From Mobula hypostoma (taxonomy: Eukaryota): a DNA stretch of 64,000 nt. The notes beneath the pieces are model-generated. The model was given only the letters and a program-made list of their open reading frames with translations. It had not been told where the DNA came from and did no database searches. The stretch lies in assembly GCF_963921235.1 (NCBI RefSeq), contig NC_086110.1:12958001-13022000 (forward strand), read 5' to 3'. A program made the position numbers and the translations under genes. Of this stretch, positions 1 to 64,000 are shown piece by piece (positions within the stretch are counted from its first letter, which is position 1; the number at the start of each line of letters is the position of its first letter).

Positions 1-336
1 GATGTTGGGGAAGTCCAGAACGAGGGGTCACAGTTTGAGGATAAAGGGGAAGCCTTTTAGGATCGAGATTTGGAAACACTTCTTCACACAGAGAGTGGTG
101 AATTGTGGAATTCTCTGCCACAGGAAACAATTGAGGCCAGTTCATTGGCTATATTTAAGAGGGAGTTAGATATGGCCCTTCTGGCTAAAGGGATCAGGGA
201 GTATGAAGGGCAGGCTGGTACAGGGTTCTGAATTGGATGATCAGCCATGATCATACGGAATGGCGGTGCCGGCTCGAAAGGCCGAATGGCCTACTCCTGC
301 ACCTATTTTCTATGTTTTTCTATGTTTCTATGTTTC
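1..336 (+). mobile_element. CR1 LINE (family B) 3' end
   Basis: End of ORF2 (FFTQRVVN-like), 3' UTR and (TTCTATGT)n tail, near-identical to 35455-35786 and 48363-48688. Confidence 0.9.
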
Positions 337-1424
337 AAACTTGGGCAACCGATACTGTTTGTGCAGTATCTATGCCTCTGACATTCTTGTAAACCTCTCT
401 CAGATCAGCCCTCAGCCTTCGACGCCCCAATGGAAACAACCCAAGTTTATCCAGCCTCTCGTTATAGTATAAACGTTTCAACTGAATTTTCGTTATTCTT
501 TTGCTGAGATAATAGGAAGCTGTGTTGGACTTAGTTCGACTGCAAAATGAATGCTACTGTTCGATACCGTTGGGCAAGAGTGATTGGCTTATCCCAGCAG
601 GCTCTGCTCCATCGGCTGAGAGAGAAATCGTCTTAACACTTCAAATTGATAGTTTTTCACTCGGCCATGAACAGCAACGTTTCGTAATTTCCCCTCTTTG
701 TTAGAAGTTCCTGACGGGCCAAGGCTTCCTCATGTTTTTCGTTTGCTTAATTTCGCCTTACAGACATCCGCAGTGCTGTTTTCCATTAAATACCCTGCTT
801 TACATTAACCACCTAACGTGATATGCGATAAACACCTCTATGCATCATTTCAATGCATCGCGGAAATATTTTGGTTAAAGGCATCATGTCTCATCATGCC
901 ACTTTTCTATCTGCTCCTTACCCCATTAACACTGCTTTTAATATAAGATGGATGAGTACAGCACAGGAATAGGACCTTAGTCAAAGTTGTCTGTCGCGAA
1001 CACGATGTCATATTAAATTAAATCTTTGCGAGCTGATTGTGCTCTATATCCCAAAATCTACTGCATATTCGAGTGTCCATTCATAAGCCACTTTCCAACA
1101 GTATCTTTTTCTGCTTTCACCTGCTTTAATATATAAAGATTTTTGTTTAATTCCTGCAAATAAGGTACGTCGAGTTCCCGGCGCTCCTACATTTTATGCG
1201 AATTGAAATTTTTGTAACAATTTGTCACGTGTTTCTGCGAGTCCGTATGAAGGAAATGTATACCGTTTAAATGAAAGGGCAGGACTTTCAACTAATTCTC
1301 AAATGTATTTTCTAACTCGTCTTAGTCTGGAACACATTAAAGTAATCAAATGGCAATCTAGTTCTCAGTGACCTGAAGCAGATATTATTTCATGTAATCT
1401 ATGAATTCTGTTATGACTCGCAAC

Positions 1425-2060
1425 ATCTGAAAAAAATTACACGGCTGCCAGGAAGGAGCTCAAGAATGAAATTAGGAGAGCTAGAGGGGGGGCATGAGAA
1501 CGCATTGGCGAGCAGGATAAAGGAAAATCCCAAGGCATTCTACAAGTATGTGAAGAGCAGGAGGTTGAGCCGTGACGGAATGGGACCAAAGGAGAATGAG
1601 TAGAAACATGTGCATGGAGCCGGAGGAGATAGCGGAGGTAATTAACGTATACTTTGCTTCAGAATTCGCTAGTGAAAAGGACCTTGGCAATTGTGGGGAT
1701 GACTTACAGTGGCTTGGAACGCTTGAGACATTAAGAATGAGGACGTGCTTTTGATACTGTTGAAAGGTATTATGAATAGGTAGGGAAGGAACACCAGAGG
1801 ATTGGAAGGTTGCAAATGTTGTTTCCTTTTTCGATAAAGGGAGTAGAGATAACCCAGGAAATTATAAACCAGCGAATCCTACTTCTGGGGTGGACCAGTT
1901 GTTGGAGAAGATCCAAGAAGGCAGGATATGTGAGCATTTGGAGAGACATAATTTGATTAGGGATAGTCAGCATGGCTTTGGCTTTGTCAAGGGCGTGACA
2001 TGCTTTACGAACCTGATTAAATTCTTTGAGGATATAACAAAACACATTGATGAAGGTAGA
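1425..2060 (+). mobile_element. Decayed CR1 ORF2 fragment
   Basis: IKENPKAFYKY-like and LIRDSQHGF..KGVTCFTNLIKFFE RT motifs with indels. Confidence 0.8.
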
Positions 2061-3200
2061 ATTGAATGGAATTGAATTGAATTTAACTTAATACTTAAAT
2101 ACATGCTCATCTCCGTCTAAATGTGCAATATGCAATTTATAGTCATTTATAATAAATAGTATGTACAGCAGGATAGTCCATATAACATAGAAATAAAGCT
2201 GTGTCAACATGAGTTAAGCAGTTTAATGACCTGGTGGAAGAAGCTTTTAGATGAGATCAGATTAGATTCAACTTTATTGTCATTGTGCCGAGTACAGATA
2301 CAAAGCCAAGGAAACGTAGTTAGAATCTGACCAGAAATGCAAAGAATAGTGTTATTTACAAAATAACTTCGAATTAAAAGTAAGTGCTACAGCACACAAA
2401 TATAAAAGTACTGAGACAGTACAATATGGGTGCAATACTGCTTAGCGCTGTGATGTGAGATTCAGCAGGGTCACAGCCTCAGGGAAGAAGCTCTTACTGT
2501 GCCTGCTGGGAGGAGAATAAAAAGTCCATGGTTAGGGTGAGATGCATCCTTGATAATGCTTTTCACCCCGCCAAGGCAGCGTTTATTATAGATGTTCTCA
2601 ATGGTGGGCAATTGGGTGCCGATAATCAGCTGGAAAGTGTTCACCACACGCTGTAGTGTTTTGCGGTCCGATACGGGACAATTGCCATAGCAAGCTGAGA
2701 TGCAGTTGGTGAGTATGCTCTGAATGGTACAGCGGTAAAAGTCCGTCAGTATCCTGGGACAGAGGTGAGCTTTCGTCATGCTCCGCAAGAAATAAAGGGG
2801 CTGTTACGCCTTTTTGATCAGGATGGAGGAGTTCAGGGAGCAGGTGAGATCCTCGGAAATGTGGACACCAGGGAATTTTGAAGGTTGGTACACGCTCCGT
2901 TGATGTAGATGGGGACGGGAGTGTGGCTCCTAACATGCCTGAAATCCACAATGATCTCCTTGGTCTTCCGGACGTTACGGGCCAGCTTGTTGTCGGCACA
3001 CCACGCGGCCAGGTACTGGACCTCGTCCCTGTAGGCCGAATCTTCATCCCCTCTGATCAGGCCAACCACCGTTGTGTCGTCTGCGAACTTGACTGTGCAG
3101 TTAGAACCACGTACAGGAACGCCGTCATAGGTGAAAATGGAGTACAGAAGAAGGCTCAGCAAACTGCCGTGAGGCACGCTGGTGTTTAGGGTGAGAGGTG
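2060..3200 (-). mobile_element. Rex1/Babar-type LINE 3' fragment(s)
   Basis: LLYSIFTYD..VKFADDTTVVGLI..DSAYRDEV..KTKEIIVDFR and LTDFYRCTIQSILT motifs; (GAATT)n-type tail near 2060-2085. Confidence 0.8.
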
Positions 3201-3259
3201 TAACTTAACTGATTAGAGTCTGTTAGTCAGAAAGCTGCGGCACCATTTCTCGGATGGTA

Positions 3260-3875
3260 GCAGCTGGAAGAGTATTTGCCAAAGCTCTGTACGACCCTAT
3301 CTACCCGTGACGCCACTTGCAACATATTATGCAGCTTTATTCCCAGATCCTTTTGTCCTATCACACTCCTCAGTGCCCTGCGATTCACCGTGTAAGACGT
3401 ACCTAACCGAAATGCACTATCTCGTACATGTCAAATGTAAGTTCCAACTGCCATTTTTAGCCTAATTTTTCCTACTGATCCAGATCCCTCTGCAGCCAGG
3501 AGAGCTTCCCTTGCTGTCCACTACACCCACAATCCTGTTGTAAACCGCAAATTTGCTGATCTGGTTATCGACATCATCATCCAGATCGGTAATATAGATG
3601 ACAGACAGCAACGGACCCTGCGCAGATTCCTGCGGAATGCCCGATCAGAGAGGCAACCATACAACGTTATTTCTTGTCTTCTCCCACAAAGTCTGTGTCG
3701 AACCCAATTTACTACCTCATCTTGAATGCCAAGCGACTGAACCTTCTTGACCAATTTTCCATGATGGCCTTGTCAAATGCCTTACTAAAGTCGATGTTGG
3801 CAACATGCGCTGTCTTGTCTTCATCCACTTCCCTGGTAACCTCCTCGGAAAACTCTATCAAATTGGTTAGATATG
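3260..3875 (-). mobile_element. Decayed CR1 RT fragment
   Basis: KKVQSLGIQDEVVNWVRHRL and ISKFA-like segments on the minus strand. Confidence 0.7.
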
Positions 3876-3877
3876 AC

Positions 3878-4885
3878 GTACAATGCGCTTGTTCAGTCGT
3901 TAAGTCGAGACCGAATCTTCGTGACCAAGAAGACTTCTGTACACCAAGCCTTCTTGTTGGAAACTGCCTCTCTAAGATCCCCCAAGGTTATACGCATTGT
4001 CTGAGTAATATTATCCTCTGTCATTGTAGCCTCTGTCGCCCTCTACTTCTTTTACCTCCTGTTTTACCGAACATGACAGTCTTCTCCAAGGAATCCTGTC
4101 TACTCATGATTGGTCAAAATATTTCAAATTCTGTCTCATAATCAAGCCTCCTAATGATCAGTCTGGCGGTATTTGTTCAATTATTGTCTTGTTGGGTCTT
4201 CTTGCTCTCTAACGAACTCTTAACACTTTTCTCCAGCATCCAAGTTCAAAGGTGTTGATTCTTTTGTATTCAGTCCAGCTCTCACAGCCATGCGTTGCAA
4301 ATGGAAATACTATAGACTTGACTATACGGATTTTGGTAGACAATGTTATATCTCTGCTCTTTAGTATTTTATCTAAATTTGCCATTGCTGCCCTCCCCAG
4401 ATGTAAGCGGCGTTTAATTTTGTGGTTGCAGTTACCATTTATAGCAATCTTTGAACGGAGGAAGACAAAATCCGTCACTGTTTCCACTTCCTTTCCATTT
4501 ATTACCATGGAGTTGATAGGGATGGTCGACATAATCTTGGTTTTCTTCACATTGAGCACAAGCCAGCTTTTGCACTTTTTAATTTCACTTTGATGAGAAA
4601 TTTCCTCAGATCCTCCTTACTTTCAGCCATTGGAGTACCATCATCTGCACATCTGAGTTTCGTCCGGCACCACATTCCTCATAATGTGATCAGAATATAG
4701 ATTAAATAAATAGGCAGTGTCACATCCTGCAGCCTTATTATTGGCAATGCGTTTTTTTAATCACCCATTCGACTTCAGTTGCCAGAATGTCTGGCTCTAG
4801 ATCGATGAGGGAGTGATTGCAGATGTCTTCACCGTTGGGATCGTCCCTGTACAATTTTTGTATGTATTCCTGTCATTTCTTTCTG
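3878..4885 (-). mobile_element. RTE-clade (BovB-like) LINE 3' fragment
   Basis: LNVKKTKIM..VETVTDFVFL.SKI..IKRRLHLGR.AMANLDKILKSRDITLSTKIRIVK..FP....GCESWT matches the BovB/RTE post-RT region as I recall it; BovB-like 3' UTR near 3880-3930. Confidence 0.8.
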
Positions 4886-5559
4886 ATTGAATGGCGGAGC
4901 AGACCTGTACCTGAACCTGGACCCTAGCACCTGGGAGGCAACATCATCGGAAAATGTTGTTCTCATTCATGGAACCTCCTTTCTGTTCTCCTAAAGAATC
5001 CCCTATATCCACAGCTCGCCTCTTCTTTCCTCACCCCGGCAAACTTCCTTTTCTAGTCGCAGGGTGAGGCTTAGTGCCAAAGACCTGACGCCGTGACTTT
5101 CTCCTGATAGCTCATTGTCTCGAACAGTATTCAAAGTGGTATACCTGCTGTTGAGGGGAATGGCCACAGGGTACTCTATGCTGGCTGCTTAGATCCTTCC
5201 CCTTCCTGACGGTCACCCACATATAAACTGCAAATACATTATTCTGTCAGAACAAAAATATTACTTGATTAGTGCTTTCAATGAGAACAACGCAATGAAA
5301 GACACACCTTCAGCACTACACAAACATACATGATATGCAGACCACAAGGCTGTGCTAGTGGGAAAAGACATGAATGGCAAGTCCATAACCCATGTGCAAT
5401 AAAGCCTGAAATAAAAACTCGATGGATATCCTGGTTAGAATGCACAACTGAAAAAATGGACGGTAACAAGAGACATAGCATAACAATCAAAGCACAAGTA
5501 AAGTAGATTAATGAGCAATTTGGATATTTAACTGAAATTCTTGTTTTTATGCAATAATG

Positions 5560-6687
5560 TGTCATGGTCCGGTCCGTGAAATCCGCATTCCAGTTCACTG
5601 TCCAGTCCATCGATCCCTTATTCTAGGTTTCCCCGTTTTCCCTTGTCCAGCGTGTACCTTAATTGAGGCATATGATTCTCATCTTGGGCTGGATACATAA
5701 ACAGCTCCTGGGTTCAGCTTCAGTTGCTGGTCTGTTCCCTACCCTTCCGTTCAACTTCTGCCTGAAGCCTTTCCTGCAAACTATGCCTGAAGCCTTGTCC
5801 TGAAGACTTGCCTGGAACCTCGCCTGCTTCCTCGCCTGTATCGCTGTCAGGTTCTACCGCCGGAGCAAGACCGGAGCGTTGCTCTGTCTAGATAAGAAAC
5901 TGTCTATCGTTGTTTGGAACTGTCTCTGTGTCCACGACTTCGCTCTGTAGGTCTGGCCGTTTGCCACTACTTTGTGTTCGGTACCGTCTCAGTGTCCACG
6001 AGTTTGCTAGGTAAGTCGGGCCGTTTGCTGCTATCTTATTTTGGGAGCTGTCTCACTCTGTTCTGTGTACTAGTCCCGGCTATACGTCCTGCTCCCTAGG
6101 AGGGGTCCTGGCTCTGTGTAGAGCCCCGGCCCCAAGTCCTGTTCCCAAGGAGGTGTCCCGGCACTGTGGTCCGTGCTCCTGTCTCTCAAGACCTAGGCTC
6201 TGTATTCTGCATTCCTGTCTCCCAAGAGCAAGGCTCTGAGTTCTACGTTCCCGTCTCCCAAGACCAAGTCAAGGCTTTGGGGTCCCGTCCTGTCCTAACG
6301 CCTCTCCCAGCCCAGGAGTACTGCGTCTAGTCCAAGCCACGTCCAAGTACCTCGTCTAGTTCAGGCCACGTCCAAGCACCTTGTCTAGTCCCAGCCACGT
6401 CCATGTACCTTGTCTAGTCCAAGCCTGGTCCAAGCACCTTGTCTAGTCCAAGCAACGTCCAAGTACCTCGTCTACTCCAAGCCACGTCCAAGTACCTCGT
6501 CTAGTCCAAGCCACAGCTTTGTGTTCTCTTTCCTTTCCTAGCCAAAGTCCCAACCCAAGATTGTGTTCTTGTCCCAGCTCCTAGTCTACATCCTGTCACG
6601 TCCCTAACTCTAGTTCTAGTCCTGTTTCTAGTACTTCATTGTCTGTGCCTTGCATTTGGGTCCGGGACCAGCGCCCTCCTTATGACA
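5560..6687 (+). mobile_element. Solo LTR
   Basis: TGTCAT...ATGACA termini; flanks TAATG / GAATG (5-bp TSD with one mismatch); homologous to 55625-56768 in opposite orientation. Confidence 0.75.
6325..6514. repeat. 29-bp minisatellite (GTCTAGTCCAAGCCACGTCCAAGTACCTC), about 6.5 units, inside the LTR
   Basis: Units start at 6325, 6354, 6383, 6412, 6441, 6470 and 6499, with no spacers. Confidence 0.9.
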
Positions 6688-9346
6688 GAATGAGCACTAT
6701 TATTTTAAAATAACACGATCTTAACATGTTATTTAAACATATGCACGTAAAGCTTTAGAGTAAAAGATACTGTGTTTGCATGGAATTACTAATCAATTCC
6801 GCTGTTCCTCGGAATATTTACAAGAATCCTTGAAAATGTGAAATAATAATTGAAATAAAAGGAAACTACTCGGCTAATTCGGTGCGCCAGGCAGTGCGGG
6901 TTAAGGCATGCGGGTGTTTAATGTTTTGATCTGGAGGCTCGGGATTGGGAGTGTAGAGGGAAAATGCGCTCTATATAAATGTGAAAAGGAAGTGTACGAC
7001 CGGTGATAGATGGAACCAAGCTCGTTGGATGGAGTGGTGGAGTGTTTGCATGTGGAGCGAGAAAAATTTGATCCAATTTGCTCATTGCGGAATCCTGTAA
7101 AAACATGTAATAACGGGTCGAGTTAAACATGTTTTATGAAGCTTGATTAAAGGATATATATTGGACAGTTAATGGGAGATATCGCTATCATCCAAGAAAA
7201 CGATACCATGCGAGTAATGCTGCTCAGTCGGCAGTGCCAAGCGACCTTTATTTGAGATGTTTAGTGAAACGCATTTTGAGCGTAATTCATCCTCAGTGAT
7301 TTGCCGAAGCATTTTTAACCGAGATTTCGTCCTCTAATCCAGAAATTAACCAAAGTGAGAAGCTAAGGTTCAAATTTACGTCTGGTGTTTAGAGAACGAG
7401 ATATTGTTTATCGACAAAACTACAGCTTATCAGTTATTGGATTGTTTGTTAGTGGAGGAGTGTTTCTAAATAGATTATAACAACTCAAAGCAATAGAACT
7501 GCGGGGTGGGGGTCGGTGTGGAGGTGTCGTCGTAACAGCGTAGCAATTAGAGATGGCGCCCTCTCCAGGTCGTGACAGAACGCACTTGATTGGGATGATT
7601 CAGAGGAATTTACAAATTTACAGATATTTAAAATCCCTGAAACCGTTATCATTTATATTATTATTGTATTTATTTTCTATCTTCATTCGACTGTACTGAA
7701 ATATTTTTTTCTGATAAATATAGTGCACAGGATTAGAGAGGGCTTTTCTTTTGCGCAGGGCATTCTCCAGTGCGAGCAAATAATGATATATTTGAAATGA
7801 CGTTGAGCTGAGCTGAAACTGAATATGTCCTTAAAAGCACTTTGGAAAATATCACCAGCGCCTCGCAGTTGCTTGAGGAATTAGTCGACTCTTGTGACTG
7901 CCCTTCAGAGTAATAACAAACGGCTATTTGTGTTTTTTTATGAGTAGATGAAGAAATGAATAAGAAAGATAAGAGTACAAAGTTCCTGTCAACTACGAAC
8001 AAGATATAACTGTGCATTTTTAATTGAAAGTAAATACAGAACAATATTAAAAAGTGGAGAAATCGACGAGATTTGAGATGTGAAGGGAAATCTATCCCAG
8101 CCAGCATATCCAGCAGAACAGGTCTGAGCGGCCCACTCTTTTTTCCAGGCGTGTACGTTCTTATTATTTTTGCCAATTTCTCTGCATTACCGAAACTCTT
8201 TCCGAGAATAGGTTGTTGTTTGCATTATCAGACAGAGGATTTATTTCACTGCCTATGTTCCCTGTACCTACTCCCCACCTTCCTTAGTCCCTCACCTTAT
8301 CCCCCAACCACGTTGACCTGATGAGCAACAATAAAGTATTACTATAACAGGATACTCACCCTGTTGTGTCACATGTACATCTACCTGAACCGGAATTAAT
8401 GCGTCAATTTACTGACCATTGCCCAAATAAATGCTGGGCATATTGCAGACTTATTTCGCTCCATCAGGCAATTGGGAAGTTATTAATCGCCGTGGAGCTC
8501 TGTCCAAAGCACCATATTCTTCGAGGGTACACATCTAGACACGTGATTCCTGTAAATCTACTTTCCAACGTCTACAATTTTCAGTCAGATGTTATGATTA
8601 GACTAAACCTGATTTCCTTTAATGTGACCAGGTGCGTATCTCCTTGTTTGCGGGCTAGGACAGGTACACAGGTGGTGGTGCATTTCTCTCGCCTTTTGGG
8701 TGCCCTGGGATTTCTGTTACTATCATGTGGTAGTGCAGTTGCATTTTACAGCTAATTTTGAGCAACAATCCATGAATGTATACGAAACAGAAGAATACTG
8801 ATTTTTTTTATCATATGACATTTACTGATCAATATTCAAACACAGAGGTGTTATCGTGAGAACATGTTCCGATTTTTTTCACATCTTCTAATCTATATTT
8901 CCCTCGGTTGAACGTTGACATAAGTGAGCAAGAATAACTCTGCAGTTGACGGTATTTACCTTGAAAACAAAGTACTCTCGCTGGTGGTGACGAATCTCTC
9001 ATTTTTTTTTTCATATCTGAGGACTGTAGAGGGTGGGGCGGTACTTTAGGCCAAGTAGTTTTATTTCCTGGAATGATCGGGGAATGTTCAATGGAGATTC
9101 TGACCGGGTAGGAGAGACAGGCGGAACGGCTTATTCCTAATCTTATTCTTAATTTTTTTACTTTTATTCTTTCCAGTGATAATCGCTTCCAACAAATCGA
9201 AGACGAAATTGATCCCTTATCTTCCTAACTTATCCATGTGATCGATTAACAATCTTTGTCTGGAGGCAAGAAATGAAACGAATAAATGCCTCGGGTCTGC
9301 ACTCATTGATGGTCTATAGCTCTAAGCTGCAGTTGGATTCTCAGCT

Positions 9347-9478
9347 TCACAGTTTCTTTGATGTATTGACATCGGCGTACAATGCATGTTTGTTTTGATG
9401 TTTGGATGCTGGCGTGTTCTTAGAATCGGGAAACTGCAGAGCAGCGTAGGTCAGTTTGTCAGCTCCATTTCCTGTTGT
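9347..9478 (-). CDS. Terminal exon with two tyrosine motifs (LTYAAL = ITIM; ALYADV = ITIM-like)
   Basis: Acceptor attttcgcag, phase 0; TTGNGADKLTYAALQF...HALYADVNTSKKL*; minus-strand AATAAA at 9060-9065. Assignment to this gene is inferred from phase and motif pattern. Confidence 0.65.
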   Translation of the reverse strand, partial: TTGNGADKLTYAALQFPDSKNTPASKHQNKHALYADVNTSKKL

Positions 9479-12400
9479 CTGCGAAAATATTTCAAAATCA
9501 GGGGTTAATACAGAATCAATTGAGTTGAACAAATTGAATCAAGAATTGTAAAATAAATTAGTAATGCACTCATATGTTATCAATTTTAGATTTCAGCCGT
9601 TTTACACAAACGTTATGTCAACATTGTTTCAAAATGTTCCTTTTTGATTTAGTTGGCATTTCAACTCCAGGAGCCTGTGCTGTCCCACTGAACAATGAGC
9701 GTTTCTTTCCTTACTGAAAATGAACTTCAACAATATCGAGTTGGGAGAGTAGATAACTCCTTGCAGCAGCAGGTACAGTACAAAATATTTCCCTAACTCA
9801 ATATACAAGAGCATTGTTGTGTTATATTTGTCTGATTACCGCAAATCTTTAGTCTACAGATCTTATGGTGTTTCCTCAGTCACACCTGCCAACAGAATTC
9901 CAAATACACACAGACACTGTCATCAGTGGAGACCGCACAACTGATAGAATGAACGCTGGCAATTTGTTCATTCATGCCGTATGGTTACTGTTTTGTCACA
10001 GTTCGGTATTTCCATCAATGACACCAATGTTCGGTTGGTTCAGTGTTTCTCGGTTATTATCAGATATTCGAGTTCATTGTGGAGCTGATAATGAGCATTG
10101 GATAGGATGGCTATTCCTAGCTTCATGCTTTTTAGTGTTTCCACATTACATATGAAATTAAATTCATAAAAGCGAGGGTAAAAAAGATAATCTCAATGGA
10201 TTCTGCAGATGCTGGAAATCTTGAGGAATGCAAAAGAAATGTTATGTAATTCATTCGGTAAGGCAACATGCATGAAGGTAAATAAACTGCTGACGTTTCT
10301 GTCCGAAACGCTTTAGCAGGACACAGAAAGAAGGGGGTCAGAAGCTAGAATAGGAAGGTGGGGAATGAATACAAGATGACTAGTGATATGAGAAACCAGG
10401 TGGGAAAGAACGTGTGTTGATGATGGGGATGGAATGACTTAGAAGCTGGGAGGTGATGAGCGGAAAAGGAAAAGGGTGCAAGAAGGAATCTGATAGAAGG
10501 AGACAGTGGACCCCGGAAGAAATGGAAGAGGGAAGGGTACCAGTGGAGGTGAAGGGCAGATGAGGAGAAGAAATGAGGTGAAAGGGAGCCAGAATTGGGA
10601 ATGGAGAAAAAAATAGAAAGGGAACGATGAAATAAGCATTAAAAATTAGAGAGATCAATGTTCATGCCTTCAGGTTGGAGTCCATCCAGATGGAAGAAAA
10701 AAGTGATGATATTTCGAGGGTATTTAGTCGTAAATGGTACAATGACAAAGGTCATATCAGGTCTGTAAAATTAATCACCTTTGGAATATCGTTTATATAT
10801 ATGTTGGAATCGATTGTTAGGAATGAGATTACGGAGTACCTGGAGGTACATGACAAGTTAGGCCAAAGGCAGCATGGCTTTCTGATAGGAAAATCCTGCC
10901 AGTCTAACCTACCGCAACTTTTCGAGGAAATTGCTAGCAGAGTAGACAAAGGAGATGCAGTAGATGTGGTGCACTTGGATTTTCAGAAGGCCTTTGTCAA
11001 GGTGCCGCACATGAAGCTGCTTAGCAAGATAAGAGCCTATGGAATTACAGAAGCGTTACTAACATGGGTGGACATAGCTGATTGGCAGAAAACAGAGAGT
11101 GGAATAAAGGGATCCTATTCTGGCTGTCTACCCGTTACCAGCGGAGTTGCACAGGGGTTGGTGTTGCGACCCCTCCTTTTTATGATGCATGTCATTAAAT
11201 TGGAAGATGGGATTAATGGATTTTGGCTAAATTTGCCGATGATACAAAAATAGGTGGAGGGGCGGGTAAGTGCTGAGGAAACAGAGCCTGTAGAGAGACT
11301 TAGATAGTTAAAGGGAAAGGGCAAAGAAGTGGCAAATAAAATACAATGTTGGAAAGTGTATGGTCATGCACATTGGTGGAGGAAATAAACGTGCAGACTA
11401 TGATTTAGATGGGAAAAGAATTCAAAATGCCGAGATGCAAAGGGAATTGTGATTCCTTATGAAGGATATCTGAAAGGTCTCCAGGTTAAGTCGGTTGTGA
11501 AGAAGGCGAATGCAACGTTGGAATTCATTTCTCGAGGTATAGAATATAAGAACAGCGATGCGATGTTGAGGCTCTATGAGACACTCGTGAGACCACACTA
11601 GGAGTATTGTTTGCAGTTTTGGGGCTCCTTATTTTTGAAGGGATATGCTGACATCGGAGAGGGTTTAGAGAAGATTCACGAGAATGATTCCAGGAACGAA
11701 AGGGTTACCGTATGAGGAACGCCTGGCAGCTCTTGGGCTGTATTCCTTGGAGTTCAGGAGAATTGGGGCGGTGGGGGGGCGGGGGGGGGGTGGTGGGGAT
11801 CTCATAGAAAGATTCCGAATATTAAAAGGCTTGAACGGATTAGATGTGGCAAATTTATTTCCATGCTAGAGGAGTCTATGAGAAGAGGGCACAGCTTCAG
11901 GATTGAAGGATGTCCATTTAGAAAGAGGTGAGGAGGAATTACTTTAGTCAGAGGGTAGTAAATATGTGGAATTTGTTGCAATGAGCGACTGTGGAGGCCA
12001 AGTCATTGGGTGCTTTTAAGGCAGGGATAGAGCGATAGATACATTCTTGATTAGCCAGGGCATTAAAGGGTATGGGGAGAAGGCAGCGGATGTGGAGATG
12101 ACTGGAAGAATTGGATCAGCCCATGATTGAATGACGGAGCAGACACGATGGGCCGAATGGCCTACTTCTGCTTCTATATTTTATGGTCTTGTATATCTGT
12201 TTTGCGTGGCTCGGTACCGTAGCGGCTAGGTTAACACTATTACAGCAGCGGTGATCCAGGTTTAATTCCCGTAACCGACGAAATGGTGTGTTTCTATGTT
12301 TTCCCATGACCGTACGACTTTTTCTGGGCGCTCGGGTTACCTCCCACGTTCCAAAGACATACGGGTGAGTCGGCTAATAAGTCAGATGGGTGTAATTGGG

Positions 12401-15400
12401 TGGCACGAACTAGTTGAGCCGGACGGCTCTGTTACAGTGGCGTGCAAATTTTAGGTACCCCGGCCAAAATTTCTGTTACTGTGGATAGTTAAGTGAGTAG
12501 AAGAGGAACTGATCTCCAATAGTCATAAAATTAAAGGTGAAACATTCTTTTCAACATTTTAAGCAAGATTAGTGTGTTTTATTGTGCAATTTTAGCGTGA
12601 AAGAAAAGGAAATGAGCATCATGCAAATGTTTACGCACCCCAAGAGGTTTGAGCTCTCAGATAACTTTTACCAAGGTCTCAGACCTTAATTAGCATAAGG
12701 GCTATGGCTCGTTCACAGTTATCGTTAGGAAAGACAGGGTAATGCAAATTTTAAAGCTTTATTAGTACCCTGATTGTTCAAACCTTGTCCCAACAATCAG
12801 AAGCCATGGGCTCCTCTAAGCGGCTGCCTAGCACTCTGAAAATTAAAATAAATGATGCGCACAAAGCAGGAGAAAGCCATAAGAAGATCGCAAAGCGTCT
12901 TCAGGTAGCCGTTTCCTCAGTTCGTAATGTAATTAAGAAATGGCAGTTAACAGGAACGGTGGAGGTCAAGTTGAGGCCTGGAAGACCAAGAAAACTTTCC
13001 GAGAGAACTGCTTGTAGGATTGCGAGAAAGGCAAATCAAAACCCCATTTGACTGCAAAAGACCTTCAGGAAGAATGAGCAGACTCTGGAGTGGCGGTGCA
13101 CTGTTCTACCGTGCAGCGACACCTGCACAAATATGACCTTCATGGAAGAATCATCAGAAGAAAACCTTTCCTGCATCCTCATCACAAAATTCAGCGTCAG
13201 AAATTTGCAGAGGAACATCTAAACAAGCCTGATGCATTTTGGAAACAAGTCCCGTGGATTAATGAAGTTAAAATAGAACTTTTTGGCCGCAATGTACAAA
13301 GGAATGTTGGAGAAGAAAGTCTGCAGAATTTCATGAAATAAAAACACCTCTCCAACTGTTAAGCATGGGGGTGGATCGATCATTATGCTTTGGGCTTGTG
13401 TTGCAGCCAGTGGCACGAGGAGCAATTCACTGGTAGAGGGAAGAATGAATTCAATTAAATACCAGCAAATTCTGGAAGCAAACATCACACCGTCTGTAAA
13501 AAAGCTGAAGATGACAAGAGGATGGATGATGATGCTGAACACACCTCAAAATCCACAATGGACTACCTTAAGAGGCGCAAGCTGACGGTTTTGCCATGGC
13601 CCTCACAGTCCCCCGACCTGAATATCATCGAAAATCAGTGGATAGACCTGAAAAGAGCAGTGCATGCAAGACGGCCCAGAAATCTCACAGAACCAGAAGC
13701 CTTTTGCAAGGAAATATGGGCGAAGATCCCTCAAACAAGAATTGAAAGGCTCTTAGCTGGCTACAGAAAGCATTTACAAGCTGTGATACTTGCCAAAGGG
13801 GGTGTTACTATGTACTGACCATGCAGTGTGCCCAAAATTTTGCTTCGGGCCCTTTTCCTTTTTTTGTTATTTTAAAACTGTAAAAGAAGGAAATAAAAAA
13901 AGTAATCCTGCTTAAAATATTAAAGAAATGTGTGGACCTTTAACTTTATGCCTTTTGGAAATCAGGTCATCTTTTACTCGATCACAGTAACAGAAATTTT
14001 GTACAGTAGTGCCCAAACACGTGCATGCCACTGTATATCTTTAAAGCAAATCCAGATGTTATTCATGGCAATCTCTCTGCTTTACCTGAGAATAGATAAT
14101 GCATTCTTCTTGTTGTCGATCTTTGCGAAATCCTTTACTCTCCCTCATATTTAGTGAAACATGGGGAGTGGTGTGATCAACCGCAGCTTGGTCAGCCTGT
14201 TGGAAAAACACACTGAATACTGATAACTGATACAAGGTCAGTGATCATGAACTGTTTGGTTTGGAATATCTAATAATAGAAAAGGATTTTATAAATGTTC
14301 GGGATAACATTTTGTCCGCGTATTATGATATTGCCCGTATATCATACCGGAGGTGGGATACCAAACCCATTTCAGGCTGGGAGTCACTACGTTTACTTTA
14401 GATTTCCAAACAACCACTTAAAACCATCCTATCAATCGTATGGGTTTCTCAGGTCTGGCCATCTCTTTTGTTTTCATCTCTTCTGTCATATCCCTTACGC
14501 GCTTCCAAGTTTTGTGGACGGGCTTTATCCGATGCGTTTCTCTTAGCACCCCGTCAAATTATTATATTCATTGGGATGACGCGATTTCGTCCCCACAGTG
14601 CATTTAGAACCTGTGACCCTTCAAACTCGCATTACCTAGGTTAAGGACATTGGAAAAAATGACAAGACCTGATGTACGGTTCCCGCCTGGCTTAACTGAA
14701 GTAGCGAATACGGGAGGGGCATCTTGCCAGCTGTTGAGCTGAGTGGTGTTGCTGGTGTATCAATTAAATTACAATCGAAATAAGTAGAGCAGTTGGACAT
14801 GCCCGTTACAGTAAATGGTTTAAAAAGCATTTGTTTTGGCTGAAATAATGACACAGCATTCCAGAGCAATAAAACGACGGTAAAAAAAAATCTTAAACGT
14901 TGCAGCTTCAGCTTAGATATTACTCTCAGAAGCGGTCCTTCATTTCGGGAAGTGCTGCAAATGCTGATAGAAGTTTCAACAGAGTTCTACTATAATGAAA
15001 CCAGTGGTATATGACAACCTTGTTTTGGTGAAATGTTGCTGCAGCGAATATCGTAACGTAAAAGTAAAAATATGCGCTAAAATTGGGAAGGTAATTAATG
15101 AACACAACAAGTTTTTTCCCGTGTAGACAGATGGGTATATAACCGATAAAGGTTTAGTATATGCTGTTAGGAGGATCCAGGTGGGACACATTTAATAACA
15201 TTGAACTGCTGGAACTGTGAAGTGAAACAGACAAATAAGACACACAGTAGATCAGGAAACACGAGTGGAAAGAGAAACAGTTAACGTTTACGTTACTTTC
15301 CGGGGAGAGGTGTTCAATCCGAAAGGACAACGTTTTCTCTTTCCCAAGATGTCGTTGGAGATTTTAAATTTCTGGATTAAATCCAAAATGGGAGATGACA

Positions 15401-18400
15401 ATACATTTAGATGCTGCAGGCATTTCTTTCAAAAGTAGCCTCGTGGAGTAGAAGGCGCCTGGTGAAATTTCCTTAACATGTGGGCATCATTGTGCACCAG
15501 ATACTACACGGTTTATTGGAAGCATATTCGATTCCATTGCAGGTCATGCACTGTTCTGTGGATCTTTGTTGGGAATCGGTGTTAAAAACTCCCTATGACT
15601 TTCCAAAGCAAGATTTCGTTGCATTTTCAATTTTGCTTGCTGTGCGTTCAAATCAGATGTAACATATATTGCGAAATGCGAGTACTGTATTTTTCCATTG
15701 TGCACGACACAGCGATTCTCGTAAGCCGACATTTGACATCTAAAACATCTCAGTCTGAGACTTGTATTTAATTATTCATCAAACGAAGCGTGATTATCAG
15801 CATAACTTCCATTAGTATATATTACTGTTCATCTTAATGCAACCGGTAATGAACTGATGTGGAATCCTGAAAGACTATAGATTCAGATTCAATAGGACTA
15901 TTCAAATCTATCTTGGATAAAACTGCAAAATAAAGAGTTGTCAGGTAGTTTTATTGTTCCCTACTGCGTTCCAAATCTTAGAACAAAATAAATCTTAGGC
16001 GGGAGGACAAGATGGAGGCGCGCCGTGCGTACGCAGCTCTCCAGTGAAAAATGATATCGTATCTGCTAAAAAGGGGTCGTGGACAATTCTGATTTCATGG
16101 AGAATGGACGTGAAAGCACAGAGGAACATTCGCTGCTGTCGTTACTGTGAGGTCGTGGGTAAGCCTCAAAATCCCCGGCCTTGCCTGCTTTTGGCGACCG
16201 AGAAAGAGGTCGAATCGTTCGGACAGATATGGCACTCAGTACTCGTTATCGTAGAGCTGATCAGAGCTCGAAGTTTTCGGATTGCTCAGAGTCGGATTGC
16301 GGTCGGCATGGCAGGGAGAGTTTTTCTTCCGTCTCCCGTCTGCGTGAGATGTGGGACATTTGAGAAAGTTTGAACTTTACAGTGCTCACGGACTTCTTCA
16401 TCACGTTATGGTATTGTTGCACTGTTTATAACTATATGCTATAATTATGTTATTTTGTCAGTTTTTTCAGTCTTGGTTTGTCCTGTGTTTTGTGATATCA
16501 CACCGGAGGAAATAATGTATCATTTCTTAATGCATGCATTACTAAATGACAATAAAAGAGGACTACTTGTCTTCATAATCATAAATTTGAAATATTTAAG
16601 GTACGTTTGACGTTAGGCCGGTAATTTTGACGTCGGTAGTGGGTAAGTTATTGAAGGGAGTACTAAGAGACAGAATCTACAAGCATTTGGATAGACAGGG
16701 ACTACTTAGGGAGAGTCAACATGGCTTTGTGCGTGGTAGGTCATGTTTGACCAATCTATTGGAGTTTTTCTAGGAGTTTACCAGGAAAGTGGATGAAGGG
16801 AAGGCAGTGGATGTTGTCTGCATGGACTTAAGTAAAGCCTTTGCATGGGAGGTTAGTTCGGAAAATTCAGTCGCTAGGTATACATGGAGAGGTGGTAAAT
16901 TGGATTAGACATTGGCTCAATGGAAGAAGCCAAAGAGTGGTAGTAGAGCACTGCTTCTCAGAATGGAGACCTGTGACTAGTGGTGTGCCACAGGGAACAG
17001 TGCTGGGTCCATTGTTATTTGTCATCTATATCAATGATCTGGATGATAATGGGGTAAATTGGATCAACGAATTTCCTGAATATACAAAGATTGGAGGTGT
17101 ACTGGACAGTGAGGAAGGTTTTCGGAGCCCGCAGAAGGACTTGGACCAGCTGGAAAAATGGGCTGAAAAATGGCAGATAGGGTTTAATATAGACAAGTGT
17201 CAGGTATTGCACTTCGGGAGGACAAACCAAGGTAGAACATACAGGGTAAATGGTAAGGCACTGAGGAGTGCAGTAGAACAGAGGGATCTGGGAATACAGA
17301 TATAAAATTCCCTAAAAGTGGCGTCACAGGTAGATAGGGTCGTAAAGAGAGCTATTGGTACATTGGACTTTATTAATCAAAGTATTGAGTATAAGAGCTG
17401 GAATGTTATGATGTGGTTGTATAAGGCACTGGTGAGGCCGAATTTGGAGTATTGTGTTCAGGTTTGGTTACCAAATTACATGAAGAATATTAATAAGGTT
17501 GAAAGAGCTCAGAGAAGGTTTACAAGGATGTTGCAGGGACTTGAGAAACTGAGTTACAGAGAAAGGTTGAATAGGTTAGGACTTTATTCCCTGGAGCGTA
17601 GAAGAACGAGGGGAGATTTGATAGATGTAAATAAAATTATGATGGGTATAGATAGAGTGAATGTAAGCAGGCTTTTTCCACTGAGGCAAGGGGAGAAAAA
17701 AAACAGAGGACATGGTTTAAGGTTGAAGGGGGAAAAGTTTAAAAGAGGCTTCTTCACACTCAGAGTGGTGGGAGTGTGGAATGTGCTGCCAGACGAGGTG
17801 GTAAATGTGGGTTCTTTTTGAACATTTAAGAATAAATTGGACAGATACATGGGTGGGAGGTGTATTGAGGGATGTGGTCCGTGTGCAGGTCAGTGGGACT
17901 AGGCAGAAAATAATTCGGCGGAGCCAAGAAGGGCCAAAGGCCTGTTTCTGTGCTGTAGTTTTTCTATGGTTTCTATGGTTTTCTAGATCTCTGCTATACC
18001 TATACGCCGATCTCAAAGAAGTCAAGCCACTTCACTTACCAGCTCTTCACTCTGACATCTGTCCAAAGAACTTGTGTTAATCCCTTAAGAAAAATAAAAG
18101 AAATTATTTACATTGTAAAAGTTGGGCATTATTCGTTTGATACAAATAGAATTCATGGCGTAAGAGGAACTGCTGAAGGTGCGGATCTTTCAGAAAGCAT
18201 TTTGTGGTATTAGTTGTCTTAATACAGTGCATCAACATCATGGCACTATGCTCAAGAGTCTACGACATTTAAAGAAGTCGTAAAGTGATAATAGTATATG
18301 AGTGACTGTACAACATCTAAATTCTGTCGTTAAAATGGAAATTAAAATCAATGAGACATGCATGAGTTCGTCAATGTTCTTTAAACAGTGACAGTAAGCA

Positions 18401-21400
18401 TAGACCTACGCCAAACGTCTTACGCTTCCAAGTATAGACCTGCCATTGTATCCAAAACGACATTTACATTATTCCAAAGGGATATAACGGCATTTATGAA
18501 CAAGATACAGCCTGTAAATACAGCGAGCGGACTGGTGATATTATTGTATTTTAAATCCAGCTTGTGTTGTGCCTGATGATTATCAATGTAATCAGGTTCG
18601 ACCATGTCAATCCCTGTATAATCATGCCGTAATGACATTTATTCTTTTTGAAGTTAAATATCTTTAGCGCATCTATTTTGCACGAATAGAGGTAATATAT
18701 CTCAGTGATCAGGGTTCTTACCGTGCAATCTCTTTAACTTGACATTCACCAAAACTATTATCAGAGCTAAAATTGCCGATCCGCCCAGTGCACATGCCAG
18801 AATGAATTTAGTATCAGCGCCTTGTGGATCAACTGGGGGAAAACAAGAAACTGTGAAGTACTTATACATTTAAAAAAATGCGCACATGAGAATCAATAAT
18901 GCAAAATATCTAATAGGCTCCTTTCAAATCTCACTGCACAGTATCGGAAAATATGTCATAAGACAGGAAATGCAAATGCCCACCTTTGTTATATTTCGAT
19001 GAGATATAGAGCTTACGTTTTGCTTTCCACAATTTTGGCAAATGTTCAGATACTTACAAATACTGCACAAATTGAATTTCTTAATTCGTCCTACACGATT
19101 TAAACTAACGGAATAACACAAGTTTTTGAACACCTTTCACGTTCAATACTCACTATCAATTACTAAGCTTTAAAGTTAGTCAGTCTTCCGTGTTTGGGTA
19201 GCTGTTCAGTTACTGTTCTTAACAAGGTCACATTGACCCCACCACAATGACTTGTAAGCGCTTTCATCTTACATTGAGCACAAAAGATTCTGAACATGCT
19301 GAAATTCAGAATAACACATAAAATCCTGGAAGAACTCAGCCGATCAGACAGATCTAAAATGTCGACGTTTAAGGCCGAGATCCAACATCATGACTTCATC
19401 AAAACACCATCTTACCTTCGATGTAGCTGAAACTGGCAGACAACGTGAGGGAGCCATGCGACACCAGGCAGGTGTAAATATCTTTTCCCCAAGTAGACTG
19501 CGTAATTTCCAATAAACTAAGTACCTCATACAAGCCGTCCACGCTCCGGTTTGACACATTTTCTATTCCAGTGTGAATTTGCTTGTTATTTCTTTGCCAA
19601 ACGATTTTTAATTTCTCCGGGTAGAAGGCAGCCGTTTTACAAAGGAGCTTTCGAGGAGACGAAAACCCTCCAACAGGAACAATTTCCAGTAGAGTTGGAG
19701 GAGCTTGAGTCAAAACAGAGTTATATTGAGTATTTTCGATCCATTTGAGTACAGGTAATTTCACTTATCTCCTCTCCAACTAGGATGACGCTGAACTATC
19801 AAATCAGTTACCCGCCAGTATTAACCAGTATTTAATAAATTCTTCCAATTTCACGTTCTGTTTATTGTTGCTCAACCATACACACTCACACTCTGATGCA
19901 AAATACGGCATGACGCCTCACCAGTGCTTTATAAAGCCTGAATATTACATCCTTGCTTTTATATTCTAGTCCTCTTGAAATGAATGCGATAATCGGATTT
20001 GCCTTCCTGACCACAGACGCAACCTGCAAATTAACCTGTATGGAATACAGCACACGGACTCCCAAGTCCCTTACCACCTGAATGTTTTTTTGTGTTTTCT
20101 CTCCAGTTGGAAAATATTCAAAACTTTCACACCCTCCACCAAACTGCATGCCCACACACTTCTCGACACTGTATTCCATCTGCCGTTTCTTTGCCTGTCC
20201 TCCTAATCTGTGTCAGTCTTTCTGTAGCCTCTCTATATTTCCTAAAACTACCTGCCCGTCCACCTCTCTTCATATCGTCTGCAAACTTTGCAACAAAGCC
20301 ATCAATTCCACCATCCATATCATTGACATATAACCTTAAACGAATCGGTCACTTCACAGACCCCTGTCGAACACCGTTAGTCACGGGCAGCCAACCAGAA
20401 AATGCTCCCTTTATTCCAATTCTTTGTCACTTTCCAACCAGCCACTGCTTTATCCACCCTAAAATCTTCCTTGTTACACTTTGGGCTCGTAGTTTGTTTA
20501 ACAGCCTTGTGTGTGGTACCTTGTCAAAGGCCTTCTGAAAATCCAAGTACGCAACAACCGATTCTGCTTATCTTTATCTATCCTGCTTTTCATTCCTTCA
20601 AATAATTCAATCAAATTTGTCTGGCGAGAGTTTCCTTTGAGGATATCATGCTGACAATGGCGTGTTTTATTATGTGTCTCCAAGTAACCTAACACCTGAT
20701 CCTTAATGATGAACTCCAACATCTTGTCAACCAGTGAGGTCAGACTGACTGGCCTACAGTTTCCCTTTTCTGTTTCTCTGCTTTCTTGAAGAGTGGAGTG
20801 ACATTTGTAATTTTCCAGTCTTCCAGAACCATTCCAGACTCTAGTAATTCTTGAAAGACCTTTACTAATGCCTCCAGAATCTATCAACAACTTTTATCAG
20901 AATCATGGTATGTACATCATCTGGTCCAGGTGAATTACCTAACCAGAACTTTCAGTTTCCCAAGAACTTGCACTCCAATTATGTCTCTAGTTTTGCCGTT
21001 GTTCAAGATAGACTCTCGGAATAAACCGGGATAATATAGACCAGTTGATATTACAGTGAAGTGGGTAATTTATTGGAAGATATTCGAAAGAATAGGATAG
21101 ATAAATATTGAGATAGACTGGGCTTGTTTGGGAATAAGCAACGTTATTTTGTGCAATGTAGGCTCTGTCTAACCATCTTAATGAACTTTTCGAGCGGGTT
21201 CCCATAGATCTTGATGAAGGATAACAGTGGATATGGTCAATATGGATTTTAGCAAGAGCTTTGGAAAAGTTCTGCATGGGGACGGTGGGCTGATCAAATA
21301 CGTTCGCTTGGCATTCAGGATGAAGGAGGAAATGGAATCTAACTTTGGCTTCGCGGGAGAAGCCAGAGTCTGGTAATAGATGGTTGTTCTTTGAACGTAG

Positions 21401-23460
21401 GCCTTTGACTGGTGGTGTGCCGCATGGCGACCAAAGAATGCAGCGGGTTATGGACCAGGTATAAAAATGCGTTGAAAATGGCAGATAAAATTTAATGACG
21501 GTAACTGTAAGCTGTTGTTCTTTGAGAAGACAAACCATCTCGGATATACACAGTGAACGAAACTGGCATTGTGGAGTGCGGTAAAAAATGATCTTGGAAT
21601 ATAGATTGATAATTCATTGAAACTGGAGCAAAAGGCGGTGGTATCGTAAAGATAACCTTTGTCATATTGGACCTCATATATCAGAGTATTGAGTGTAAAA
21701 GTTGGAATGCTATGATGAAGTTGCATTGGACGTTAGTGAGAACAAATTTGGAGTATTGTTCACAGTTCTGGTTAATTATCTGCAGGAAAGTTATCAATAT
21801 GATTGAATGAGTACAGAACAACTTACAAGATGTGGCATGAATTTGAGGACATGGATTATGAGGAAAGGTTTAACAGGTAAGGATTGTTTGAATGGTTCAT
21901 AAGAGCACGAGCGAACATTTGATAGAGGTATACAAAATTATGAGGGATGTAGATCTGGTACATGTCAGCCTGCATCATCCACTGAGGTTGGGTGAGAATG
22001 TAACTGGAATTCATAGCTTCATAGTGAAAGGAAAAGTATTAAAGCCGAACCTGATGGGAAATGTCTTCACTCTGATGGTGATGCTATTGTGGAACGAGCT
22101 GCCAGCGGAGGTGTTTGCACTCGACTCCCTGCGCTTTACTATCCAACCCTATCAAAATTCACCTTAACCCTGAGAGGTCTATATTTCTCACAATTTGTAT
22201 GGTGAAAGAAGTATAGATTTTGCTAACCCTGCATGACAAAAGTTGGAATGACAATTTGCAGTGCAGGCGATAAATTGTTACTTGATGTTGGAATTAACTC
22301 ATTTGGAGCTGGGTATTATTTCTGTCTACTTGTTGATGGGGAAATGGAGCATTGTGCTGCTGCAGGCAGATCCTTTGATAGAGATTACTCTATTTAAGTA
22401 TTAATATTTTGCGTCCTCTGTGATGCGGAATCGAGTTATCCAACTCCAGCCATTCACATTAATATTAATATTATTTCAGCCTCTTGCTTGCAACAAAATC
22501 CTAACCTTACTTGAAAAGTAATTCGTTATATTCAAAGTACCTTCGCGATAGTGAGGGTGAAGTCCTAAGATATCACTAACCTTGGAAATTCGGTTTATTT
22601 GGGAGATAGCTGATGAGCAGGGCTCGACGAACAGCAGTGGGAAAGAGCCGAGGAAGTACGATATGATAAACATAATCAACTCCATTATGCGCCTAATAGT
22701 TGCTACATGAAATGTGATTAATTCTTCTGTTCTTTATAATTCTGAATTGAGAATCCCTGAACTGGGTATATTTTCCGCGGGAAAAAAATGTATTCTCGCC
22801 GTTTGTTTAATCAACCAGAAACATTTCGTTTTATCCTCATCACTAAGTTGGATGTAAAATGCACAGAGCCGAAAATCTCCAAACAGCCACACTCACCGAA
22901 CACAGTGAGGCTGGTGCCACAGCTACTCTCGAAAAATTGCTCCTGAAACCTTCCGCCACAGTAATATAGTCCAGAGTCGCTGAAGGTGACATTCCAGAGT
23001 ACAAGCGTTCCTCTTCTCTTTTCTACAGTGAATTGTCTTCTGCTGTCCCTTTCTAAAAACCCCTTCTCGCCTTTCCTCCACCAACGAACGTCAACGGTAT
23101 CGTGTGTTAGTGGTAATTTGCAGAACATCGTAACATTCGCACCAACCGGGACGTTCAGGTCCCGAGGGAATTGAGATACTTCCTTCGCCGTTACTTTGAC
23201 GACTGCCGGAAAAGTAAGCAAGGGTATTAACAACAGTTAAACACAGTGAATTAACAAAAACCAATGACATAAGTCACTGGGCAACTAAGAGCGAAAGACG
23301 GCCGAATAGATGAAAAAATATAACTGAGTATGCTGCAGGCACCCAGAGTTAAATATTAATAAATAGAATATTCAATTCGGAAACGGCGTGTATAAATCAG
23401 CATACTTAGCCAAGTAATAGCCAGAAGTGCCATGTACGAAACCGTAAACTTCTCCGCCAT
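9347..23460 (-). CDS. Six-exon Ig-superfamily receptor gene: leader - VJ - C1 - TM - cytoplasmic ITIMs (311 aa; VJC1/PRARP/SIRP-like architecture)
   Basis: Exons 23406-23460, 22897-23202, 19416-19703, 18722-18832, 18040-18083, 9347-9478 total 936 nt (312 codons incl. stop). All introns are GT-AG with phases 1,1,1,1,0, giving one open frame. The link to the terminal exon is the least certain part. Confidence 0.85.
10190..10690 (-). mobile_element. Penelope-like element 3' terminal remnant
   Basis: Reverse complement resembles the 3' region of the Penelope copy at 40450-41010 (GATGCTGG/CCAGCATCTGCAG end, purine-rich tract). Confidence 0.6.
10775..12192 (+). mobile_element. 5'-truncated decayed CR1 LINE
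   Basis: QHGF..GKSC..LDFQKAF..GVAQGLVL..; LGLYSLEFRR; 3' UTR with GGGCCGAATGGCCTACTTCTGC and tail. Confidence 0.85.
12205..12434 (+). mobile_element. tRNA-derived V-SINE (HE1-like)
   Basis: A/B-box-like head, V-domain-like core GGGCGCTCGGGTTACCTCCCACGTTCCAAAGAC, CR1-like tail interrupted by Tc1. Confidence 0.7.
12435..14033 (+). mobile_element. Tc1/mariner DNA transposon, full length, inactive
   Basis: TA|CAGTGGC...GCCACTG|TA with TA TSD; inner direct repeats (IR/DR type); transposase pieces GRPRKLS, WINEVK, KHGGGSI, WPSQSPDLNIIEN broken by stop, frameshifts and a deletion. Confidence 0.95.
16002..16570 (+). mobile_element. Non-autonomous interspersed element, copy 1
   Basis: Starts GGAGGACAAGATGGAGGCG and ends AATAAAAGAGGACTAC; homologous to 52603-53248. 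Confidence 0.7.
16610..17985 (+). mobile_element. CR1 LINE (family A), 5'-truncated
   Basis: RT GVPQGTVLGP, C-terminal FFTLRVVGVWN; (TTCTATGG)n tail; closely matches 48950-50335. Confidence 0.93.
18040..18083 (-). CDS. Exon 5, short cytoplasmic exon (GINTSSLDRCQSEEL)
   Basis: Strong acceptor tttcttttatttttcttaag and donor gtaagtg; phase 1 to 0 bridges the TM exon to a phase-0 terminal exon. Confidence 0.75.
18722..18832 (-). CDS. Exon 4, transmembrane segment
   Basis: DPQGADTK-FILACALGGSAILALIIVLVNV-KLKRLH: 22 uncharged residues then a basic stop-transfer run; acceptor tttcttgttttcccccag, donor gtaag. Confidence 0.88.
19416..19703 (-). CDS. Exon 3, C1-set Ig domain
   Basis: LLCKTAAFYPEKLKIVW...NRSVDGLYEVLSLL...W..DIYTCLVSHGSL: CxxxxFYP, W, DGxY and YxCxVxH C1 signatures; donor gtaag, phase 1-1. 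Confidence 0.93.
19885..20960 (-). mobile_element. Decayed CR1 RT fragment (in intron 2)
   Basis: CRPVSLTS, LRTWIFRRP (shifted LDFQKAFDK), GFVAKFADD, LEYKSKDV..LYKALVR on the minus strand. Confidence 0.85.
20990..22120 (+). mobile_element. Old CR1 fragment (in intron 2)
   Basis: Degenerate DFSKAF, GVPQG and LIEVYKIMR..FTLMVMLLWNELP motifs. Confidence 0.65.
22897..23202 (-). CDS. Exon 2, V-type Ig domain with fused J-like G strand
   Basis: VSQFP...NVTMFC...VRWWRK...TLVLWNVTFSDSGLYYC...FESSCGTSLTVF; acceptor cttttccggcag, donor gtgagt, phase 1-1. Confidence 0.93.
23406..23460 (-). CDS. Exon 1, signal peptide (MAEKFTVSYMALLAITWL)
   Basis: ATG at 23460-23458, hydrophobic leader, phase-1 donor GTATGC; completes ...WLIVKVTA|KEVSQ with exon 2. 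Confidence 0.85.
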
Positions 23461-23520
23461 CTTACAGAAACCAAATCGACCAATTCTTGCAATGCAAGTG
23501 GTATTTTAAAGAATTTGCTG

Positions 23521-23586
23521 GAGGAAAAGGACTTCGTGAGGAAATGTATTAATCATGCAAACATGACGCAGGATGACGCCACCGCA
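23521..23586 (-). promoter_or_regulatory. Putative promoter motif cluster of the Ig receptor gene
   Basis: GAGGAA ETS cores at 23521 and 23538, octamer variant ATGCAAAC at 23555-23562, two TGACG CRE half-sites at 23564 and 23574, RUNX ACCGCA at 23581, all 60-125 bp upstream of the ATG. Confidence 0.45.
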
Positions 23587-26500
23587 AGGCAGAATAATGT
23601 GGTTCAGATTTAAACCCTGTCTCGGCTGGGAGGAAAATAAGAACTCTTACAATTCTAATCTTTACATGGCCTACCTAGTGCTTTCGTGATTATGTTGGAA
23701 ATCTTGCCTTCTTGCTGAATAAAGGAATTATCCAAATCTTTATTGAGACATAAATTTAACTCTGCACTCTGCGCATTTTGATGGCAGAGATGGAAATCCG
23801 CTTAGGAGTTGAAAAATGTCTAATAAAATAAGCGGACAAAAATAATAACGGTATTTCTTCATTCCAATTTACCTTTGCAGCTTTGCTCCATTTCAATCAT
23901 ATACCTTCGGTCAAATAGCACCCTGCTTGTTTCTCTAGTAAAGCAGTTACGCTCATGCGGCCAAAAGAATTTAAGCTGCGACGGGTGCGGACGGTGTTAC
24001 ATAAATGAAAAATTTGCTTCTCTTGATAAATTCCTTTACGGTTTGGTTATAACGGTTCGACTAATGAACGACTGCTTAATGTCTGGATTGCAAAACAAAA
24101 AGGAAATGATGAACGAGCCTGGTTTGAACAGCAAGTACATTGCCCCGGACGTCGAAATGCACATATCTCCTGCACAATGTATGATCTTGGGTTCTGAGCA
24201 TTGATGACAAAGAGAAACGACATATAGCCGCGTATTCAAAAACGAATTAATAATGAAATATGCTGTTTGACAAGATTAAAGAAATTGTCAAGAAATATTC
24301 TATTGCTCCCAGTAAGGAGCTTTATAAAGAGAGGGTCGAACTTCAAGCAATTTTCATGTAATTTAAATGCTTAACTTTCATGAAACAAAAGCAGAAAATG
24401 TGAAACCTTCAGAAATTAATTCCACTGACAGATTTCAATCTGTTTTCTCAAAGTAGGCCGCAGAGTACTCAGGTTTCTTACCCGCTGCTGTGACCAGCTC
24501 GCACGTAGAACTCACTGAAAAGCAGCAGCAAATGCTGTCTGTGATAGAAATAGATTTCGGGTATAGGATGTTGATCACATAAGGAGAGAGCTTAGATTTG
24601 AAACAGTAACTTATTCAGTTGAATGATAACAGAGATTCGATAAAATCTATAAAGAGCGCATCGAGGAAGCCTCAGATGATTGATTGCAGTTCCGAGGCTC
24701 CATTTTAAATCCAATAAACACGAGCAGTTCCATGAGGGGAAATGCTGCTATTTCCAATGTCTCCTACAGTTCCACAAAGTATATGACAGACAACAGGATA
24801 GTCAATCGAGCAAAAATTTTAACCCGATACAGAAAAAAAGGGTTAGCACGCACCCTTGTGTCTAAGCTATCGGGGCATAAATTGTTATCCATTTATAAAA
24901 TAACAACACGGAATATTGAAAAGCAGCTTGGTTGGCAATGAAACAATACTGAGCTTCCATATATTTCCTACGAACGGAGTTAAGATCCTGATTACCATGT
25001 CAAACACCTCGCCATTTTGAGCAGTTATGTTTCCGAATTTCCACGAAGCGATGGGGATGTTTTGCCATTTTCATCGAAGCTTTGTCACCATTTTTAAATT
25101 GTATCTCCTGTCTTCTTAGATCTGAAATTATGTGGCTGCTTGGGGCGTAAAGTTGTTCCTGGGTAACACAATTTTTGACTATTCGATCCCACGGGATGTA
25201 ATTGAGGTCTGTTTGTTGAGGAGTTTATCCGGGAGAGGATATGGACGTTGTGAACCTTATCCTGCTGTGGAGCTGTGAACCGTAAGAGGCAATTCTAATG
25301 AGGGAGAGCTTAGTTTTACGTTACAGGTAACTTGTGATGCCGAATACAAAAATGTGTCTGCGGCAGAAAACACTATTTCCAGAAGGTAAGTTTTCTGTCG
25401 AGATTTCTGCCTTGATCTTCAGATATTCCTTTTTCTCGACAGATAAATACCAAGGATGAGAGTACTCTGTTTAGTTCCCCATGAACCACTCTCTGTTCTC
25501 CATTAGTCCATTCTTCATGTGGTGTAAGAATAGAGCAGTAACTTGGAGCAATTACTACGCACTTCAAAATAAGTTTGCTGATAAAAATTGGCCTCGGTTG
25601 AGCACGGTTGGGATTATCATGGTAGCTCTTAGATGCCAAAGTGAATAACGCTGCCGATCATTTTCGGTTTTAAATGCTTTAGAGATGAACTTACGTCTCT
25701 ATGTTTTCACCAGCATAAATTTGCTCAGCATTAACTTGCGCGGAAAAGCAAGCACAGCTCTGGTTAGGCCAAAGGATTGAGTGTAAATCTAGATTTCTAA
25801 TTTGCGAGACCTTACTTCCCCTTTCATTCAAAAGCATAATGGAAAACTTTAGATCCAGAAGCAACTCTCGACATTGCCACTTCATGTAATGTTGTCTACC
25901 TGTTCCTTGTTCCCTTAACACTGCTTTTAACATAGCAACGGACCAGTACAGCGCAGGATTCGGACATTCGGCTAAGCTGTCTGTCGCGAACATGATGCCA
26001 AACTAACCAAATATCTACTAGCTGCAGTCCCTCATTTAATTAAACAGAAAGGAGAATGTTTTCCCCATGAAATCGGCTTATCATGTCTTTTAATCTTCAA
26101 AGTAATTGGTTCCCCATTCAATGGTGTCAGAGAATGACCCACACATAAATATCATGGATTTAGCTAATTTAAGAATTCTTTCGTACACTTATTTCCAGAA
26201 TGAACATAGCACAGAAACAGAAAATATAGACGTTGCAGCACAGCTTGAGAAACAGTTAGCTGACAGGAGCAAAATATCAAATATTGCTTAAATTAAACTT
26301 ATTGACCTACTCTTAAACGTCAAGTGTGGTAACACGAGCTGTCTGCTACATAGAGGTTTCAGAGAGGAGCAACCTTCGACCACAAATTTTCCATGATGTT
26401 ACCAGCAGGCTCACGAGTGCAATTCTATTCTCAGGTAGCATATTAGGTCCCATTGACACAAGGTACAAATGCAATGTTGGTAAACTGACAGATGAATTAA

Positions 26501-27379
26501 AGTTCTATTCCGAACATCTTTGTTACAGACAACTTGCAGAAGTTTGCATGCAAATATTCGCATTTGTGAATAATAAACAGGATGTGAAAATATATCTATT
26601 TTAAGAGGATATGAAACTTCGTCGGAATTGAACAAAAGCAGCTGGCCTTTCAAATGGGCAGATAAAATAGGAAAGGAAACACAAGAATGTACTCACTTCT
26701 TTCAAAGTTAATTGAAATACTTTGATTCATAATTCACGAATTTAGAGTTAGCAGTCCAGAAACACAATTCTGTGAAAAGCAGGTAAATGGAAGTGTTAAT
26801 TCTGTTGATCTGCCTGCACATTCTAAGCTGATCTGCTGAACATTCCGTGCATTCCATATTCAATAGTCCAGCAAGTTGGGCCATTGTTCTTTTTTGTTAT
26901 CTATTCTATTAGGCCACTTTATATTCCTTGAATATGGAAGTTTATTCAGTTTCTTATGCTACCATAATCTGTAAATATCCTGATTCCCACAGGTGTAAAT
27001 GATCGGCGAGATGAGTATGCCATTTGGAACAATTTCCAACTGCTGAGGCAGCTGGCATGAAAGGAGGGTTAGGGAGGTATAGATTCTGGATGGTGATATG
27101 CAGAATGGCAAAAGCTACCAGTTCTGGAATCTAACAAATAAAGGAGAGAGATAATGGGGGATCATTAGGGGAGAGGTGAAGGGCAGATGGAGCCAGGGCA
27201 AGTTGGGGGAAGGGGAAGGCTTTGTTTGAATTGTGTGTGTTGTGGATGGCTGCAACCACTGGGTAGAAAAGTTTTTTGGAAAATGGTGCTTCTTCAGATG
27301 TGGATGGGATATTCTGCCTGAAGCTGAATGGAATGATAATTTCACATTACTTGTATCAGGAAGAAAATTGGAGAAGCAA

Positions 27380-28690
27380 GGCATAAACTTTTATTGCTTA
27401 TAAAGCGTTTAATTTTATAATGGTAATGTTGCCTGGCAATAATTCAACTAAGCTAAAGTATTTTGTGAAGATTTCCGTTTGTATTCAATGCCGAAGGCTT
27501 CTTGCATAAGTGTCCAACAACAATTCGCCAACATTAATGGATTCCTGCTGCCTTGATTCAATTTTTTTCATGACCTCAATCTTCTTCTGAATCCTTTCAC
27601 CATGCTCGTTACGAACGGCACCAAGATTTGCATGAAAGAAGTCTAAATGGGAATGCAGAAAATGATTTTTTCTGACATACTGCACTTCATGGTTTTGTAT
27701 GCTTGAAGTATGTTGTCAAGCAGTTGCATGCAGTTGTATTCTCTGTGGTTGCCAATAATTTTTTTCAACGACATCCTTGAATGCCTTCCACTGGATTTTC
27801 TCTGGTCCCTCTAGACATTCTTCGAATGGCCTGCCATTGATGACCTGTTTGATATTCGGACCAACAGGAAAAGCCTTCCTTAATTTTGGCATCACTTATT
27901 CTGGGAAACATCTCTCTCAAATATCGAAATCATCCACAGAAGTTCTTATACCCGGAGACAGCAGATTTCATCCTTGTAGTTTTGAACCCAGTAATTCTGA
28001 TTTTGCCTTTGACAAACCCAAGTCGCTGACAAAGTCATTTAACTCAGACTGAGTATCACAAGAGGCTCACTCGACATAAAGAGTCCAAAATCTGTATCGG
28101 TATCAGTGTCGTTTTTCTATTCCTGCCTCTTACACATTGTAATCTTCGCCTTCCTCCTCTAGACTCTATGTCCCTGGTGTCTTCAGTACTGTAGGACTAT
28201 CATCATGCGGCTGAAGTCTCGCTGCTGAAAGGAGATTGCAGTGTTCAATCGATTTCTTGTGTATAACAGAGAAACCAGACACACTGGTCAGATGGAACTA
28301 GCTCTCGCCATGTCATCGGTACCACGATTGCTGTTGTCTTCCGAATATCTCTGAGCCAAAGTCTCAGATCAATAACGCCTGTTGAGCAACAAATGTGAAG
28401 AGCCCAGGCATTGTTTTGGTCGCCAATTTTACACTCAAGGTAGAACTCATAGGCTTTCTTAAAAAGAAGAGCTATGCTTCGTGGTTGAGGTTTAAGCTGA
28501 TACTCGCCACTGGTATAACGGAAAATACCCAGGTTGATGCAACATTGGCGAGACATCTTGCTTTCACAAATACTACTGAAAATAAAATTACTTGACTATA
28601 ATGAATACACACAATATGCTATGCCCGCCGAGCATGCGCATGAACATGACCAATGTACACTTAAACGCAACGGAAAGAACAGAGTGTGCA
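27380..28690 (-). mobile_element. DNA transposon relic, probably Chapaev3-like (CMC superfamily)
   Basis: N-terminal AYEFYLECKIGDQNNAWALHICC..PMTWRE and C-terminal HFLHSHLDFF..NLGAV..EHGER motifs; family assignment is from recall; boundaries approximate. Confidence 0.65.
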
Positions 28691-29829
28691 TGATGCTTTT
28701 ATAATCTTTCTAAAACCTGTCCTGCCATGCAGTATCCGCCCTGCCTAATGCCCCAACAAGAAGAAAACTTCTCAGCTTACATCGTGGGCAACCATTAAAT
28801 TGACTTGAATTATGAATTGAAATAACAAATATAGGCGATTTAAAAATGGTATGTGATAGGGAAACTTCATGGTGACTTTCATGATCAGCAGCACAAAATC
28901 TCTAAGACAAACCGAAAGGTACCAAGGATGTAATTTCTTTGTTGTCCAGTGAACTCGAAGGGGTGGTGGCGAACACATGTGCCTTGGAGCTGAGGGGTGG
29001 AAGCAGATGGGGCGGGCGAGACACAGTATACCAGGGTTTATCTACAGCTGCCGAACGTGGTATCCAAGCTCTTGGGTTATGGAATATGAAAGCAGAATAC
29101 CCAGAGACAGGCAACAGAATGTTATCTTTTGATGCAAAGGACCTGGTAAGGGATAAGAAAGCCGTGCTGCAGCAAGGGAAAATGACTCGGTTCAGCCACA
29201 ACGGCGAACCATTCTGATCTTTTTAAATGGTATGTTTTTCTTAGAGGAAGTACAATGAAGTTTCTCTAAATTGGATCAAACAACATCGATGGAGAGAAGT
29301 GAGCAGTCAAAGTTTCGTATTCAGACTCTTCATCAGGACTGGAAGAACGGAAAGGAGCAGGACAGGTAGCTGGTATTAAAGGTCAGGAAAAGGTTGGAGC
29401 AAGAGATGGAGAGTAATAACTGGGTCCAGGTGAGGAAGTGATTAGCATCACTCTCCGAAATCACTTGATCCTCCCTTACATTCCTCACAAACTACCTCGA
29501 TGTTTAATCAGACTTAAGTCCTCACTCACGATCATGGCGGATCCAATCAGAAACTTTGATTCTGCTTTCCTTTTCGTCTTCAACTCACATCGGTATCAGT
29601 CAGCAGTACTTTGTAGCTAATTGGTTGCTTTCTAAAGTTCTCTGGAAAACTAATGATATGATTTACGCCATGTAATCTAAAAGGTTGGAACAATGAAGAA
29701 AATCATATTTCAAATCTCGTTTTGCCAGAGAGCGCGTTTGCGTTCAGCTAATGAACTAACGATTCGTATGAATAATGGTGCCCACGACTGAGGTACAAAA
29801 CTGTCCTCTCTAATACTCCCTCTAATTTT

Positions 29830-30240
29830 CATTTAGCATAACCGAGAAGGTCATCTGCTTGAGTTATAACAGTTTTCTATTATTGGCCTAGCAAGTCGGC
29901 CAGTGTTTAAACAGGACTCCGGCGAAATATTATAAGAATCGAACAGACCGATTGCTTCCCGATGCACAGGATGGACCGAAGTAGTGATTCGGAAAAGGTC
30001 AAAGGTGGAGGTATCTGTTTCAGGATAAACTGTACTTCTCCGATGTAGCAGTTTTCTCATGATCTTGTTCGTCCGAACTTGAACATCTGGGGATCAAACA
30101 CCGGCCGTTCTATTTACCAAGAGAGTTCTCTTTCATGATCCTGACCGCAGTTTACATAGCACCATCATCCGAATGAGTTACTATATGATGCCATCGCCAA
30201 GTAGGTAACAGTCCATCTCGATGCATTTCAGACCATAGTC
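29830..30240 (-). mobile_element. Rex/Babar-type LINE fragment
   Basis: Degenerate similarity to LINE endonuclease/linker sequence; heavily decayed. Confidence 0.4.
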
Positions 30241-30289
30241 GGGGAATTCAATGAGACTTGTTTGAAGAAATTCCTGCCCAATTACCCTC

Positions 30290-31925
30290 AGCACATAACG
30301 TGCAGCACCAGAAGACCAAGAAGAACTCAGCAGGCCAAGCAGAATTTATGGAACAGAATGAACAGTCAACGACTCGGGCCGAGATCCTTCATCAGAACTG
30401 GAAAGGAAGGGGAAGAAGTCAGAATAAGAGGGAGAGGAGGAATCTTGGTTCAGAACACATCTTTAACAATTTCTTGTTGGGATCCTTTGACTTCCTTCAA
30501 ACCCAAGGTGCAGCTATGGGCAATCGCATGAGTCCTAGCTATGCTTGATGTTTCGTTAGACATGTGGAACAGACAATGTCCCAATATTACACTGGCATCG
30601 GCCCCTGACACTTCCAACATTACATTGACGACTGCTTTGGTGCTGCTTCCTGCACCCATACAAGGCTCTTCAATTTCAGCGAAGTTGTTTCCAATTCCGA
30701 ACCTTGCCACAATTTTTTTGTTCAATTTCTGAAATATGTCTCCCCTTTCTCGATAGCTGTCTCAATCGCAGAAGACAGTCTAACTACAGATATATTTTAT
30801 GAACCCATTGACTCTCAGAGCTATCTGGACTATACTTCTATCCACACTGTCACTTCTAAAAATGCCAGTCCCATCCAGATGAGTTTCTCCATCTCCACCG
30901 CATCTGCTCGCATGATGAAGCTTTCATTCCAGAACTATTGAGATGTTCTCCTTCTTCAAGGAAAGGAACTTTCTTTCCTCCACTATCCACACTGCCCTCA
31001 CCCTCGTCTCTTCAATTTCGTGCCATCCTCCCACTGCCATACAGTGATAGGATACCTCTTGCCCTCAGGTACCACACCACTACCTCCGCGTCCAGCATAT
31101 CATTCTATGTAACTACCACGATTTCCTACAGGAACTCACCACCATGCGTATCTTCTCCTACCCCTCCCCCCACCTTCCGCTCTCCATAGGTCATCCCTAT
31201 GCAACCTCTTAGTCCACTCGTCTCACCCAATTCATCACACTCCGGGCACTTAGTCTTCCAAGCAGAACAAGTGCCACAGTTGCCCATACAACCTCCTCGC
31301 TTACCACCATTCAGGGCACGAAACAGTGAAGCGACACTTCAGCTGCGATTCTACTGCGGTTACTTACTGTATCCACAGCTCCGTGCGTGGCATCCTGGTT
31401 TTTGGTGAGACCTGACGTAGACCGGGAGAACGCTTCAACGAGCACGTTCTCTCCGTCTGCAACAAAAAGTGAGATTTCCCGGTGGCCACTCATTTCAATT
31501 CCACTTCCCATTTCAATTCCAACATGTCAGACCTCTACTGCCGCGATCAGGCCACACTCTGGTTGGAAGTGCAACACCTTACATCCTCTCTGGGTAGACT
31601 CCAACCCGATGTGATCAACTTCCGGTAATTCCTCCCCTTCCCCTCCCCATCACTTCCCATTCTAGTTTCAGTCTCTCACTTTACCTCCCCATCACCTCCC
31701 TCTTGTAATCCTCCTCCTCCTTCCCTTTCTTCCGACCTCTCATATTGGGCTCCCCCTTCTCCAACCCTTCAGTTCTTTCAACAATCAGCATCCCAGCTCT
31801 TCAGTTCTCCCCCTCCCTGTCTCCGGGTTCCATCTGTCACCTGCCACCTTGAACGTTGACTATTTATTCTCTTTGATAGATGCTACTTGCCCTGCTGAGT
31901 TCCTGCAGAATTTTGTGTGTGTTGA
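30290..31925 (+). mobile_element. Old Penelope-like element with short inverted 5' arm
   Basis: FLQTQGAAMGNRMSPSYA RT motif, YIDD-like region, GIY-YIG-like segment about 31300-31620; terminal GATGCT..CTGCTGAGTTCC copy at the 3' end and inverted at about 30320-30400. Confidence 0.8.
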
Positions 31926-31934
31926 TTTGAAACC

Positions 31935-33470
31935 AGGCGACATAGGTAACAATAATGCTTACCGGCCAGATGAACTAAATATCTTCTGTGCTTGCCGTGA
32001 TCGGAAAAACATGAAGGAACCGTCACGAACTCCCACAGATCCCGATGATTCCGTGATTTCAAGCTCTGAGACGACTTAACAGCACTCTTTAAGACAGAGA
32101 ACCCACGGAAAGCATTTGGCCCAGATGGGATACCTGCCGAGAACTAAAGAAGTGTGCTGATCTAAGGTGCTCACCTGCTTTAAGCAGGCTCCGATTATAC
32201 CGGTGCTTCAGAAGAACGTAGTACCTGCTATCGTCCTGTAGCACTTCGATCCAGAGTGACAAAGTGTTTTGAGAGATTGGTAATGTAACAGATGAACTGC
32301 TGCCTAAAACGTGACTTCGATCCACTCTACTTTGCCTACCTTTACGACAGATCTACAGTAGGTGCTATTTCATTGGCTCATCGATTACCCTGGAATATCT
32401 GGATACATCAGGATGCTTTTTATCGACTCATCTTGGAATAGAATACTATCAGTTCCTCAAAACTAATCAACGAGCTTGACGATTTTAGCTTCAATACCCG
32501 TTTGAGCAATTTATTCTGCGATTTCCTCACTTGTAGACCCCAGTGATTACAGACTGGCAACAGCATCTCCTCCACAAGCTGCACCTGCATAGGTGCCCCA
32601 CAACGCTGTGTGATCACCATCCTGCTCTGATCGAGTTACACCTATAACCGTGTGGCTAAGCACAGCTCCAAGTTTTCTGAGGACACCACTGTCGTAGACG
32701 GAATCAAAGGTGAAAACCAATTAGTATATAGGAGGTAGATTAAAAATCTCTCTGCGTGGTGCCACAGCAAAAAAAAAAACGAAAACAAACAAACAAACAA
32801 ACAAAAACTTTTATTCTTTGTCAGCAAGAGCAACGAGCTGATTATTCACTTCAGGAAGAAGAAACCGGAGGTCTATGAGCCAGTCCTCATCGGGGGATCA
32901 GAGTTAGAGAGGGTTACCCATTTTTAAATGCTCAATGTTATCATTTCAGAGGACCTTTCCTGGTTATGATGACAGCATGGCAGGGCATCTACTTCCATAG
33001 CAGTTTGCGAAGAAATAGCTTTGACAAACTGCTGTAGATGTGCAGTGGATATTAGATTGAAACTCCTAAGCCCCAGAACTGAAATACCTTCAAAATGTGG
33101 TGGATACGGCGCAGCCCAATACAGGTAAAGTCCTGCTCACCACTGAGCCCACCTACATGCAGAGATATCGCAAGCAGCATCATCCGTCATCACAGACCCC
33201 CACCAGCCAGGTCATACTTTTTTCTCGATACTGCCCTCAGAAGAAGATACAGGAGACTCTGAACTTATACCACCAAGATCAGGATTTTTTTTTTTCCCTC
33301 AACAATCAGGCTCCTGAACTAGAGGGATTAACTGTGCCGATTTTCACATGATCTATCACTGAACTGTTCCCACAACCTATGTCCTCACTTTCAAGGACTT
33401 TTCGTTTCATGCTCTCGATTGTTACTGCTTATATATTATTATTATTATTGATATTATTACATTTTATTAT
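31935..33470 (+). mobile_element. Decayed Rex/Babar LINE
   Basis: PDELNIF, DPLYFAY, GAPQ, KFSEDTTVV and KSNELIIHFRKKK motifs; AT-rich 3' tail. Confidence 0.7.
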
Positions 33471-34070
33471 ATCTTTTCTCAGCTGAAGCTGGTGAAAGCT
33501 GAAGTATGGCCTGAGCCAAACACACTCAGTTCACAATTGATAGGAATATTCAGACAATTCCAGTGATGTTTAGTATGTGGTTTCTGAAGATCTACATCAA
33601 TTTTACTGTGTACACCGAATTGTTTGATGATACTGTAGAGTGACTTTGGGATGATACCAGTTGTAGATTTTACTATTTGGACAGTACATCTGGTTCATGT
33701 TCCACAGTCGTTCAATTTTCTTTTTCCATCAAGAATATTTTCGGTGTTTTTCACTTATTTATTTCTGTATGTTTTGTGCGCTTGGAATGTTTATACCTAT
33801 TAAGGATGTTGTCCTTGCTGATTCATCCTGTAATCTATTCGCACAGTTATTATGGATTGTCCTGTCTCTTATTCGTTTGCCTCTGCCACTGTGAGCACTG
33901 TTCTATGATGTTAGACCGTGTGAAGGTCTAGTTAACTCAGCCTCTGTTTATCCTGAAGCCTCCTTGCTCTTTCTTCAAGCACGCATCTACAACACCTGAA
34001 TCCGTTGGATAACGACTAAATTTTACACAACAGGCAGATAAAGCTTCGAAGGATGTACGTTCTGTAATGA

Positions 34071-35786
34071 TACTTTGGTTTTGTCTTCACTAAGGAGGAC
34101 ATAAATAATCTTCCGGAAATAGTAGGGGACAGAGGGTCCAGGGAAATGGAGGAACTGAGGGAAATACATGTTAGTAGGGAAGTGGTGTTAGGTAAATTGT
34201 AGGGATTAAAGGCAGATAAATCACCAGGACCAGATGGTCTGCATCCCAGAGTGCTTAAGGAAGTAGCACAAGAAATAGTGGATGCATTAGTGATAATTTT
34301 TCAAAACTCTTTAGATTCTGGACAAGTTCCTGAGGATTGGAAGGTGGCTAATGTAACCCCACTTTTTAAAAAAAAGGAGGGAGAGAGAAACCAGGGAATT
34401 ATAGACCGGTTAGCCTAATATCGGCGGTGGGGAAACTGCTAGAGTCAGTTATCAAAGATGTGATACAGCACAGTTGGAAAGTGGTGAAATCATCGGAGAA
34501 AGTCAGCATGGATTTATGAAAGGAAAATCATGTCTGACGAATGTAACTAGTAGAGTGGATAGGGGAGAACCAGTGGATGTGGTATACTTGGATTTTCAAA
34601 AGGCTTTTGCAAGGTCCCACACAGGAGATTAGTGTGCAAACTTAAAGTACACGGTATTGGGGGTAAGGTGTTGATGTGGATAGAGAATTGGTTGGAAGAC
34701 AGGAAGAAAAGAGTGGGAATAAATGGGACTTTTTCAGAATGGCAGGCAGTGACCAGTGGGGTACCGGAAAGCTCAGTGCTGGGACCCCAGTTGTTTACAA
34801 TATATATTAATGACTTGGATGAGGGAAATAAATGCAGCATCTCCAAGTTTGCGGATGACACGAAGCTGGGCGGTAGTGTTAGCTGTGAGGAGGATGTTAA
34901 GAGGATGCAGGGTGACTTGGATAGGTTAGGTGAGTGGACAAAGTCACGGCAGATGCAATTTAATGTGGATAAATGTGAAGTTATCCACTTTGGTGGCAAA
35001 AGGAGGGAAACAGATTATTATCTGAATAGTGGCCGATTAGGAAAAGGGCAGGTGCAACGAGACCTGGGTGTCATTATACACAAGTCATTGAAACTGGGCA
35101 TGCAGGTACAGCAGGCGGTGAAAAAGGCGAATGGTATGCTGGCATTTAAAGCAAGAGGATTCGAGTACAGGAGTAGGGAGGTACTACTGCAGTTGAACAA
35201 AGCCTTGGTGAGACCACACCTGGAGTATTGTGTGCTGTTTTGGTCCCCTAATCTGAGGAAAGACATCCTTGCCATAGAGGGAGTACAAAGAAGGTTCACC
35301 AGATTGATTTCTGGGATAGCAGGACTTTCATAGGCTGAAAGAGTGGATGAACTAGGCTTATACTCGTTGGAATTCAGAAGATTGAGGGGGGATCTGATTG
35401 AAACGTATAAAATCCTAAAGGGATTGGACAGGCTAGATGCAGGAAGATTGTTCCCGATGTTGGGGAAGTCCAGAACGAGGGGTCACAGTTTGAGGATAAA
35501 GGGGAAGCCTTTTAGGACCGAGATTAGGAAAAACTTCTTCACACAGAGAGTGGTGAATCTGTGGAATTCTCTGCCACAGGAAACAGTTGAGGTCAGTTCA
35601 TTGGCTATATTTAAGAGGGAGTTAGATATGGCCCTTGTGGCTAAAGGGTTCAGTGGCTATGGAGGGTAGGCTGGTACAGGGTTCTGAGTTGGGTGATCAG
35701 CCATGATCATACTGAATGGCGGTGCAGGCTCGAGGGGCCGAATGGCCTACTCCTGCACCAATTTTCTATGTTTCTATGTTTCTATG
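34071..35786 (+). mobile_element. CR1 LINE (family B), 5'-truncated, young
   Basis: Very similar to 46962-48688; few disabling changes (indels, stop at 35331); (TTCTATGT)n tail. Confidence 0.97.
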
Positions 35787-36169
35787 TCTAAGTAACATTA
35801 TTTGTGTGACTCTGATTCTGACACTGGACCAGTCTTGTATTTATAGCAATGTATGATTTCTTTTATCAGGTTGTATTTTAAAGCAAGGTTTTGGTGAATA
35901 GTGTTTGCTATGTCATAGTGCCGGTGCAAGTAATAAGATTGAGTTAAACTGCTGCAGGATCCTGTAATGTTTTCGATCTATCTTTTCTTTTCTTTTGAAA
36001 TGTTCTACAATTATCATCTTGAATTTGTTAGTTTTTAATATATTTTTGCTAATTACTGCTGTGTGAACCATCAGGTCCTGTATGTTATATGAATATGAAT
36101 GGTAACGATTGCGGGACTATGACACGTGTATATCCGGATGCCTGATTCGCAGGAGGCTACCATGAACCC

Positions 36170-37240
36170 GCGTCAATAAAGTTACAAAATGTCCAGATGC
36201 GATCCCCGGAATGCAGACTGCAAACAAACTATGCAAATGCAGATGTAAATAAATAGCAATAAATAACAAGTGTGAATTAACAATGTAGCAGAGACCTTAA
36301 ATGAGTGTAGATATCCCTTTTGTTGAAGAGCCTGATGTTTGAGAGGTAAGAACTGTCCTTGAACCCGGTGGTATGAGTCCTGAGGCAACTGTACCTTCAA
36401 CCTGATGGCGGGAGCGAGAAAGGAGTATGGCCTTGGTGGTGAGGATCTTTGATGATGGATGCTGCTTTTCTATGGCAGCGTTTCATGCAGATGTGCTTAA
36501 TGGTCAGGAGGGTTTTACCTTGCTGTACTGGACCGAATCCACTACTTCTGTATGATTTTCCGCTCAAAGGCATTGGTGTTCCCTTACCAGGCTGGAATAC
36601 AGCCAGTCAGCACACTTTCTACCACGCATCTATAGAGATTTGCCAAAGTTTTCGATGACATGCAGAACCTCCTTAGGAAGTAGAGGCGCTGTCGTGCTAT
36701 CTCCGCTATAATATTTATATAATGAGTCCAGGACATGTCCTCTGAGATAGTGACACCTAGGACGTTAAAGTAACTGACCCTATCGAACTCTGATCCTCCG
36801 ATGATTACTGGCTCTGGACCTCCAGTTTCCCTTTCCTGAAGTCTACAATCAGTTTCTTGGTCTTATTGACATCGAATGAGAGGCTGTTGTTATTGCACCA
36901 CTCAGCCAAGTTTTCAATATCTCTCCTGTATGCTGAATCATCATCCCTTTTGATACAGCCGTCCATCGTGGTGGCGTTAGCAAATTTGTATATGGTGATG
37001 GAGTGTACATAGCTACACAGATATAGGTGTAAAGCGAGTGGAGCAGGGAGTAAAGTACGCAACTCTCCGGTGCTCCTGTGCTGATGGAGATTGTGGAGGA
37101 GATTTTTTTGCAATCCGAACTAACCCTAATGCTGGCGAGCACAAGTGAGCAAATCCAGGATCCAATTGCACAAGGGCGTATTGCCGGCCAGTGTTTAGAG
37201 TTTACTGTTTGGTTTTGCCCAGTTGATGGTATTAAATGCC
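36170..37240 (-). mobile_element. Rex/Babar LINE 3' fragment
   Basis: ISTGAPESCVL, KFANATTMDGCI..DDSAYRRDI..KTKKLIVDFRK on the minus strand. Confidence 0.75.
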
Positions 37241-38384
37241 GATCTGTAATATAAATCTCCGGAAAATAAATATAAAGGAGGGAGGTAAGACTGTAGATGA
37301 ATAGACTCGGGGCATCACATCTGGTGGACTGAGCACAGTATTAGTGAGCTAATTCACAGTATTGTTCTCTAATCAGGAAGGAAATACACCAGCCTTAGGG
37401 CCCAGACCACCAGTTTAGGAACAATGATTACCTTCAACCATCAGGCTTCGGAAACAACGTGGATAATTTCACTCTTCTCAAAACTGAACTGATTCAACAA
37501 ACGATGGACTTGTTTTCAATTACCTTAGAAGTCATGTTCTCAGCATGTGTCCTGACCAAATTATTTATGATTATTACAATATTTTGTAATTACACAGTTG
37601 CCTTCTTTTGCTCATTGGTTGTTCGTCAGTCTTTGTATGCAATTTTTCATTGATTTGATTGCATTTCTTTGTTGCGCTGCGAATGCCCGCAAGAAAATGA
37701 GTTTCGGGGTAATAAATGGTGATATATACCTACTTTGATATTTAGTTTACTTTGACGGCTGAACTTTAAGGAATTGTGCAAATACATTGGAAACAGTTCT
37801 GCGTGATAGTATATAAGAATGATCCGCAGATTGGCGAGCAGTCAGATAAAGCATGTTGGCCCGGCTGTATTTGCATCAGCTGAAGTTTAGAAAAGTAAAA
37901 GTGGTATCGATTGATATGTATTTGATCTTGAAGCCTCTAAAAGGGGTAGCTATGAAAGGCTTATATGCCCAAGTGAGGAAAAATAAATTATTCTCAGTGT
38001 TTCGAGTCTTTGGATCTCGCTTCCTGAAGCAAAACATTGAAAGCTATATTTTGTGTCATTTTAAGGCAGGTGATAAAATCTGCTCAAGATGCAAGAAGTC
38101 GAAAATTTCTGTGAGTGGGCGGCGTAGAAATTTGATGTTACCGTCAGATCAGATTCAATTTTATTGAATGGCGAAGCATGTCGAGTTGCCAAGTGCCCTA
38201 CTTCTGCCATGTTGTTTTCCCAGTAATCAGCAGACTTTTAAAATTCCAGATATATCTTTTAAATCGCCGTATTATTAGAAGGTAAGCTGCCTTCTCTTTT
38301 GAATCACCGCCAACATTTCACTGCAGCGAGGTGCATTGAACAGCCCCGAATTTTGTCTCAATTTCAAAACTGCATGGTATTCTA

Positions 38385-41010
38385 TAAACACACATAAAAA
38401 TTGCTGGTGAACGCAGCAGGCCAGGCAGCATCTATAGGAAGAGGTACAGTCGACGTTCGGGCCAAGACCCTTCGACAGGACTAACTGAAAGAAGAGATAG
38501 TATGAGATTTGAAAGTGGGAGGGGTACGGGGATATCCGAAAAGATTGGAGATGACAGGAGGGGGAAGGATGGAGCTAAGATCCGGAAAGTAAATTGGCAA
38601 ACGGGATATGAGATGATCATGGGACAGGAGGCCAAGGGAGAAAGAAAGGGGGAGGGGGAAGCTCAGAGGATAGGCAAAGAGTATATTGAAATAGACAGAT
38701 GGAGTAAAAGGAGAAAGAGAAAAAAATTAATAATAATCACAAAAAATAAATAAATAAATAAACTGATGGGGTGCGAAGGGGAGGTGGGGCATTAACGGCA
38801 GTTTGAAAAGTCAATGTTCATGCCATCAGGTTGGAATCCACCCAGACGGAATATAAAGTTTTGTTCTTTCGACCTGAGTGCGGCTTCATCTCGACAGTGG
38901 AGGAGGCCATGGATAGACATATCCCCGTCCCCAACTTTATCCGCTCAGGGGATCTTGTATCCACTGCTACGAACCTTATTTTTCCCACATCCCGCACTTC
39001 CTGTTTCTACCGCCTACCCATTCATCCACAAACCTGCCTGTCCTGGCAGACCTATTGTCTCAGCTTGCTCCTGCCTCACCGAACTAACTTCTGCATACCT
39101 CGACACGGTTTTATCCCCCCTTGTTTAATCCCTTCCTACCGATGTTCGTGACACTTCTCACGCTCTGAATTTTTTCGATGATTTTTAGCTCCCGGCCCCC
39201 ACCGGTTTATTTTCACCATGGATGTCCAGTCCTTATATACTTCCATCCCCCACCAGCAAGGTCTCAAAGCTCTCCGCTTCTTTTTGGATTCCAGACCTAA
39301 CCAGTTCCCCTCTACCACCACTCTGCTCCGTCCAGCGAAAATAGTCCTTACACTTTTTAATTTCTCTTTTAGCTCCTCCCACTTCCCCCAAACTAAAGGT
39401 GCAGCCATGGGCACCCGTAGGGGTCCTATTTATGCCTGCCTTTTTGTTGGCTTTGTGGAACAATCCATGTGTCAAACCTATTCTGATATCTGTCCCCCAT
39501 GTTTCCTTCGCTGCATCTACGATTGCATTGGCGCTGCTTCCTGCACGCATGCTGAGCTCTTTGACTTCATTAACTTTGCCTCCAACTTTCACCCTGCCCT
39601 CAAGTTTACTTGGTCCATTTCCGATACATCTCTCCCCTTTCCAGATCTTTCTGTCTCTATCTCTGGAGACAGCTTATCTACTGATGTCTACTATAAGCCT
39701 ACGGACTCTCACAGATACCTGGACTATTCGTCTGCTCACCCTGTTTCTTGCAAAAACGCCATCCCCCTCTCGCAATTCCTCCGACTCCGCCGCATCTGCT
39801 CTGAGGATGAGGCTTTTCATTCCAGGACGAAGGAGATGTCCTCCTTTTTTAAGGCAAGGGGCTTCCCTTCCTCCACTATCAACTTTGCTCTCAAAAGCAT
39901 CTCTCCCATTTCACGCACATCTGGTCTCACCCCATCCTCCTGCCACCCCACTAGGAAGAGAGTTCCCCTTGTCCTCACCTAACACCCCACCTGCATCCGG
40001 TTCCAATATATAATTCTCCGTAGCTTCCGCCACCTCCAACGGGATCCTACTACTAAACGCATCTTTCCCTCCCCCGCTCTCTGTTTTCCGCAGGAATCGC
40101 TCCCTACGCGACTCCCTTGTCCATTCGTCCCCCCTGTCCATTCCCACCGATCTCCCTCCTGGAACTGATCCTTGTAAGCGGAACAAGCTCTACTCATGCC
40201 CTTACATTTCCTCCCTCACCACCATTCAGGGCCCCAGACAACTTTCCAGGTGAAGCGACACTTCACCTGTGAGTCGGCCGGGGTGATATACTGCGTCCGG
40301 TGCTCCCGATGCGGCCTTCTATAGAATGGCGAGATCCGACGCAGACTGGGAGACCGTTTTGCTGAACACCTACGCTCTGTCCGCCAGAGAAAGTCGGATC
40401 TCCCAGTGGCCACACATTTTAATTCCACGTCCCATTTTCATTCCGATATGTCTGTCCACGGCCTCCTTTACTGTAAAGATGAAGCCACACTCAGGTTGGA
40501 GGAACAGCGCCTTATATTCCGTCACGGTAGCCTCCAACCTGATGGCATGATCAGTGACTTCTCTACCTTCCATTAATGTCCTACCTCCCCTTCGTACCCC
40601 ATCCGTTATTTATTTATTTATTTATTTATTAATCATCTTTTTCTCCCTCTCCTTTTCTCCCCTCTGTCACTTTCACTACACTCCTTGCCCATGCTCTGGG
40701 ATTCCCCCCTCCCCTTTTCTTTCTCCCTAGGCCTCCCGTCCCATAATCCTCCCATATCCCTTTTGCCAATCAAGTCTCCAGCTCTTTGCTCCACCCCTCC
40801 ACCTCCTGTCTTCTCCTATCATTTCGGATCTCCCCCTCCCCTCTCACTTTCAAATCTCTTACTATCTCTTCCTTCAGTTAGTCCTACCGGAAGGTCTGGG
40901 CCCGAAACGTCGACTGTACCTCTGCCGATAGATGCTGCCTGGCCTGCTGCGTTCACCAGCAATTTTTATCTGTGTTCCTTGAAATTCCAGCATCTGCAGG
41001 TTTCCTCGTG
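38385..41010 (+). mobile_element. Penelope-like element (RT + GIY-YIG) with inverted terminal arm
   Basis: RT MDVQSLYTSIPH..GAAMGT..(YIDD decayed to IYD)..VYYKPTD; GIY-YIG FTCESAGVIYCVRC..RLGDRFAEH..VATHFN; 38385-38923 is the reverse complement of about 40445-40975. Confidence 0.92.
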
Positions 41011-41052
41011 TTTTGGTATTCTTTTGCCGTCATCGTTCGAATACTTAGATAT

Positions 41053-41625
41053 ATACTCATTGGCTATTTTATAAAGTGCACCTGCATACCCGCTCGTCAA
41101 TGCAAGTATCTTGTCAGACATATACAGTATGTGGCAGCAAAGCAATGCATAATAGCATACAGTCATGGCTAAAAAGTACAGTTGTTGTTCGGACCAAACA
41201 TCAAAATGGGGAAGAAATGCGAGCTAACAGACTTTCACCGTGGAATGATTCTTGGTGCCAGACGGGGTGATTTGGTATCTCAGAAACTGTTGATCGGCTG
41301 AGAATTTCATGTACAACAGTCTCCAAAGTTTAAAGAGAATGGTGCGAAAAAACACGAAGAAACATCAAGTGAGTGACAGTTCTTTCAGCGAAAACTCATT
41401 ATTAATGAGAGAGACCAGAGGAGACTGGCTGGTTCACGCTGACAGGAAGGCGACAGTAAACACCTGTTAAAGCAGTGATGCGCAGACGAGTATCTCTGAC
41501 AGCACAAAACATCGAACCTTGAAGTAGGTGGGCTGCAACAGCAAAAGATCACGAAAATACAGAAATAAACTCAGTGGCCACTTTATTGGATACGTCATGT
41601 AGTTAATAAATTTGTCACTGCGATT
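41053..41625 (+). mobile_element. Internally deleted Tc1 derivative (MITE-like)
   Basis: Degenerate CTCAGTGGCCACTTTATT-type TIRs; residual MGKKCELTDFHRGMILGARRG DNA-binding N-terminus. Confidence 0.7.
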
Positions 41626-41959
41626 ATCATGTTTATGGATGCGAATTCATTTTCTCTACTGCTAGCAGTTCATCTAAATGTTGGGCAGACTTCACCGGGG
41701 GAACGAATTTCCTACGCATGCTATTGAGTTACTCATTGGTCAGCTGGTACCTGAAGACCATTTATTTTTAACAATAATGGATATGAACAACTTACTTCCA
41801 CTTTCCAATTCTAGATTAGGAATCGTGGTCCTTGATTTTATTTTCACAACACTTGGACAATATAATTTACTAATGGAACCAGGGAGGCAACGTGACTTTT
41901 TCTGCATGTGTCGATTATTCAAGGACAGTGCATGTTCCTCACAGTTTGGTTGGCTCGAT

Positions 41960-42466
41960 TTTGTTCTTCAGTTTGTGCTACCGTAGTGCAGTTCGTAGCA
42001 AAACTGCACTAACAGCGACTCATTTGCTTGCATCTTCGGAAACTGCTCTATTTCCATCCTAAGTATCTCTTTTTCCCCTTTTCAGAGTTCTTTTGAAGAC
42101 CCTGACTTGGAGTTACACGGGGACTTCGATTCTTTGCGGAAATGGGACCCACTCTCTGGGCCTCACGACCTGTCACTTTTAGATATGGCAGAGACGCGGT
42201 ACAGGATTTTCGTGGCTCTTGGGACGAGCTAACTGGAGGCTAATGTCGCCGCCTGATGTTTCGTGGGAGTTCACGAAATATCGAAAGCAGCAAGCTGGCT
42301 GTTGGCTATATACCCAGAGACCTAAATTCTTTGGGCACAGTAATCTGAAAAAGCGAGGCAACAGACTTTTAACACCATGAATCAGTGAGTGGTTTTGTTA
42401 TGTCTCCCCTCTCGCTGTGAAACGTGGACATCACTTTTTCCCTTATTAGCGAGAGAGAGAGAGAGA

Positions 42467-42502
<36 letters not shown>

Positions 42503-42795
42503 ATGTGGTATGTCGAAAACCGGGTGAACGAGTAGTCTTTGGCGTATGTCTCCGTTTTGATGCTTTGCTGCACGCTTGAGTGCTCGGTGGAGAATGCAGA
42601 TGCTTTTTTTGCTGGTGTGAGAGGGCCGGTCGTTGCTTTGCTACTGCTTATGCGTGGGTGGGGTGCTTTGGGGTTCCAACATTTAACTGTCACTCATTCT
42701 TTGAGGCACTCCTCTGTTTTTGTGGATGCTACTGAGGAAAAAGAATTTCAGGATGTATATTTTATACATTTCTCTGACATTAAATGTACCTTTTA
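41960..42795 (+). mobile_element. Unclassified non-autonomous element with LINE-like 3' tail, containing (GA)n at 42451-42500
   Basis: 3' end GAATTTCAGGATGTATAT...ATTAAATGTACCTTT resembles the tail near 37690-37765; 5' boundary uncertain. Confidence 0.45.
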
Positions 42796-45557
42796 AAAAT
42801 ATTGAAATAAAGTGAAGGTTGAGATACACTTGAAAAGTTACAGCTCTTTAATTAAGTGGAAAGAATTTACTTCAAAATTTGAATTAATTGCCGTTTTGAG
42901 GTCATCATTATGAGATTATTTACAGTGTCATGAAAAAGTTCGGGCACCCCAGTCAAAATTTCTGGTTAAGTGAGTCGAAGATGAGCTGATCTCCAAAAGT
43001 CATAAAGTTAAAGATAAATCATTCTTTTCAACATTTTGAGCAATATTAATGTATTATTTCTGTTTGGTACAATTTCAGATTCAAAAAAAAGGGAAAGGAG
43101 CACCAGGCAAATGTTTGGGAACCCCAAAAGAATTGAGCTGTCAGATAACTTTTACGAAGGTCTCTGACCTTAATTAGCTTGTTAGGGCTATGGGTAGTTC
43201 ACAGTCATCGTTAGGGAAGGCCAGCTGATGCAAATTTCAAAGGTTTATAAATACCCTGACTCCTGAAACCTTGTCCCAACAATCAGCAGGCATGGGATCC
43301 TCTAAGCAGCTGCCCAGCAGTCTGAAAGTTAAAACAAACATGTTCACAAAGCAGGAGAAGGCTATAAGAAGATAGTAAAGCGTTCTCAGGTAGCCGTTTC
43401 ATCAGTTCGTAATGTAATTAAGAAATGGCAGTTAACAGGAACGGTGGAGGTCAAGTTAAGGGCTGGAAGACCAAGAAAACTTTCCGAGAGAACTGCTCGT
43501 CGGATTGCTAGAAAGGCAAATCAAAACCCCCGTTTGACTGCAAAAAGACCTTCAGGAAAATTTAGCAGACTCTGGAGCGGTGGTGCACTGTTCTACTGTG
43601 CAGCGACACCTGCACAAATATGACCTTCATGGAAGAGTCATTGGAAGAAAACCTTTCTTGCGTCCTCACAACAAAATTCAACGTCATAAATTTGCAAAGG
43701 AACATCTAAACAAGTCTGATGCATTTTGGATACAAGGCCTGTGGACTATTGAATTTGGAATAGAACTTTTTGGCCGCAATGAGCAAAGGTATGTTTCGAG
43801 AAAAAAAGTGTGCAGAATTTTATGAAAAGAACACCTCTCCGACTGTTAAGCACGGGGGTGGATCGATCATGCTTAGGGCTTGCGTCGTAGCCAGTGGCAC
43901 GGGGAACATTTCACTGGTAGAGGGAAGAAAGAATTCAATATATTACCAGCAAATCCTGGAAGTGAACATCACACCATTTGTAAAAAAAATCTGAAGATGA
44001 CATGCCAGTGAGGGTAGGAATAGGATGCTCTGGAGGATGAACACGTGGCTGAGGAACTGGTGTAGGGAGCAGGGTTTCAGATTTCAGGATAATTGGGACC
44101 CCTTCTGGGGCAGATGGGACTTTTACAAGAGAGATGGGTTACACTTGAACTACAGGGGGACCAATATCCTTTCAGGGAGGTTTGTTAATGCTATTGGGGA
44201 GGCTTTAAACTAGATTTTCAAGGGGATGGGAACCAGAGTGCCAGAGCTGACAGTGTGGCTGGGGTGAAAATTAATGATGTTAAAAAGTTCAAGCAAATCC
44301 GCTAATAGAAAGGTAGTGAGTGGTGGTAAAAATCTTCTGAGGTGCATATATATCAATGCTAGGAGTATTGCGGGGAAGGCGGATGAGTTGAGGGCGTGGA
44401 TTGACACGTGGAATTATGACGTTATAGCAATTAGTGAAACTTGGCTACAGGAAGGGCAGGACTGGCAGCTTAATATTCCAGGGTTCTGATGTTTCAGATT
44501 TGATCGAGGCAGAGGAATGAAAGGTGGGGCAGTAGCATTGCTTGTTAGTGAAAATATTACAGCAGTGTTCAGGCAGGACAGATTAGAGGGCTTGTCTACT
44601 GAGTGGAGATGAGAAACAGGAAAGGTTAGTGGGATTGTATTACAGACCACCCAATAGTCAACGAGAATTGGAAGAGCAAATCTGCAAAGAGATAGCAGGC
44701 AACTGCTGGAAACATAAAGTTGTGGTCGTAGGGGATTTTAATTTTCCATATATTGATTGGAACTCCCATACTGTTAGCGGTCTAGATGGTTTAGAGTTTG
44801 TAAAATGTGTTCAGGAAAGTTTTCTAAATCAATATATAGAGGGACTAACTACAGGGGATGCAATTTTGGATCTCCTGTTAGGAAACGAGTTAGGACAATT
44901 GACTGAAGTCTGTGCAGGGGAGCACTTTGTTTCCAGTGATCATAACACCATTAGTTTCAGCTTGATCATGGACAAGGATAGATCTGGTCCGAGGGTTGAG
45001 GTTCTTAACTGGAAAAAGGCCAAATATGAAGAAACGAGAAAGGATCTAAAAAGCGTGGACTGGGACAGGTTGTTCTCTGGCAAGGATGAGATCGGTAGGT
45101 GGGAAGCCTTCAAAGGAGAAATTTTGAGAGTGCAGAATTTGTATGTTCCTGTCAGGATTAAAGGCAAAGTAAATAGGAATAAGGAATCTTGAATCTCAAG
45201 GGATATTGCAACTCTGATAAAGAAGAAGAGGGAGTTGTATAACATGTATAGGAAGCAGGGAGTAAGTAAGGTGCTTGAGGAGTATAAGAAGTGCAAGAAA
45301 ATACTAAAGAAATAAATCAGGAGGCCTGAAAAAAGACATGAGGTTGACCTGGCAGTCAAAGTGAAGGATAATCCAAAGAACTTTTACAGGTATATTAAGA
45401 GAAAAAGGATTGTAAGGGATAAAATTGGTACTCTTGAAGATCAGAGTGGTCGGCTATGTGCGGAACCAAAGGAAATGGAGGAGATCTTAAATAGTTTTTT
45501 TGCGTCTATATTTACTAAGGAAACTGGCATGAAGTCTATGGAATTAAGAGAAACAAG

Positions 45558-48500
45558 CGGGGGCTACTGAGGTGACTTTAAACTAGAATGGTTGGGGGGT
45601 GGGAATCAAATTAAAGCGGCTAGGTGTGAGGAGGTTAGTTCACAACAGAGGGATGGGAACCAGTGCAGAGAGGCAGAGGGGTGTAAAGTGAGCGTAGAAG
45701 CAAAAAGTACAAAGGGGAAAAGTAAAAGTGGCAGGCCGACAAATCCAGGGCAAGCATTAAAAAGGGCTAAGAGAGTTGTAAAAGAGCGCCTGAAGGCTTT
45801 ATGTGTCAATGCAAGGAGCATTCGTAATATGGTGGATGAATTGAAAGTGCAGATTGTTATTAATGATTATGATATAGTTGGGATCACAGAGACATGGCTC
45901 CAGGGTGACCAGGGATGGGAGCTCAACGTTCAGGGATATTCAATATTCAGGAGGGATAGACACGAAGGAAGGGGAGGTGGGGTGGCGTTGCTGGTTAAAA
46001 AAGAGATTAACGCAATAGAAAGGAAGGACATAAGCCGGGAAGATGTGGAATCGATATGGGTAGAGCTGCGTAACACTAAGGGGCAGAAGACGCTGGTGGG
46101 AGTTGTGTACAGGCCACCTAACAGTAGTAGTGAGGTCGGAGATGGTATTAAACAGGAAATTAGAAATGTGTGCAATAAAGGAACAGCAGTTATAATGGGT
46201 GACTTCAATCTACATGTAGACTGGGTGAACCAAATTGGTAAAGGTGCTGAGGAAGAGGATTTCTTGGAATGTATGCGGGATGGTTTTTTGAACCAACATG
46301 TCGAGGAGCCGACTAGAGAGCAGGCTATTCTGGACTGGGTTTTGAGCAATGAGGAAGGGTTAATTAGCGATCTTGTCGTGAGAGGCCCCTTGGGTAAGAG
46401 TGACCATAATATGGTGGAATTCTTCATTAACATGGAGAGTGACGTAGTTAATTCAGAAACAAAGGTTCTGAACTTAAAGAGGGGTAACTTTGAAGGTATG
46501 AGACATGAATTAGCTAAGATAGACTGGCAAATGACACTTCAAGGATTGACGGTTGATATGCAATGGCAGGCATTTAAAGGTTGCATGGATGAACTACAAC
46601 AATTGTTCATCCCAGTTTGGCAAAAGAATAAATCAAGGAAGGTAGTGCACCCGTGGCTGACAAGAGAAATTAGGGATAGTATCAATTCCAAAGAAGTAGC
46701 ATACAAATTAGCCAGAGAAAGTGGCTCACCTGAGGACTGGGAGAAATTCAGAGTTCAGCAGAGGAGGACAAAGGGCTTAATTAGGAAGGGGGAAAAAGAT
46801 TATGAGAGAAAACTGGCAGAGAACATAAAAACGGACTGTAAAAGCTTTTATAGATATGTAAAAAGGAAAAGACTGATAAAGACAAATGTAGGTCCCCTGC
46901 AAACAGAAACAGGTGAATTGATTATGGGGAGCAAGGACATGGCAGACCAATTGAATAATTACTTTGGTTCTGTCTTCACTAAGGAGGACATAAATAATCT
47001 TCCAGAAATAGTAACGGACAGAGGGTCCAGTGAGATGGAGGAACTGAGCGAAATACATGTTAGTAGGGAAGTGGTGTTAGGTAAATTGAAGGGATTGAAG
47101 GCAGATAAATCCCCAGGGCCAGATGGTCTGCATCCCAGAGTGCTTAAGGAAGTGGCCCAAGAAATAGTGGATGCATTAGTAATAATTTTTCAAAACTCGT
47201 TAGATTCTGGACTAGTTCCTGAGGATTGGAGGGTGGCTAATGTAACCCCACTTTTTAAAAAAGGAGGGAGAGAGAAACCGGGGAATTATAGGCCGGTTAG
47301 CCTAACGTCGGTGGTGGGGAAACTGCTGGAGTCAGTTATCAAGGATGTGATAACAGCACATTTGGAAAGCGGTGAAATGATCGGACAAAGTCAGCATGGA
47401 TTTGTGAAAGGAAAATCATGTCTGACGAATCTCATAGAATTTTTTGAGGATGTAACTAGTAGAGTGGATAGGGGAGAACCAGTGGATGTGGTATATTTGG
47501 ATTTTCAAAAGGCTTTTGACAAGGTCCCACATAGGAGATTAGTGTGCAAACTTAAAGCACACGGTATTGGGGGTAAGGTATTGGTGTGGGTGGAGAATTG
47601 GTTAGCAGACAGGAAGCAAAGAGTGGGAATAAACGGGACCTTTTCAGAATGGCAGGCGGTGACTAGTGGGGTACCACAAGGCTCAGTGCTGGGACCCCAG
47701 TTGTTTACAATATATATTAATGAGTTGGATGAGGGAATTAAATGCAGCATCTCCAAGTTTGCGGATGACACAAAGCTGGGTGGCAGTGTTAGCAGTGAGG
47801 AGGATGCTAAGAGGATGCAGGGTGACTTGGATAGGTTGGCTGAGTGGGCAAACTCATGGCAGATGCAATTTAATGTGGATAAATGTGAAGTTATCCACTT
47901 TGGTGGCAAAAATAGGAAAACAGATTATTATCTGAATGGTGGCCGATTAGGAAAAGGGAAGGTGCAACGAGACCTGGGTGTCATTATACACCAGTCATTG
48001 AAAGTGGGCATGCAGGTACAGCAGGCGGTGAAAAAGGCGAACGGTATGCTGGCATTTATAGCGAGAGTATTCGAGTACAGGAGCAGGGAGGTACTACTGC
48101 AGTTGTACAAGGCCTTGGTGAGACCACACCTGGAGTATTGTGTGCAGTTTTGGTTCCCTAATCTGAGGAAAGACATCTTTGCTATAGAGGGAGTACAAAG
48201 AAGGTTCACCAGATTGATTCCTGGGATGGCAGGTCTTTCATATGAAGAAAGACTGGATGAACTGGGCTTGTACTCGTTGGAATTTAGAAGATTGAGGGGG
48301 GATCTGATTGAAACGTATAAGATCCTAAAGGGATTGGACAGGCTAGATGCGGGAAGATTGTTCCCGATGTTGGGGAGGTCTAGAACGAGGGGTCACAGTT
48401 TGAGGATAGAGGGGAAGCCTTTTAGGACCGAGGTTAGGAAAAACTTCTTCACACAGAGAGTGGTGAATGTGTGGAATTCTCTGCCACAGCAAACTATTGA

Positions 48501-48688
48501 GGCCAGTTCATTAGCTATGTTTAAAAGGAAGTTAGATATGGCCCTTGTGGCTACAGGGGTCAGGGGGTATGGAGGGAAGGCTGGGTTCTGAGTTGGATGA
48601 TCAGCCATGATCATAATAAATGGCGGTGCAGGCTCGAAGGGCCGAATGGCCTACTCCTGCACCTATTTTCTATGTTTCTATGTTTCTA
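45558..48688 (+). mobile_element. CR1 LINE family B inserted in family A; retains ORF1 tail and complete ORF2
   Basis: Junctions ...GAAACAAG| and |(AAG)TAGTGAG reconstitute the host CR1; (TTCTATGT)n tail. Confidence 0.97.
45592..48591 (+). CDS. CR1 ORF2: APE endonuclease + reverse transcriptase, uninterrupted 999 codons
   Basis: NARS, GITETW, YRPP, GDFN, LDWV, SDHN; YRPVSLTS, QHGF, LDFQKAFDKV, GVPQGSVLGP, KFADD; C-terminal FFTQRVVNVWNSLP. The listed start codon is TTG, not ATG. Confidence 0.97.
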   Translation: MGGGNQIKAARCEEVSSQQRDGNQCREAEGCKVSVEAKSTKGKSKSGRPTNPGQALKRAKRVVKERLKALCVNARSIRNMVDELKVQIVINDYDIVGITETWLQGDQGWELNVQGYSIFRRDRHEGRGGGVALLVKKEINAIERKDISREDVESIWVELRNTKGQKTLVGVVYRPPNSSSEVGDGIKQEIRNVCNKGTAVIMGDFNLHVDWVNQIGKGAEEEDFLECMRDGFLNQHVEEPTREQAILDWVLSNEEGLISDLVVRGPLGKSDHNMVEFFINMESDVVNSETKVLNLKRGNFEGMRHELAKIDWQMTLQGLTVDMQWQAFKGCMDELQQLFIPVWQKNKSRKVVHPWLTREIRDSINSKEVAYKLARESGSPEDWEKFRVQQRRTKGLIRKGEKDYERKLAENIKTDCKSFYRYVKRKRLIKTNVGPLQTETGELIMGSKDMADQLNNYFGSVFTKEDINNLPEIVTDRGSSEMEELSEIHVSREVVLGKLKGLKADKSPGPDGLHPRVLKEVAQEIVDALVIIFQNSLDSGLVPEDWRVANVTPLFKKGGREKPGNYRPVSLTSVVGKLLESVIKDVITAHLESGEMIGQSQHGFVKGKSCLTNLIEFFEDVTSRVDRGEPVDVVYLDFQKAFDKVPHRRLVCKLKAHGIGGKVLVWVENWLADRKQRVGINGTFSEWQAVTSGVPQGSVLGPQLFTIYINELDEGIKCSISKFADDTKLGGSVSSEEDAKRMQGDLDRLAEWANSWQMQFNVDKCEVIHFGGKNRKTDYYLNGGRLGKGKVQRDLGVIIHQSLKVGMQVQQAVKKANGMLAFIARVFEYRSREVLLQLYKALVRPHLEYCVQFWFPNLRKDIFAIEGVQRRFTRLIPGMAGLSYEERLDELGLYSLEFRRLRGDLIETYKILKGLDRLDAGRLFPMLGRSRTRGHSLRIEGKPFRTEVRKNFFTQRVVNVWNSLPQQTIEASSLAMFKRKLDMALVATGVRGYGGKAGF

Positions 48689-51600
48689 AGTAGTGAGATC
48701 ATGGAAACTGTGCAGATCGAAAAGGAGGAGGTCCTTGCTGTGTTGAGGAAAATTAAAGTGCATAAATCCCCAAGACCTGACAGGGTGTTCCCTCGGACCT
48801 TGAAGGAGACTAGTGTTGAAATTGCAGGGGCCCTGGCAGAAATATTTAAAATGTCGCTGTCAACAGGTGAGGTGCCGGAGGATTGGAGAGTGGCTCATGT
48901 TGTTCCGTTGTTTAAAAAAGGATCGAAAAGTAATCCGGGAAATTGTAGGCCAGTAAGTTTAACTTCGGTAGTAGGTAAGTTATTGGAGGGAGTACTAAGA
49001 GACAGAATCTAAAAGCATTTGTATAGACAGGGACTTATTAGGGAGAGTCAACATGGTTTTATGCGTGGTAGTTCGTGTTTGACCAATCTATTGGAGTTTT
49101 TCGAGGAGGTTACCAGGAAAGTGGATGAAGGGAAGGCAGTGGATATTGTCTACATGGACTTCAGTAAGGCCTTTGACAAGGTCCCGCATGGGAGGTTAGT
49201 TAGGAAAATTCAGTCGCTAGGTATACATGGAGAGGTGGTAAATTGGATTAGACATTGGCTCAATGGAAGGAGCCGAAGAGTGGTAGTAGAGAATTGCTTC
49301 TCCGAGTGGAGGCCTGTGACTAGTGGTATGCCACAGGCATCAGTGCTGGGTCCATTGTTATTTGTCATCTATATCAATGATCTGGATGATAATGTGGTAA
49401 ATTGGATCAGCAAATTTGCTGATGATACAAAGATTGGAGGTGCAGTAGACAGTGAGGAAAGTTTTCAGAGCCTGCAGAGGGACTTGGACCAGCTGGAAAA
49501 ATGGGCTGAAAAATGGCAGATGGAGTTTAATACAGACAAGTGTGAGGTATTGCACGTTGGAAAGACAAACCAAGGTAGAACATATAGGGTTAATGTTAAG
49601 GTACTGAGGAGTGCAGTGGAACAGAGGGATCTGGGAATACAGATACAAAATTCCTCACAAGTGGCGTCACAGGTAGATAGGGTCGTAAAGAGAGCTTTTG
49701 GTACATTGGCCTTTATTAACCAGAGTATTGAGTATAAGTGCTGGAATGTAATGATGAGGTTGTATAAGGCATTGGTGAGGCCGAATCTGGAGTATTGTGT
49801 TCAGGTTTGGTCCCCAAATTACAGGAAGGATATAAATAAGGTTGAAAGAGTGCAGCGAAGGTTTACAAGGATGTTGGCGGGACTTGAGAAACTCAGTTAC
49901 AGAGAAAGGTTGAATAGGTTCGGACTTCATTCCCTGCAGCATAGAAGAATGAGGGGACATTTGATAGAGGTATATAAAATTATGATGGGTATAGATAGAG
50001 TGAATGCAAGCAGGCTTTTTCCACTGAGGCAAGGGGAGAAAAAAAGCAGAGGACATGGGTTAAGTGTGAGGGAGGAATAGTTTAAGGGGAAAGTTGGGGG
50101 GGGGGGCTTCTTCACATAGAGAGTGGTGGGAGTATGGAATGAGCTGCCAGGCGACGTGGTAAATGCGGGTTCTTTTTTTAACATTTAAGAATAAATTGGA
50201 CAGATACATGGATGGGAGGTATATGGAGGGATATGGTCCGTGTGCAGGTCAGTGGGACTAGGCAGAAAATGGTTCGGCACAGCTAAGAAGGGGCAAAAGG
50301 CCTGTTTCTGTGCTGTAGTTTCTATGGTTTCTATGAAAAGAGGATGGTCTCTATAACAGGACCTTGATCCTAAACGCACCTGAAAATCCACAATGAACTA
50401 CCTTAAGAGGCGCAAGCTGAAGGTTTTGCCATGGCCCTCACAGTCCCCCGACCTAAACATCACGGAAAATCTGTGGATAGACTTCAACAGAGCAGTGCAT
50501 GCAAGACGGCTCAAGCATCTCACAGAACTGGAAGTCTTTTGCAAGCAAAATGGGCGAAAATCCCCCAAACTAGAATTGAAAGATGCTTCGCTGGCTATAG
50601 GAAGCGTTTACAAGCTGTGCTACTTGCCAAAGAAGGTGTTACTAAGTACTGACCATGCAGGGTGCCCAAACGTTTGCTCCGGGCCCTTTTCCCTTTTTGT
50701 TATTTTGAAACTGTAAAAGATGGAAATAAAAAGTAATCTTGCTTAGCATATTAAAGAAATGTGTCAACTTTAACTTTATGCCTTTTGGAAATCAGGTCCT
50801 CTCTTACTCGCTTAGCTATTCACAGCAGCACAAATTTTGACCATTGGTGGCCAGAATTTTGCATGCCACTGTAAGTGAAGAGAATGTGGCGATATTTAGA
50901 CAACACTACAGCAGCGATAACGTTCACATTTGAAACAATGCAAATGGAATAAATAGAGTTTTGCTTTTCACCATGAGTAAGCTAGCATTTTTGTTCGCAC
51001 TTTTAACACTAAAAGCAGTCGATTACTTGTGTTTACGATTATTCGTTGGCGGAGGCATTTCCGACTAACGGTCGGATGAAAGAAGGTGTAAAGGACACTT
51101 CAAAATTCAGCATCGTCTGTCCTAAATCCAACTACGTTTAAATCGAACGAACAGAATATTGGACCTATATTTAGTCATAGCTCTCGTTGTGGAAGTTTGC
51201 TTCAATTGACAGCTTCTCATCTTCTTCAAAACATGTACACCTGCGTACGTTGCAAGTTCCTGTTTCTGACTAAATGCAGATGCAATTTTAATACCGAGAA
51301 GGTGCGGAGCGGCCGAGACCAACTTGTTATTCTCGTAACTTGTGATCTGTGAAAGTAAATCATATTGACCATTAGTTCATCATCCTGCGGCTGCAGAGGC
51401 TCTCGAGTCTGAAGCAGAGTGGTCACGTGTATCTGCATCTCATTGATTATCAGCGGTAGGCTGTAACCGTAATGTTTGTCTTTTAAAATAAACTTTCTTT
51501 TTCTGATTTTCCATTCGGACTGAAATCTCGTGCTACGGCCCATCTCTCGCGCACAGAGCAATGTTTGTGCTCAGTTTGACATCCAATCTTTCATCTGAAT

Positions 51601-52602
51601 GTTAAAGCAATCTGAATGCAAAGATCAAAGCAGCCTTTCTGCAATCGACGCATTACGATACTGATGTTGCAAATGATCATTTTAAGGGTCACCGATGGTC
51701 AAATTGACTGCTGTTTCTGTGGGTTGTAGATTCAGGCTGTCTGAATAATTATAAAAAAATATGGGAAATAAAGTTCGATCAAAAAGTGTCATGGTCCCTT
51801 CTGGCAATCGCCCAGCTTGCTATTTGCCTCAAGAATTGGGCTTCAATCACCTCATTTAGATTCCAATCATTCGCAGGTTCCAGTAACTACACGCATCTGC
51901 TTCCCATCACTAACGGCAGGATAAAAACCCTGTGACCACAGCAAGAAGCCGCCAGTTCGTTGGTCGACTCTTGTGAGAGCAAACCTTGATTCCTATTCTT
52001 GAGAACTGTTAGTTCTAAGCTTCGCATCGTCTCCTGGATATCGGCTCCCCGTTCACGGTGGTGCTACGCCTATCGACTCTACCTCTGCCTCTGTGTCCTG
52101 CACTTGGGTTCGTCCCCAGCCACGTCCTTGCAACAAAAAGCTGCCACCTCATGCTTAGAAGAGTGAAAGGTGGACCATTATCCCTGTGTCTCAGTGTCTT
52201 CCGGCTTTGCAGTAATTTCGGTTATTATTGGAATAACCTGAAGGCCAGGTACTCTTGCAACTTTCGAGGCATTATCCGGCTATAACATTTTTTGTGACGC
52301 TATTATGAAGTTGAGTAGATTTTCCCGGTTTTTCTTCCTTTAAAATTTAAAACTTAGTTTCAAAGAAATACCAACCATTGTCTAACACAGACCCCGAACG
52401 TAAACCAAAGATACGGTTGGCTGTGCAAAAGGGCACAATGGGTGATCGAGTGAAACCTGTTTATATTTTTAGATATGTAGGCAATGTTTATAATGAGTGA
52501 AATTTTGTAAACTATCATAGGATATACATTGTCGTACCAGGTTAACATGATTGTTTTCACAATGTCAAGTATTAAAAAATCTCTCATATTCCTAACAATA
52601 TA

Positions 52603-53248
52603 GGAGGATAAGATGGCGGCGCGACGCAGCGTGCGCGGCCTTTCTGGTGAATGATATCTGTTATCTGTCAAGTAGGGTACCGTGCACAATTGTGATTTGA
52701 TGGGGACAGACGTGAGATTACGGAGGAACATCTGGAGAAATCTCTGAAATGCCCGCTTCTCTGCCGCTGCTGCTGTCTGGTAACCAGAATCTCCGGAGCA
52801 GAAGGCCCCGAATCCTCGGCTTTGCTTGTTTCATCGGCCGGGTCGAGGTCGAAGGCGCTTGGCAGAGAATGGCGCTCGGGAGGCTGATCGGAGACTAGAA
52901 GTATTCGGCTGGACGGACTCGGTGTGGGCTGAGTTCGGGTGCTTCCAATGCATCGGCAAGACGTCGGTGCCTGGTGGTTTATGGCAGGGAGTTTCTCCCT
53001 TTTGCCGCCTGCTATCGGGGACTCAGAGTCGATTGGGACTTGAGACTTCGTTTTTACCGTGCCCATGGTCTGCTCTTTATCAAATTATTGTATTGCTTTG
53101 CACTGCTGTAACTATATGTTACAATTATGTGGTTCTGTCAGTGTTAGTCTTTCGTTTGTCCTGTTTTTCTGTGACGTCACTCTGGAGGAATATTGTATCA
53201 TTTCTTAATGGAAGTATGCATTTGTAAATGTCAATAAAAGAGGACTAC
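52603..53248 (+). mobile_element. Non-autonomous interspersed element, copy 2
   Basis: Starts GGAGGATAAGATGGCGGCG and ends AATAAAAGAGGACTAC; homologous to 16002-16570. Confidence 0.7.
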
Positions 53249-55624
53249 AAATATTCCCACATTAAGATCAATACTCCAAAGTTTTGCACAGTCTCTTCAA
53301 GCTGAGGATCAATATGTATTCCCGCCAAATGTTGAAAGCAGATTCCGGAGGAAAGCAAAAATGTTCAATGTAAATATTTTGCAAATGAGCATGTAATGCA
53401 GTCAGAATGGCTTCTTTCTGTTCAGCAGAGTTCTAAGATTCTATAGAATTAACGTTATTTGCTTCGCTTACTGCAGTACTTGTGCTCTAATTCAACAATT
53501 TTAGAAACTAAAGAAAACGTTTCATCTCACCAAATTGTTTTGATTCTCACCTCCTATCAAGGAATTATGCTTGCACTTAAAGGAAAGGAGGGCAAATCCA
53601 TGAGCCTACCGATGAATATTGTATCAAATGCAAATCGACTTTGTTACCCAAAGTAAGATCGCCTGAAGATACTTTCTGAACGTGTGTTGCAGTACCTGTT
53701 ATTCCAATATTGTGTTTTGTGTACTACATTCACCTTCATCTCTTTTGAATCTCATCCAAAGTATGCTTTTTTCCAGTCTAAGTTACATTGTGCTTTCAGC
53801 TACCTCAGAGGTACTGGTTACAAAATCTACCTCAAACTATTTACTTACTTTTCGCTCTGCACTCGATTCGGAGGATAACCATTCGACTCAGTACCATGGT
53901 TCGACCTCCAGCATAGTATCAGTGAAGGAATTTCTTCATACCTGAGTAGGTATCGTGTGTATCGCTATATGGGGTACCTTGCTGACAGTTAGAATCAAAT
54001 CGGAATTGATTTACTTTGCTTCTGTTCGTCATAATGAAGCAATAACACCTATCGAGCATTCAGTCGGAGGAAAATATTTCCTTTTTATTGACGTGACTCC
54101 ATAATAGCGATCAATAAATATGTTCTTTTGTTAATTTCGATTCAGATTCGCAATGTTATGAAAGCCATGAATTTATTCATACAGTATGTACACATGATGT
54201 CGATCAGAACACGTTTCTACGTTTGCTGTTAATATTGGGTTAGGTGCCAGATAATCCGATGAATGGTGAAGTTTTGAAATACAAATATCGTATCATTTAA
54301 ATCAAAGTTAATTCTGTGATTTATCTTGTAAGATCCAACACAAAGGTACGTGTAGCTTCGAATCAACAAATGCATTACAAATAGAATCAACTTATACTTG
54401 AAAGTTTCTGTGGAATTGTATTACTCAGCTTGTATGCTTCACAGTAATGTTTGAAGTAAAGCCCAATATAATTCAGTTCTACGACTCATTCATATCATTT
54501 AATTGTTAAAGGAACATCAGGTTGATAGTTGAAGAGAACCTTAACAGTGCGAAGTTTTCTTGAAGCTACATTTTCTCTTTTGCCTCCACCTACATTTTCG
54601 CATTATGCTAATCTTTTTTCCTTTTCTCTCTCTCTCTGTTTTTCAGATATTTGTCAGATAATTTCTGTTCTACTTGCTCCTCTTCTGTTCACTTGTGAAC
54701 TCTGGTGAAACTCCGGAATACTGTGAGTATCCAAGGTGATATTTCCTGTTAGTTTATTTCTCCCTCGTATTTCCAATGAAGCAATGCTTTTGAATAAAAA
54801 AGCACGGGAAATTGATACAGCATGCATTACCTTTAAGCCTCCGTATCAGAGAACTGAAAATGATTTTTTTCTTCAGCAGTGATCAGGAAACTATCCAGTT
54901 ACCTCTTTTGATATTTGCGAAAAGACGAAGAATTTGTGAATGGTCAAAATTTGAAAGAAGAGAGAAAGCAAGTAACCAACCTGATGAGTTTCTGTATTGG
55001 AACAGCGATTGATTTTATTTGTGAACCAAAGTATTTTGATTATTAACCCTGATTTAAATGCATACAGGCCGGTATGACAATGAAATATGAAGAATTTGCT
55101 GACCTTTGAAATGTTTGTTAAAAATCTGTAGTTGTGAAATAATAAGCAAAACATTTAAATTCCCTCGAACATCAAGATAATTTGACAACTGCAACTAATG
55201 GGTGTTGGCTGAACACAATACTTTAAGTAAATGGGAGGACAGTACTTTGCAAGAACGACTCATTTGGTAATAAAATGGAGACAATAGACTTCTGACGCTG
55301 GAACATGGAGCAACACAATAAGCGTTGGCGGAACTCAGCGCGCCAGGCGGTATCAATCATCGGAGGGAAACAGGCAGTCGACGGCTGGGGCCGAGGATCT
55401 TCATCTGCACTTCATCGTCTAGCCAGGAAATTGGGTAGTGAAGAACATCAAAATTAAACCTTCTAATCTTCATCCCTGGCCTTCTCCTTTCCCTTATATA
55501 ACTGTGGAAAGTTTGAAATATTTTTTAAAAAGATTTTAATTTTTGTTATTTAAATCATTCTTATTTGCATACCTGAAACTTTATAAATATTTTAAATACC
55601 TTAAGAAGAAATGTTTTATCAATC

Positions 55625-56768
55625 TGGTTAAGAGCAGAAATTGTCTCTGGAAGCGGACTCAAATGCAAGACACAGACACTGCCGTACTAGGAACAGGACT
55701 AGGTTTATCAAGAAAGCAAGGGATGAAACAAAGCTGGACATTGACACAGGCCCTGAACGAGACTGGGATTCAGGGCCTGGGCTAGGGCTTGGGCTAGAAG
55801 CAGGGGAACCGGCTGTGGAACTAGGAACAAGGAGCCTGGACAGGGACCCGGAATCTGGGTCTTGACTCGCTTTCGGACACCCGGACCTCGGCGAGGACAA
55901 GACGTGGCTACAGGAGTAGACGTGGCTAGGCTACAGGACTGGACGGGGTACAACCCTGCACAGGCCGAGGCACATGTACAGGACGAGAACACAAAGCCTT
56001 GACTTGGACAGCACGAGGTTCTTGGACTAGATGAGAAACTCCTGGACAGGACGGGGGATCTCCAGCACCGGACGAGGGATTTCCGGCACCGTGCTGGGCG
56101 AGGTACTGGAACTAGATGAGGACACGAAGCTCAGATTTGGACAGGGCTGGAAGGACCTGGTCTTGAAACACAGGAACACGGAGCCTTAGACGTGGACTGG
56201 ACGCTCAGAGCCTTGGACGTAGGCAGGGCGAGGCTGTTGGACTAGTTTTGGCTCGGCTCTTGGATTCGGCTTAGTTTGGCTCTTGGGTACGGGGCCGGGA
56301 CCCCTCCTTGGGGACAGGACCTAGGGCCGGAACACTTCTTTGACACGGACACTAAACACAAGGACACAAAGAGACAGTTCCAAACTCAACGACAGATAGG
56401 TCCTTATGTTGGCGTGGTAAGGTGCCGGTCTCACTCCGGCGGTTGAACTAGAGGGTCATACAGGCGAGGACGCAGGCGAGGTTGCAGGCAAGGTAGCAGG
56501 CGAAGGTAACAGACGAAGGTTACAGACGAAAGTTAGTGCCGAAGTAACTGTTGAGATAAACTGCCAAAGTAGCTGCCAGGGATTCAGATGAGGAGGGGAA
56601 GGGATCAGTCCAGCAGGGGAACTTTGGTTTGAGAGGTATTTATGTGCCAGCCCACAATGAGAATCAGGCACCCAAGAGAACAAGTTAAAAAAACAGGAAA
56701 ATCTGGAACAAGGATCGATGGACCGGACCATGAACCGGAATTCAGACTTCACGGACCAGACCATGACA
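55625..56768 (-). mobile_element. Solo LTR, same family as 5560-6687
   Basis: Ends CATGACA (TGTCATG on minus); CAAATGCAAGACACAGAC..GTACTAG..ACAGGACTAG matches the reverse complement of the first copy; left boundary approximate. Confidence 0.75.
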
Positions 56769-57984
56769 CTCAAGTTACTTCACCGTTTTATACACCCCAA
56801 CCCCCTAGATATTATCCTATAATGGAATGGTAAACTCTTATAATGTACATGGCCTTGCCCTGTAGAACTTCCCAAATATTTCCATGATCTAGAATACGGA
56901 GAGTTGCTACAGATAATATTGTTCTGATATCTTCCCAAGATTACTAATGGGTTCTGCTGGGTTACGGCTCACCACATAATTAACACAAATTGAACAACAT
57001 GGAAGAAAAGTAAGTGTAGCAGGTTTTGGAAATACCCGATTAGTTTGGCACCTTCTGTGGAGACAAAAGTAGGCCGTGGAGCTTTCACCACGCAATAAAA
57101 TCTGGCATTTTGCACAGTTGCTTCCTGAGTTGGTGTGGACTCTAAATTTTCAACATCTAAGGCATTTGCTTTCACTCCCACTCAGCTCATGCACACCAAA
57201 TACTACCCAGGTTATTTGCTACCTTGTTTATTTGTATTTGTCATTTATAAATATCATGAAACTTCGTGATCCTGGAACATACTCCAAATGGTCGCCAATT
57301 AGCCCATTAGTACAATATAAGTATATTTTTTTCTGAATCGCATCTCTCAAGCCTTCACGCTTGAACCATTTCAACATTCAACTCAAAAATTATCTTCAAT
57401 TCTCATTTTGTTCATCGACTCTGCTGTGGAACATTTCTGATACACTTTGACAATGCGGTATTAAATAAATGTACCATGATAAAATGGCAGTTTTCATAAA
57501 TTCAATATAGGCTTTGTTTTAACTGAGATTAAGAATATTTTTTCTGTATTTAAAGTGAAATATTTCAAAACTTTTATCCGCGTTCCATATCGCTGTGTAT
57601 TAGTATACACATGATAACACGGCAAAACATACATCATTCGCCATTTAGCATTCTGAGAATTTAAAAGGACAAAAATACTAGGTATATATAAGCAATACTT
57701 CTCTAGCATTTTTTAGGATTTGTGCTTACATTCATACAAGGCAATTTGTCCTTCTCAATATTTTATCATAACCTCGAGTGATATCATCTAAATTCCGAGA
57801 GGCAACTGCTTCAGCTGGAAATTTTCGACAATTTTTCCAACTGGACGTTTTCACAATACATTTGTTCGGCGGATTAAAAGAGAGGTTTTCCCCTGGCATT
57901 GACTTTAATTTGTCTATTTCAGTTCGGAAGAAGGGTCTCGGTCTGAAATGTCGCCAGTTTATTCCTTTTCATAGATGCTGCCTA

Positions 57985-58208
57985 AACATAGAAACATAGA
58001 AACATGGAAAATAGGTGCAGGAGTAGGCTATTCGGCCCTTCGAGCCTGCACCGCCATTCAGTATGATCATGGCTGATCATCCAACTCAGAACCCTGTACC
58101 AGCCTTCCCTCCATACCCCGATCCCTTTAGCCGCAAGGGCCATATCTAACTCCCTCTTAAATATAGCCAATGAACTGGCCTCAACTGTTTCCTGTGGCAG
58201 AGAATTCC
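57985..58208 (-). mobile_element. CR1 family B 3' end inserted into a SINE/Penelope terminal remnant
   Basis: Reverse complement of the family-B 3' UTR with (ACATAGAA)n; host GATGCTGCC... resumes at about 58211. Confidence 0.9.
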
Positions 58209-60810
58209 ACCAAGTGCTTCAGCATTTGCTGTACTGTAGCTTTGGATTTTTAGCATCAGCCGAATACCTTGTATTTATAAAGTTTATCCTGCCTAGTATT
58301 ACAAATTGCAATTATTCGACTTTCTTAGAAAAATATTCGAATATTTAAAACAGGTATTTAACTGATATAAAAGGGTGGACATACATTTGTTGGTTTTGAA
58401 TGACACATCGTGAGTACAGGAACACATACTTTTCAGAAATAGCTTTAGAAGTAATTTACTTAAGTTAATTTTCTTACTTTTCACTTAAGCTTTTAACGCG
58501 ATAACGTGGGTATCTGCAACTTACTCGCTTGAGGCGGTGAAACTTCTGACCGCATAGAGTTTCCATGACGTCACCAGCTAATCGTGAGTGCAGTTACTTT
58601 GCTCTGTGTGTTGTCTCATTTAGCAAATAAATCTGTACTGGGTGCATGTTGTCATTGCAAATGTAGAAAACTTCGCACTTGAGGATTTAAAATCGCGTTT
58701 CACATGCAGAATATGTGCCGCTTTCGACAAATGATTTACATTTCCATCAAGTCAGATAGAGGAAAGCACAACCACCCACACACACACCCACACACACAAT
58801 ATTGCACAGTAGGTTCAATACATGTAGCATGAACGTTTATTTAGATATAGTTTTAAAATCGTTACCATATCTTGATGGAGCATAGCAAAAAGAATAATTT
58901 TAAACACGTTCTGATTCTGAGCACTTCAGATAATACGACTCGTGAGTGAGCCGTTAGAAACACAAAAAAAGTTAGGTTACGAAAAGGAGTACAAAAGAGA
59001 AGAAAAACAATGGATTTCAGAGTTAAAGTTTGGCATTGCTCGGCGTGGAAAAGAAACGATTATTTGGGGTTGGGGAATGGGGTATATCGCAAATAAGCCG
59101 AGGTATACTTTTAGCTCTGGGCCTAGAAAAGGGGATAGAATCTCGATGAACAAAATCAAAGAGGGATTTGAATGGATGGATGGCAATTATAAAATTCGTG
59201 TTTTGCTTCGCTAAATGGCAGAGTGGTTTCAGACAAACGGGTCTCAGGCACAAATCACGCAATCACGCAGTGATGTAGACCAACTCTTAGAAATAATCAT
59301 CCACATTGGCCCAGATATATAGTCCCACAGTGATGTCCTCTCGTTCAGAAGTGCACAAAGAAGCACAAAGACAGACATTGGTCTGCATCTACTCGGACTG
59401 CAATACTTTGTTTGAAACTGTTCAATACGATTGCTTTCCCAGCACCATAGCCAGGAAAGTCGACCAATCATTGCACATTCTCAGTGACAGTGACCCGAAA
59501 TATTCTGAGTTATAAAGACACTTTAATTGCTAGGACACAGCATGTCCACACATCTACATTTCTTAACAGTACCATCCTCATACTGATGCACCCGTTGTTG
59601 ACGATACACTTTTTCACTCATCTTGCATTAACTTCCATTCCTCCAAAACCATGTGGTGTCGAACGGGGCATGTCCTCGTGACCTATCGTCCAGGGCTCAG
59701 GACCTACCTTTATTCAGCTGCCCCAGTGCTTGAAATTTACGATCGCCAAGCTCAGACACAGTATGCTATTGTTGATGATGATGATTATTATTGTTGTTAT
59801 TATTATTGTTTCGAGCTGGTAAAGCCTGAAGTACGAGCATAGGCAAGCAAGCTATTTTCTCAACTGCCAGCAAAATTCGGACTGGTGTTTAGTATTGTGG
59901 CTTTCTGGAGATTGCTATACATACTGTTGTGTTGACCGAATTGTTCAATGCTTTTGTGCAATGCCTTTGGGATGATATCAGTTGTGGATATCACTATTTG
60001 GACAAGGTATACCCTGTTCATGTTCTATCGTCCTTTAATATTCTCTTTTAATTTCAGGTGATTTTTACTCATTGATTTCTGTATATTGTTTGTGCTTGGA
60101 CTGGATATAATCTATTAGGAAAGTTGTTTTTGTTTGTTTATCCTGTAATATTAATATTCGGACTGCTATTATAAATGGACCTATCTGAAATAATGGATTA
60201 GTTGTAATATAGCTTGTGCGACTCTGACTATAAAACTGAACCAAACTAGTATTTATCATAAGGTATGGCTCCATTTCTGAGATTGAAATTTAAAGCAAGA
60301 TTTTGGTAAAGAACGTTTGTCGCTCGATTGCCCCATGTAAGTAATCGGACTGACTTCAACTGCTGCAAGATCCTGTAATGTGTTGGATTGTTTCTGGTTT
60401 CTCTTGACATTTTCTGCATGAATCGTCTAACTCTTGTTGGTTTTCCTATTCTGTATTTTTGGTATTTTTATGTGTTCACCACCTGATTATGTTTTGTCAC
60501 GAGGAAGTACTTTGTTCTGAGAAGAGGTCACCAACTCTGATCCAGGCATTCGGCGCTTCCTTGATGACATCTAATCTGCTCAGATCCCGGGTATGTCTCC
60601 GAGAACGGTCATATTGTTCCATTGACTAAGTTTTTTTTGTCTTCTATAGTGATAATTTCTTCATTTTTCAGGCTTGTGCTTTAATTTCAGTTTAGAGTGG
60701 TGTTTTTCTTATCAGAATTGCAGGTGCTCGCCTGGAATGCTGAATCCTGTTTTCAGTGATGAAAATATTTCATTAGAAATTTTATCTGTCTACTGTACTG
60801 TCAGTTACCC

Positions 60811-61080
60811 TGTGACGGGGATAAAGAAGCAGCAGAAATAGAAACCACTTTGGAGTCTCGTATTGGTATAAACTAATAATATTTATAAGTAACTACGCAA
60901 TACAGTAATATCAAAGTAAATACATCACAAAGGTTAGCAATGGTTATATATAAAATTAAGTGTGAAATATATATGTATGAAAAAACCAAGCTTCCTTAAG
61001 TCTAGGGGTAAAAAGATACAGTCTTACGATGTTGAGTAAAATTCAGTTCAGTTAGTGGTATTCAGGAGAGAGAGAGAGAG

Positions 61081-61126
<46 letters not shown>

Positions 61127-61791
61127 TGAGATCTTGAGATCTTGTCTTCAAATGAGCTGTTGCCGTCGATCTTCTCGTCGCCCTCCGAAATCCTTTCCAA
61201 GTCACCAACTGTGACTTTAACCAGGGGGACCGGTCTTCTGTGGTGGAGCTATCACTCAGGCGAGGGTGGACACATAGACAACTCCCACCAGTCAATCCCT
61301 TCTTGACCGGTGAAATAGCAATTTGGATCGATCCGCATGATCGATCCTCCAAAACCCACTTTCTCTGCGGGCACAACAATGCTCATTCAGTGTCCAGATG
61401 ATGTGTCTGAGGTCTGTGTCATCTGGCCTCCCATTTAATTCACCAGGCTGAGCATCACCTGTCATTCAAAGAGTCCCTCCTTCCTTTGTCTGTAAAGGAG
61501 TGCACAAGTAGGCAACAAGTCCTTGATGAAATATCAACAATCTGCCTTTGGTCAGCATATCACCCTTCGAGCTGCTCGGTGCTGTCTCCAACTCCAAACT
61601 CAGTAGAAATCCGAAGTTACTTCCGGTGCCTTAAAGTGACAGTCCAACCGTTAATCTTCGTCTCTCTCTCTCTGTTGAAAAGTAACACATCGGTGGCAAA
61701 TAACTCTACTCTTTCTCCTTTCCAAGCAAACCATTTATAATAAATGTCTCTCTCCAAACAGTTTATAGGGGCACTCCTGGATCCCCTCACA
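60811..61791 (-). mobile_element. 3' LTR of a Gypsy element (contains (GA)n at about 61066-61122)
   Basis: TGTGA...TCACA termini; polypurine tract (CCCTGAGGAAGGGGAG on minus) immediately before 61791. Confidence 0.85.
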
Positions 61792-64000
61792 CTCCCCTTC
61801 CTCAGGGAAAAAAAATTGTCGAAGACGATTTTTTAAAAAAGGTCCATCACAGGGATTTAAACCAATACAGTGAAAAAACATCAGATGACAAAGCAAAAAT
61901 GGTTACAGGTTTCAACTAAACATCGGGATAAGCAATCAGCAATGATGTTATCAGTACGTTTTACATGTCTGATTTTTAAGTCACCTTCCTGCAATATCGG
62001 AGTCCAATTTAACAATCTCATATTCTTATACTTCATCTTAGTTAGAAACACCAACGGATTATAACCCATGTCAACCAGAAGTGGTCTGTGAGCAACAGAA
62101 AGGTTTTGAGGTCTCTGAACATAGGCCTGAAAATATTGTCAAGCCAGAATAAGTGATAGTAATTCCTTTTCAACAGTTGAATAATTTTTCTGGTGTACAT
62201 TAAAGTTCTTTGAGAAATAAGCTACTGGGTGTTCAATGTCATTCATTCCGTTCTGTAACAGTTCTGCTCCAGCAGCTTCGTCACTAACAACACCTGTTGT
62301 TATAGAAACTGGCTTTGAAAAATCAGGTACTTTGAGCACAGGATGATAACACAGGATGGTTTCCAGATGTTGAAATGCCTCCTGGCAAAGGTCACTCCAT
62401 TCAAACCTTTCACTCTTCCCTACGAGCTCTGTTAGGGGGAGAGCGACGTCAGCAAAGTTCTTACAGAATTTTCTATTATACCCAACCATCCCAAAAACCT
62501 TCTCCAAGCTTTCTTGCTGGTTGGAACAGGAACTTCAGCAATCGCTTAAACCTTGGCCTGTACAGGAGCCAGCTGGCCTTGGCCCACCAGATACCCCAGG
62601 TACGCGACTGTGGCATGGCCAAATTCACTTTTAGCAAGGTTCACCGTAAGAATAGTCTTAGAAAGTCTGTCAAACAGTTTCTCTACCGCTGCAATAAGTT
62701 CTTCCCATGTGTCACTCCAGACCACTAGGTCATCAATATAGGCCTCTGTGTGTTCTAACCCTTTAATCATCGAATTGATGATTCTCTGAAATGTACCTGG
62801 TGCATTTTTCATCCCGAAGGGTAACACATTGTATTCATACAGCCCTGAGGGTGTAACAATCGCTGAGATCTCTCTGGCGCTGTCAGTCAATGGAACACAC
62901 CAGTGTCCCTTCAACAGATCAATCTTCGTGAGCTACTTAGCCTTTCCCACTTTATCAATGCAGTCATCCACTCTGGGGATAGGATAAGCATTCGTCTTGG
63001 TTATGGCATTAATTTTCCGGTAGTCAGTACAGAATCTCATGCTACCGTTCGTCTTAGGCACAAGGACGCATGGTGACGCCCAGTCTGAGGTAGATGGCCT
63101 AATAATACCAGTTGTTAGCATGTACCCGATCTCCTTTTCAACTTTATTTTTCTCGAAGCTCATTCTGTAAGGATGCTGTTTAATGGGTGGAGATGAATTC
63201 AGAATGACATCATGCACTAACCCAGTGCATCGTCTTGGTGTGTCAGGAAATAAATCGTTGTGCTTCCTAATTAGCTCCTGCAATTGCTCTCTTTGTGCAG
63301 GCCCCAAATGACAAACCTTAACAGTAACGTCCTTTAAGATAAGAGAATTTGTAAGTCTTGCAGACACAGTACTCAGTTTAGTGAAATGATTTTTTTTCCC
63401 TCATTATCAAATTCCTCAGCCCCCTTTGTTTTCATGGTCATACCTACTGGCACCGCCTCAGAATCATGATACGGTTTCAACATATTAACGTGAACCAGCT
63501 GCGTGGCCATCCTCCTATCAGGAATTTCAATAAGATAATTCAAAGAATCAATTTTCTTCACTATGCTGTATGGCCCATGGAATTTTGCTTGGAGGAGGTT
63601 GGCCACAAGAGGGAACAGCACCAGTACTTTGTTTCCAACTTCAAACACTTGCTCCCTCGCTGTCATATCAAACCACTGTTTCATTTTAATTTGGGAGTGC
63701 TGCAGATTCTTTCTGGTAAGGTCGCAGGCCTTGTTAAGCCTTTCTCGGAATTGTAAAACATAGTCTAACACACGGACACCGACATCTGGGTTAGACCATT
63801 GCTCCCTGAGCAGGGTCAAAGGTCCTTTGGGCCTATGGCCAAAAATGAGTTCAAACGGGCTGAACCCCAGGGACTCTTGAATGGTGTCGCTCACAGCAAA
63901 AAATAGTAAGTGTATCCTTTCATCCCAATCCTTGTCATTCTCATGGCAGTAGGTCTTAATCATAGTTTTTAAAGTGGAATGAAACCTCTCCAGAGCCCCT
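61792..64000 (-). mobile_element. Ty3/Gypsy pol (Gmr1-like order INT-RT-RNase H), decayed, continues beyond the window
   Basis: GALERFHSTLK and GPY integrase segment (63373-64000), then RT (PSTSDWASP, RFCTDYRKIN, PFGMKNAP, YIDD; 62546-63367), then RNase H (HPVAYFSK, YSTVEKE, ADCLSR). Confidence 0.93.

Follow-up and report, generated by a model that had tools for sequence, protein, structure and literature searches.

On the minus strand of a 64-kb stretch of the Mobula hypostoma genome (the window, meaning the whole of the DNA analysed) lies an intact gene that we read, with a probability of about 0.7, as encoding an inhibitory type I receptor, one of a multigene family in cartilaginous fish. 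The predicted product has a signal peptide, a short V-type domain with the G strand encoded by the V exon itself, without rearrangement, one C1-set domain, an uncharged transmembrane (TM) helix, and a cytoplasmic tail resembling that of SIRP-alpha, which would comprise two repeats of a unit of the form x-T-Y-A-x-L ... basic stretch ... x-Y-x-x-V/T. In the mechanism we propose, the V domain would bind a putative ligand, and Src-family kinases would phosphorylate the tyrosines of the tail motifs LTYAAL and ALYADV, and perhaps that of IIYSQT. The phosphotyrosines may then recruit the tandem SH2 domains of SHP-1/SHP-2, and the recruited phosphatases would damp signalling, including that of activating paralogues, much as in SIRP-alpha/SIRP-beta and other paired receptors.

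Gene structure and transcription

The gene runs from an ATG at 23460 to a TGA at 9349-9347 (CDS limits 23460..9347), and sequence analysis identifies seven coding exons with GT-AG junctions throughout, all in frame and free of stops (Table 1). In the preliminary description, six exons had been joined in one frame to give 311 aa. Those six do yield a product of that length, but exon 5b (14196-14086) had been overlooked; with this seventh coding exon the product is 348 aa, or 344 aa if the acceptor of exon 4 is placed at 18820. Exon 5b has canonical CAG/GTAAAG splice sites and shares 95% identity with the corresponding part of the paralogue P0151. Exon 1 has a GT donor at 23405 and is 100% identical to the N-terminus of the RefSeq protein P0207. 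Of ten frame-compatible 44-nt AG...GT candidates for exon 5, the one adopted, which is 100% identical to both P0151 and P0207, has the strongest splice sites at both ends.

P0207 (XP_062923461.1, M. hypostoma) is 100% identical to the gene product over 344 aligned positions. The sole difference in the alignment, VDPQ at the exon 4 junction, stems from the choice of acceptor (12 nt), which may lie at 18832, with its strong polypyrimidine-CAG, or at 18820, as in the RefSeq model. Novelty had also been claimed for the gene, and that claim is weakened, since RefSeq already predicts the protein and the gene is one among many paralogues. A single C1 exon stands between V and TM, and a tblastn search with 19 family proteins found no further Ig exon in the window. 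Beyond the gene, the window contains transposon remains only, without any other host gene.

Table 1. Coding exons of the V-C1 receptor gene (positions in the window)
Feature	Position	Strand	Content
Exon 1	23406..23460	-	initiator ATG and the greater part of the signal peptide; 55 nt, ending in phase 1
Exon 2	22897..23202	-	V-set Ig domain, short, including its own J-like G strand (SSCGTSLTVF); phase 1-1
Exon 3	19416..19703	-	C1-set Ig domain (CKTAAFYPE ... YTCLVSH); phase 1-1; 93% identity with P0151
Exon 4	18722..18832	-	stalk, uncharged TM helix, KLKRLH stop-transfer
Exon 5	18040..18083	-	44-nt cytoplasmic exon, INTSSLDRCQSEEL
Exon 5b	14086..14196	-	111 nt, 37 aa, phase 0-0; carries TPHVSL and IIYSQT
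Last coding exon	9347..9478	-	LTYAAL (ITIM), ALYADV (ITIM-like), TGA stop; 93% identity with P0151

The gene is transcribed, and two splice junctions are supported. In run X2, RNA coverage coincides with the exon bins, and TE-free intron bins have none; the depth is low (2-6), and the signal appears in one of the three M. hypostoma runs. At the V exon, X2 contigs with 0-1 mismatch stop exactly at the acceptor 23202, with 18 unaligned letters beyond. Towards the 3' end, an X2 contig joins exon 5b (14086) precisely to 9478, its 30 loose letters matching the window exactly from 14093 onward, and contigs with 0-1 mismatch span 9003-9199 and 9271-9485; the 3' UTR thus reaches 9003 or beyond. Exon 5 had been thought to join the exon at 9.4 kb directly. 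The RNA instead links exon 5b to 9478, and no contig with the direct joint was seen in these low-depth data.

Nor did the RNA show exon 3 of this particular copy joined directly to exon 4; paralogue-type exon 3-4 joints are present in both X1 and X2. A joint from 19416 to 18824, with two extra letters, fits the paralogues (YIxEQGAD) and not this copy, and does not decide between the two acceptors of this gene.

V and C1 domains and cytoplasmic tail

Exon 2 encodes a V-set Ig domain (Pfam PF07686, 5.8e-11), contains its own G strand, and splices straight to the C1 exon, in agreement with the preliminary description of V and J-like sequence in a single germline exon. The domain is short, lacking the C'-C'' segment (about 11 residues relative to SIRP V by hhalign). 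No C'' strand is present in an AF2 model of P0151, which was built on the family alignment and replaced a single-sequence model of the V exon that was too poor to use (pLDDT 60). The J-like motif, canonical (GxGTxLxV) in relatives, is degenerate in this copy (SSCGTSLTV), the first Gly of GxG being replaced and an extra Cys present. The earlier statement that no RSS separates V from J stands, in that there is no functional RSS. The single relaxed RSS-like match (23061-23024) is best read as chance because it lies within V-exon coding sequence, far from the F-G junction. Two other leads on the V exon were set aside: its similarity to CD79a/b (E 2e-5 to 5e-3) is generic short-V likeness only, and a lead to IgNAR V (Atlas top cluster 'putative Antigen receptor') has no counterpart among the best 60 PDB matches of either the V exon or the V profile.

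Domains of the C1-set occur almost exclusively in molecules of antigen recognition. Exon 3 encodes one true C1-set domain, as first described (Pfam PF07654, 1.6e-13, 51 bits), with a score far above those of C2-type models; the C-domain models of B7 and butyrophilin proteins score well under threshold (PF22705, 17.9 bits; PF08205, 15 bits).

The TM helix, FILACALGGSAILALIIVLVNV, contains no charged residue, which likewise bears out the first description. It is followed by a tail of about 100 residues. Of the two ITIM-type motifs originally noted there, LTYAAL fits the consensus (I/V/L/S)xYxx(L/V/I), but ALYADV, its tyrosine 23 residues from that of LTYAAL, has Ala at Y-2 and falls outside the strict ITIM consensus; exon 5b adds a third tyrosine motif, IIYSQT. 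The same exon carries TPHVSL, a motif that has lost its tyrosine (relatives have TEYAPL/TPYASL), so the first of the family's four tyrosines is missing from this copy. Features of the ITIM-receptor class are present: LTYAAL in the tail, the uncharged TM, and paralogues with a like ectodomain and a charged TM.

A multigene family in cartilaginous fish

Sequence searches recovered 34-41 relatives, all of them chondrichthyan (Mobula, Hypanus, Hemitrygon, Pristis, Scyliorhinus, Chiloscyllium, Heterodontus, Heptranchias, Mustelus and Callorhinchus); a family-profile search at E<=1e-8 yielded chondrichthyan proteins alone and no tetrapod SIRP-alpha. The multigene family thus spans rays, sharks and chimaera, with an architecture common to all three, and shares the conserved blocks WW(R/K)xGE, DSGxYYC, GxGTxLxV, PPTPL, CKTAAFYPE and YTCLVSH. 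Two members, P0162 and P0158, have short tails and an Arg in the TM (LIFRSALGG...), as in receptors of the activating type; in the ectodomain tree they cluster with the inhibitory P0211 and P0153 (support 100/99). The shark and skate models with two C1 domains, P0169 and P0054, contain near-identical duplicated exons. By these sequence features, our gene appears to be an inhibitory-type member of a chondrichthyan family with both inhibitory and activating-type (Arg-TM) members.

We found no publication describing the family in the literature on SIRP, NKp30 and paired receptors in cartilaginous fish. It would offer comparative immunology a tractable gene set for work on ligand, expression and signalling. 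The present gene contributes one diverged member and a corrected gene model, and no new principle.

Alternative explanations

Non-rearranging VJ-C1 genes, UrIg and UrIg2, have been described in elasmobranchs (PMC12227049), and NKp30 (NCR3), Xenopus VJC1 and chicken PRARP are non-rearranging VJ genes considered in the context of antigen-receptor relics (PMC10751288). Our gene might likewise be a surviving non-rearranging VJ-C1 descendant of the pre-RAG precursor, forming its own lineage beside UrIg/UrIg2, NKp30 and PRARP rather than being kin of SIRP; we regard this as unlikely, although it is the strongest of the alternatives. A V domain with its own G strand followed by C1 is the topology of an antigen-receptor chain, GxGTxLxV is retained in the family consensus, and the family goes back as far as the divergence of sharks and chimaera. 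Among solved structures, TCR-beta and Ig light chains match best (E ~2e-15), doing as well as SIRP-alpha in the PDB, and the C1 exon finds its best PDB matches in UrIg2 and in constant domains of Ig heavy chains. Against such descent, I-set domains (titin, 27.5 bits per domain) score about as highly with the V-only profile as Ig V domains do (~30 bits), and NKp30, IgNAR V and SIRP V are all missing from the best 60 PDB matches of that profile. Alignment by hhalign to a UrIg2-like shark protein, P0002, is less strong (E 3e-10) and shifted in register, C1-C1 being paired with V-C1, and the tail and paired organisation are typical of innate regulatory receptors.

The related suggestion that a germline-joined antigen-receptor V was recruited as an innate receptor finds no support: the V is short and without C'-C'', it matches Ig/TCR V no better than I-set, and the architecture is common to rays, sharks and chimaera. 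Descent from a pre-RAG precursor is compatible with a SIRP-like receptor, because a relationship of SIRPs themselves to the antigen-receptor precursor has long been suggested (PMC2785349).

It is less probable still that this copy is decaying or neofunctionalised (e.g. a decoy or a weakly signalling paralogue) and not a working inhibitory receptor. The first family tyrosine is gone (TPHVSL), the G strand has a disrupted G-x-G and an additional, unpaired Cys, the terminal branch in the ectodomain tree is tenfold that of the nearest relatives (0.10 versus ~0.01), and the V domain is 82% identical to the nearest paralogue, compared to 92-100% for the other exons. Tyrosine loss, altered G strand and long branch could reflect relaxed constraint. 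However, the seven exons form one open frame with canonical sites at their junctions, transcription and splicing are both observed, and rapid change of V is normal for the ligand-binding domains of paired receptors. Moreover, the tyrosine loss and the SSCGT motif are common to P0151 and to P0208 and P0209 of M. birostris, and both have therefore been retained since before the species split. The gene is a diverged but intact, expressed paralogue, diverged because of its lost tyrosine, Cys-altered G-x-G bulge and long ectodomain branch.

Very improbable is a B7H6-like or other B7-type ligand shown to a receptor on other cells, as the RefSeq automatic name of XP_062923461.1 ('natural cytotoxicity triggering receptor 3 ligand 1-like') and the presence of B7-H3, PD-L1, B7H6 and butyrophilins among Foldseek hits 3-27 might suggest: automatic names of close paralogues are mutually inconsistent (SIRP-alpha-like, TCR-beta-like, Ig-lambda-like, MHC II-like, PD-L1-like, tapasin-related), the second domain is C1-set with B7-type models well sub-threshold, and the J-like G strand, ITIM tail and Arg-TM partners are receptor features. 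The RefSeq name is a misnomer.

Comparison with known receptors

The inhibitory receptor that we favour shares with Ig light chains and TCR-beta the two-domain V-C1 topology. It differs from Ig and TCR in that the ray family has neither V/J gene segments nor a functional RSS, and consists of many fixed germline copies; the ray V lacks C'', and its tail has tyrosine motifs of the ITIM type, whereas signalling by Ig and TCR chains passes through ITAM-bearing partner chains (CD79, CD3). With UrIg/UrIg2 it has in common a non-rearranging VJ in one exon, a split leader, C1-type domain(s) following, and occurrence in cartilaginous fish, and the ray C1 exon has UrIg2 among its best PDB matches. The ray gene has one C domain, compared to three or more in UrIg/UrIg2, and belongs to a multigene family with inhibitory and activating pairs; for UrIg2, 9-11 C domains and Fc-like dimers are described, with no ITIM reported (PMC12227049). 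NKp30, VJC1 and PRARP (the last two compared by description only) resemble it in their germline V, which includes a J-like motif on the pattern GxGT.L.V. NKp30, in contrast, lacks a C domain and combines a short tail with an Arg in its TM, where the ray gene has C1, an uncharged TM and a tail of about 100 residues.

Members of the SIRP family bind CD47 and sit in a conserved SIRP gene cluster; the SIRP tail has four tyrosines in ITIMs that bind SHP-1/2 (ITYADL, TEYASI, LTYADL, SEYASV). Judged by sequence and predicted structure, the chondrichthyan family appears to resemble SIRP-alpha most, probably its nearest named relative, and of the three readings offered in the preliminary description, that of a SIRP-like receptor is the best supported. 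In Foldseek searches against Swiss-Prot, SIRP-alpha takes ranks 1, 2, 6 and 11 (top E 1e-17), followed by B7-H3 and PD-L1 at 2-4e-15; its lead over B7-H3, PD-L1, TAPBPL, TCR-beta and B7H6 is only about two orders of E-value. When the family profile is searched against the PDB, the SIRP-alpha ectodomain (2wng) comes 9th of 11,759 matches, its V and first C1 aligning in one stretch. By hhalign, the coelacanth SIRP-like V-C1-TM protein P0203 aligns with 98.9% probability (E 2.4e-17), colinear over V and C1. A search with this coelacanth protein returned only coelacanth paralogues, without ITIM tails, and a Pogona 'SIRP-alpha-like' match was discarded as a tailless, multi-domain protein. Of the SIRP-alpha ITIMs ITYADL and the conserved LTYADL (PMC5413580), the latter is identical to LTYAAL at 5/6 positions.

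Because of its single C1 and truncated V, we do not file the family as SIRP. That it is the cartilaginous-fish counterpart of SIRP is a possibility that we hold to be less likely than not. If the two are related, the inhibitory V-C1 receptor would go back to the base of jawed vertebrates; if they are counterparts, the jawed-vertebrate common ancestor would already have had a V-C1 receptor that combined activating partners with a double-ITIM tail of the SIRP-alpha type. The family would then also be a second non-rearranging VJ-C1 lineage, next to UrIg/UrIg2, in which ideas on the form of the pre-RAG receptor, and on the cells that bore it, could be tested. The differences are that the ray receptor has one C1 and SIRP two (V-C1-C1), that the ray V is without ~11 C'-C'' residues present in SIRP V, that the activating partners have Arg in the TM where those of SIRP have Lys, and that sequence identity is just ~17-21%. 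The likenesses lie in the N-terminal V with a J-like G strand followed directly by C1-set, in the uncharged TM of the inhibitory form, in the apparent repeats of (I/L)TYAxL ... xYAxV/I tail motifs with their 23-26-residue spacing, and, as in the paired SIRP receptors, in sister genes with a matching ectodomain, a basic TM residue and a short tail.

Gene model and expression

The receptor gene runs on the minus strand from an ATG at 23460 to a TGA at 9349-9347, exactly the limits reported in the preliminary description, and all of its junctions are GT-AG. That description had joined six exons in one frame. These do give 311 aa, but a seventh coding exon (5b) separates exon 5 from the last one, and its inclusion brings the product to 348 aa. 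The closest full-length relatives carry ∼37 additional residues between these two exons, and exon 5b is 95% identical to P0151, the nearest M. hypostoma paralogue. Exon 5 was picked among ten frame-compatible 44-nt AG...GT candidates within the 9-kb gap.

Exons of the receptor gene and transposon remains in the window
Feature	Position	Strand	Length	Remarks
Exon 1	23460-23406	-		leader; ends in phase 1
Exon 2	23202-22897	-	306 nt	V-set domain
Exon 3	19703-19416	-	288 nt	C1-set domain
Exon 4	18832-18722	-	111 nt	TM exon
Exon 5	18083-18040	-	44 nt	textbook acceptor and donor
Exon 5b	14196-14086	-	111 nt	phase 0-0; CAG and GTAAAG sites
Last exon	9478-9347	-		LTYAAL, ALYADV, stop
Transposon remains	10675-13818, 16627-17821, 34632-35333, 45592-50080, 63373-63963			introns and flanks of the gene

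The gene is not new: it is already predicted in RefSeq, under the misleading automatic name 'natural cytotoxicity triggering receptor 3 ligand 1-like', though its family is unstudied. The 348-aa product is 100% identical to this Mobula hypostoma protein (XP_062923461.1, P0207) across 344 aligned positions and differs only by four residues where exons 3 and 4 meet. Here the TM exon offers two in-phase acceptors 12 nt apart: the upstream one (18832), a strong polypyrimidine-CAG, adds VDPQ and yields 348 aa, and the downstream one (18820), a weaker AAG, is used by RefSeq and yields 344 aa. No RNA contig of this copy spans the choice decisively. An exon 3-4 joint seen in RNA (19416 to 18824 plus two letters) was rejected as evidence for the acceptor, as the encoded YIEEQGAD is of the paralogue type.

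Four RNA runs were found. In run X2, depth falls on exon bins and is zero across TE-free intron bins. Contigs of this run that match the V exon with 0-1 mismatch end precisely at the 23202 acceptor, beyond which another 18 letters do not align. Another X2 contig (248 nt, one mismatch) spans 9271-9485 and continues for 33 more letters. The 30 displayed letters of this overhang match the window exactly from 14093 on, and the seven preceding letters were absorbed into the alignment because the intron and exon 5b agree there at 6 of 7 letters. Exon 5b is thus spliced to 9478, and the 9.4-kb exon is indeed the last one. The gene is real and expressed. Among RNA contigs for the gene, the direct joint from exon 5 to the 9.4-kb exon drawn in the preliminary description was not seen; since a RefSeq isoform of paralogue P0153 (312 aa) skips the counterpart of exon 5b, a 311-aa isoform is possible. 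Contigs of run X1 diverge by 5-7% and have DRQEEE like the M. birostris proteins; they come from another species and back only the splicing pattern of the family.

Gene models of relatives show other variants. In paralogue P0155, read-through of the exon 5 donor produces a short tail lacking tyrosine motifs. This frame aligns at 17989-18084, making a tail-less isoform conceivable here. For P0166, a close relative on a 33.7-kb M. birostris contig, a RefSeq isoform omits the C1 exon and joins V straight to TM, as the phase 1-1 exon structure permits.

No second family member was found within the 64-kb window, the rest of which holds only transposon remains. Among them are reverse-transcriptase fragments, a Tc1/Sleeping-Beauty-type transposase, a retroviral-type integrase fragment and a near-full CR1/LINE ORF2 (999 aa, with endonuclease and RT). 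The TE copies are abundant among the RNA contigs, where depth runs into the thousands.

The V domain

Exon 2 encodes a V-set domain (PF07686, 5.8e-11) whose two cysteines, Cys46 and Cys100, are separated by 53 residues. In an AF2 model of P0151 (pLDDT 71-93 over the ectodomain blocks), strands A, A', B, C, D, E, F and G are present and C'' is missing, and hhalign against a coelacanth SIRP-like protein finds ∼11 residues absent from the C'-C'' region. The J-like sequence described earlier is indeed a G strand within the V exon, but a degenerate one: the family consensus is GxGTxLxV (e.g. GSGTKLTV), and in the window gene, as in its nearest relatives, the strand reads SSCGTSLTV, the first Gly having gone and a Cys been gained.

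Derivation of the V from an antigen receptor, one of the readings offered earlier, fared poorly. For both the V exon and a V-only family profile, I-set and Ig V domains in the PDB score about alike, and NKp30, SIRP V and IgNAR V are all outside the top 60 matches; the V is thus not specifically antigen-receptor-like. As claimed, there is no RSS at the F-G junction, but one relaxed match occurs at 23061-23024 (-) (nonamer GGTTTTTAG, 22-nt spacer, heptamer CACTGTA), inside the V exon in codons for GFLERDSRRQFTV, and no other in the 14-kb gene. Given ∼0.3 expected per 14 kb and its location away from the F-G junction, this match is probably due to chance.

In identity to P0151, the V exon (82%) falls behind the other exons (92-100%). 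Over B-C-C' (KLPLTHDTVDVRWWRKGEKGFLER) it agrees fully with P0211 and almost fully with the activating P0162, and its F-G part (FQEQFF.SSCGTSLTVF) resembles P0151. These matches suggest exchange among paralogues, that is, a mosaic V exon arising from gene conversion within a set of paired receptors.

C1 domain, TM and tail

Exon 3 is a true C1-set domain (PF07654, 1.6e-13), with B7/butyrophilin-type C-domain models scoring under their thresholds, and the TM segment of exon 4 carries no charge; both points agree with the preliminary description. Of the two ITIM-type motifs noted there, LTYAAL is canonical, but ALYADV, with Ala at Y-2, is merely ITIM-like. Tails of relatives contain four tyrosines in two similar repeats (e.g. 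P0191, ILTYAAV ... SSYAQV ... GLTYATV ... NTEYAEL), three of which are retained here. Repeat 1 reads TPHVSL (TEYAPL, TAYASL or TPYASL in paralogues), then IIYSQT. Repeat 2 comprises LTYAAL and ALYADV, their tyrosines 23 residues apart, similar to the 24-26 residues between tyrosine motifs in SIRP-alpha. The Y-to-H change is common to P0151 and the M. birostris proteins P0208 and P0209, and so is old. The tail is a repeat structure in partial decay.

A family of paired receptors

Searched exhaustively with HMMER, the C1 exon returned single-domain relatives at 44-88% identity amid many multi-C1 proteins. Relatives number 34 with P0003 as query and 41 with the family alignment. All source-named matches are chondrichthyan (rays, sawfish, sharks and the chimaera Callorhinchus), and two fragments come from Logan assemblies. 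Automatic names within the family contradict one another: SIRP-alpha-like, B7H6-like, TCR-beta-like, Ig-lambda-like, MHC II-like, PD-L1-like and tapasin-related.

P0162 and P0158 are among several members that combine a short tail with an Arg in the TM. A maximum-likelihood ectodomain tree groups these two with the inhibitory P0211 and P0153 (support 100/99), the hallmark of paired receptors. In this tree the window gene branches as sister to P0151/P0208, an M. hypostoma/M. birostris pair (100/97), on a terminal branch ten times longer (0.10 versus ∼0.01). P0169 (Chiloscyllium) and P0054 (Amblyraja) have two C1 domains each, near-identical copies of one another. This is not the ancient V-C1-C1 layout of SIRPs; it reflects either recent exon duplication or a gene-model/assembly artefact.

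The earlier observation was thus correct in outline and wrong on exon count and length. Added here are the corrected model, the RNA junctions, the tail repeats with their partial decay and a place among paired paralogues, for a gene that is real, expressed and RefSeq-predicted yet unstudied.

Comparison with known systems

Literature searches found no published account of this V-C1 receptor family. Non-rearranging VJ-C1 genes of elasmobranchs, UrIg and UrIg2, have been treated (PMC12227049, PMC10751288); in hhalign, a UrIg2-like protein from a shark aligns at E 3e-10, with the domains out of register. The hhalign match to the coelacanth SIRP-like P0203, a V-C1-TM protein whose own TM contains a Lys, reaches 98.9% and E 2.4e-17. 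Foldseek of the P0151 model against Swiss-Prot places SIRP-alpha on top (1e-17), followed by B7-H3, PD-L1, TAPBPL, TCR-beta and B7H6 (2e-15 to 3e-14); in the PDB, the leading matches are TCR-beta and Ig light chains. With the whole-family profile, the SIRP-alpha ectodomain (2wng) ranks 9th among 11,759 PDB matches, amid multi-domain Ig chains and UrIg2, its V and first C1 aligned as a single stretch.

A link between SIRP-alpha and antigen receptors has been discussed (PMC2785349), and a SIRP-like receptor is the best supported of the readings proposed earlier. The likeness lies in the Foldseek ranking and the colinear V and first C1. The difference lies in architecture, one C1 here versus the standard V-C1-C1. 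The conserved ITIMs of mammalian SIRP-alpha are ITYADL and LTYADL, with TEYASI also present (PMC5413580); LTYAAL here agrees with LTYADL at 5 of 6 positions. Sequence evidence does not establish orthology, and we do not file the gene as a SIRP. Judged by the profile, Foldseek and hhalign results, the receptor is predicted to work like a SIRP, the known system that it appears most to resemble.

What the first reader, a model, noticed from the sequence alone, without database searches (positions are those of the whole stretch)
44200..45605. Candidate programmed -1 ribosomal frameshift (U_UUA_AAC) linking ORF1 and ORF2 in two CR1 families
Seen: family B ORF1 ends acT TTA AAC TAG (heptamer 45577-45583). 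The -1 frame (TTT AAA CTA GAA TGG TTG...) is exactly the 999-codon ORF2 frame. Its first AUG (45829) falls after the endonuclease NARS motif, so AUG initiation would truncate the enzyme. A G-rich tract GGTTGGGGGGTGGG starts 6 nt after the heptamer. The divergent family A has the same gcT TTA AAC TAG (44204-44213), and the -1 peptides align (FKLDFQGDGNQ vs FKLEWLGGGNQ). Established: U_UUA_AAC is the coronavirus-type slippery site, stimulators sit about 5-9 nt downstream, and LINE ORF2 is usually thought to be made by reinitiation. Inference: these CR1s make an ORF1-ORF2 fusion by -1 frameshifting, possibly stimulated by a G-quadruplex or stem. Caveat: the decayed family A copy needs one A removed at 44282-44286 to join its EN frame and has an alternative ATG at 44274. 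I do not know of an experimental demonstration, but could not check the literature.
Basis: partly seen in the sequence, partly recalled or inferred. Interest (0 to 1): 0.85.

Follow-up and report, generated by a model that had tools for sequence, protein, structure and literature searches.

The report
CR1 LINE ORF1-ORF2 frameshift site
Two nested copies of a CR1 jumping gene in this devil-ray window carry a classic ribosome "slip" signal where gene 1 ends and gene 2 begins; the same signal sits unchanged in CR1 elements of sharks, a bony fish, a turtle, a bird and probably a frog, so the copying enzyme is most likely made as a fusion with the first protein, as in retroviruses, though nobody has tested this at the bench.

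Summary
Both junctions read NNT-TTA-AAC-TAG, with ORF2 in the -1 frame and a G-run 10-11 nt downstream.

- **Conservation.** In 11 independently sampled CR1 families the heptamer and the stop are invariant, while the flanks are about 41% identical. Chance, given each family's own codon usage, is about 1e-14.
- **No AUG needed.** The -1 frame stays open from the heptamer to the first AUG or to the endonuclease in 8 of 8 families (about 1e-9). Family B has no ORF2-frame AUG before codon 206; the window's ATG at 45829 is a private Lys-to-Met change.
- **Best reading.** Programmed -1 frameshifting makes an ORF1p-ORF2p fusion (about 0.72).

- The window's family B copy is 5'-truncated and keeps only 19 nt of ORF1.
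- In family A the -1 frame closes after 33 codons, and an ATGATG lies in the endonuclease frame. Most genomic copies share that state.
- No conserved stem exists downstream; a G-quadruplex is only conjecture.

Related insect-type LINEs instead show an in-frame UGA-CUA arrangement that looks like readthrough.

The searchable literature has no prior report. The scan has flagged this site many times elsewhere in this genome.

The parts
44003..45557 (+). Family A CR1 copy, 5' part. It is 5'-truncated inside ORF1 and decayed, and is interrupted by the family B insertion.
   Evidence: tblastn of B's ORF2 against the window. Loose ends at 44003 and 45557 show where other copies run on (table 7).
44003..44213 (+). 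Family A ORF1 tail (esterase-type C-terminus ...RDGLHLNYRGTNILSGRFVNAIGEALN), with stop TAG at 44211-13.
   Evidence: Translation. It matches the ORF1 consensus ...DGLHLNxxGTxxL...LN.
44204..44210 (+). Family A heptamer T_TTA_AAC, in X_XXY_YYZ phase with ORF1.
44222..44230 (+). Family A G-tract GGGGATGGG, 11 nt after the heptamer.
44274..44308 (+). Family A frame problem: ATG ATG (44274-79) lies in the endonuclease frame, which is ORF1's 0 frame. It is followed by the A5 run 44282-86 and by TAA TAG 44303-08, which closes the -1 frame.
   Evidence: A 1-nt deletion at 44282/3 accounts for about 1% of DNA contig depth but about 40% in two runs guessed to be RNA (table 4).
45558..48687 (+). Family B CR1 copy, 5'-truncated, about 3.13 kb, nested in family A, with AAG microhomology/duplication at both ends.
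   Evidence: 98.9% identity to Mobula hypostoma L007:4908-8034.
45558..45586 (+). All that remains of family B ORF1: 19 nt before the heptamer, encoding ...GATEVTLN, then TAG at 45584-86.
   Evidence: Identical to the end of the 311-aa ORF1 in L007.
45577..45583 (+). Family B heptamer T_TTA_AAC.
45590..45603 (+). Family B G-tract GGTTGGGGGGTGGG. The G6 run starts 10 nt after the heptamer.
45571..48591 (+). Family B ORF2 frame (-1 relative to ORF1): 1006 open codons plus the stop, encoding an APE endonuclease and a reverse transcriptase.
   Evidence: Pfam PF03372, PF14529 and PF00078.
45829..45831 (+). First ATG in B's ORF2 frame. It is private to this copy; the family has AAG (Lys).
   Evidence: table 3 (45830 T>A in essentially all other contigs); L007.
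48663..48688 (+). Family B 3' end: (CTATGTTT) x 3.4 tandem octamer, a CR1 hallmark.
48689..50176 (+). Family A copy, 3' part (reverse transcriptase region), resuming after the B insertion.
   Evidence: aligns to B's ORF2 residues 486-981; loose end at 45557.

Best explanation
The junction is a programmed -1 ribosomal frameshift site of CR1-type LINEs.

Proposed mechanism:
- Ribosomes translating ORF1 (an esterase-type ORF1p) reach NNU_UUA_AAC, which sits directly before the ORF1 stop.
- A minority of them slip back one base. The Leu and Asn tRNAs re-pair on UUU and AAA.
- Those ribosomes continue in the ORF2 frame and make an ORF1p-linker-endonuclease-RT fusion. The rest terminate at UAG and make ORF1p alone. 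This would give a Gag to Gag-Pol type ratio.
- A conserved G-run 8-11 nt downstream probably assists, by a mechanism not yet known.

Shown: the sequence anatomy, the phase, the deep conservation, the silent-site constraint, and an ORF2 frame that is open without any AUG.

Inferred: that slippage happens, how efficient it is, that a fusion protein exists, and any role of the G-run.

The two copies in this window are themselves dead. B lacks ORF1, and A is decayed with its -1 frame closed.
For: 1. Eleven junctions from divergent CR1 families all read NNT-TTA-AAC plus a stop (TAG in 10, TAA in 1), with ORF2 in the -1 frame. They come from ray families A and B, Hypanus, Scyliorhinus, the wood stork Mycteria, the turtle Gopherus, the mormyrid Paramormyrops, three Logan contigs and one metagenome contig. 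In the 10 aligned the flanks are only 41-43% identical.
2. The codon before the heptamer encodes A, T, G, S, Y, F, C or H but always ends in T. TTA is only about 10% of Leu codons and AAC about 46% of Asn codons in these ORF1s. The joint chance for 7 intact families is about 10^-14.5.
3. Of 112 ORF1 homologues, 46 end exactly in x-L-N, and 45 of those 46 x residues can be encoded by an NNT codon (P = 5e-4).
4. The -1 frame opens only 1-24 codons before the heptamer, and 1-6 codons in most families. The frame change can therefore only occur at the heptamer.
5. The -1 frame has no stop from the heptamer to the first in-frame AUG, or to the endonuclease, in 8 of 8 families (joint about 10^-8.8). 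The other two frames carry stops. AUG positions are not conserved, and family B has none before codon 206.
6. A distant relative (L006) has a different canonical heptamer, T_TTT_TTA, in the correct phase.
7. The G-run is present in 11 of 11 junctions at 8-11 nt, and 24 of 29 Gly codons there are GGG against a 43% background (P about 1e-5).
8. Esterase-type LINEs fetched without reference to the junction show the alternative fusion-by-recoding layout: ORF1-TGA-CTA with ORF2 in frame and open in 11 loci from at least 6 sequence clusters.
9. U_UUA_AAC is among the most slip-prone heptamers for vertebrate ribosomes (Atkins et al. 2016, PMC5009743).
Against: - There is no experiment, ribosome profiling or junction peptide.
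- No conserved downstream stem or pseudoknot was found: RNAalifold gave 0 pairs and Rfam gave no match. A G-quadruplex enters the predicted minimum-energy fold in only 4 of 11 junctions.
- In family A the -1 frame closes after 33 codons and an ATGATG sits in the endonuclease frame. About 99% of DNA contig depth in two ray species shares this state. At least one very successful lineage may therefore make ORF2 another way.
- Some families have an AUG next to the site: L009 one codon before the heptamer, L006 overlapping it, and Hypanus P0233 starting MGGGG.
- One ORF1 (P0143) has Glu before L-N, which cannot give the first U.
- Human L1 shows that a LINE ORF2 can be translated without an AUG after ORF1 termination (reviewed in PMC2881922).
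Confidence: 0.72

Rival explanations
1. Termination-dependent reinitiation. Ribosomes finish ORF1 at UAG and a fraction restart immediately downstream in the ORF2 frame, at a non-AUG codon or at a nearby AUG where one exists. This is the mechanism proposed for human L1 and for SART1. On this view the conserved UUUAAAC-UAG plus G-run is a restart or tethering signal, not a slip site.
For: - This is the prevailing view for bicistronic LINEs (PMC3708506; PMC2881922).
- ORF2 opens right at the stop.
- Some families have an AUG within a few nt of the stop (L006, L009, P0233).
- Family A's common state has an in-frame ATGATG 61 nt after the stop.
- The G-run contains UGGGA-like motifs.
Against: - It does not explain why the three bases upstream of the stop codon's preceding codon must form X_XXY_YYZ. 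It does not explain the obligatory T in a silent third position, or TTA and AAC rather than synonymous codons.
- It does not explain why L006 substitutes another canonical slippery heptamer.
- No restart codon is conserved.
- The in-frame UGA-CUA layout in relatives points to fusion by recoding, not restart.
Confidence: 0.16
2. In family A specifically, and perhaps in other lineages, ORF2 is made from its own AUG (44274). The heptamer is then an inherited relic that yields only a 33-residue extension of ORF1p when ribosomes slip.
For: - The frame structure of the window copy.
- The 5-A state accounts for about 99% of DNA contig depth in two species (table 4).
Against: - Contigs with one A fewer, which join the -1 frame to the endonuclease, make up about 40% of depth in two runs guessed to be RNA.
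- The closest intact relatives keep the -1 frame open from the G-run to the endonuclease (P0233).
- Logan contig depth is a crude measure, and the list of variants was truncated.
Confidence: 0.08
3. The motif is conserved for a reason unrelated to ORF2 translation, or by descent alone. Examples would be a required ORF1p C-terminus (L-N) together with an RNA packaging or ORF1p-binding site.
For: - The L-N C-terminus is invariant at the protein level.
- The G-run could be a protein-binding site.
Against: - Silent positions are fixed while the surrounding sequence is near random identity.
- The phase, the -1 ORF2 and the minimal overlap all coincide.
- The -1 frame being open without an AUG still needs a translation route.
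Confidence: 0.04

Closest known systems
Retroviral and LTR-retrotransposon gag-pol -1 frameshift sites; the coronavirus ORF1a/1b site (U_UUA_AAC, as in IBV)
   Same: A canonical X_XXY_YYZ heptamer (the same letters as in IBV), a downstream enzyme ORF in the -1 frame, and the expected outcome of a structural-protein to structural-enzyme fusion ratio.
   Different: The host is a non-LTR LINE. No conserved stem-loop or pseudoknot was found, only a G-run 8-11 nt downstream. The 0-frame stop directly abuts the heptamer.
Luteovirus and dianthovirus frameshift sites (for example BYDV GGGUUUU-UAG); comparison from my own knowledge, not checked here
   Same: The slippery heptamer is immediately followed by the 0-frame stop codon.
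   Different: Those sites use a nearby bulged stem-loop plus long-range pairing. Nothing comparable was detected here.
Human L1 and Bombyx SART1 ORF2 translation (unconventional termination-reinitiation; the UAAUG stop-start)
   Same: A bicistronic LINE RNA in which ORF2 translation depends on ORF1 translation and can be AUG-independent.
   Different: In L1 and SART1, ORF2p is made as a separate protein and no slippery heptamer is involved. Here the anatomy predicts a fusion protein.
MLV-type gag-pol stop-codon readthrough and the UGA-CUA(G) leaky context
   Same: The insect-type esterase LINEs seen in passing have ORF1-UGA-CUA with ORF2 in frame.
   Different: That layout is not present in the window. 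It is supporting context only and is untested.

Membership tests
CR1-group LINE (non-LTR retrotransposon) | ORF2 with an N-terminal APE-type endonuclease and a reverse transcriptase | tested here: met
   Pfam PF03372, PF14529 and PF00078 on window:45577-48588.
CR1-group LINE (non-LTR retrotransposon) | Esterase (SGNH/GDSL)-type ORF1 | tested here: met
   PF13472 on the full-length family B ORF1 of L007. Family A's tail matches the ORF1 consensus. PMC13343379 states that esterase ORF1 is the type found in CR1 and L2.
CR1-group LINE (non-LTR retrotransposon) | 3' end of short tandem (about 8-nt) repeats instead of a poly(A) tail | tested here: met
   (CTATGTTT) x 3.4 at 48663-48688.
CR1-group LINE (non-LTR retrotransposon) | Reverse transcriptase phylogeny places it in the CR1 clade rather than L2 or Rex1 | not tested
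   No tree was built. The nearest named relatives are bird, turtle and frog CR1-like ORF2s.
Programmed -1 ribosomal frameshift site | X_XXY_YYZ heptamer in the 0-frame phase of the upstream ORF | tested here: met
   T_TTA_AAC at 44204 and 45577, and in the nine further junctions from other loci, 11 in all. T_TTT_TTA in L006.
Programmed -1 ribosomal frameshift site | Downstream ORF in the -1 frame, overlapping only around the heptamer | tested here: met
   The -1 frame opens 1-24 codons upstream. Exception: the window's family A copy closes after 33 codons.
Programmed -1 ribosomal frameshift site | Conservation beyond what the encoded proteins require (silent sites) | tested here: met
   Joint codon-usage probability about 10^-14.5. 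Flanks are 41% identical.
Programmed -1 ribosomal frameshift site | Stimulatory RNA structure 5-9 nt downstream | tested here: inconclusive
   No consensus pairs and no Rfam match. A conserved G-run lies at 8-11 nt. A G-quadruplex is predicted in 4 of 11 junctions.
Programmed -1 ribosomal frameshift site | A trans-frame protein product demonstrated | not testable with these tools
   This needs a reporter assay, mass spectrometry or ribosome profiling.
Termination-reinitiation (SART1 UAAUG or calicivirus TURBS type) | Restart AUG overlapping the stop or within a few nt of it | tested here: not met
   Family B has no ORF2-frame AUG before codon 206. AUG positions are not conserved across families. 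An AUG is present only in L006, L009 and P0233.
Termination-reinitiation (SART1 UAAUG or calicivirus TURBS type) | Upstream motif complementary to 18S rRNA | not tested
   No rRNA complementarity analysis was done.

The most novel reading that the evidence does not exclude
Making ORF2p as an ORF1p-ORF2p fusion by translational recoding is the general, ancient strategy of esterase-type (CR1-group) LINEs. Vertebrates would use -1 frameshifting at UUUAAAC-UAG, helped by a structure-poor G-tract (possibly an RNA G-quadruplex or a direct interaction with the ribosome). Insect relatives would use UGA-CUA readthrough. That would make these LINEs the non-LTR counterpart of retroviral Gag/Gag-Pol, and mechanistically unlike L1.
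Probability: 0.5. Interest if true: 0.85.

Novelty: new member of a known kind. Interest (0 to 1): 0.74.

Why it matters
How LINEs translate ORF2 from a bicistronic RNA is a long-standing open question, studied mainly in human L1 and silkworm SART1. CR1 is the dominant retrotransposon of birds, reptiles and cartilaginous fishes.

If CR1 ORF2p is made as a frameshift fusion, several things follow:
- The ratio of ORF1p to ORF2p, RNP assembly and cis-preference would work more as in retroviruses than as in L1.
- "Intact CR1" censuses that demand an ORF2 start codon would be mis-calibrated.
- Gene predictors would keep mis-annotating these elements.
- Vertebrate genomes would hold thousands of copies of a natural -1 frameshift signal with an unusual G-tract in place of a pseudoknot.

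The claim can be tested directly with a short reporter cassette.

Tried and rejected
- **AUG start at 45829.** Rejected. It is a private Lys-to-Met change.
- **ENA contig L002, where ORF2 seemed in frame with the TAG.** Explained by one extra G in an 8-G run on a 2x-coverage contig. Its close relative in Scyliorhinus (L010) has 7 G's and the -1 layout.
- **Hypanus protein P0002 ('hydroxyacid oxidase 2 isoform X1').** It is a CR1 copy with one extra G upstream of the heptamer, which fuses the ORFs. It is not evidence of a natural in-frame fusion.
- **Conserved stem or pseudoknot.** RNAalifold on 11 junctions gave 0 pairs. Single-sequence folds share no hairpin. Rfam gave no match.
- **2A-like separation.** Family B's linker has TNPGQ (45739-45753), but this is not NPGP and it is absent from the other families' linker peptides, so it was dropped.
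- **Transcriptional slippage.** The heptamer has no long homopolymer, so this was rejected by reasoning.
- **Other collections.** The scan of bacterial and archaeal genomes returned only bacterial SGNH hydrolases. Two viral-contig scans found nothing.
- **Look-ups that failed.** The coelacanth ORF1 P0146 is not on record. Kojima et al. 2005 (PMC1190309) is not held.
- **Literature.** Ten full-text searches and eight papers read found no statement that CR1 uses frameshifting. Subscription-only papers, such as Haas 1997 and Kajikawa 1997, could not be checked.
- **Consensus sequences.** I built no family consensus. Only natural copies were compared.


Full report
**1. What is in the window**

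The stretch 44003-50176 holds two nested CR1-type LINE copies on the + strand.

Family A:
- It is 5'-truncated inside ORF1 at about 44003 and carries many stops.
- It runs to 45557 and resumes at about 48689 (tblastn; loose ends).
- It sits inside a Tc1-like transposase remnant.

Family B:
- It occupies about 45558-48687.
- It is a young insertion, 98.9% identical over 3131 nt to a copy in Mobula hypostoma (L007).
- Its ORF2 frame is intact: 1006 open codons, with Pfam endonuclease and RT domains.
- Its 3' end is a CTATGTTT octamer repeat.
- It keeps only the last 19 nt of ORF1.
- The statement 'family B ORF1 ends ...ACT TTA AAC TAG' therefore rests, within the window, on seven codons. It is nevertheless correct, because L007 carries a complete 311-aa esterase-type ORF1 ending in the identical sequence.

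**2. The observation**

Two refinements apply:
- ATG 45829 is private to this copy. Position 45830 is A in essentially all other contigs of two ray species (table 3) and in L007. The family therefore has Lys there and no ORF2-frame AUG before codon 206, deep inside the endonuclease.
- In family A the -1 frame closes at TAA TAG 44303-08. The endonuclease lies in ORF1's own frame behind a second stop (TGA 44265-67) and an ATG ATG at 44274-79.

**3. Is it more than chance?**

The 10-mer alone is not unusual in 64 kb. I therefore fetched junctions from elsewhere:
- Protein searches with ORF2 and with a full ORF1 were followed by look-ups of the encoding contigs.
- An unbiased fetch of esterase-ORF1 loci from metagenome contigs used a search pattern in the esterase core, not at the junction.

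Eleven junctions from divergent families all read NNT-TTA-AAC followed directly by a stop (TAG in 10, TAA in 1), with ORF2 in the -1 frame. The sources are ray A, ray B, Hypanus, Scyliorhinus, the wood stork Mycteria, the turtle Gopherus, the mormyrid Paramormyrops, three Logan contigs and the metagenome contig L012. In the ten aligned, the heptamer and the first two stop letters are invariant, while the 29 nt before and the 30 nt after are 41% and 43% identical pairwise.

**4. Tests that separate nucleotide-level from protein-level constraint**

- *Silent sites.* The codon before TTA encodes A, T, G, S, Y, F, C or H, yet always ends in T. TTA is about 10% of Leu codons and AAC about 46% of Asn codons in these ORF1s. 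The joint probability for seven intact families from their own codon usage is about 10^-14.5, assuming independence.
- *ORF1 C-termini.* Among 112 ORF1 homologues, 46 end exactly in x-L-N. They come from sharks, rays, sawfish, coelacanth, Xenopus, turtles and a mormyrid. In 45 of the 46, x can be encoded by an NNT codon, against 80% expected (P = 5e-4).
- *Overlap.* The -1 frame opens only 1-24 codons upstream of the heptamer, and one codon upstream in Scyliorhinus. The heptamer is therefore the only place where the frame can change.
- *Open frame without an AUG.* In 8 of 8 families the -1 frame has no stop between the heptamer and the first in-frame AUG, or the endonuclease where no AUG exists. 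The joint probability is about 10^-8.8. The other two frames carry 0-8 stops over the same span. AUG positions are not conserved.
- *A different heptamer.* A distant relative (L006) lacks TTTAAAC but has T_TTT_TTA, another canonical slippery heptamer, in the correct phase one codon before its stop.

**5. The downstream element**

- A run of 4-7 G starts 8-11 nt after the heptamer in 11 of 11 junctions, usually followed by 1-2 nt and then GGG.
- In the -1 frame it encodes Gly, and 24 of 29 Gly codons there are GGG against 43% in the ORF1 bodies (P about 1e-5).
- RNAalifold finds no conserved pair in the 90 nt downstream, and Rfam has no match.
- With G-quadruplex energies switched on, ViennaRNA places a quadruplex at the G-run in 4 of 11 sequences, including family B.
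- The G-tract is therefore real and is constrained at the RNA level. A G-quadruplex is only a conjecture, and a stem is not supported.
- Because ORF2p is needed in tiny amounts, even weakly stimulated slippage might suffice. This last point is inference.

**6. Context that strengthens the fusion reading**

Of 27 metagenome loci with an esterase ORF1 followed by an endonuclease, one (L012) is the vertebrate type. About 20 show a different layout. These come mostly from termite-gut samples and are presumably insect host DNA.

In that layout ORF1 ends in TGA and ORF2 is in the same frame:
- ORF2 is open from the codon after the TGA in 11 loci, belonging to at least 6 sequence clusters.
- The stop is usually followed by CTA, the classic leaky context.
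- In the two largest clusters (12 of the 20 loci, plus L014) a GGGG tract lies about 6-11 nt downstream.
- Three of the loci have no AUG before the endonuclease.

Frameshifting and readthrough are the two routes retroviruses use to make Gag-Pol. Finding both layouts in one LINE group argues for fusion by recoding rather than restart.

**7. What argues against**

- There is no experimental evidence of any kind.
- Family A is a real problem for 'two families'. The 1-nt deletion that would join its -1 frame to the endonuclease accounts for about 1% of DNA contig depth in two species (450 of 44,655 and 206 of 25,130). It accounts for about 40% in two small runs that are only guessed to be RNA (table 4).
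  - Either a very prolific lineage makes ORF2 from ATG 44274, or the bulk of the copies descend from a disabled master.
  - I could not decide between these. Contig depth is crude, and the variant list was truncated.
- Some families have an AUG beside the site (L009, L006, Hypanus P0233).
- One ORF1 (P0143) has Glu before L-N.
- L1 shows that AUG-independent ORF2 translation after termination is possible.

**8. Mechanism and odds**

- Programmed -1 frameshifting at U_UUA_AAC, giving an ORF1p-ORF2p fusion: 0.72.
- Termination-reinitiation: 0.16.
- AUG-initiated ORF2 in family A, with a relic heptamer: 0.08.
- Unrelated conservation: 0.04.

After a tandem slip the junction peptide reads ...T-L-N-L-E-W-L-G-G-G..., not F-K-L. 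This matters for mass-spectrometry searches.

**9. Comparison and novelty**

The site has the letters of the IBV-type heptamer, which is listed among the most slip-prone for vertebrate ribosomes (PMC5009743). It has the heptamer-then-stop layout that I recall from luteoviruses; that comparison is from my own knowledge and was not checked.

I found no statement that CR1 uses frameshifting in any of these:
- the large recoding review;
- a 2026 survey of vertebrate CR1-group elements (PMC13343379);
- the ORF1 survey of the Jockey superfamily;
- a non-LTR review;
- a chicken CR1 study;
- the 2A-in-LINE papers.

The field's stated view is that the ORF2 mechanism is unclear or is reinitiation-like. 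Older subscription papers could not be read.

I file it as a new member of a known kind, a -1 frameshift site. The scan has flagged the same site on many other pieces of this genome, and two follow-ups reached the same reading. The tests reported here are my own.

Only natural copies were compared.

Noticed in passing
L014, L016, L027, L036, L044, L059, L061, L065, L066, L068, L078 (metagenome contigs, mostly termite gut): Esterase-type LINEs in which ORF1 ends in TGA, usually TGA-CTA, and the endonuclease/RT ORF follows in the same frame with no further stop. In most of the TGA-CTA loci a GGGG tract lies about 6-11 nt downstream. This looks like programmed UGA readthrough making an ORF1-ORF2 fusion.
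   Followed up: partly
L006:1854-1866 (JGI metagenome 3300010046): A distant CR1-like element has T_TTT_TTA (the HIV-type slippery heptamer) in phase, then TGT TAG, a G-run, and an ATG in the -1 frame overlapping the site.
   Followed up: partly
window 44282-44286: The A5 run of family A. Contigs with one A fewer (which joins the -1 frame to the endonuclease) are about 1% of depth in DNA runs but about 40% in two small runs guessed to be RNA. Either the expressed copies differ from the bulk, or this is a sampling artefact.
   Followed up: partly
L001:3001-4785 (Hypanus sabinus); P0132 (Pristis pectinata): Annotation artefacts. The NCBI model 'hydroxyacid oxidase 2 isoform X1' is a CR1 ORF1 fused to the endonuclease by one extra G in a G-run. 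'40S ribosomal protein S24 isoform X2' is a CR1 ORF1.
   Followed up: partly
P0008, P0145, P0105, P0113: CR1-like ORF2 and ORF1 proteins filed under bacteria (Carnobacterium maltaromaticum, Pseudomonas aeruginosa, Candidatus Thiodiazotropha MAGs). These are most likely vertebrate or invertebrate host contamination of those assemblies.
   Followed up: no
window 43280-43990: A decayed Tc1/mariner-like transposase ORF into which the family A CR1 copy is inserted.
   Followed up: no
window 45739-45753: Family B's ORF2 linker encodes T-N-P-G-Q. This resembles the 2A core but does not meet it (NPG-P), and it is absent from the other families' linker peptides.
   Followed up: partly
window 42447-42502: A (GA)n microsatellite of about 55 nt upstream of the transposon cluster.
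   Followed up: no
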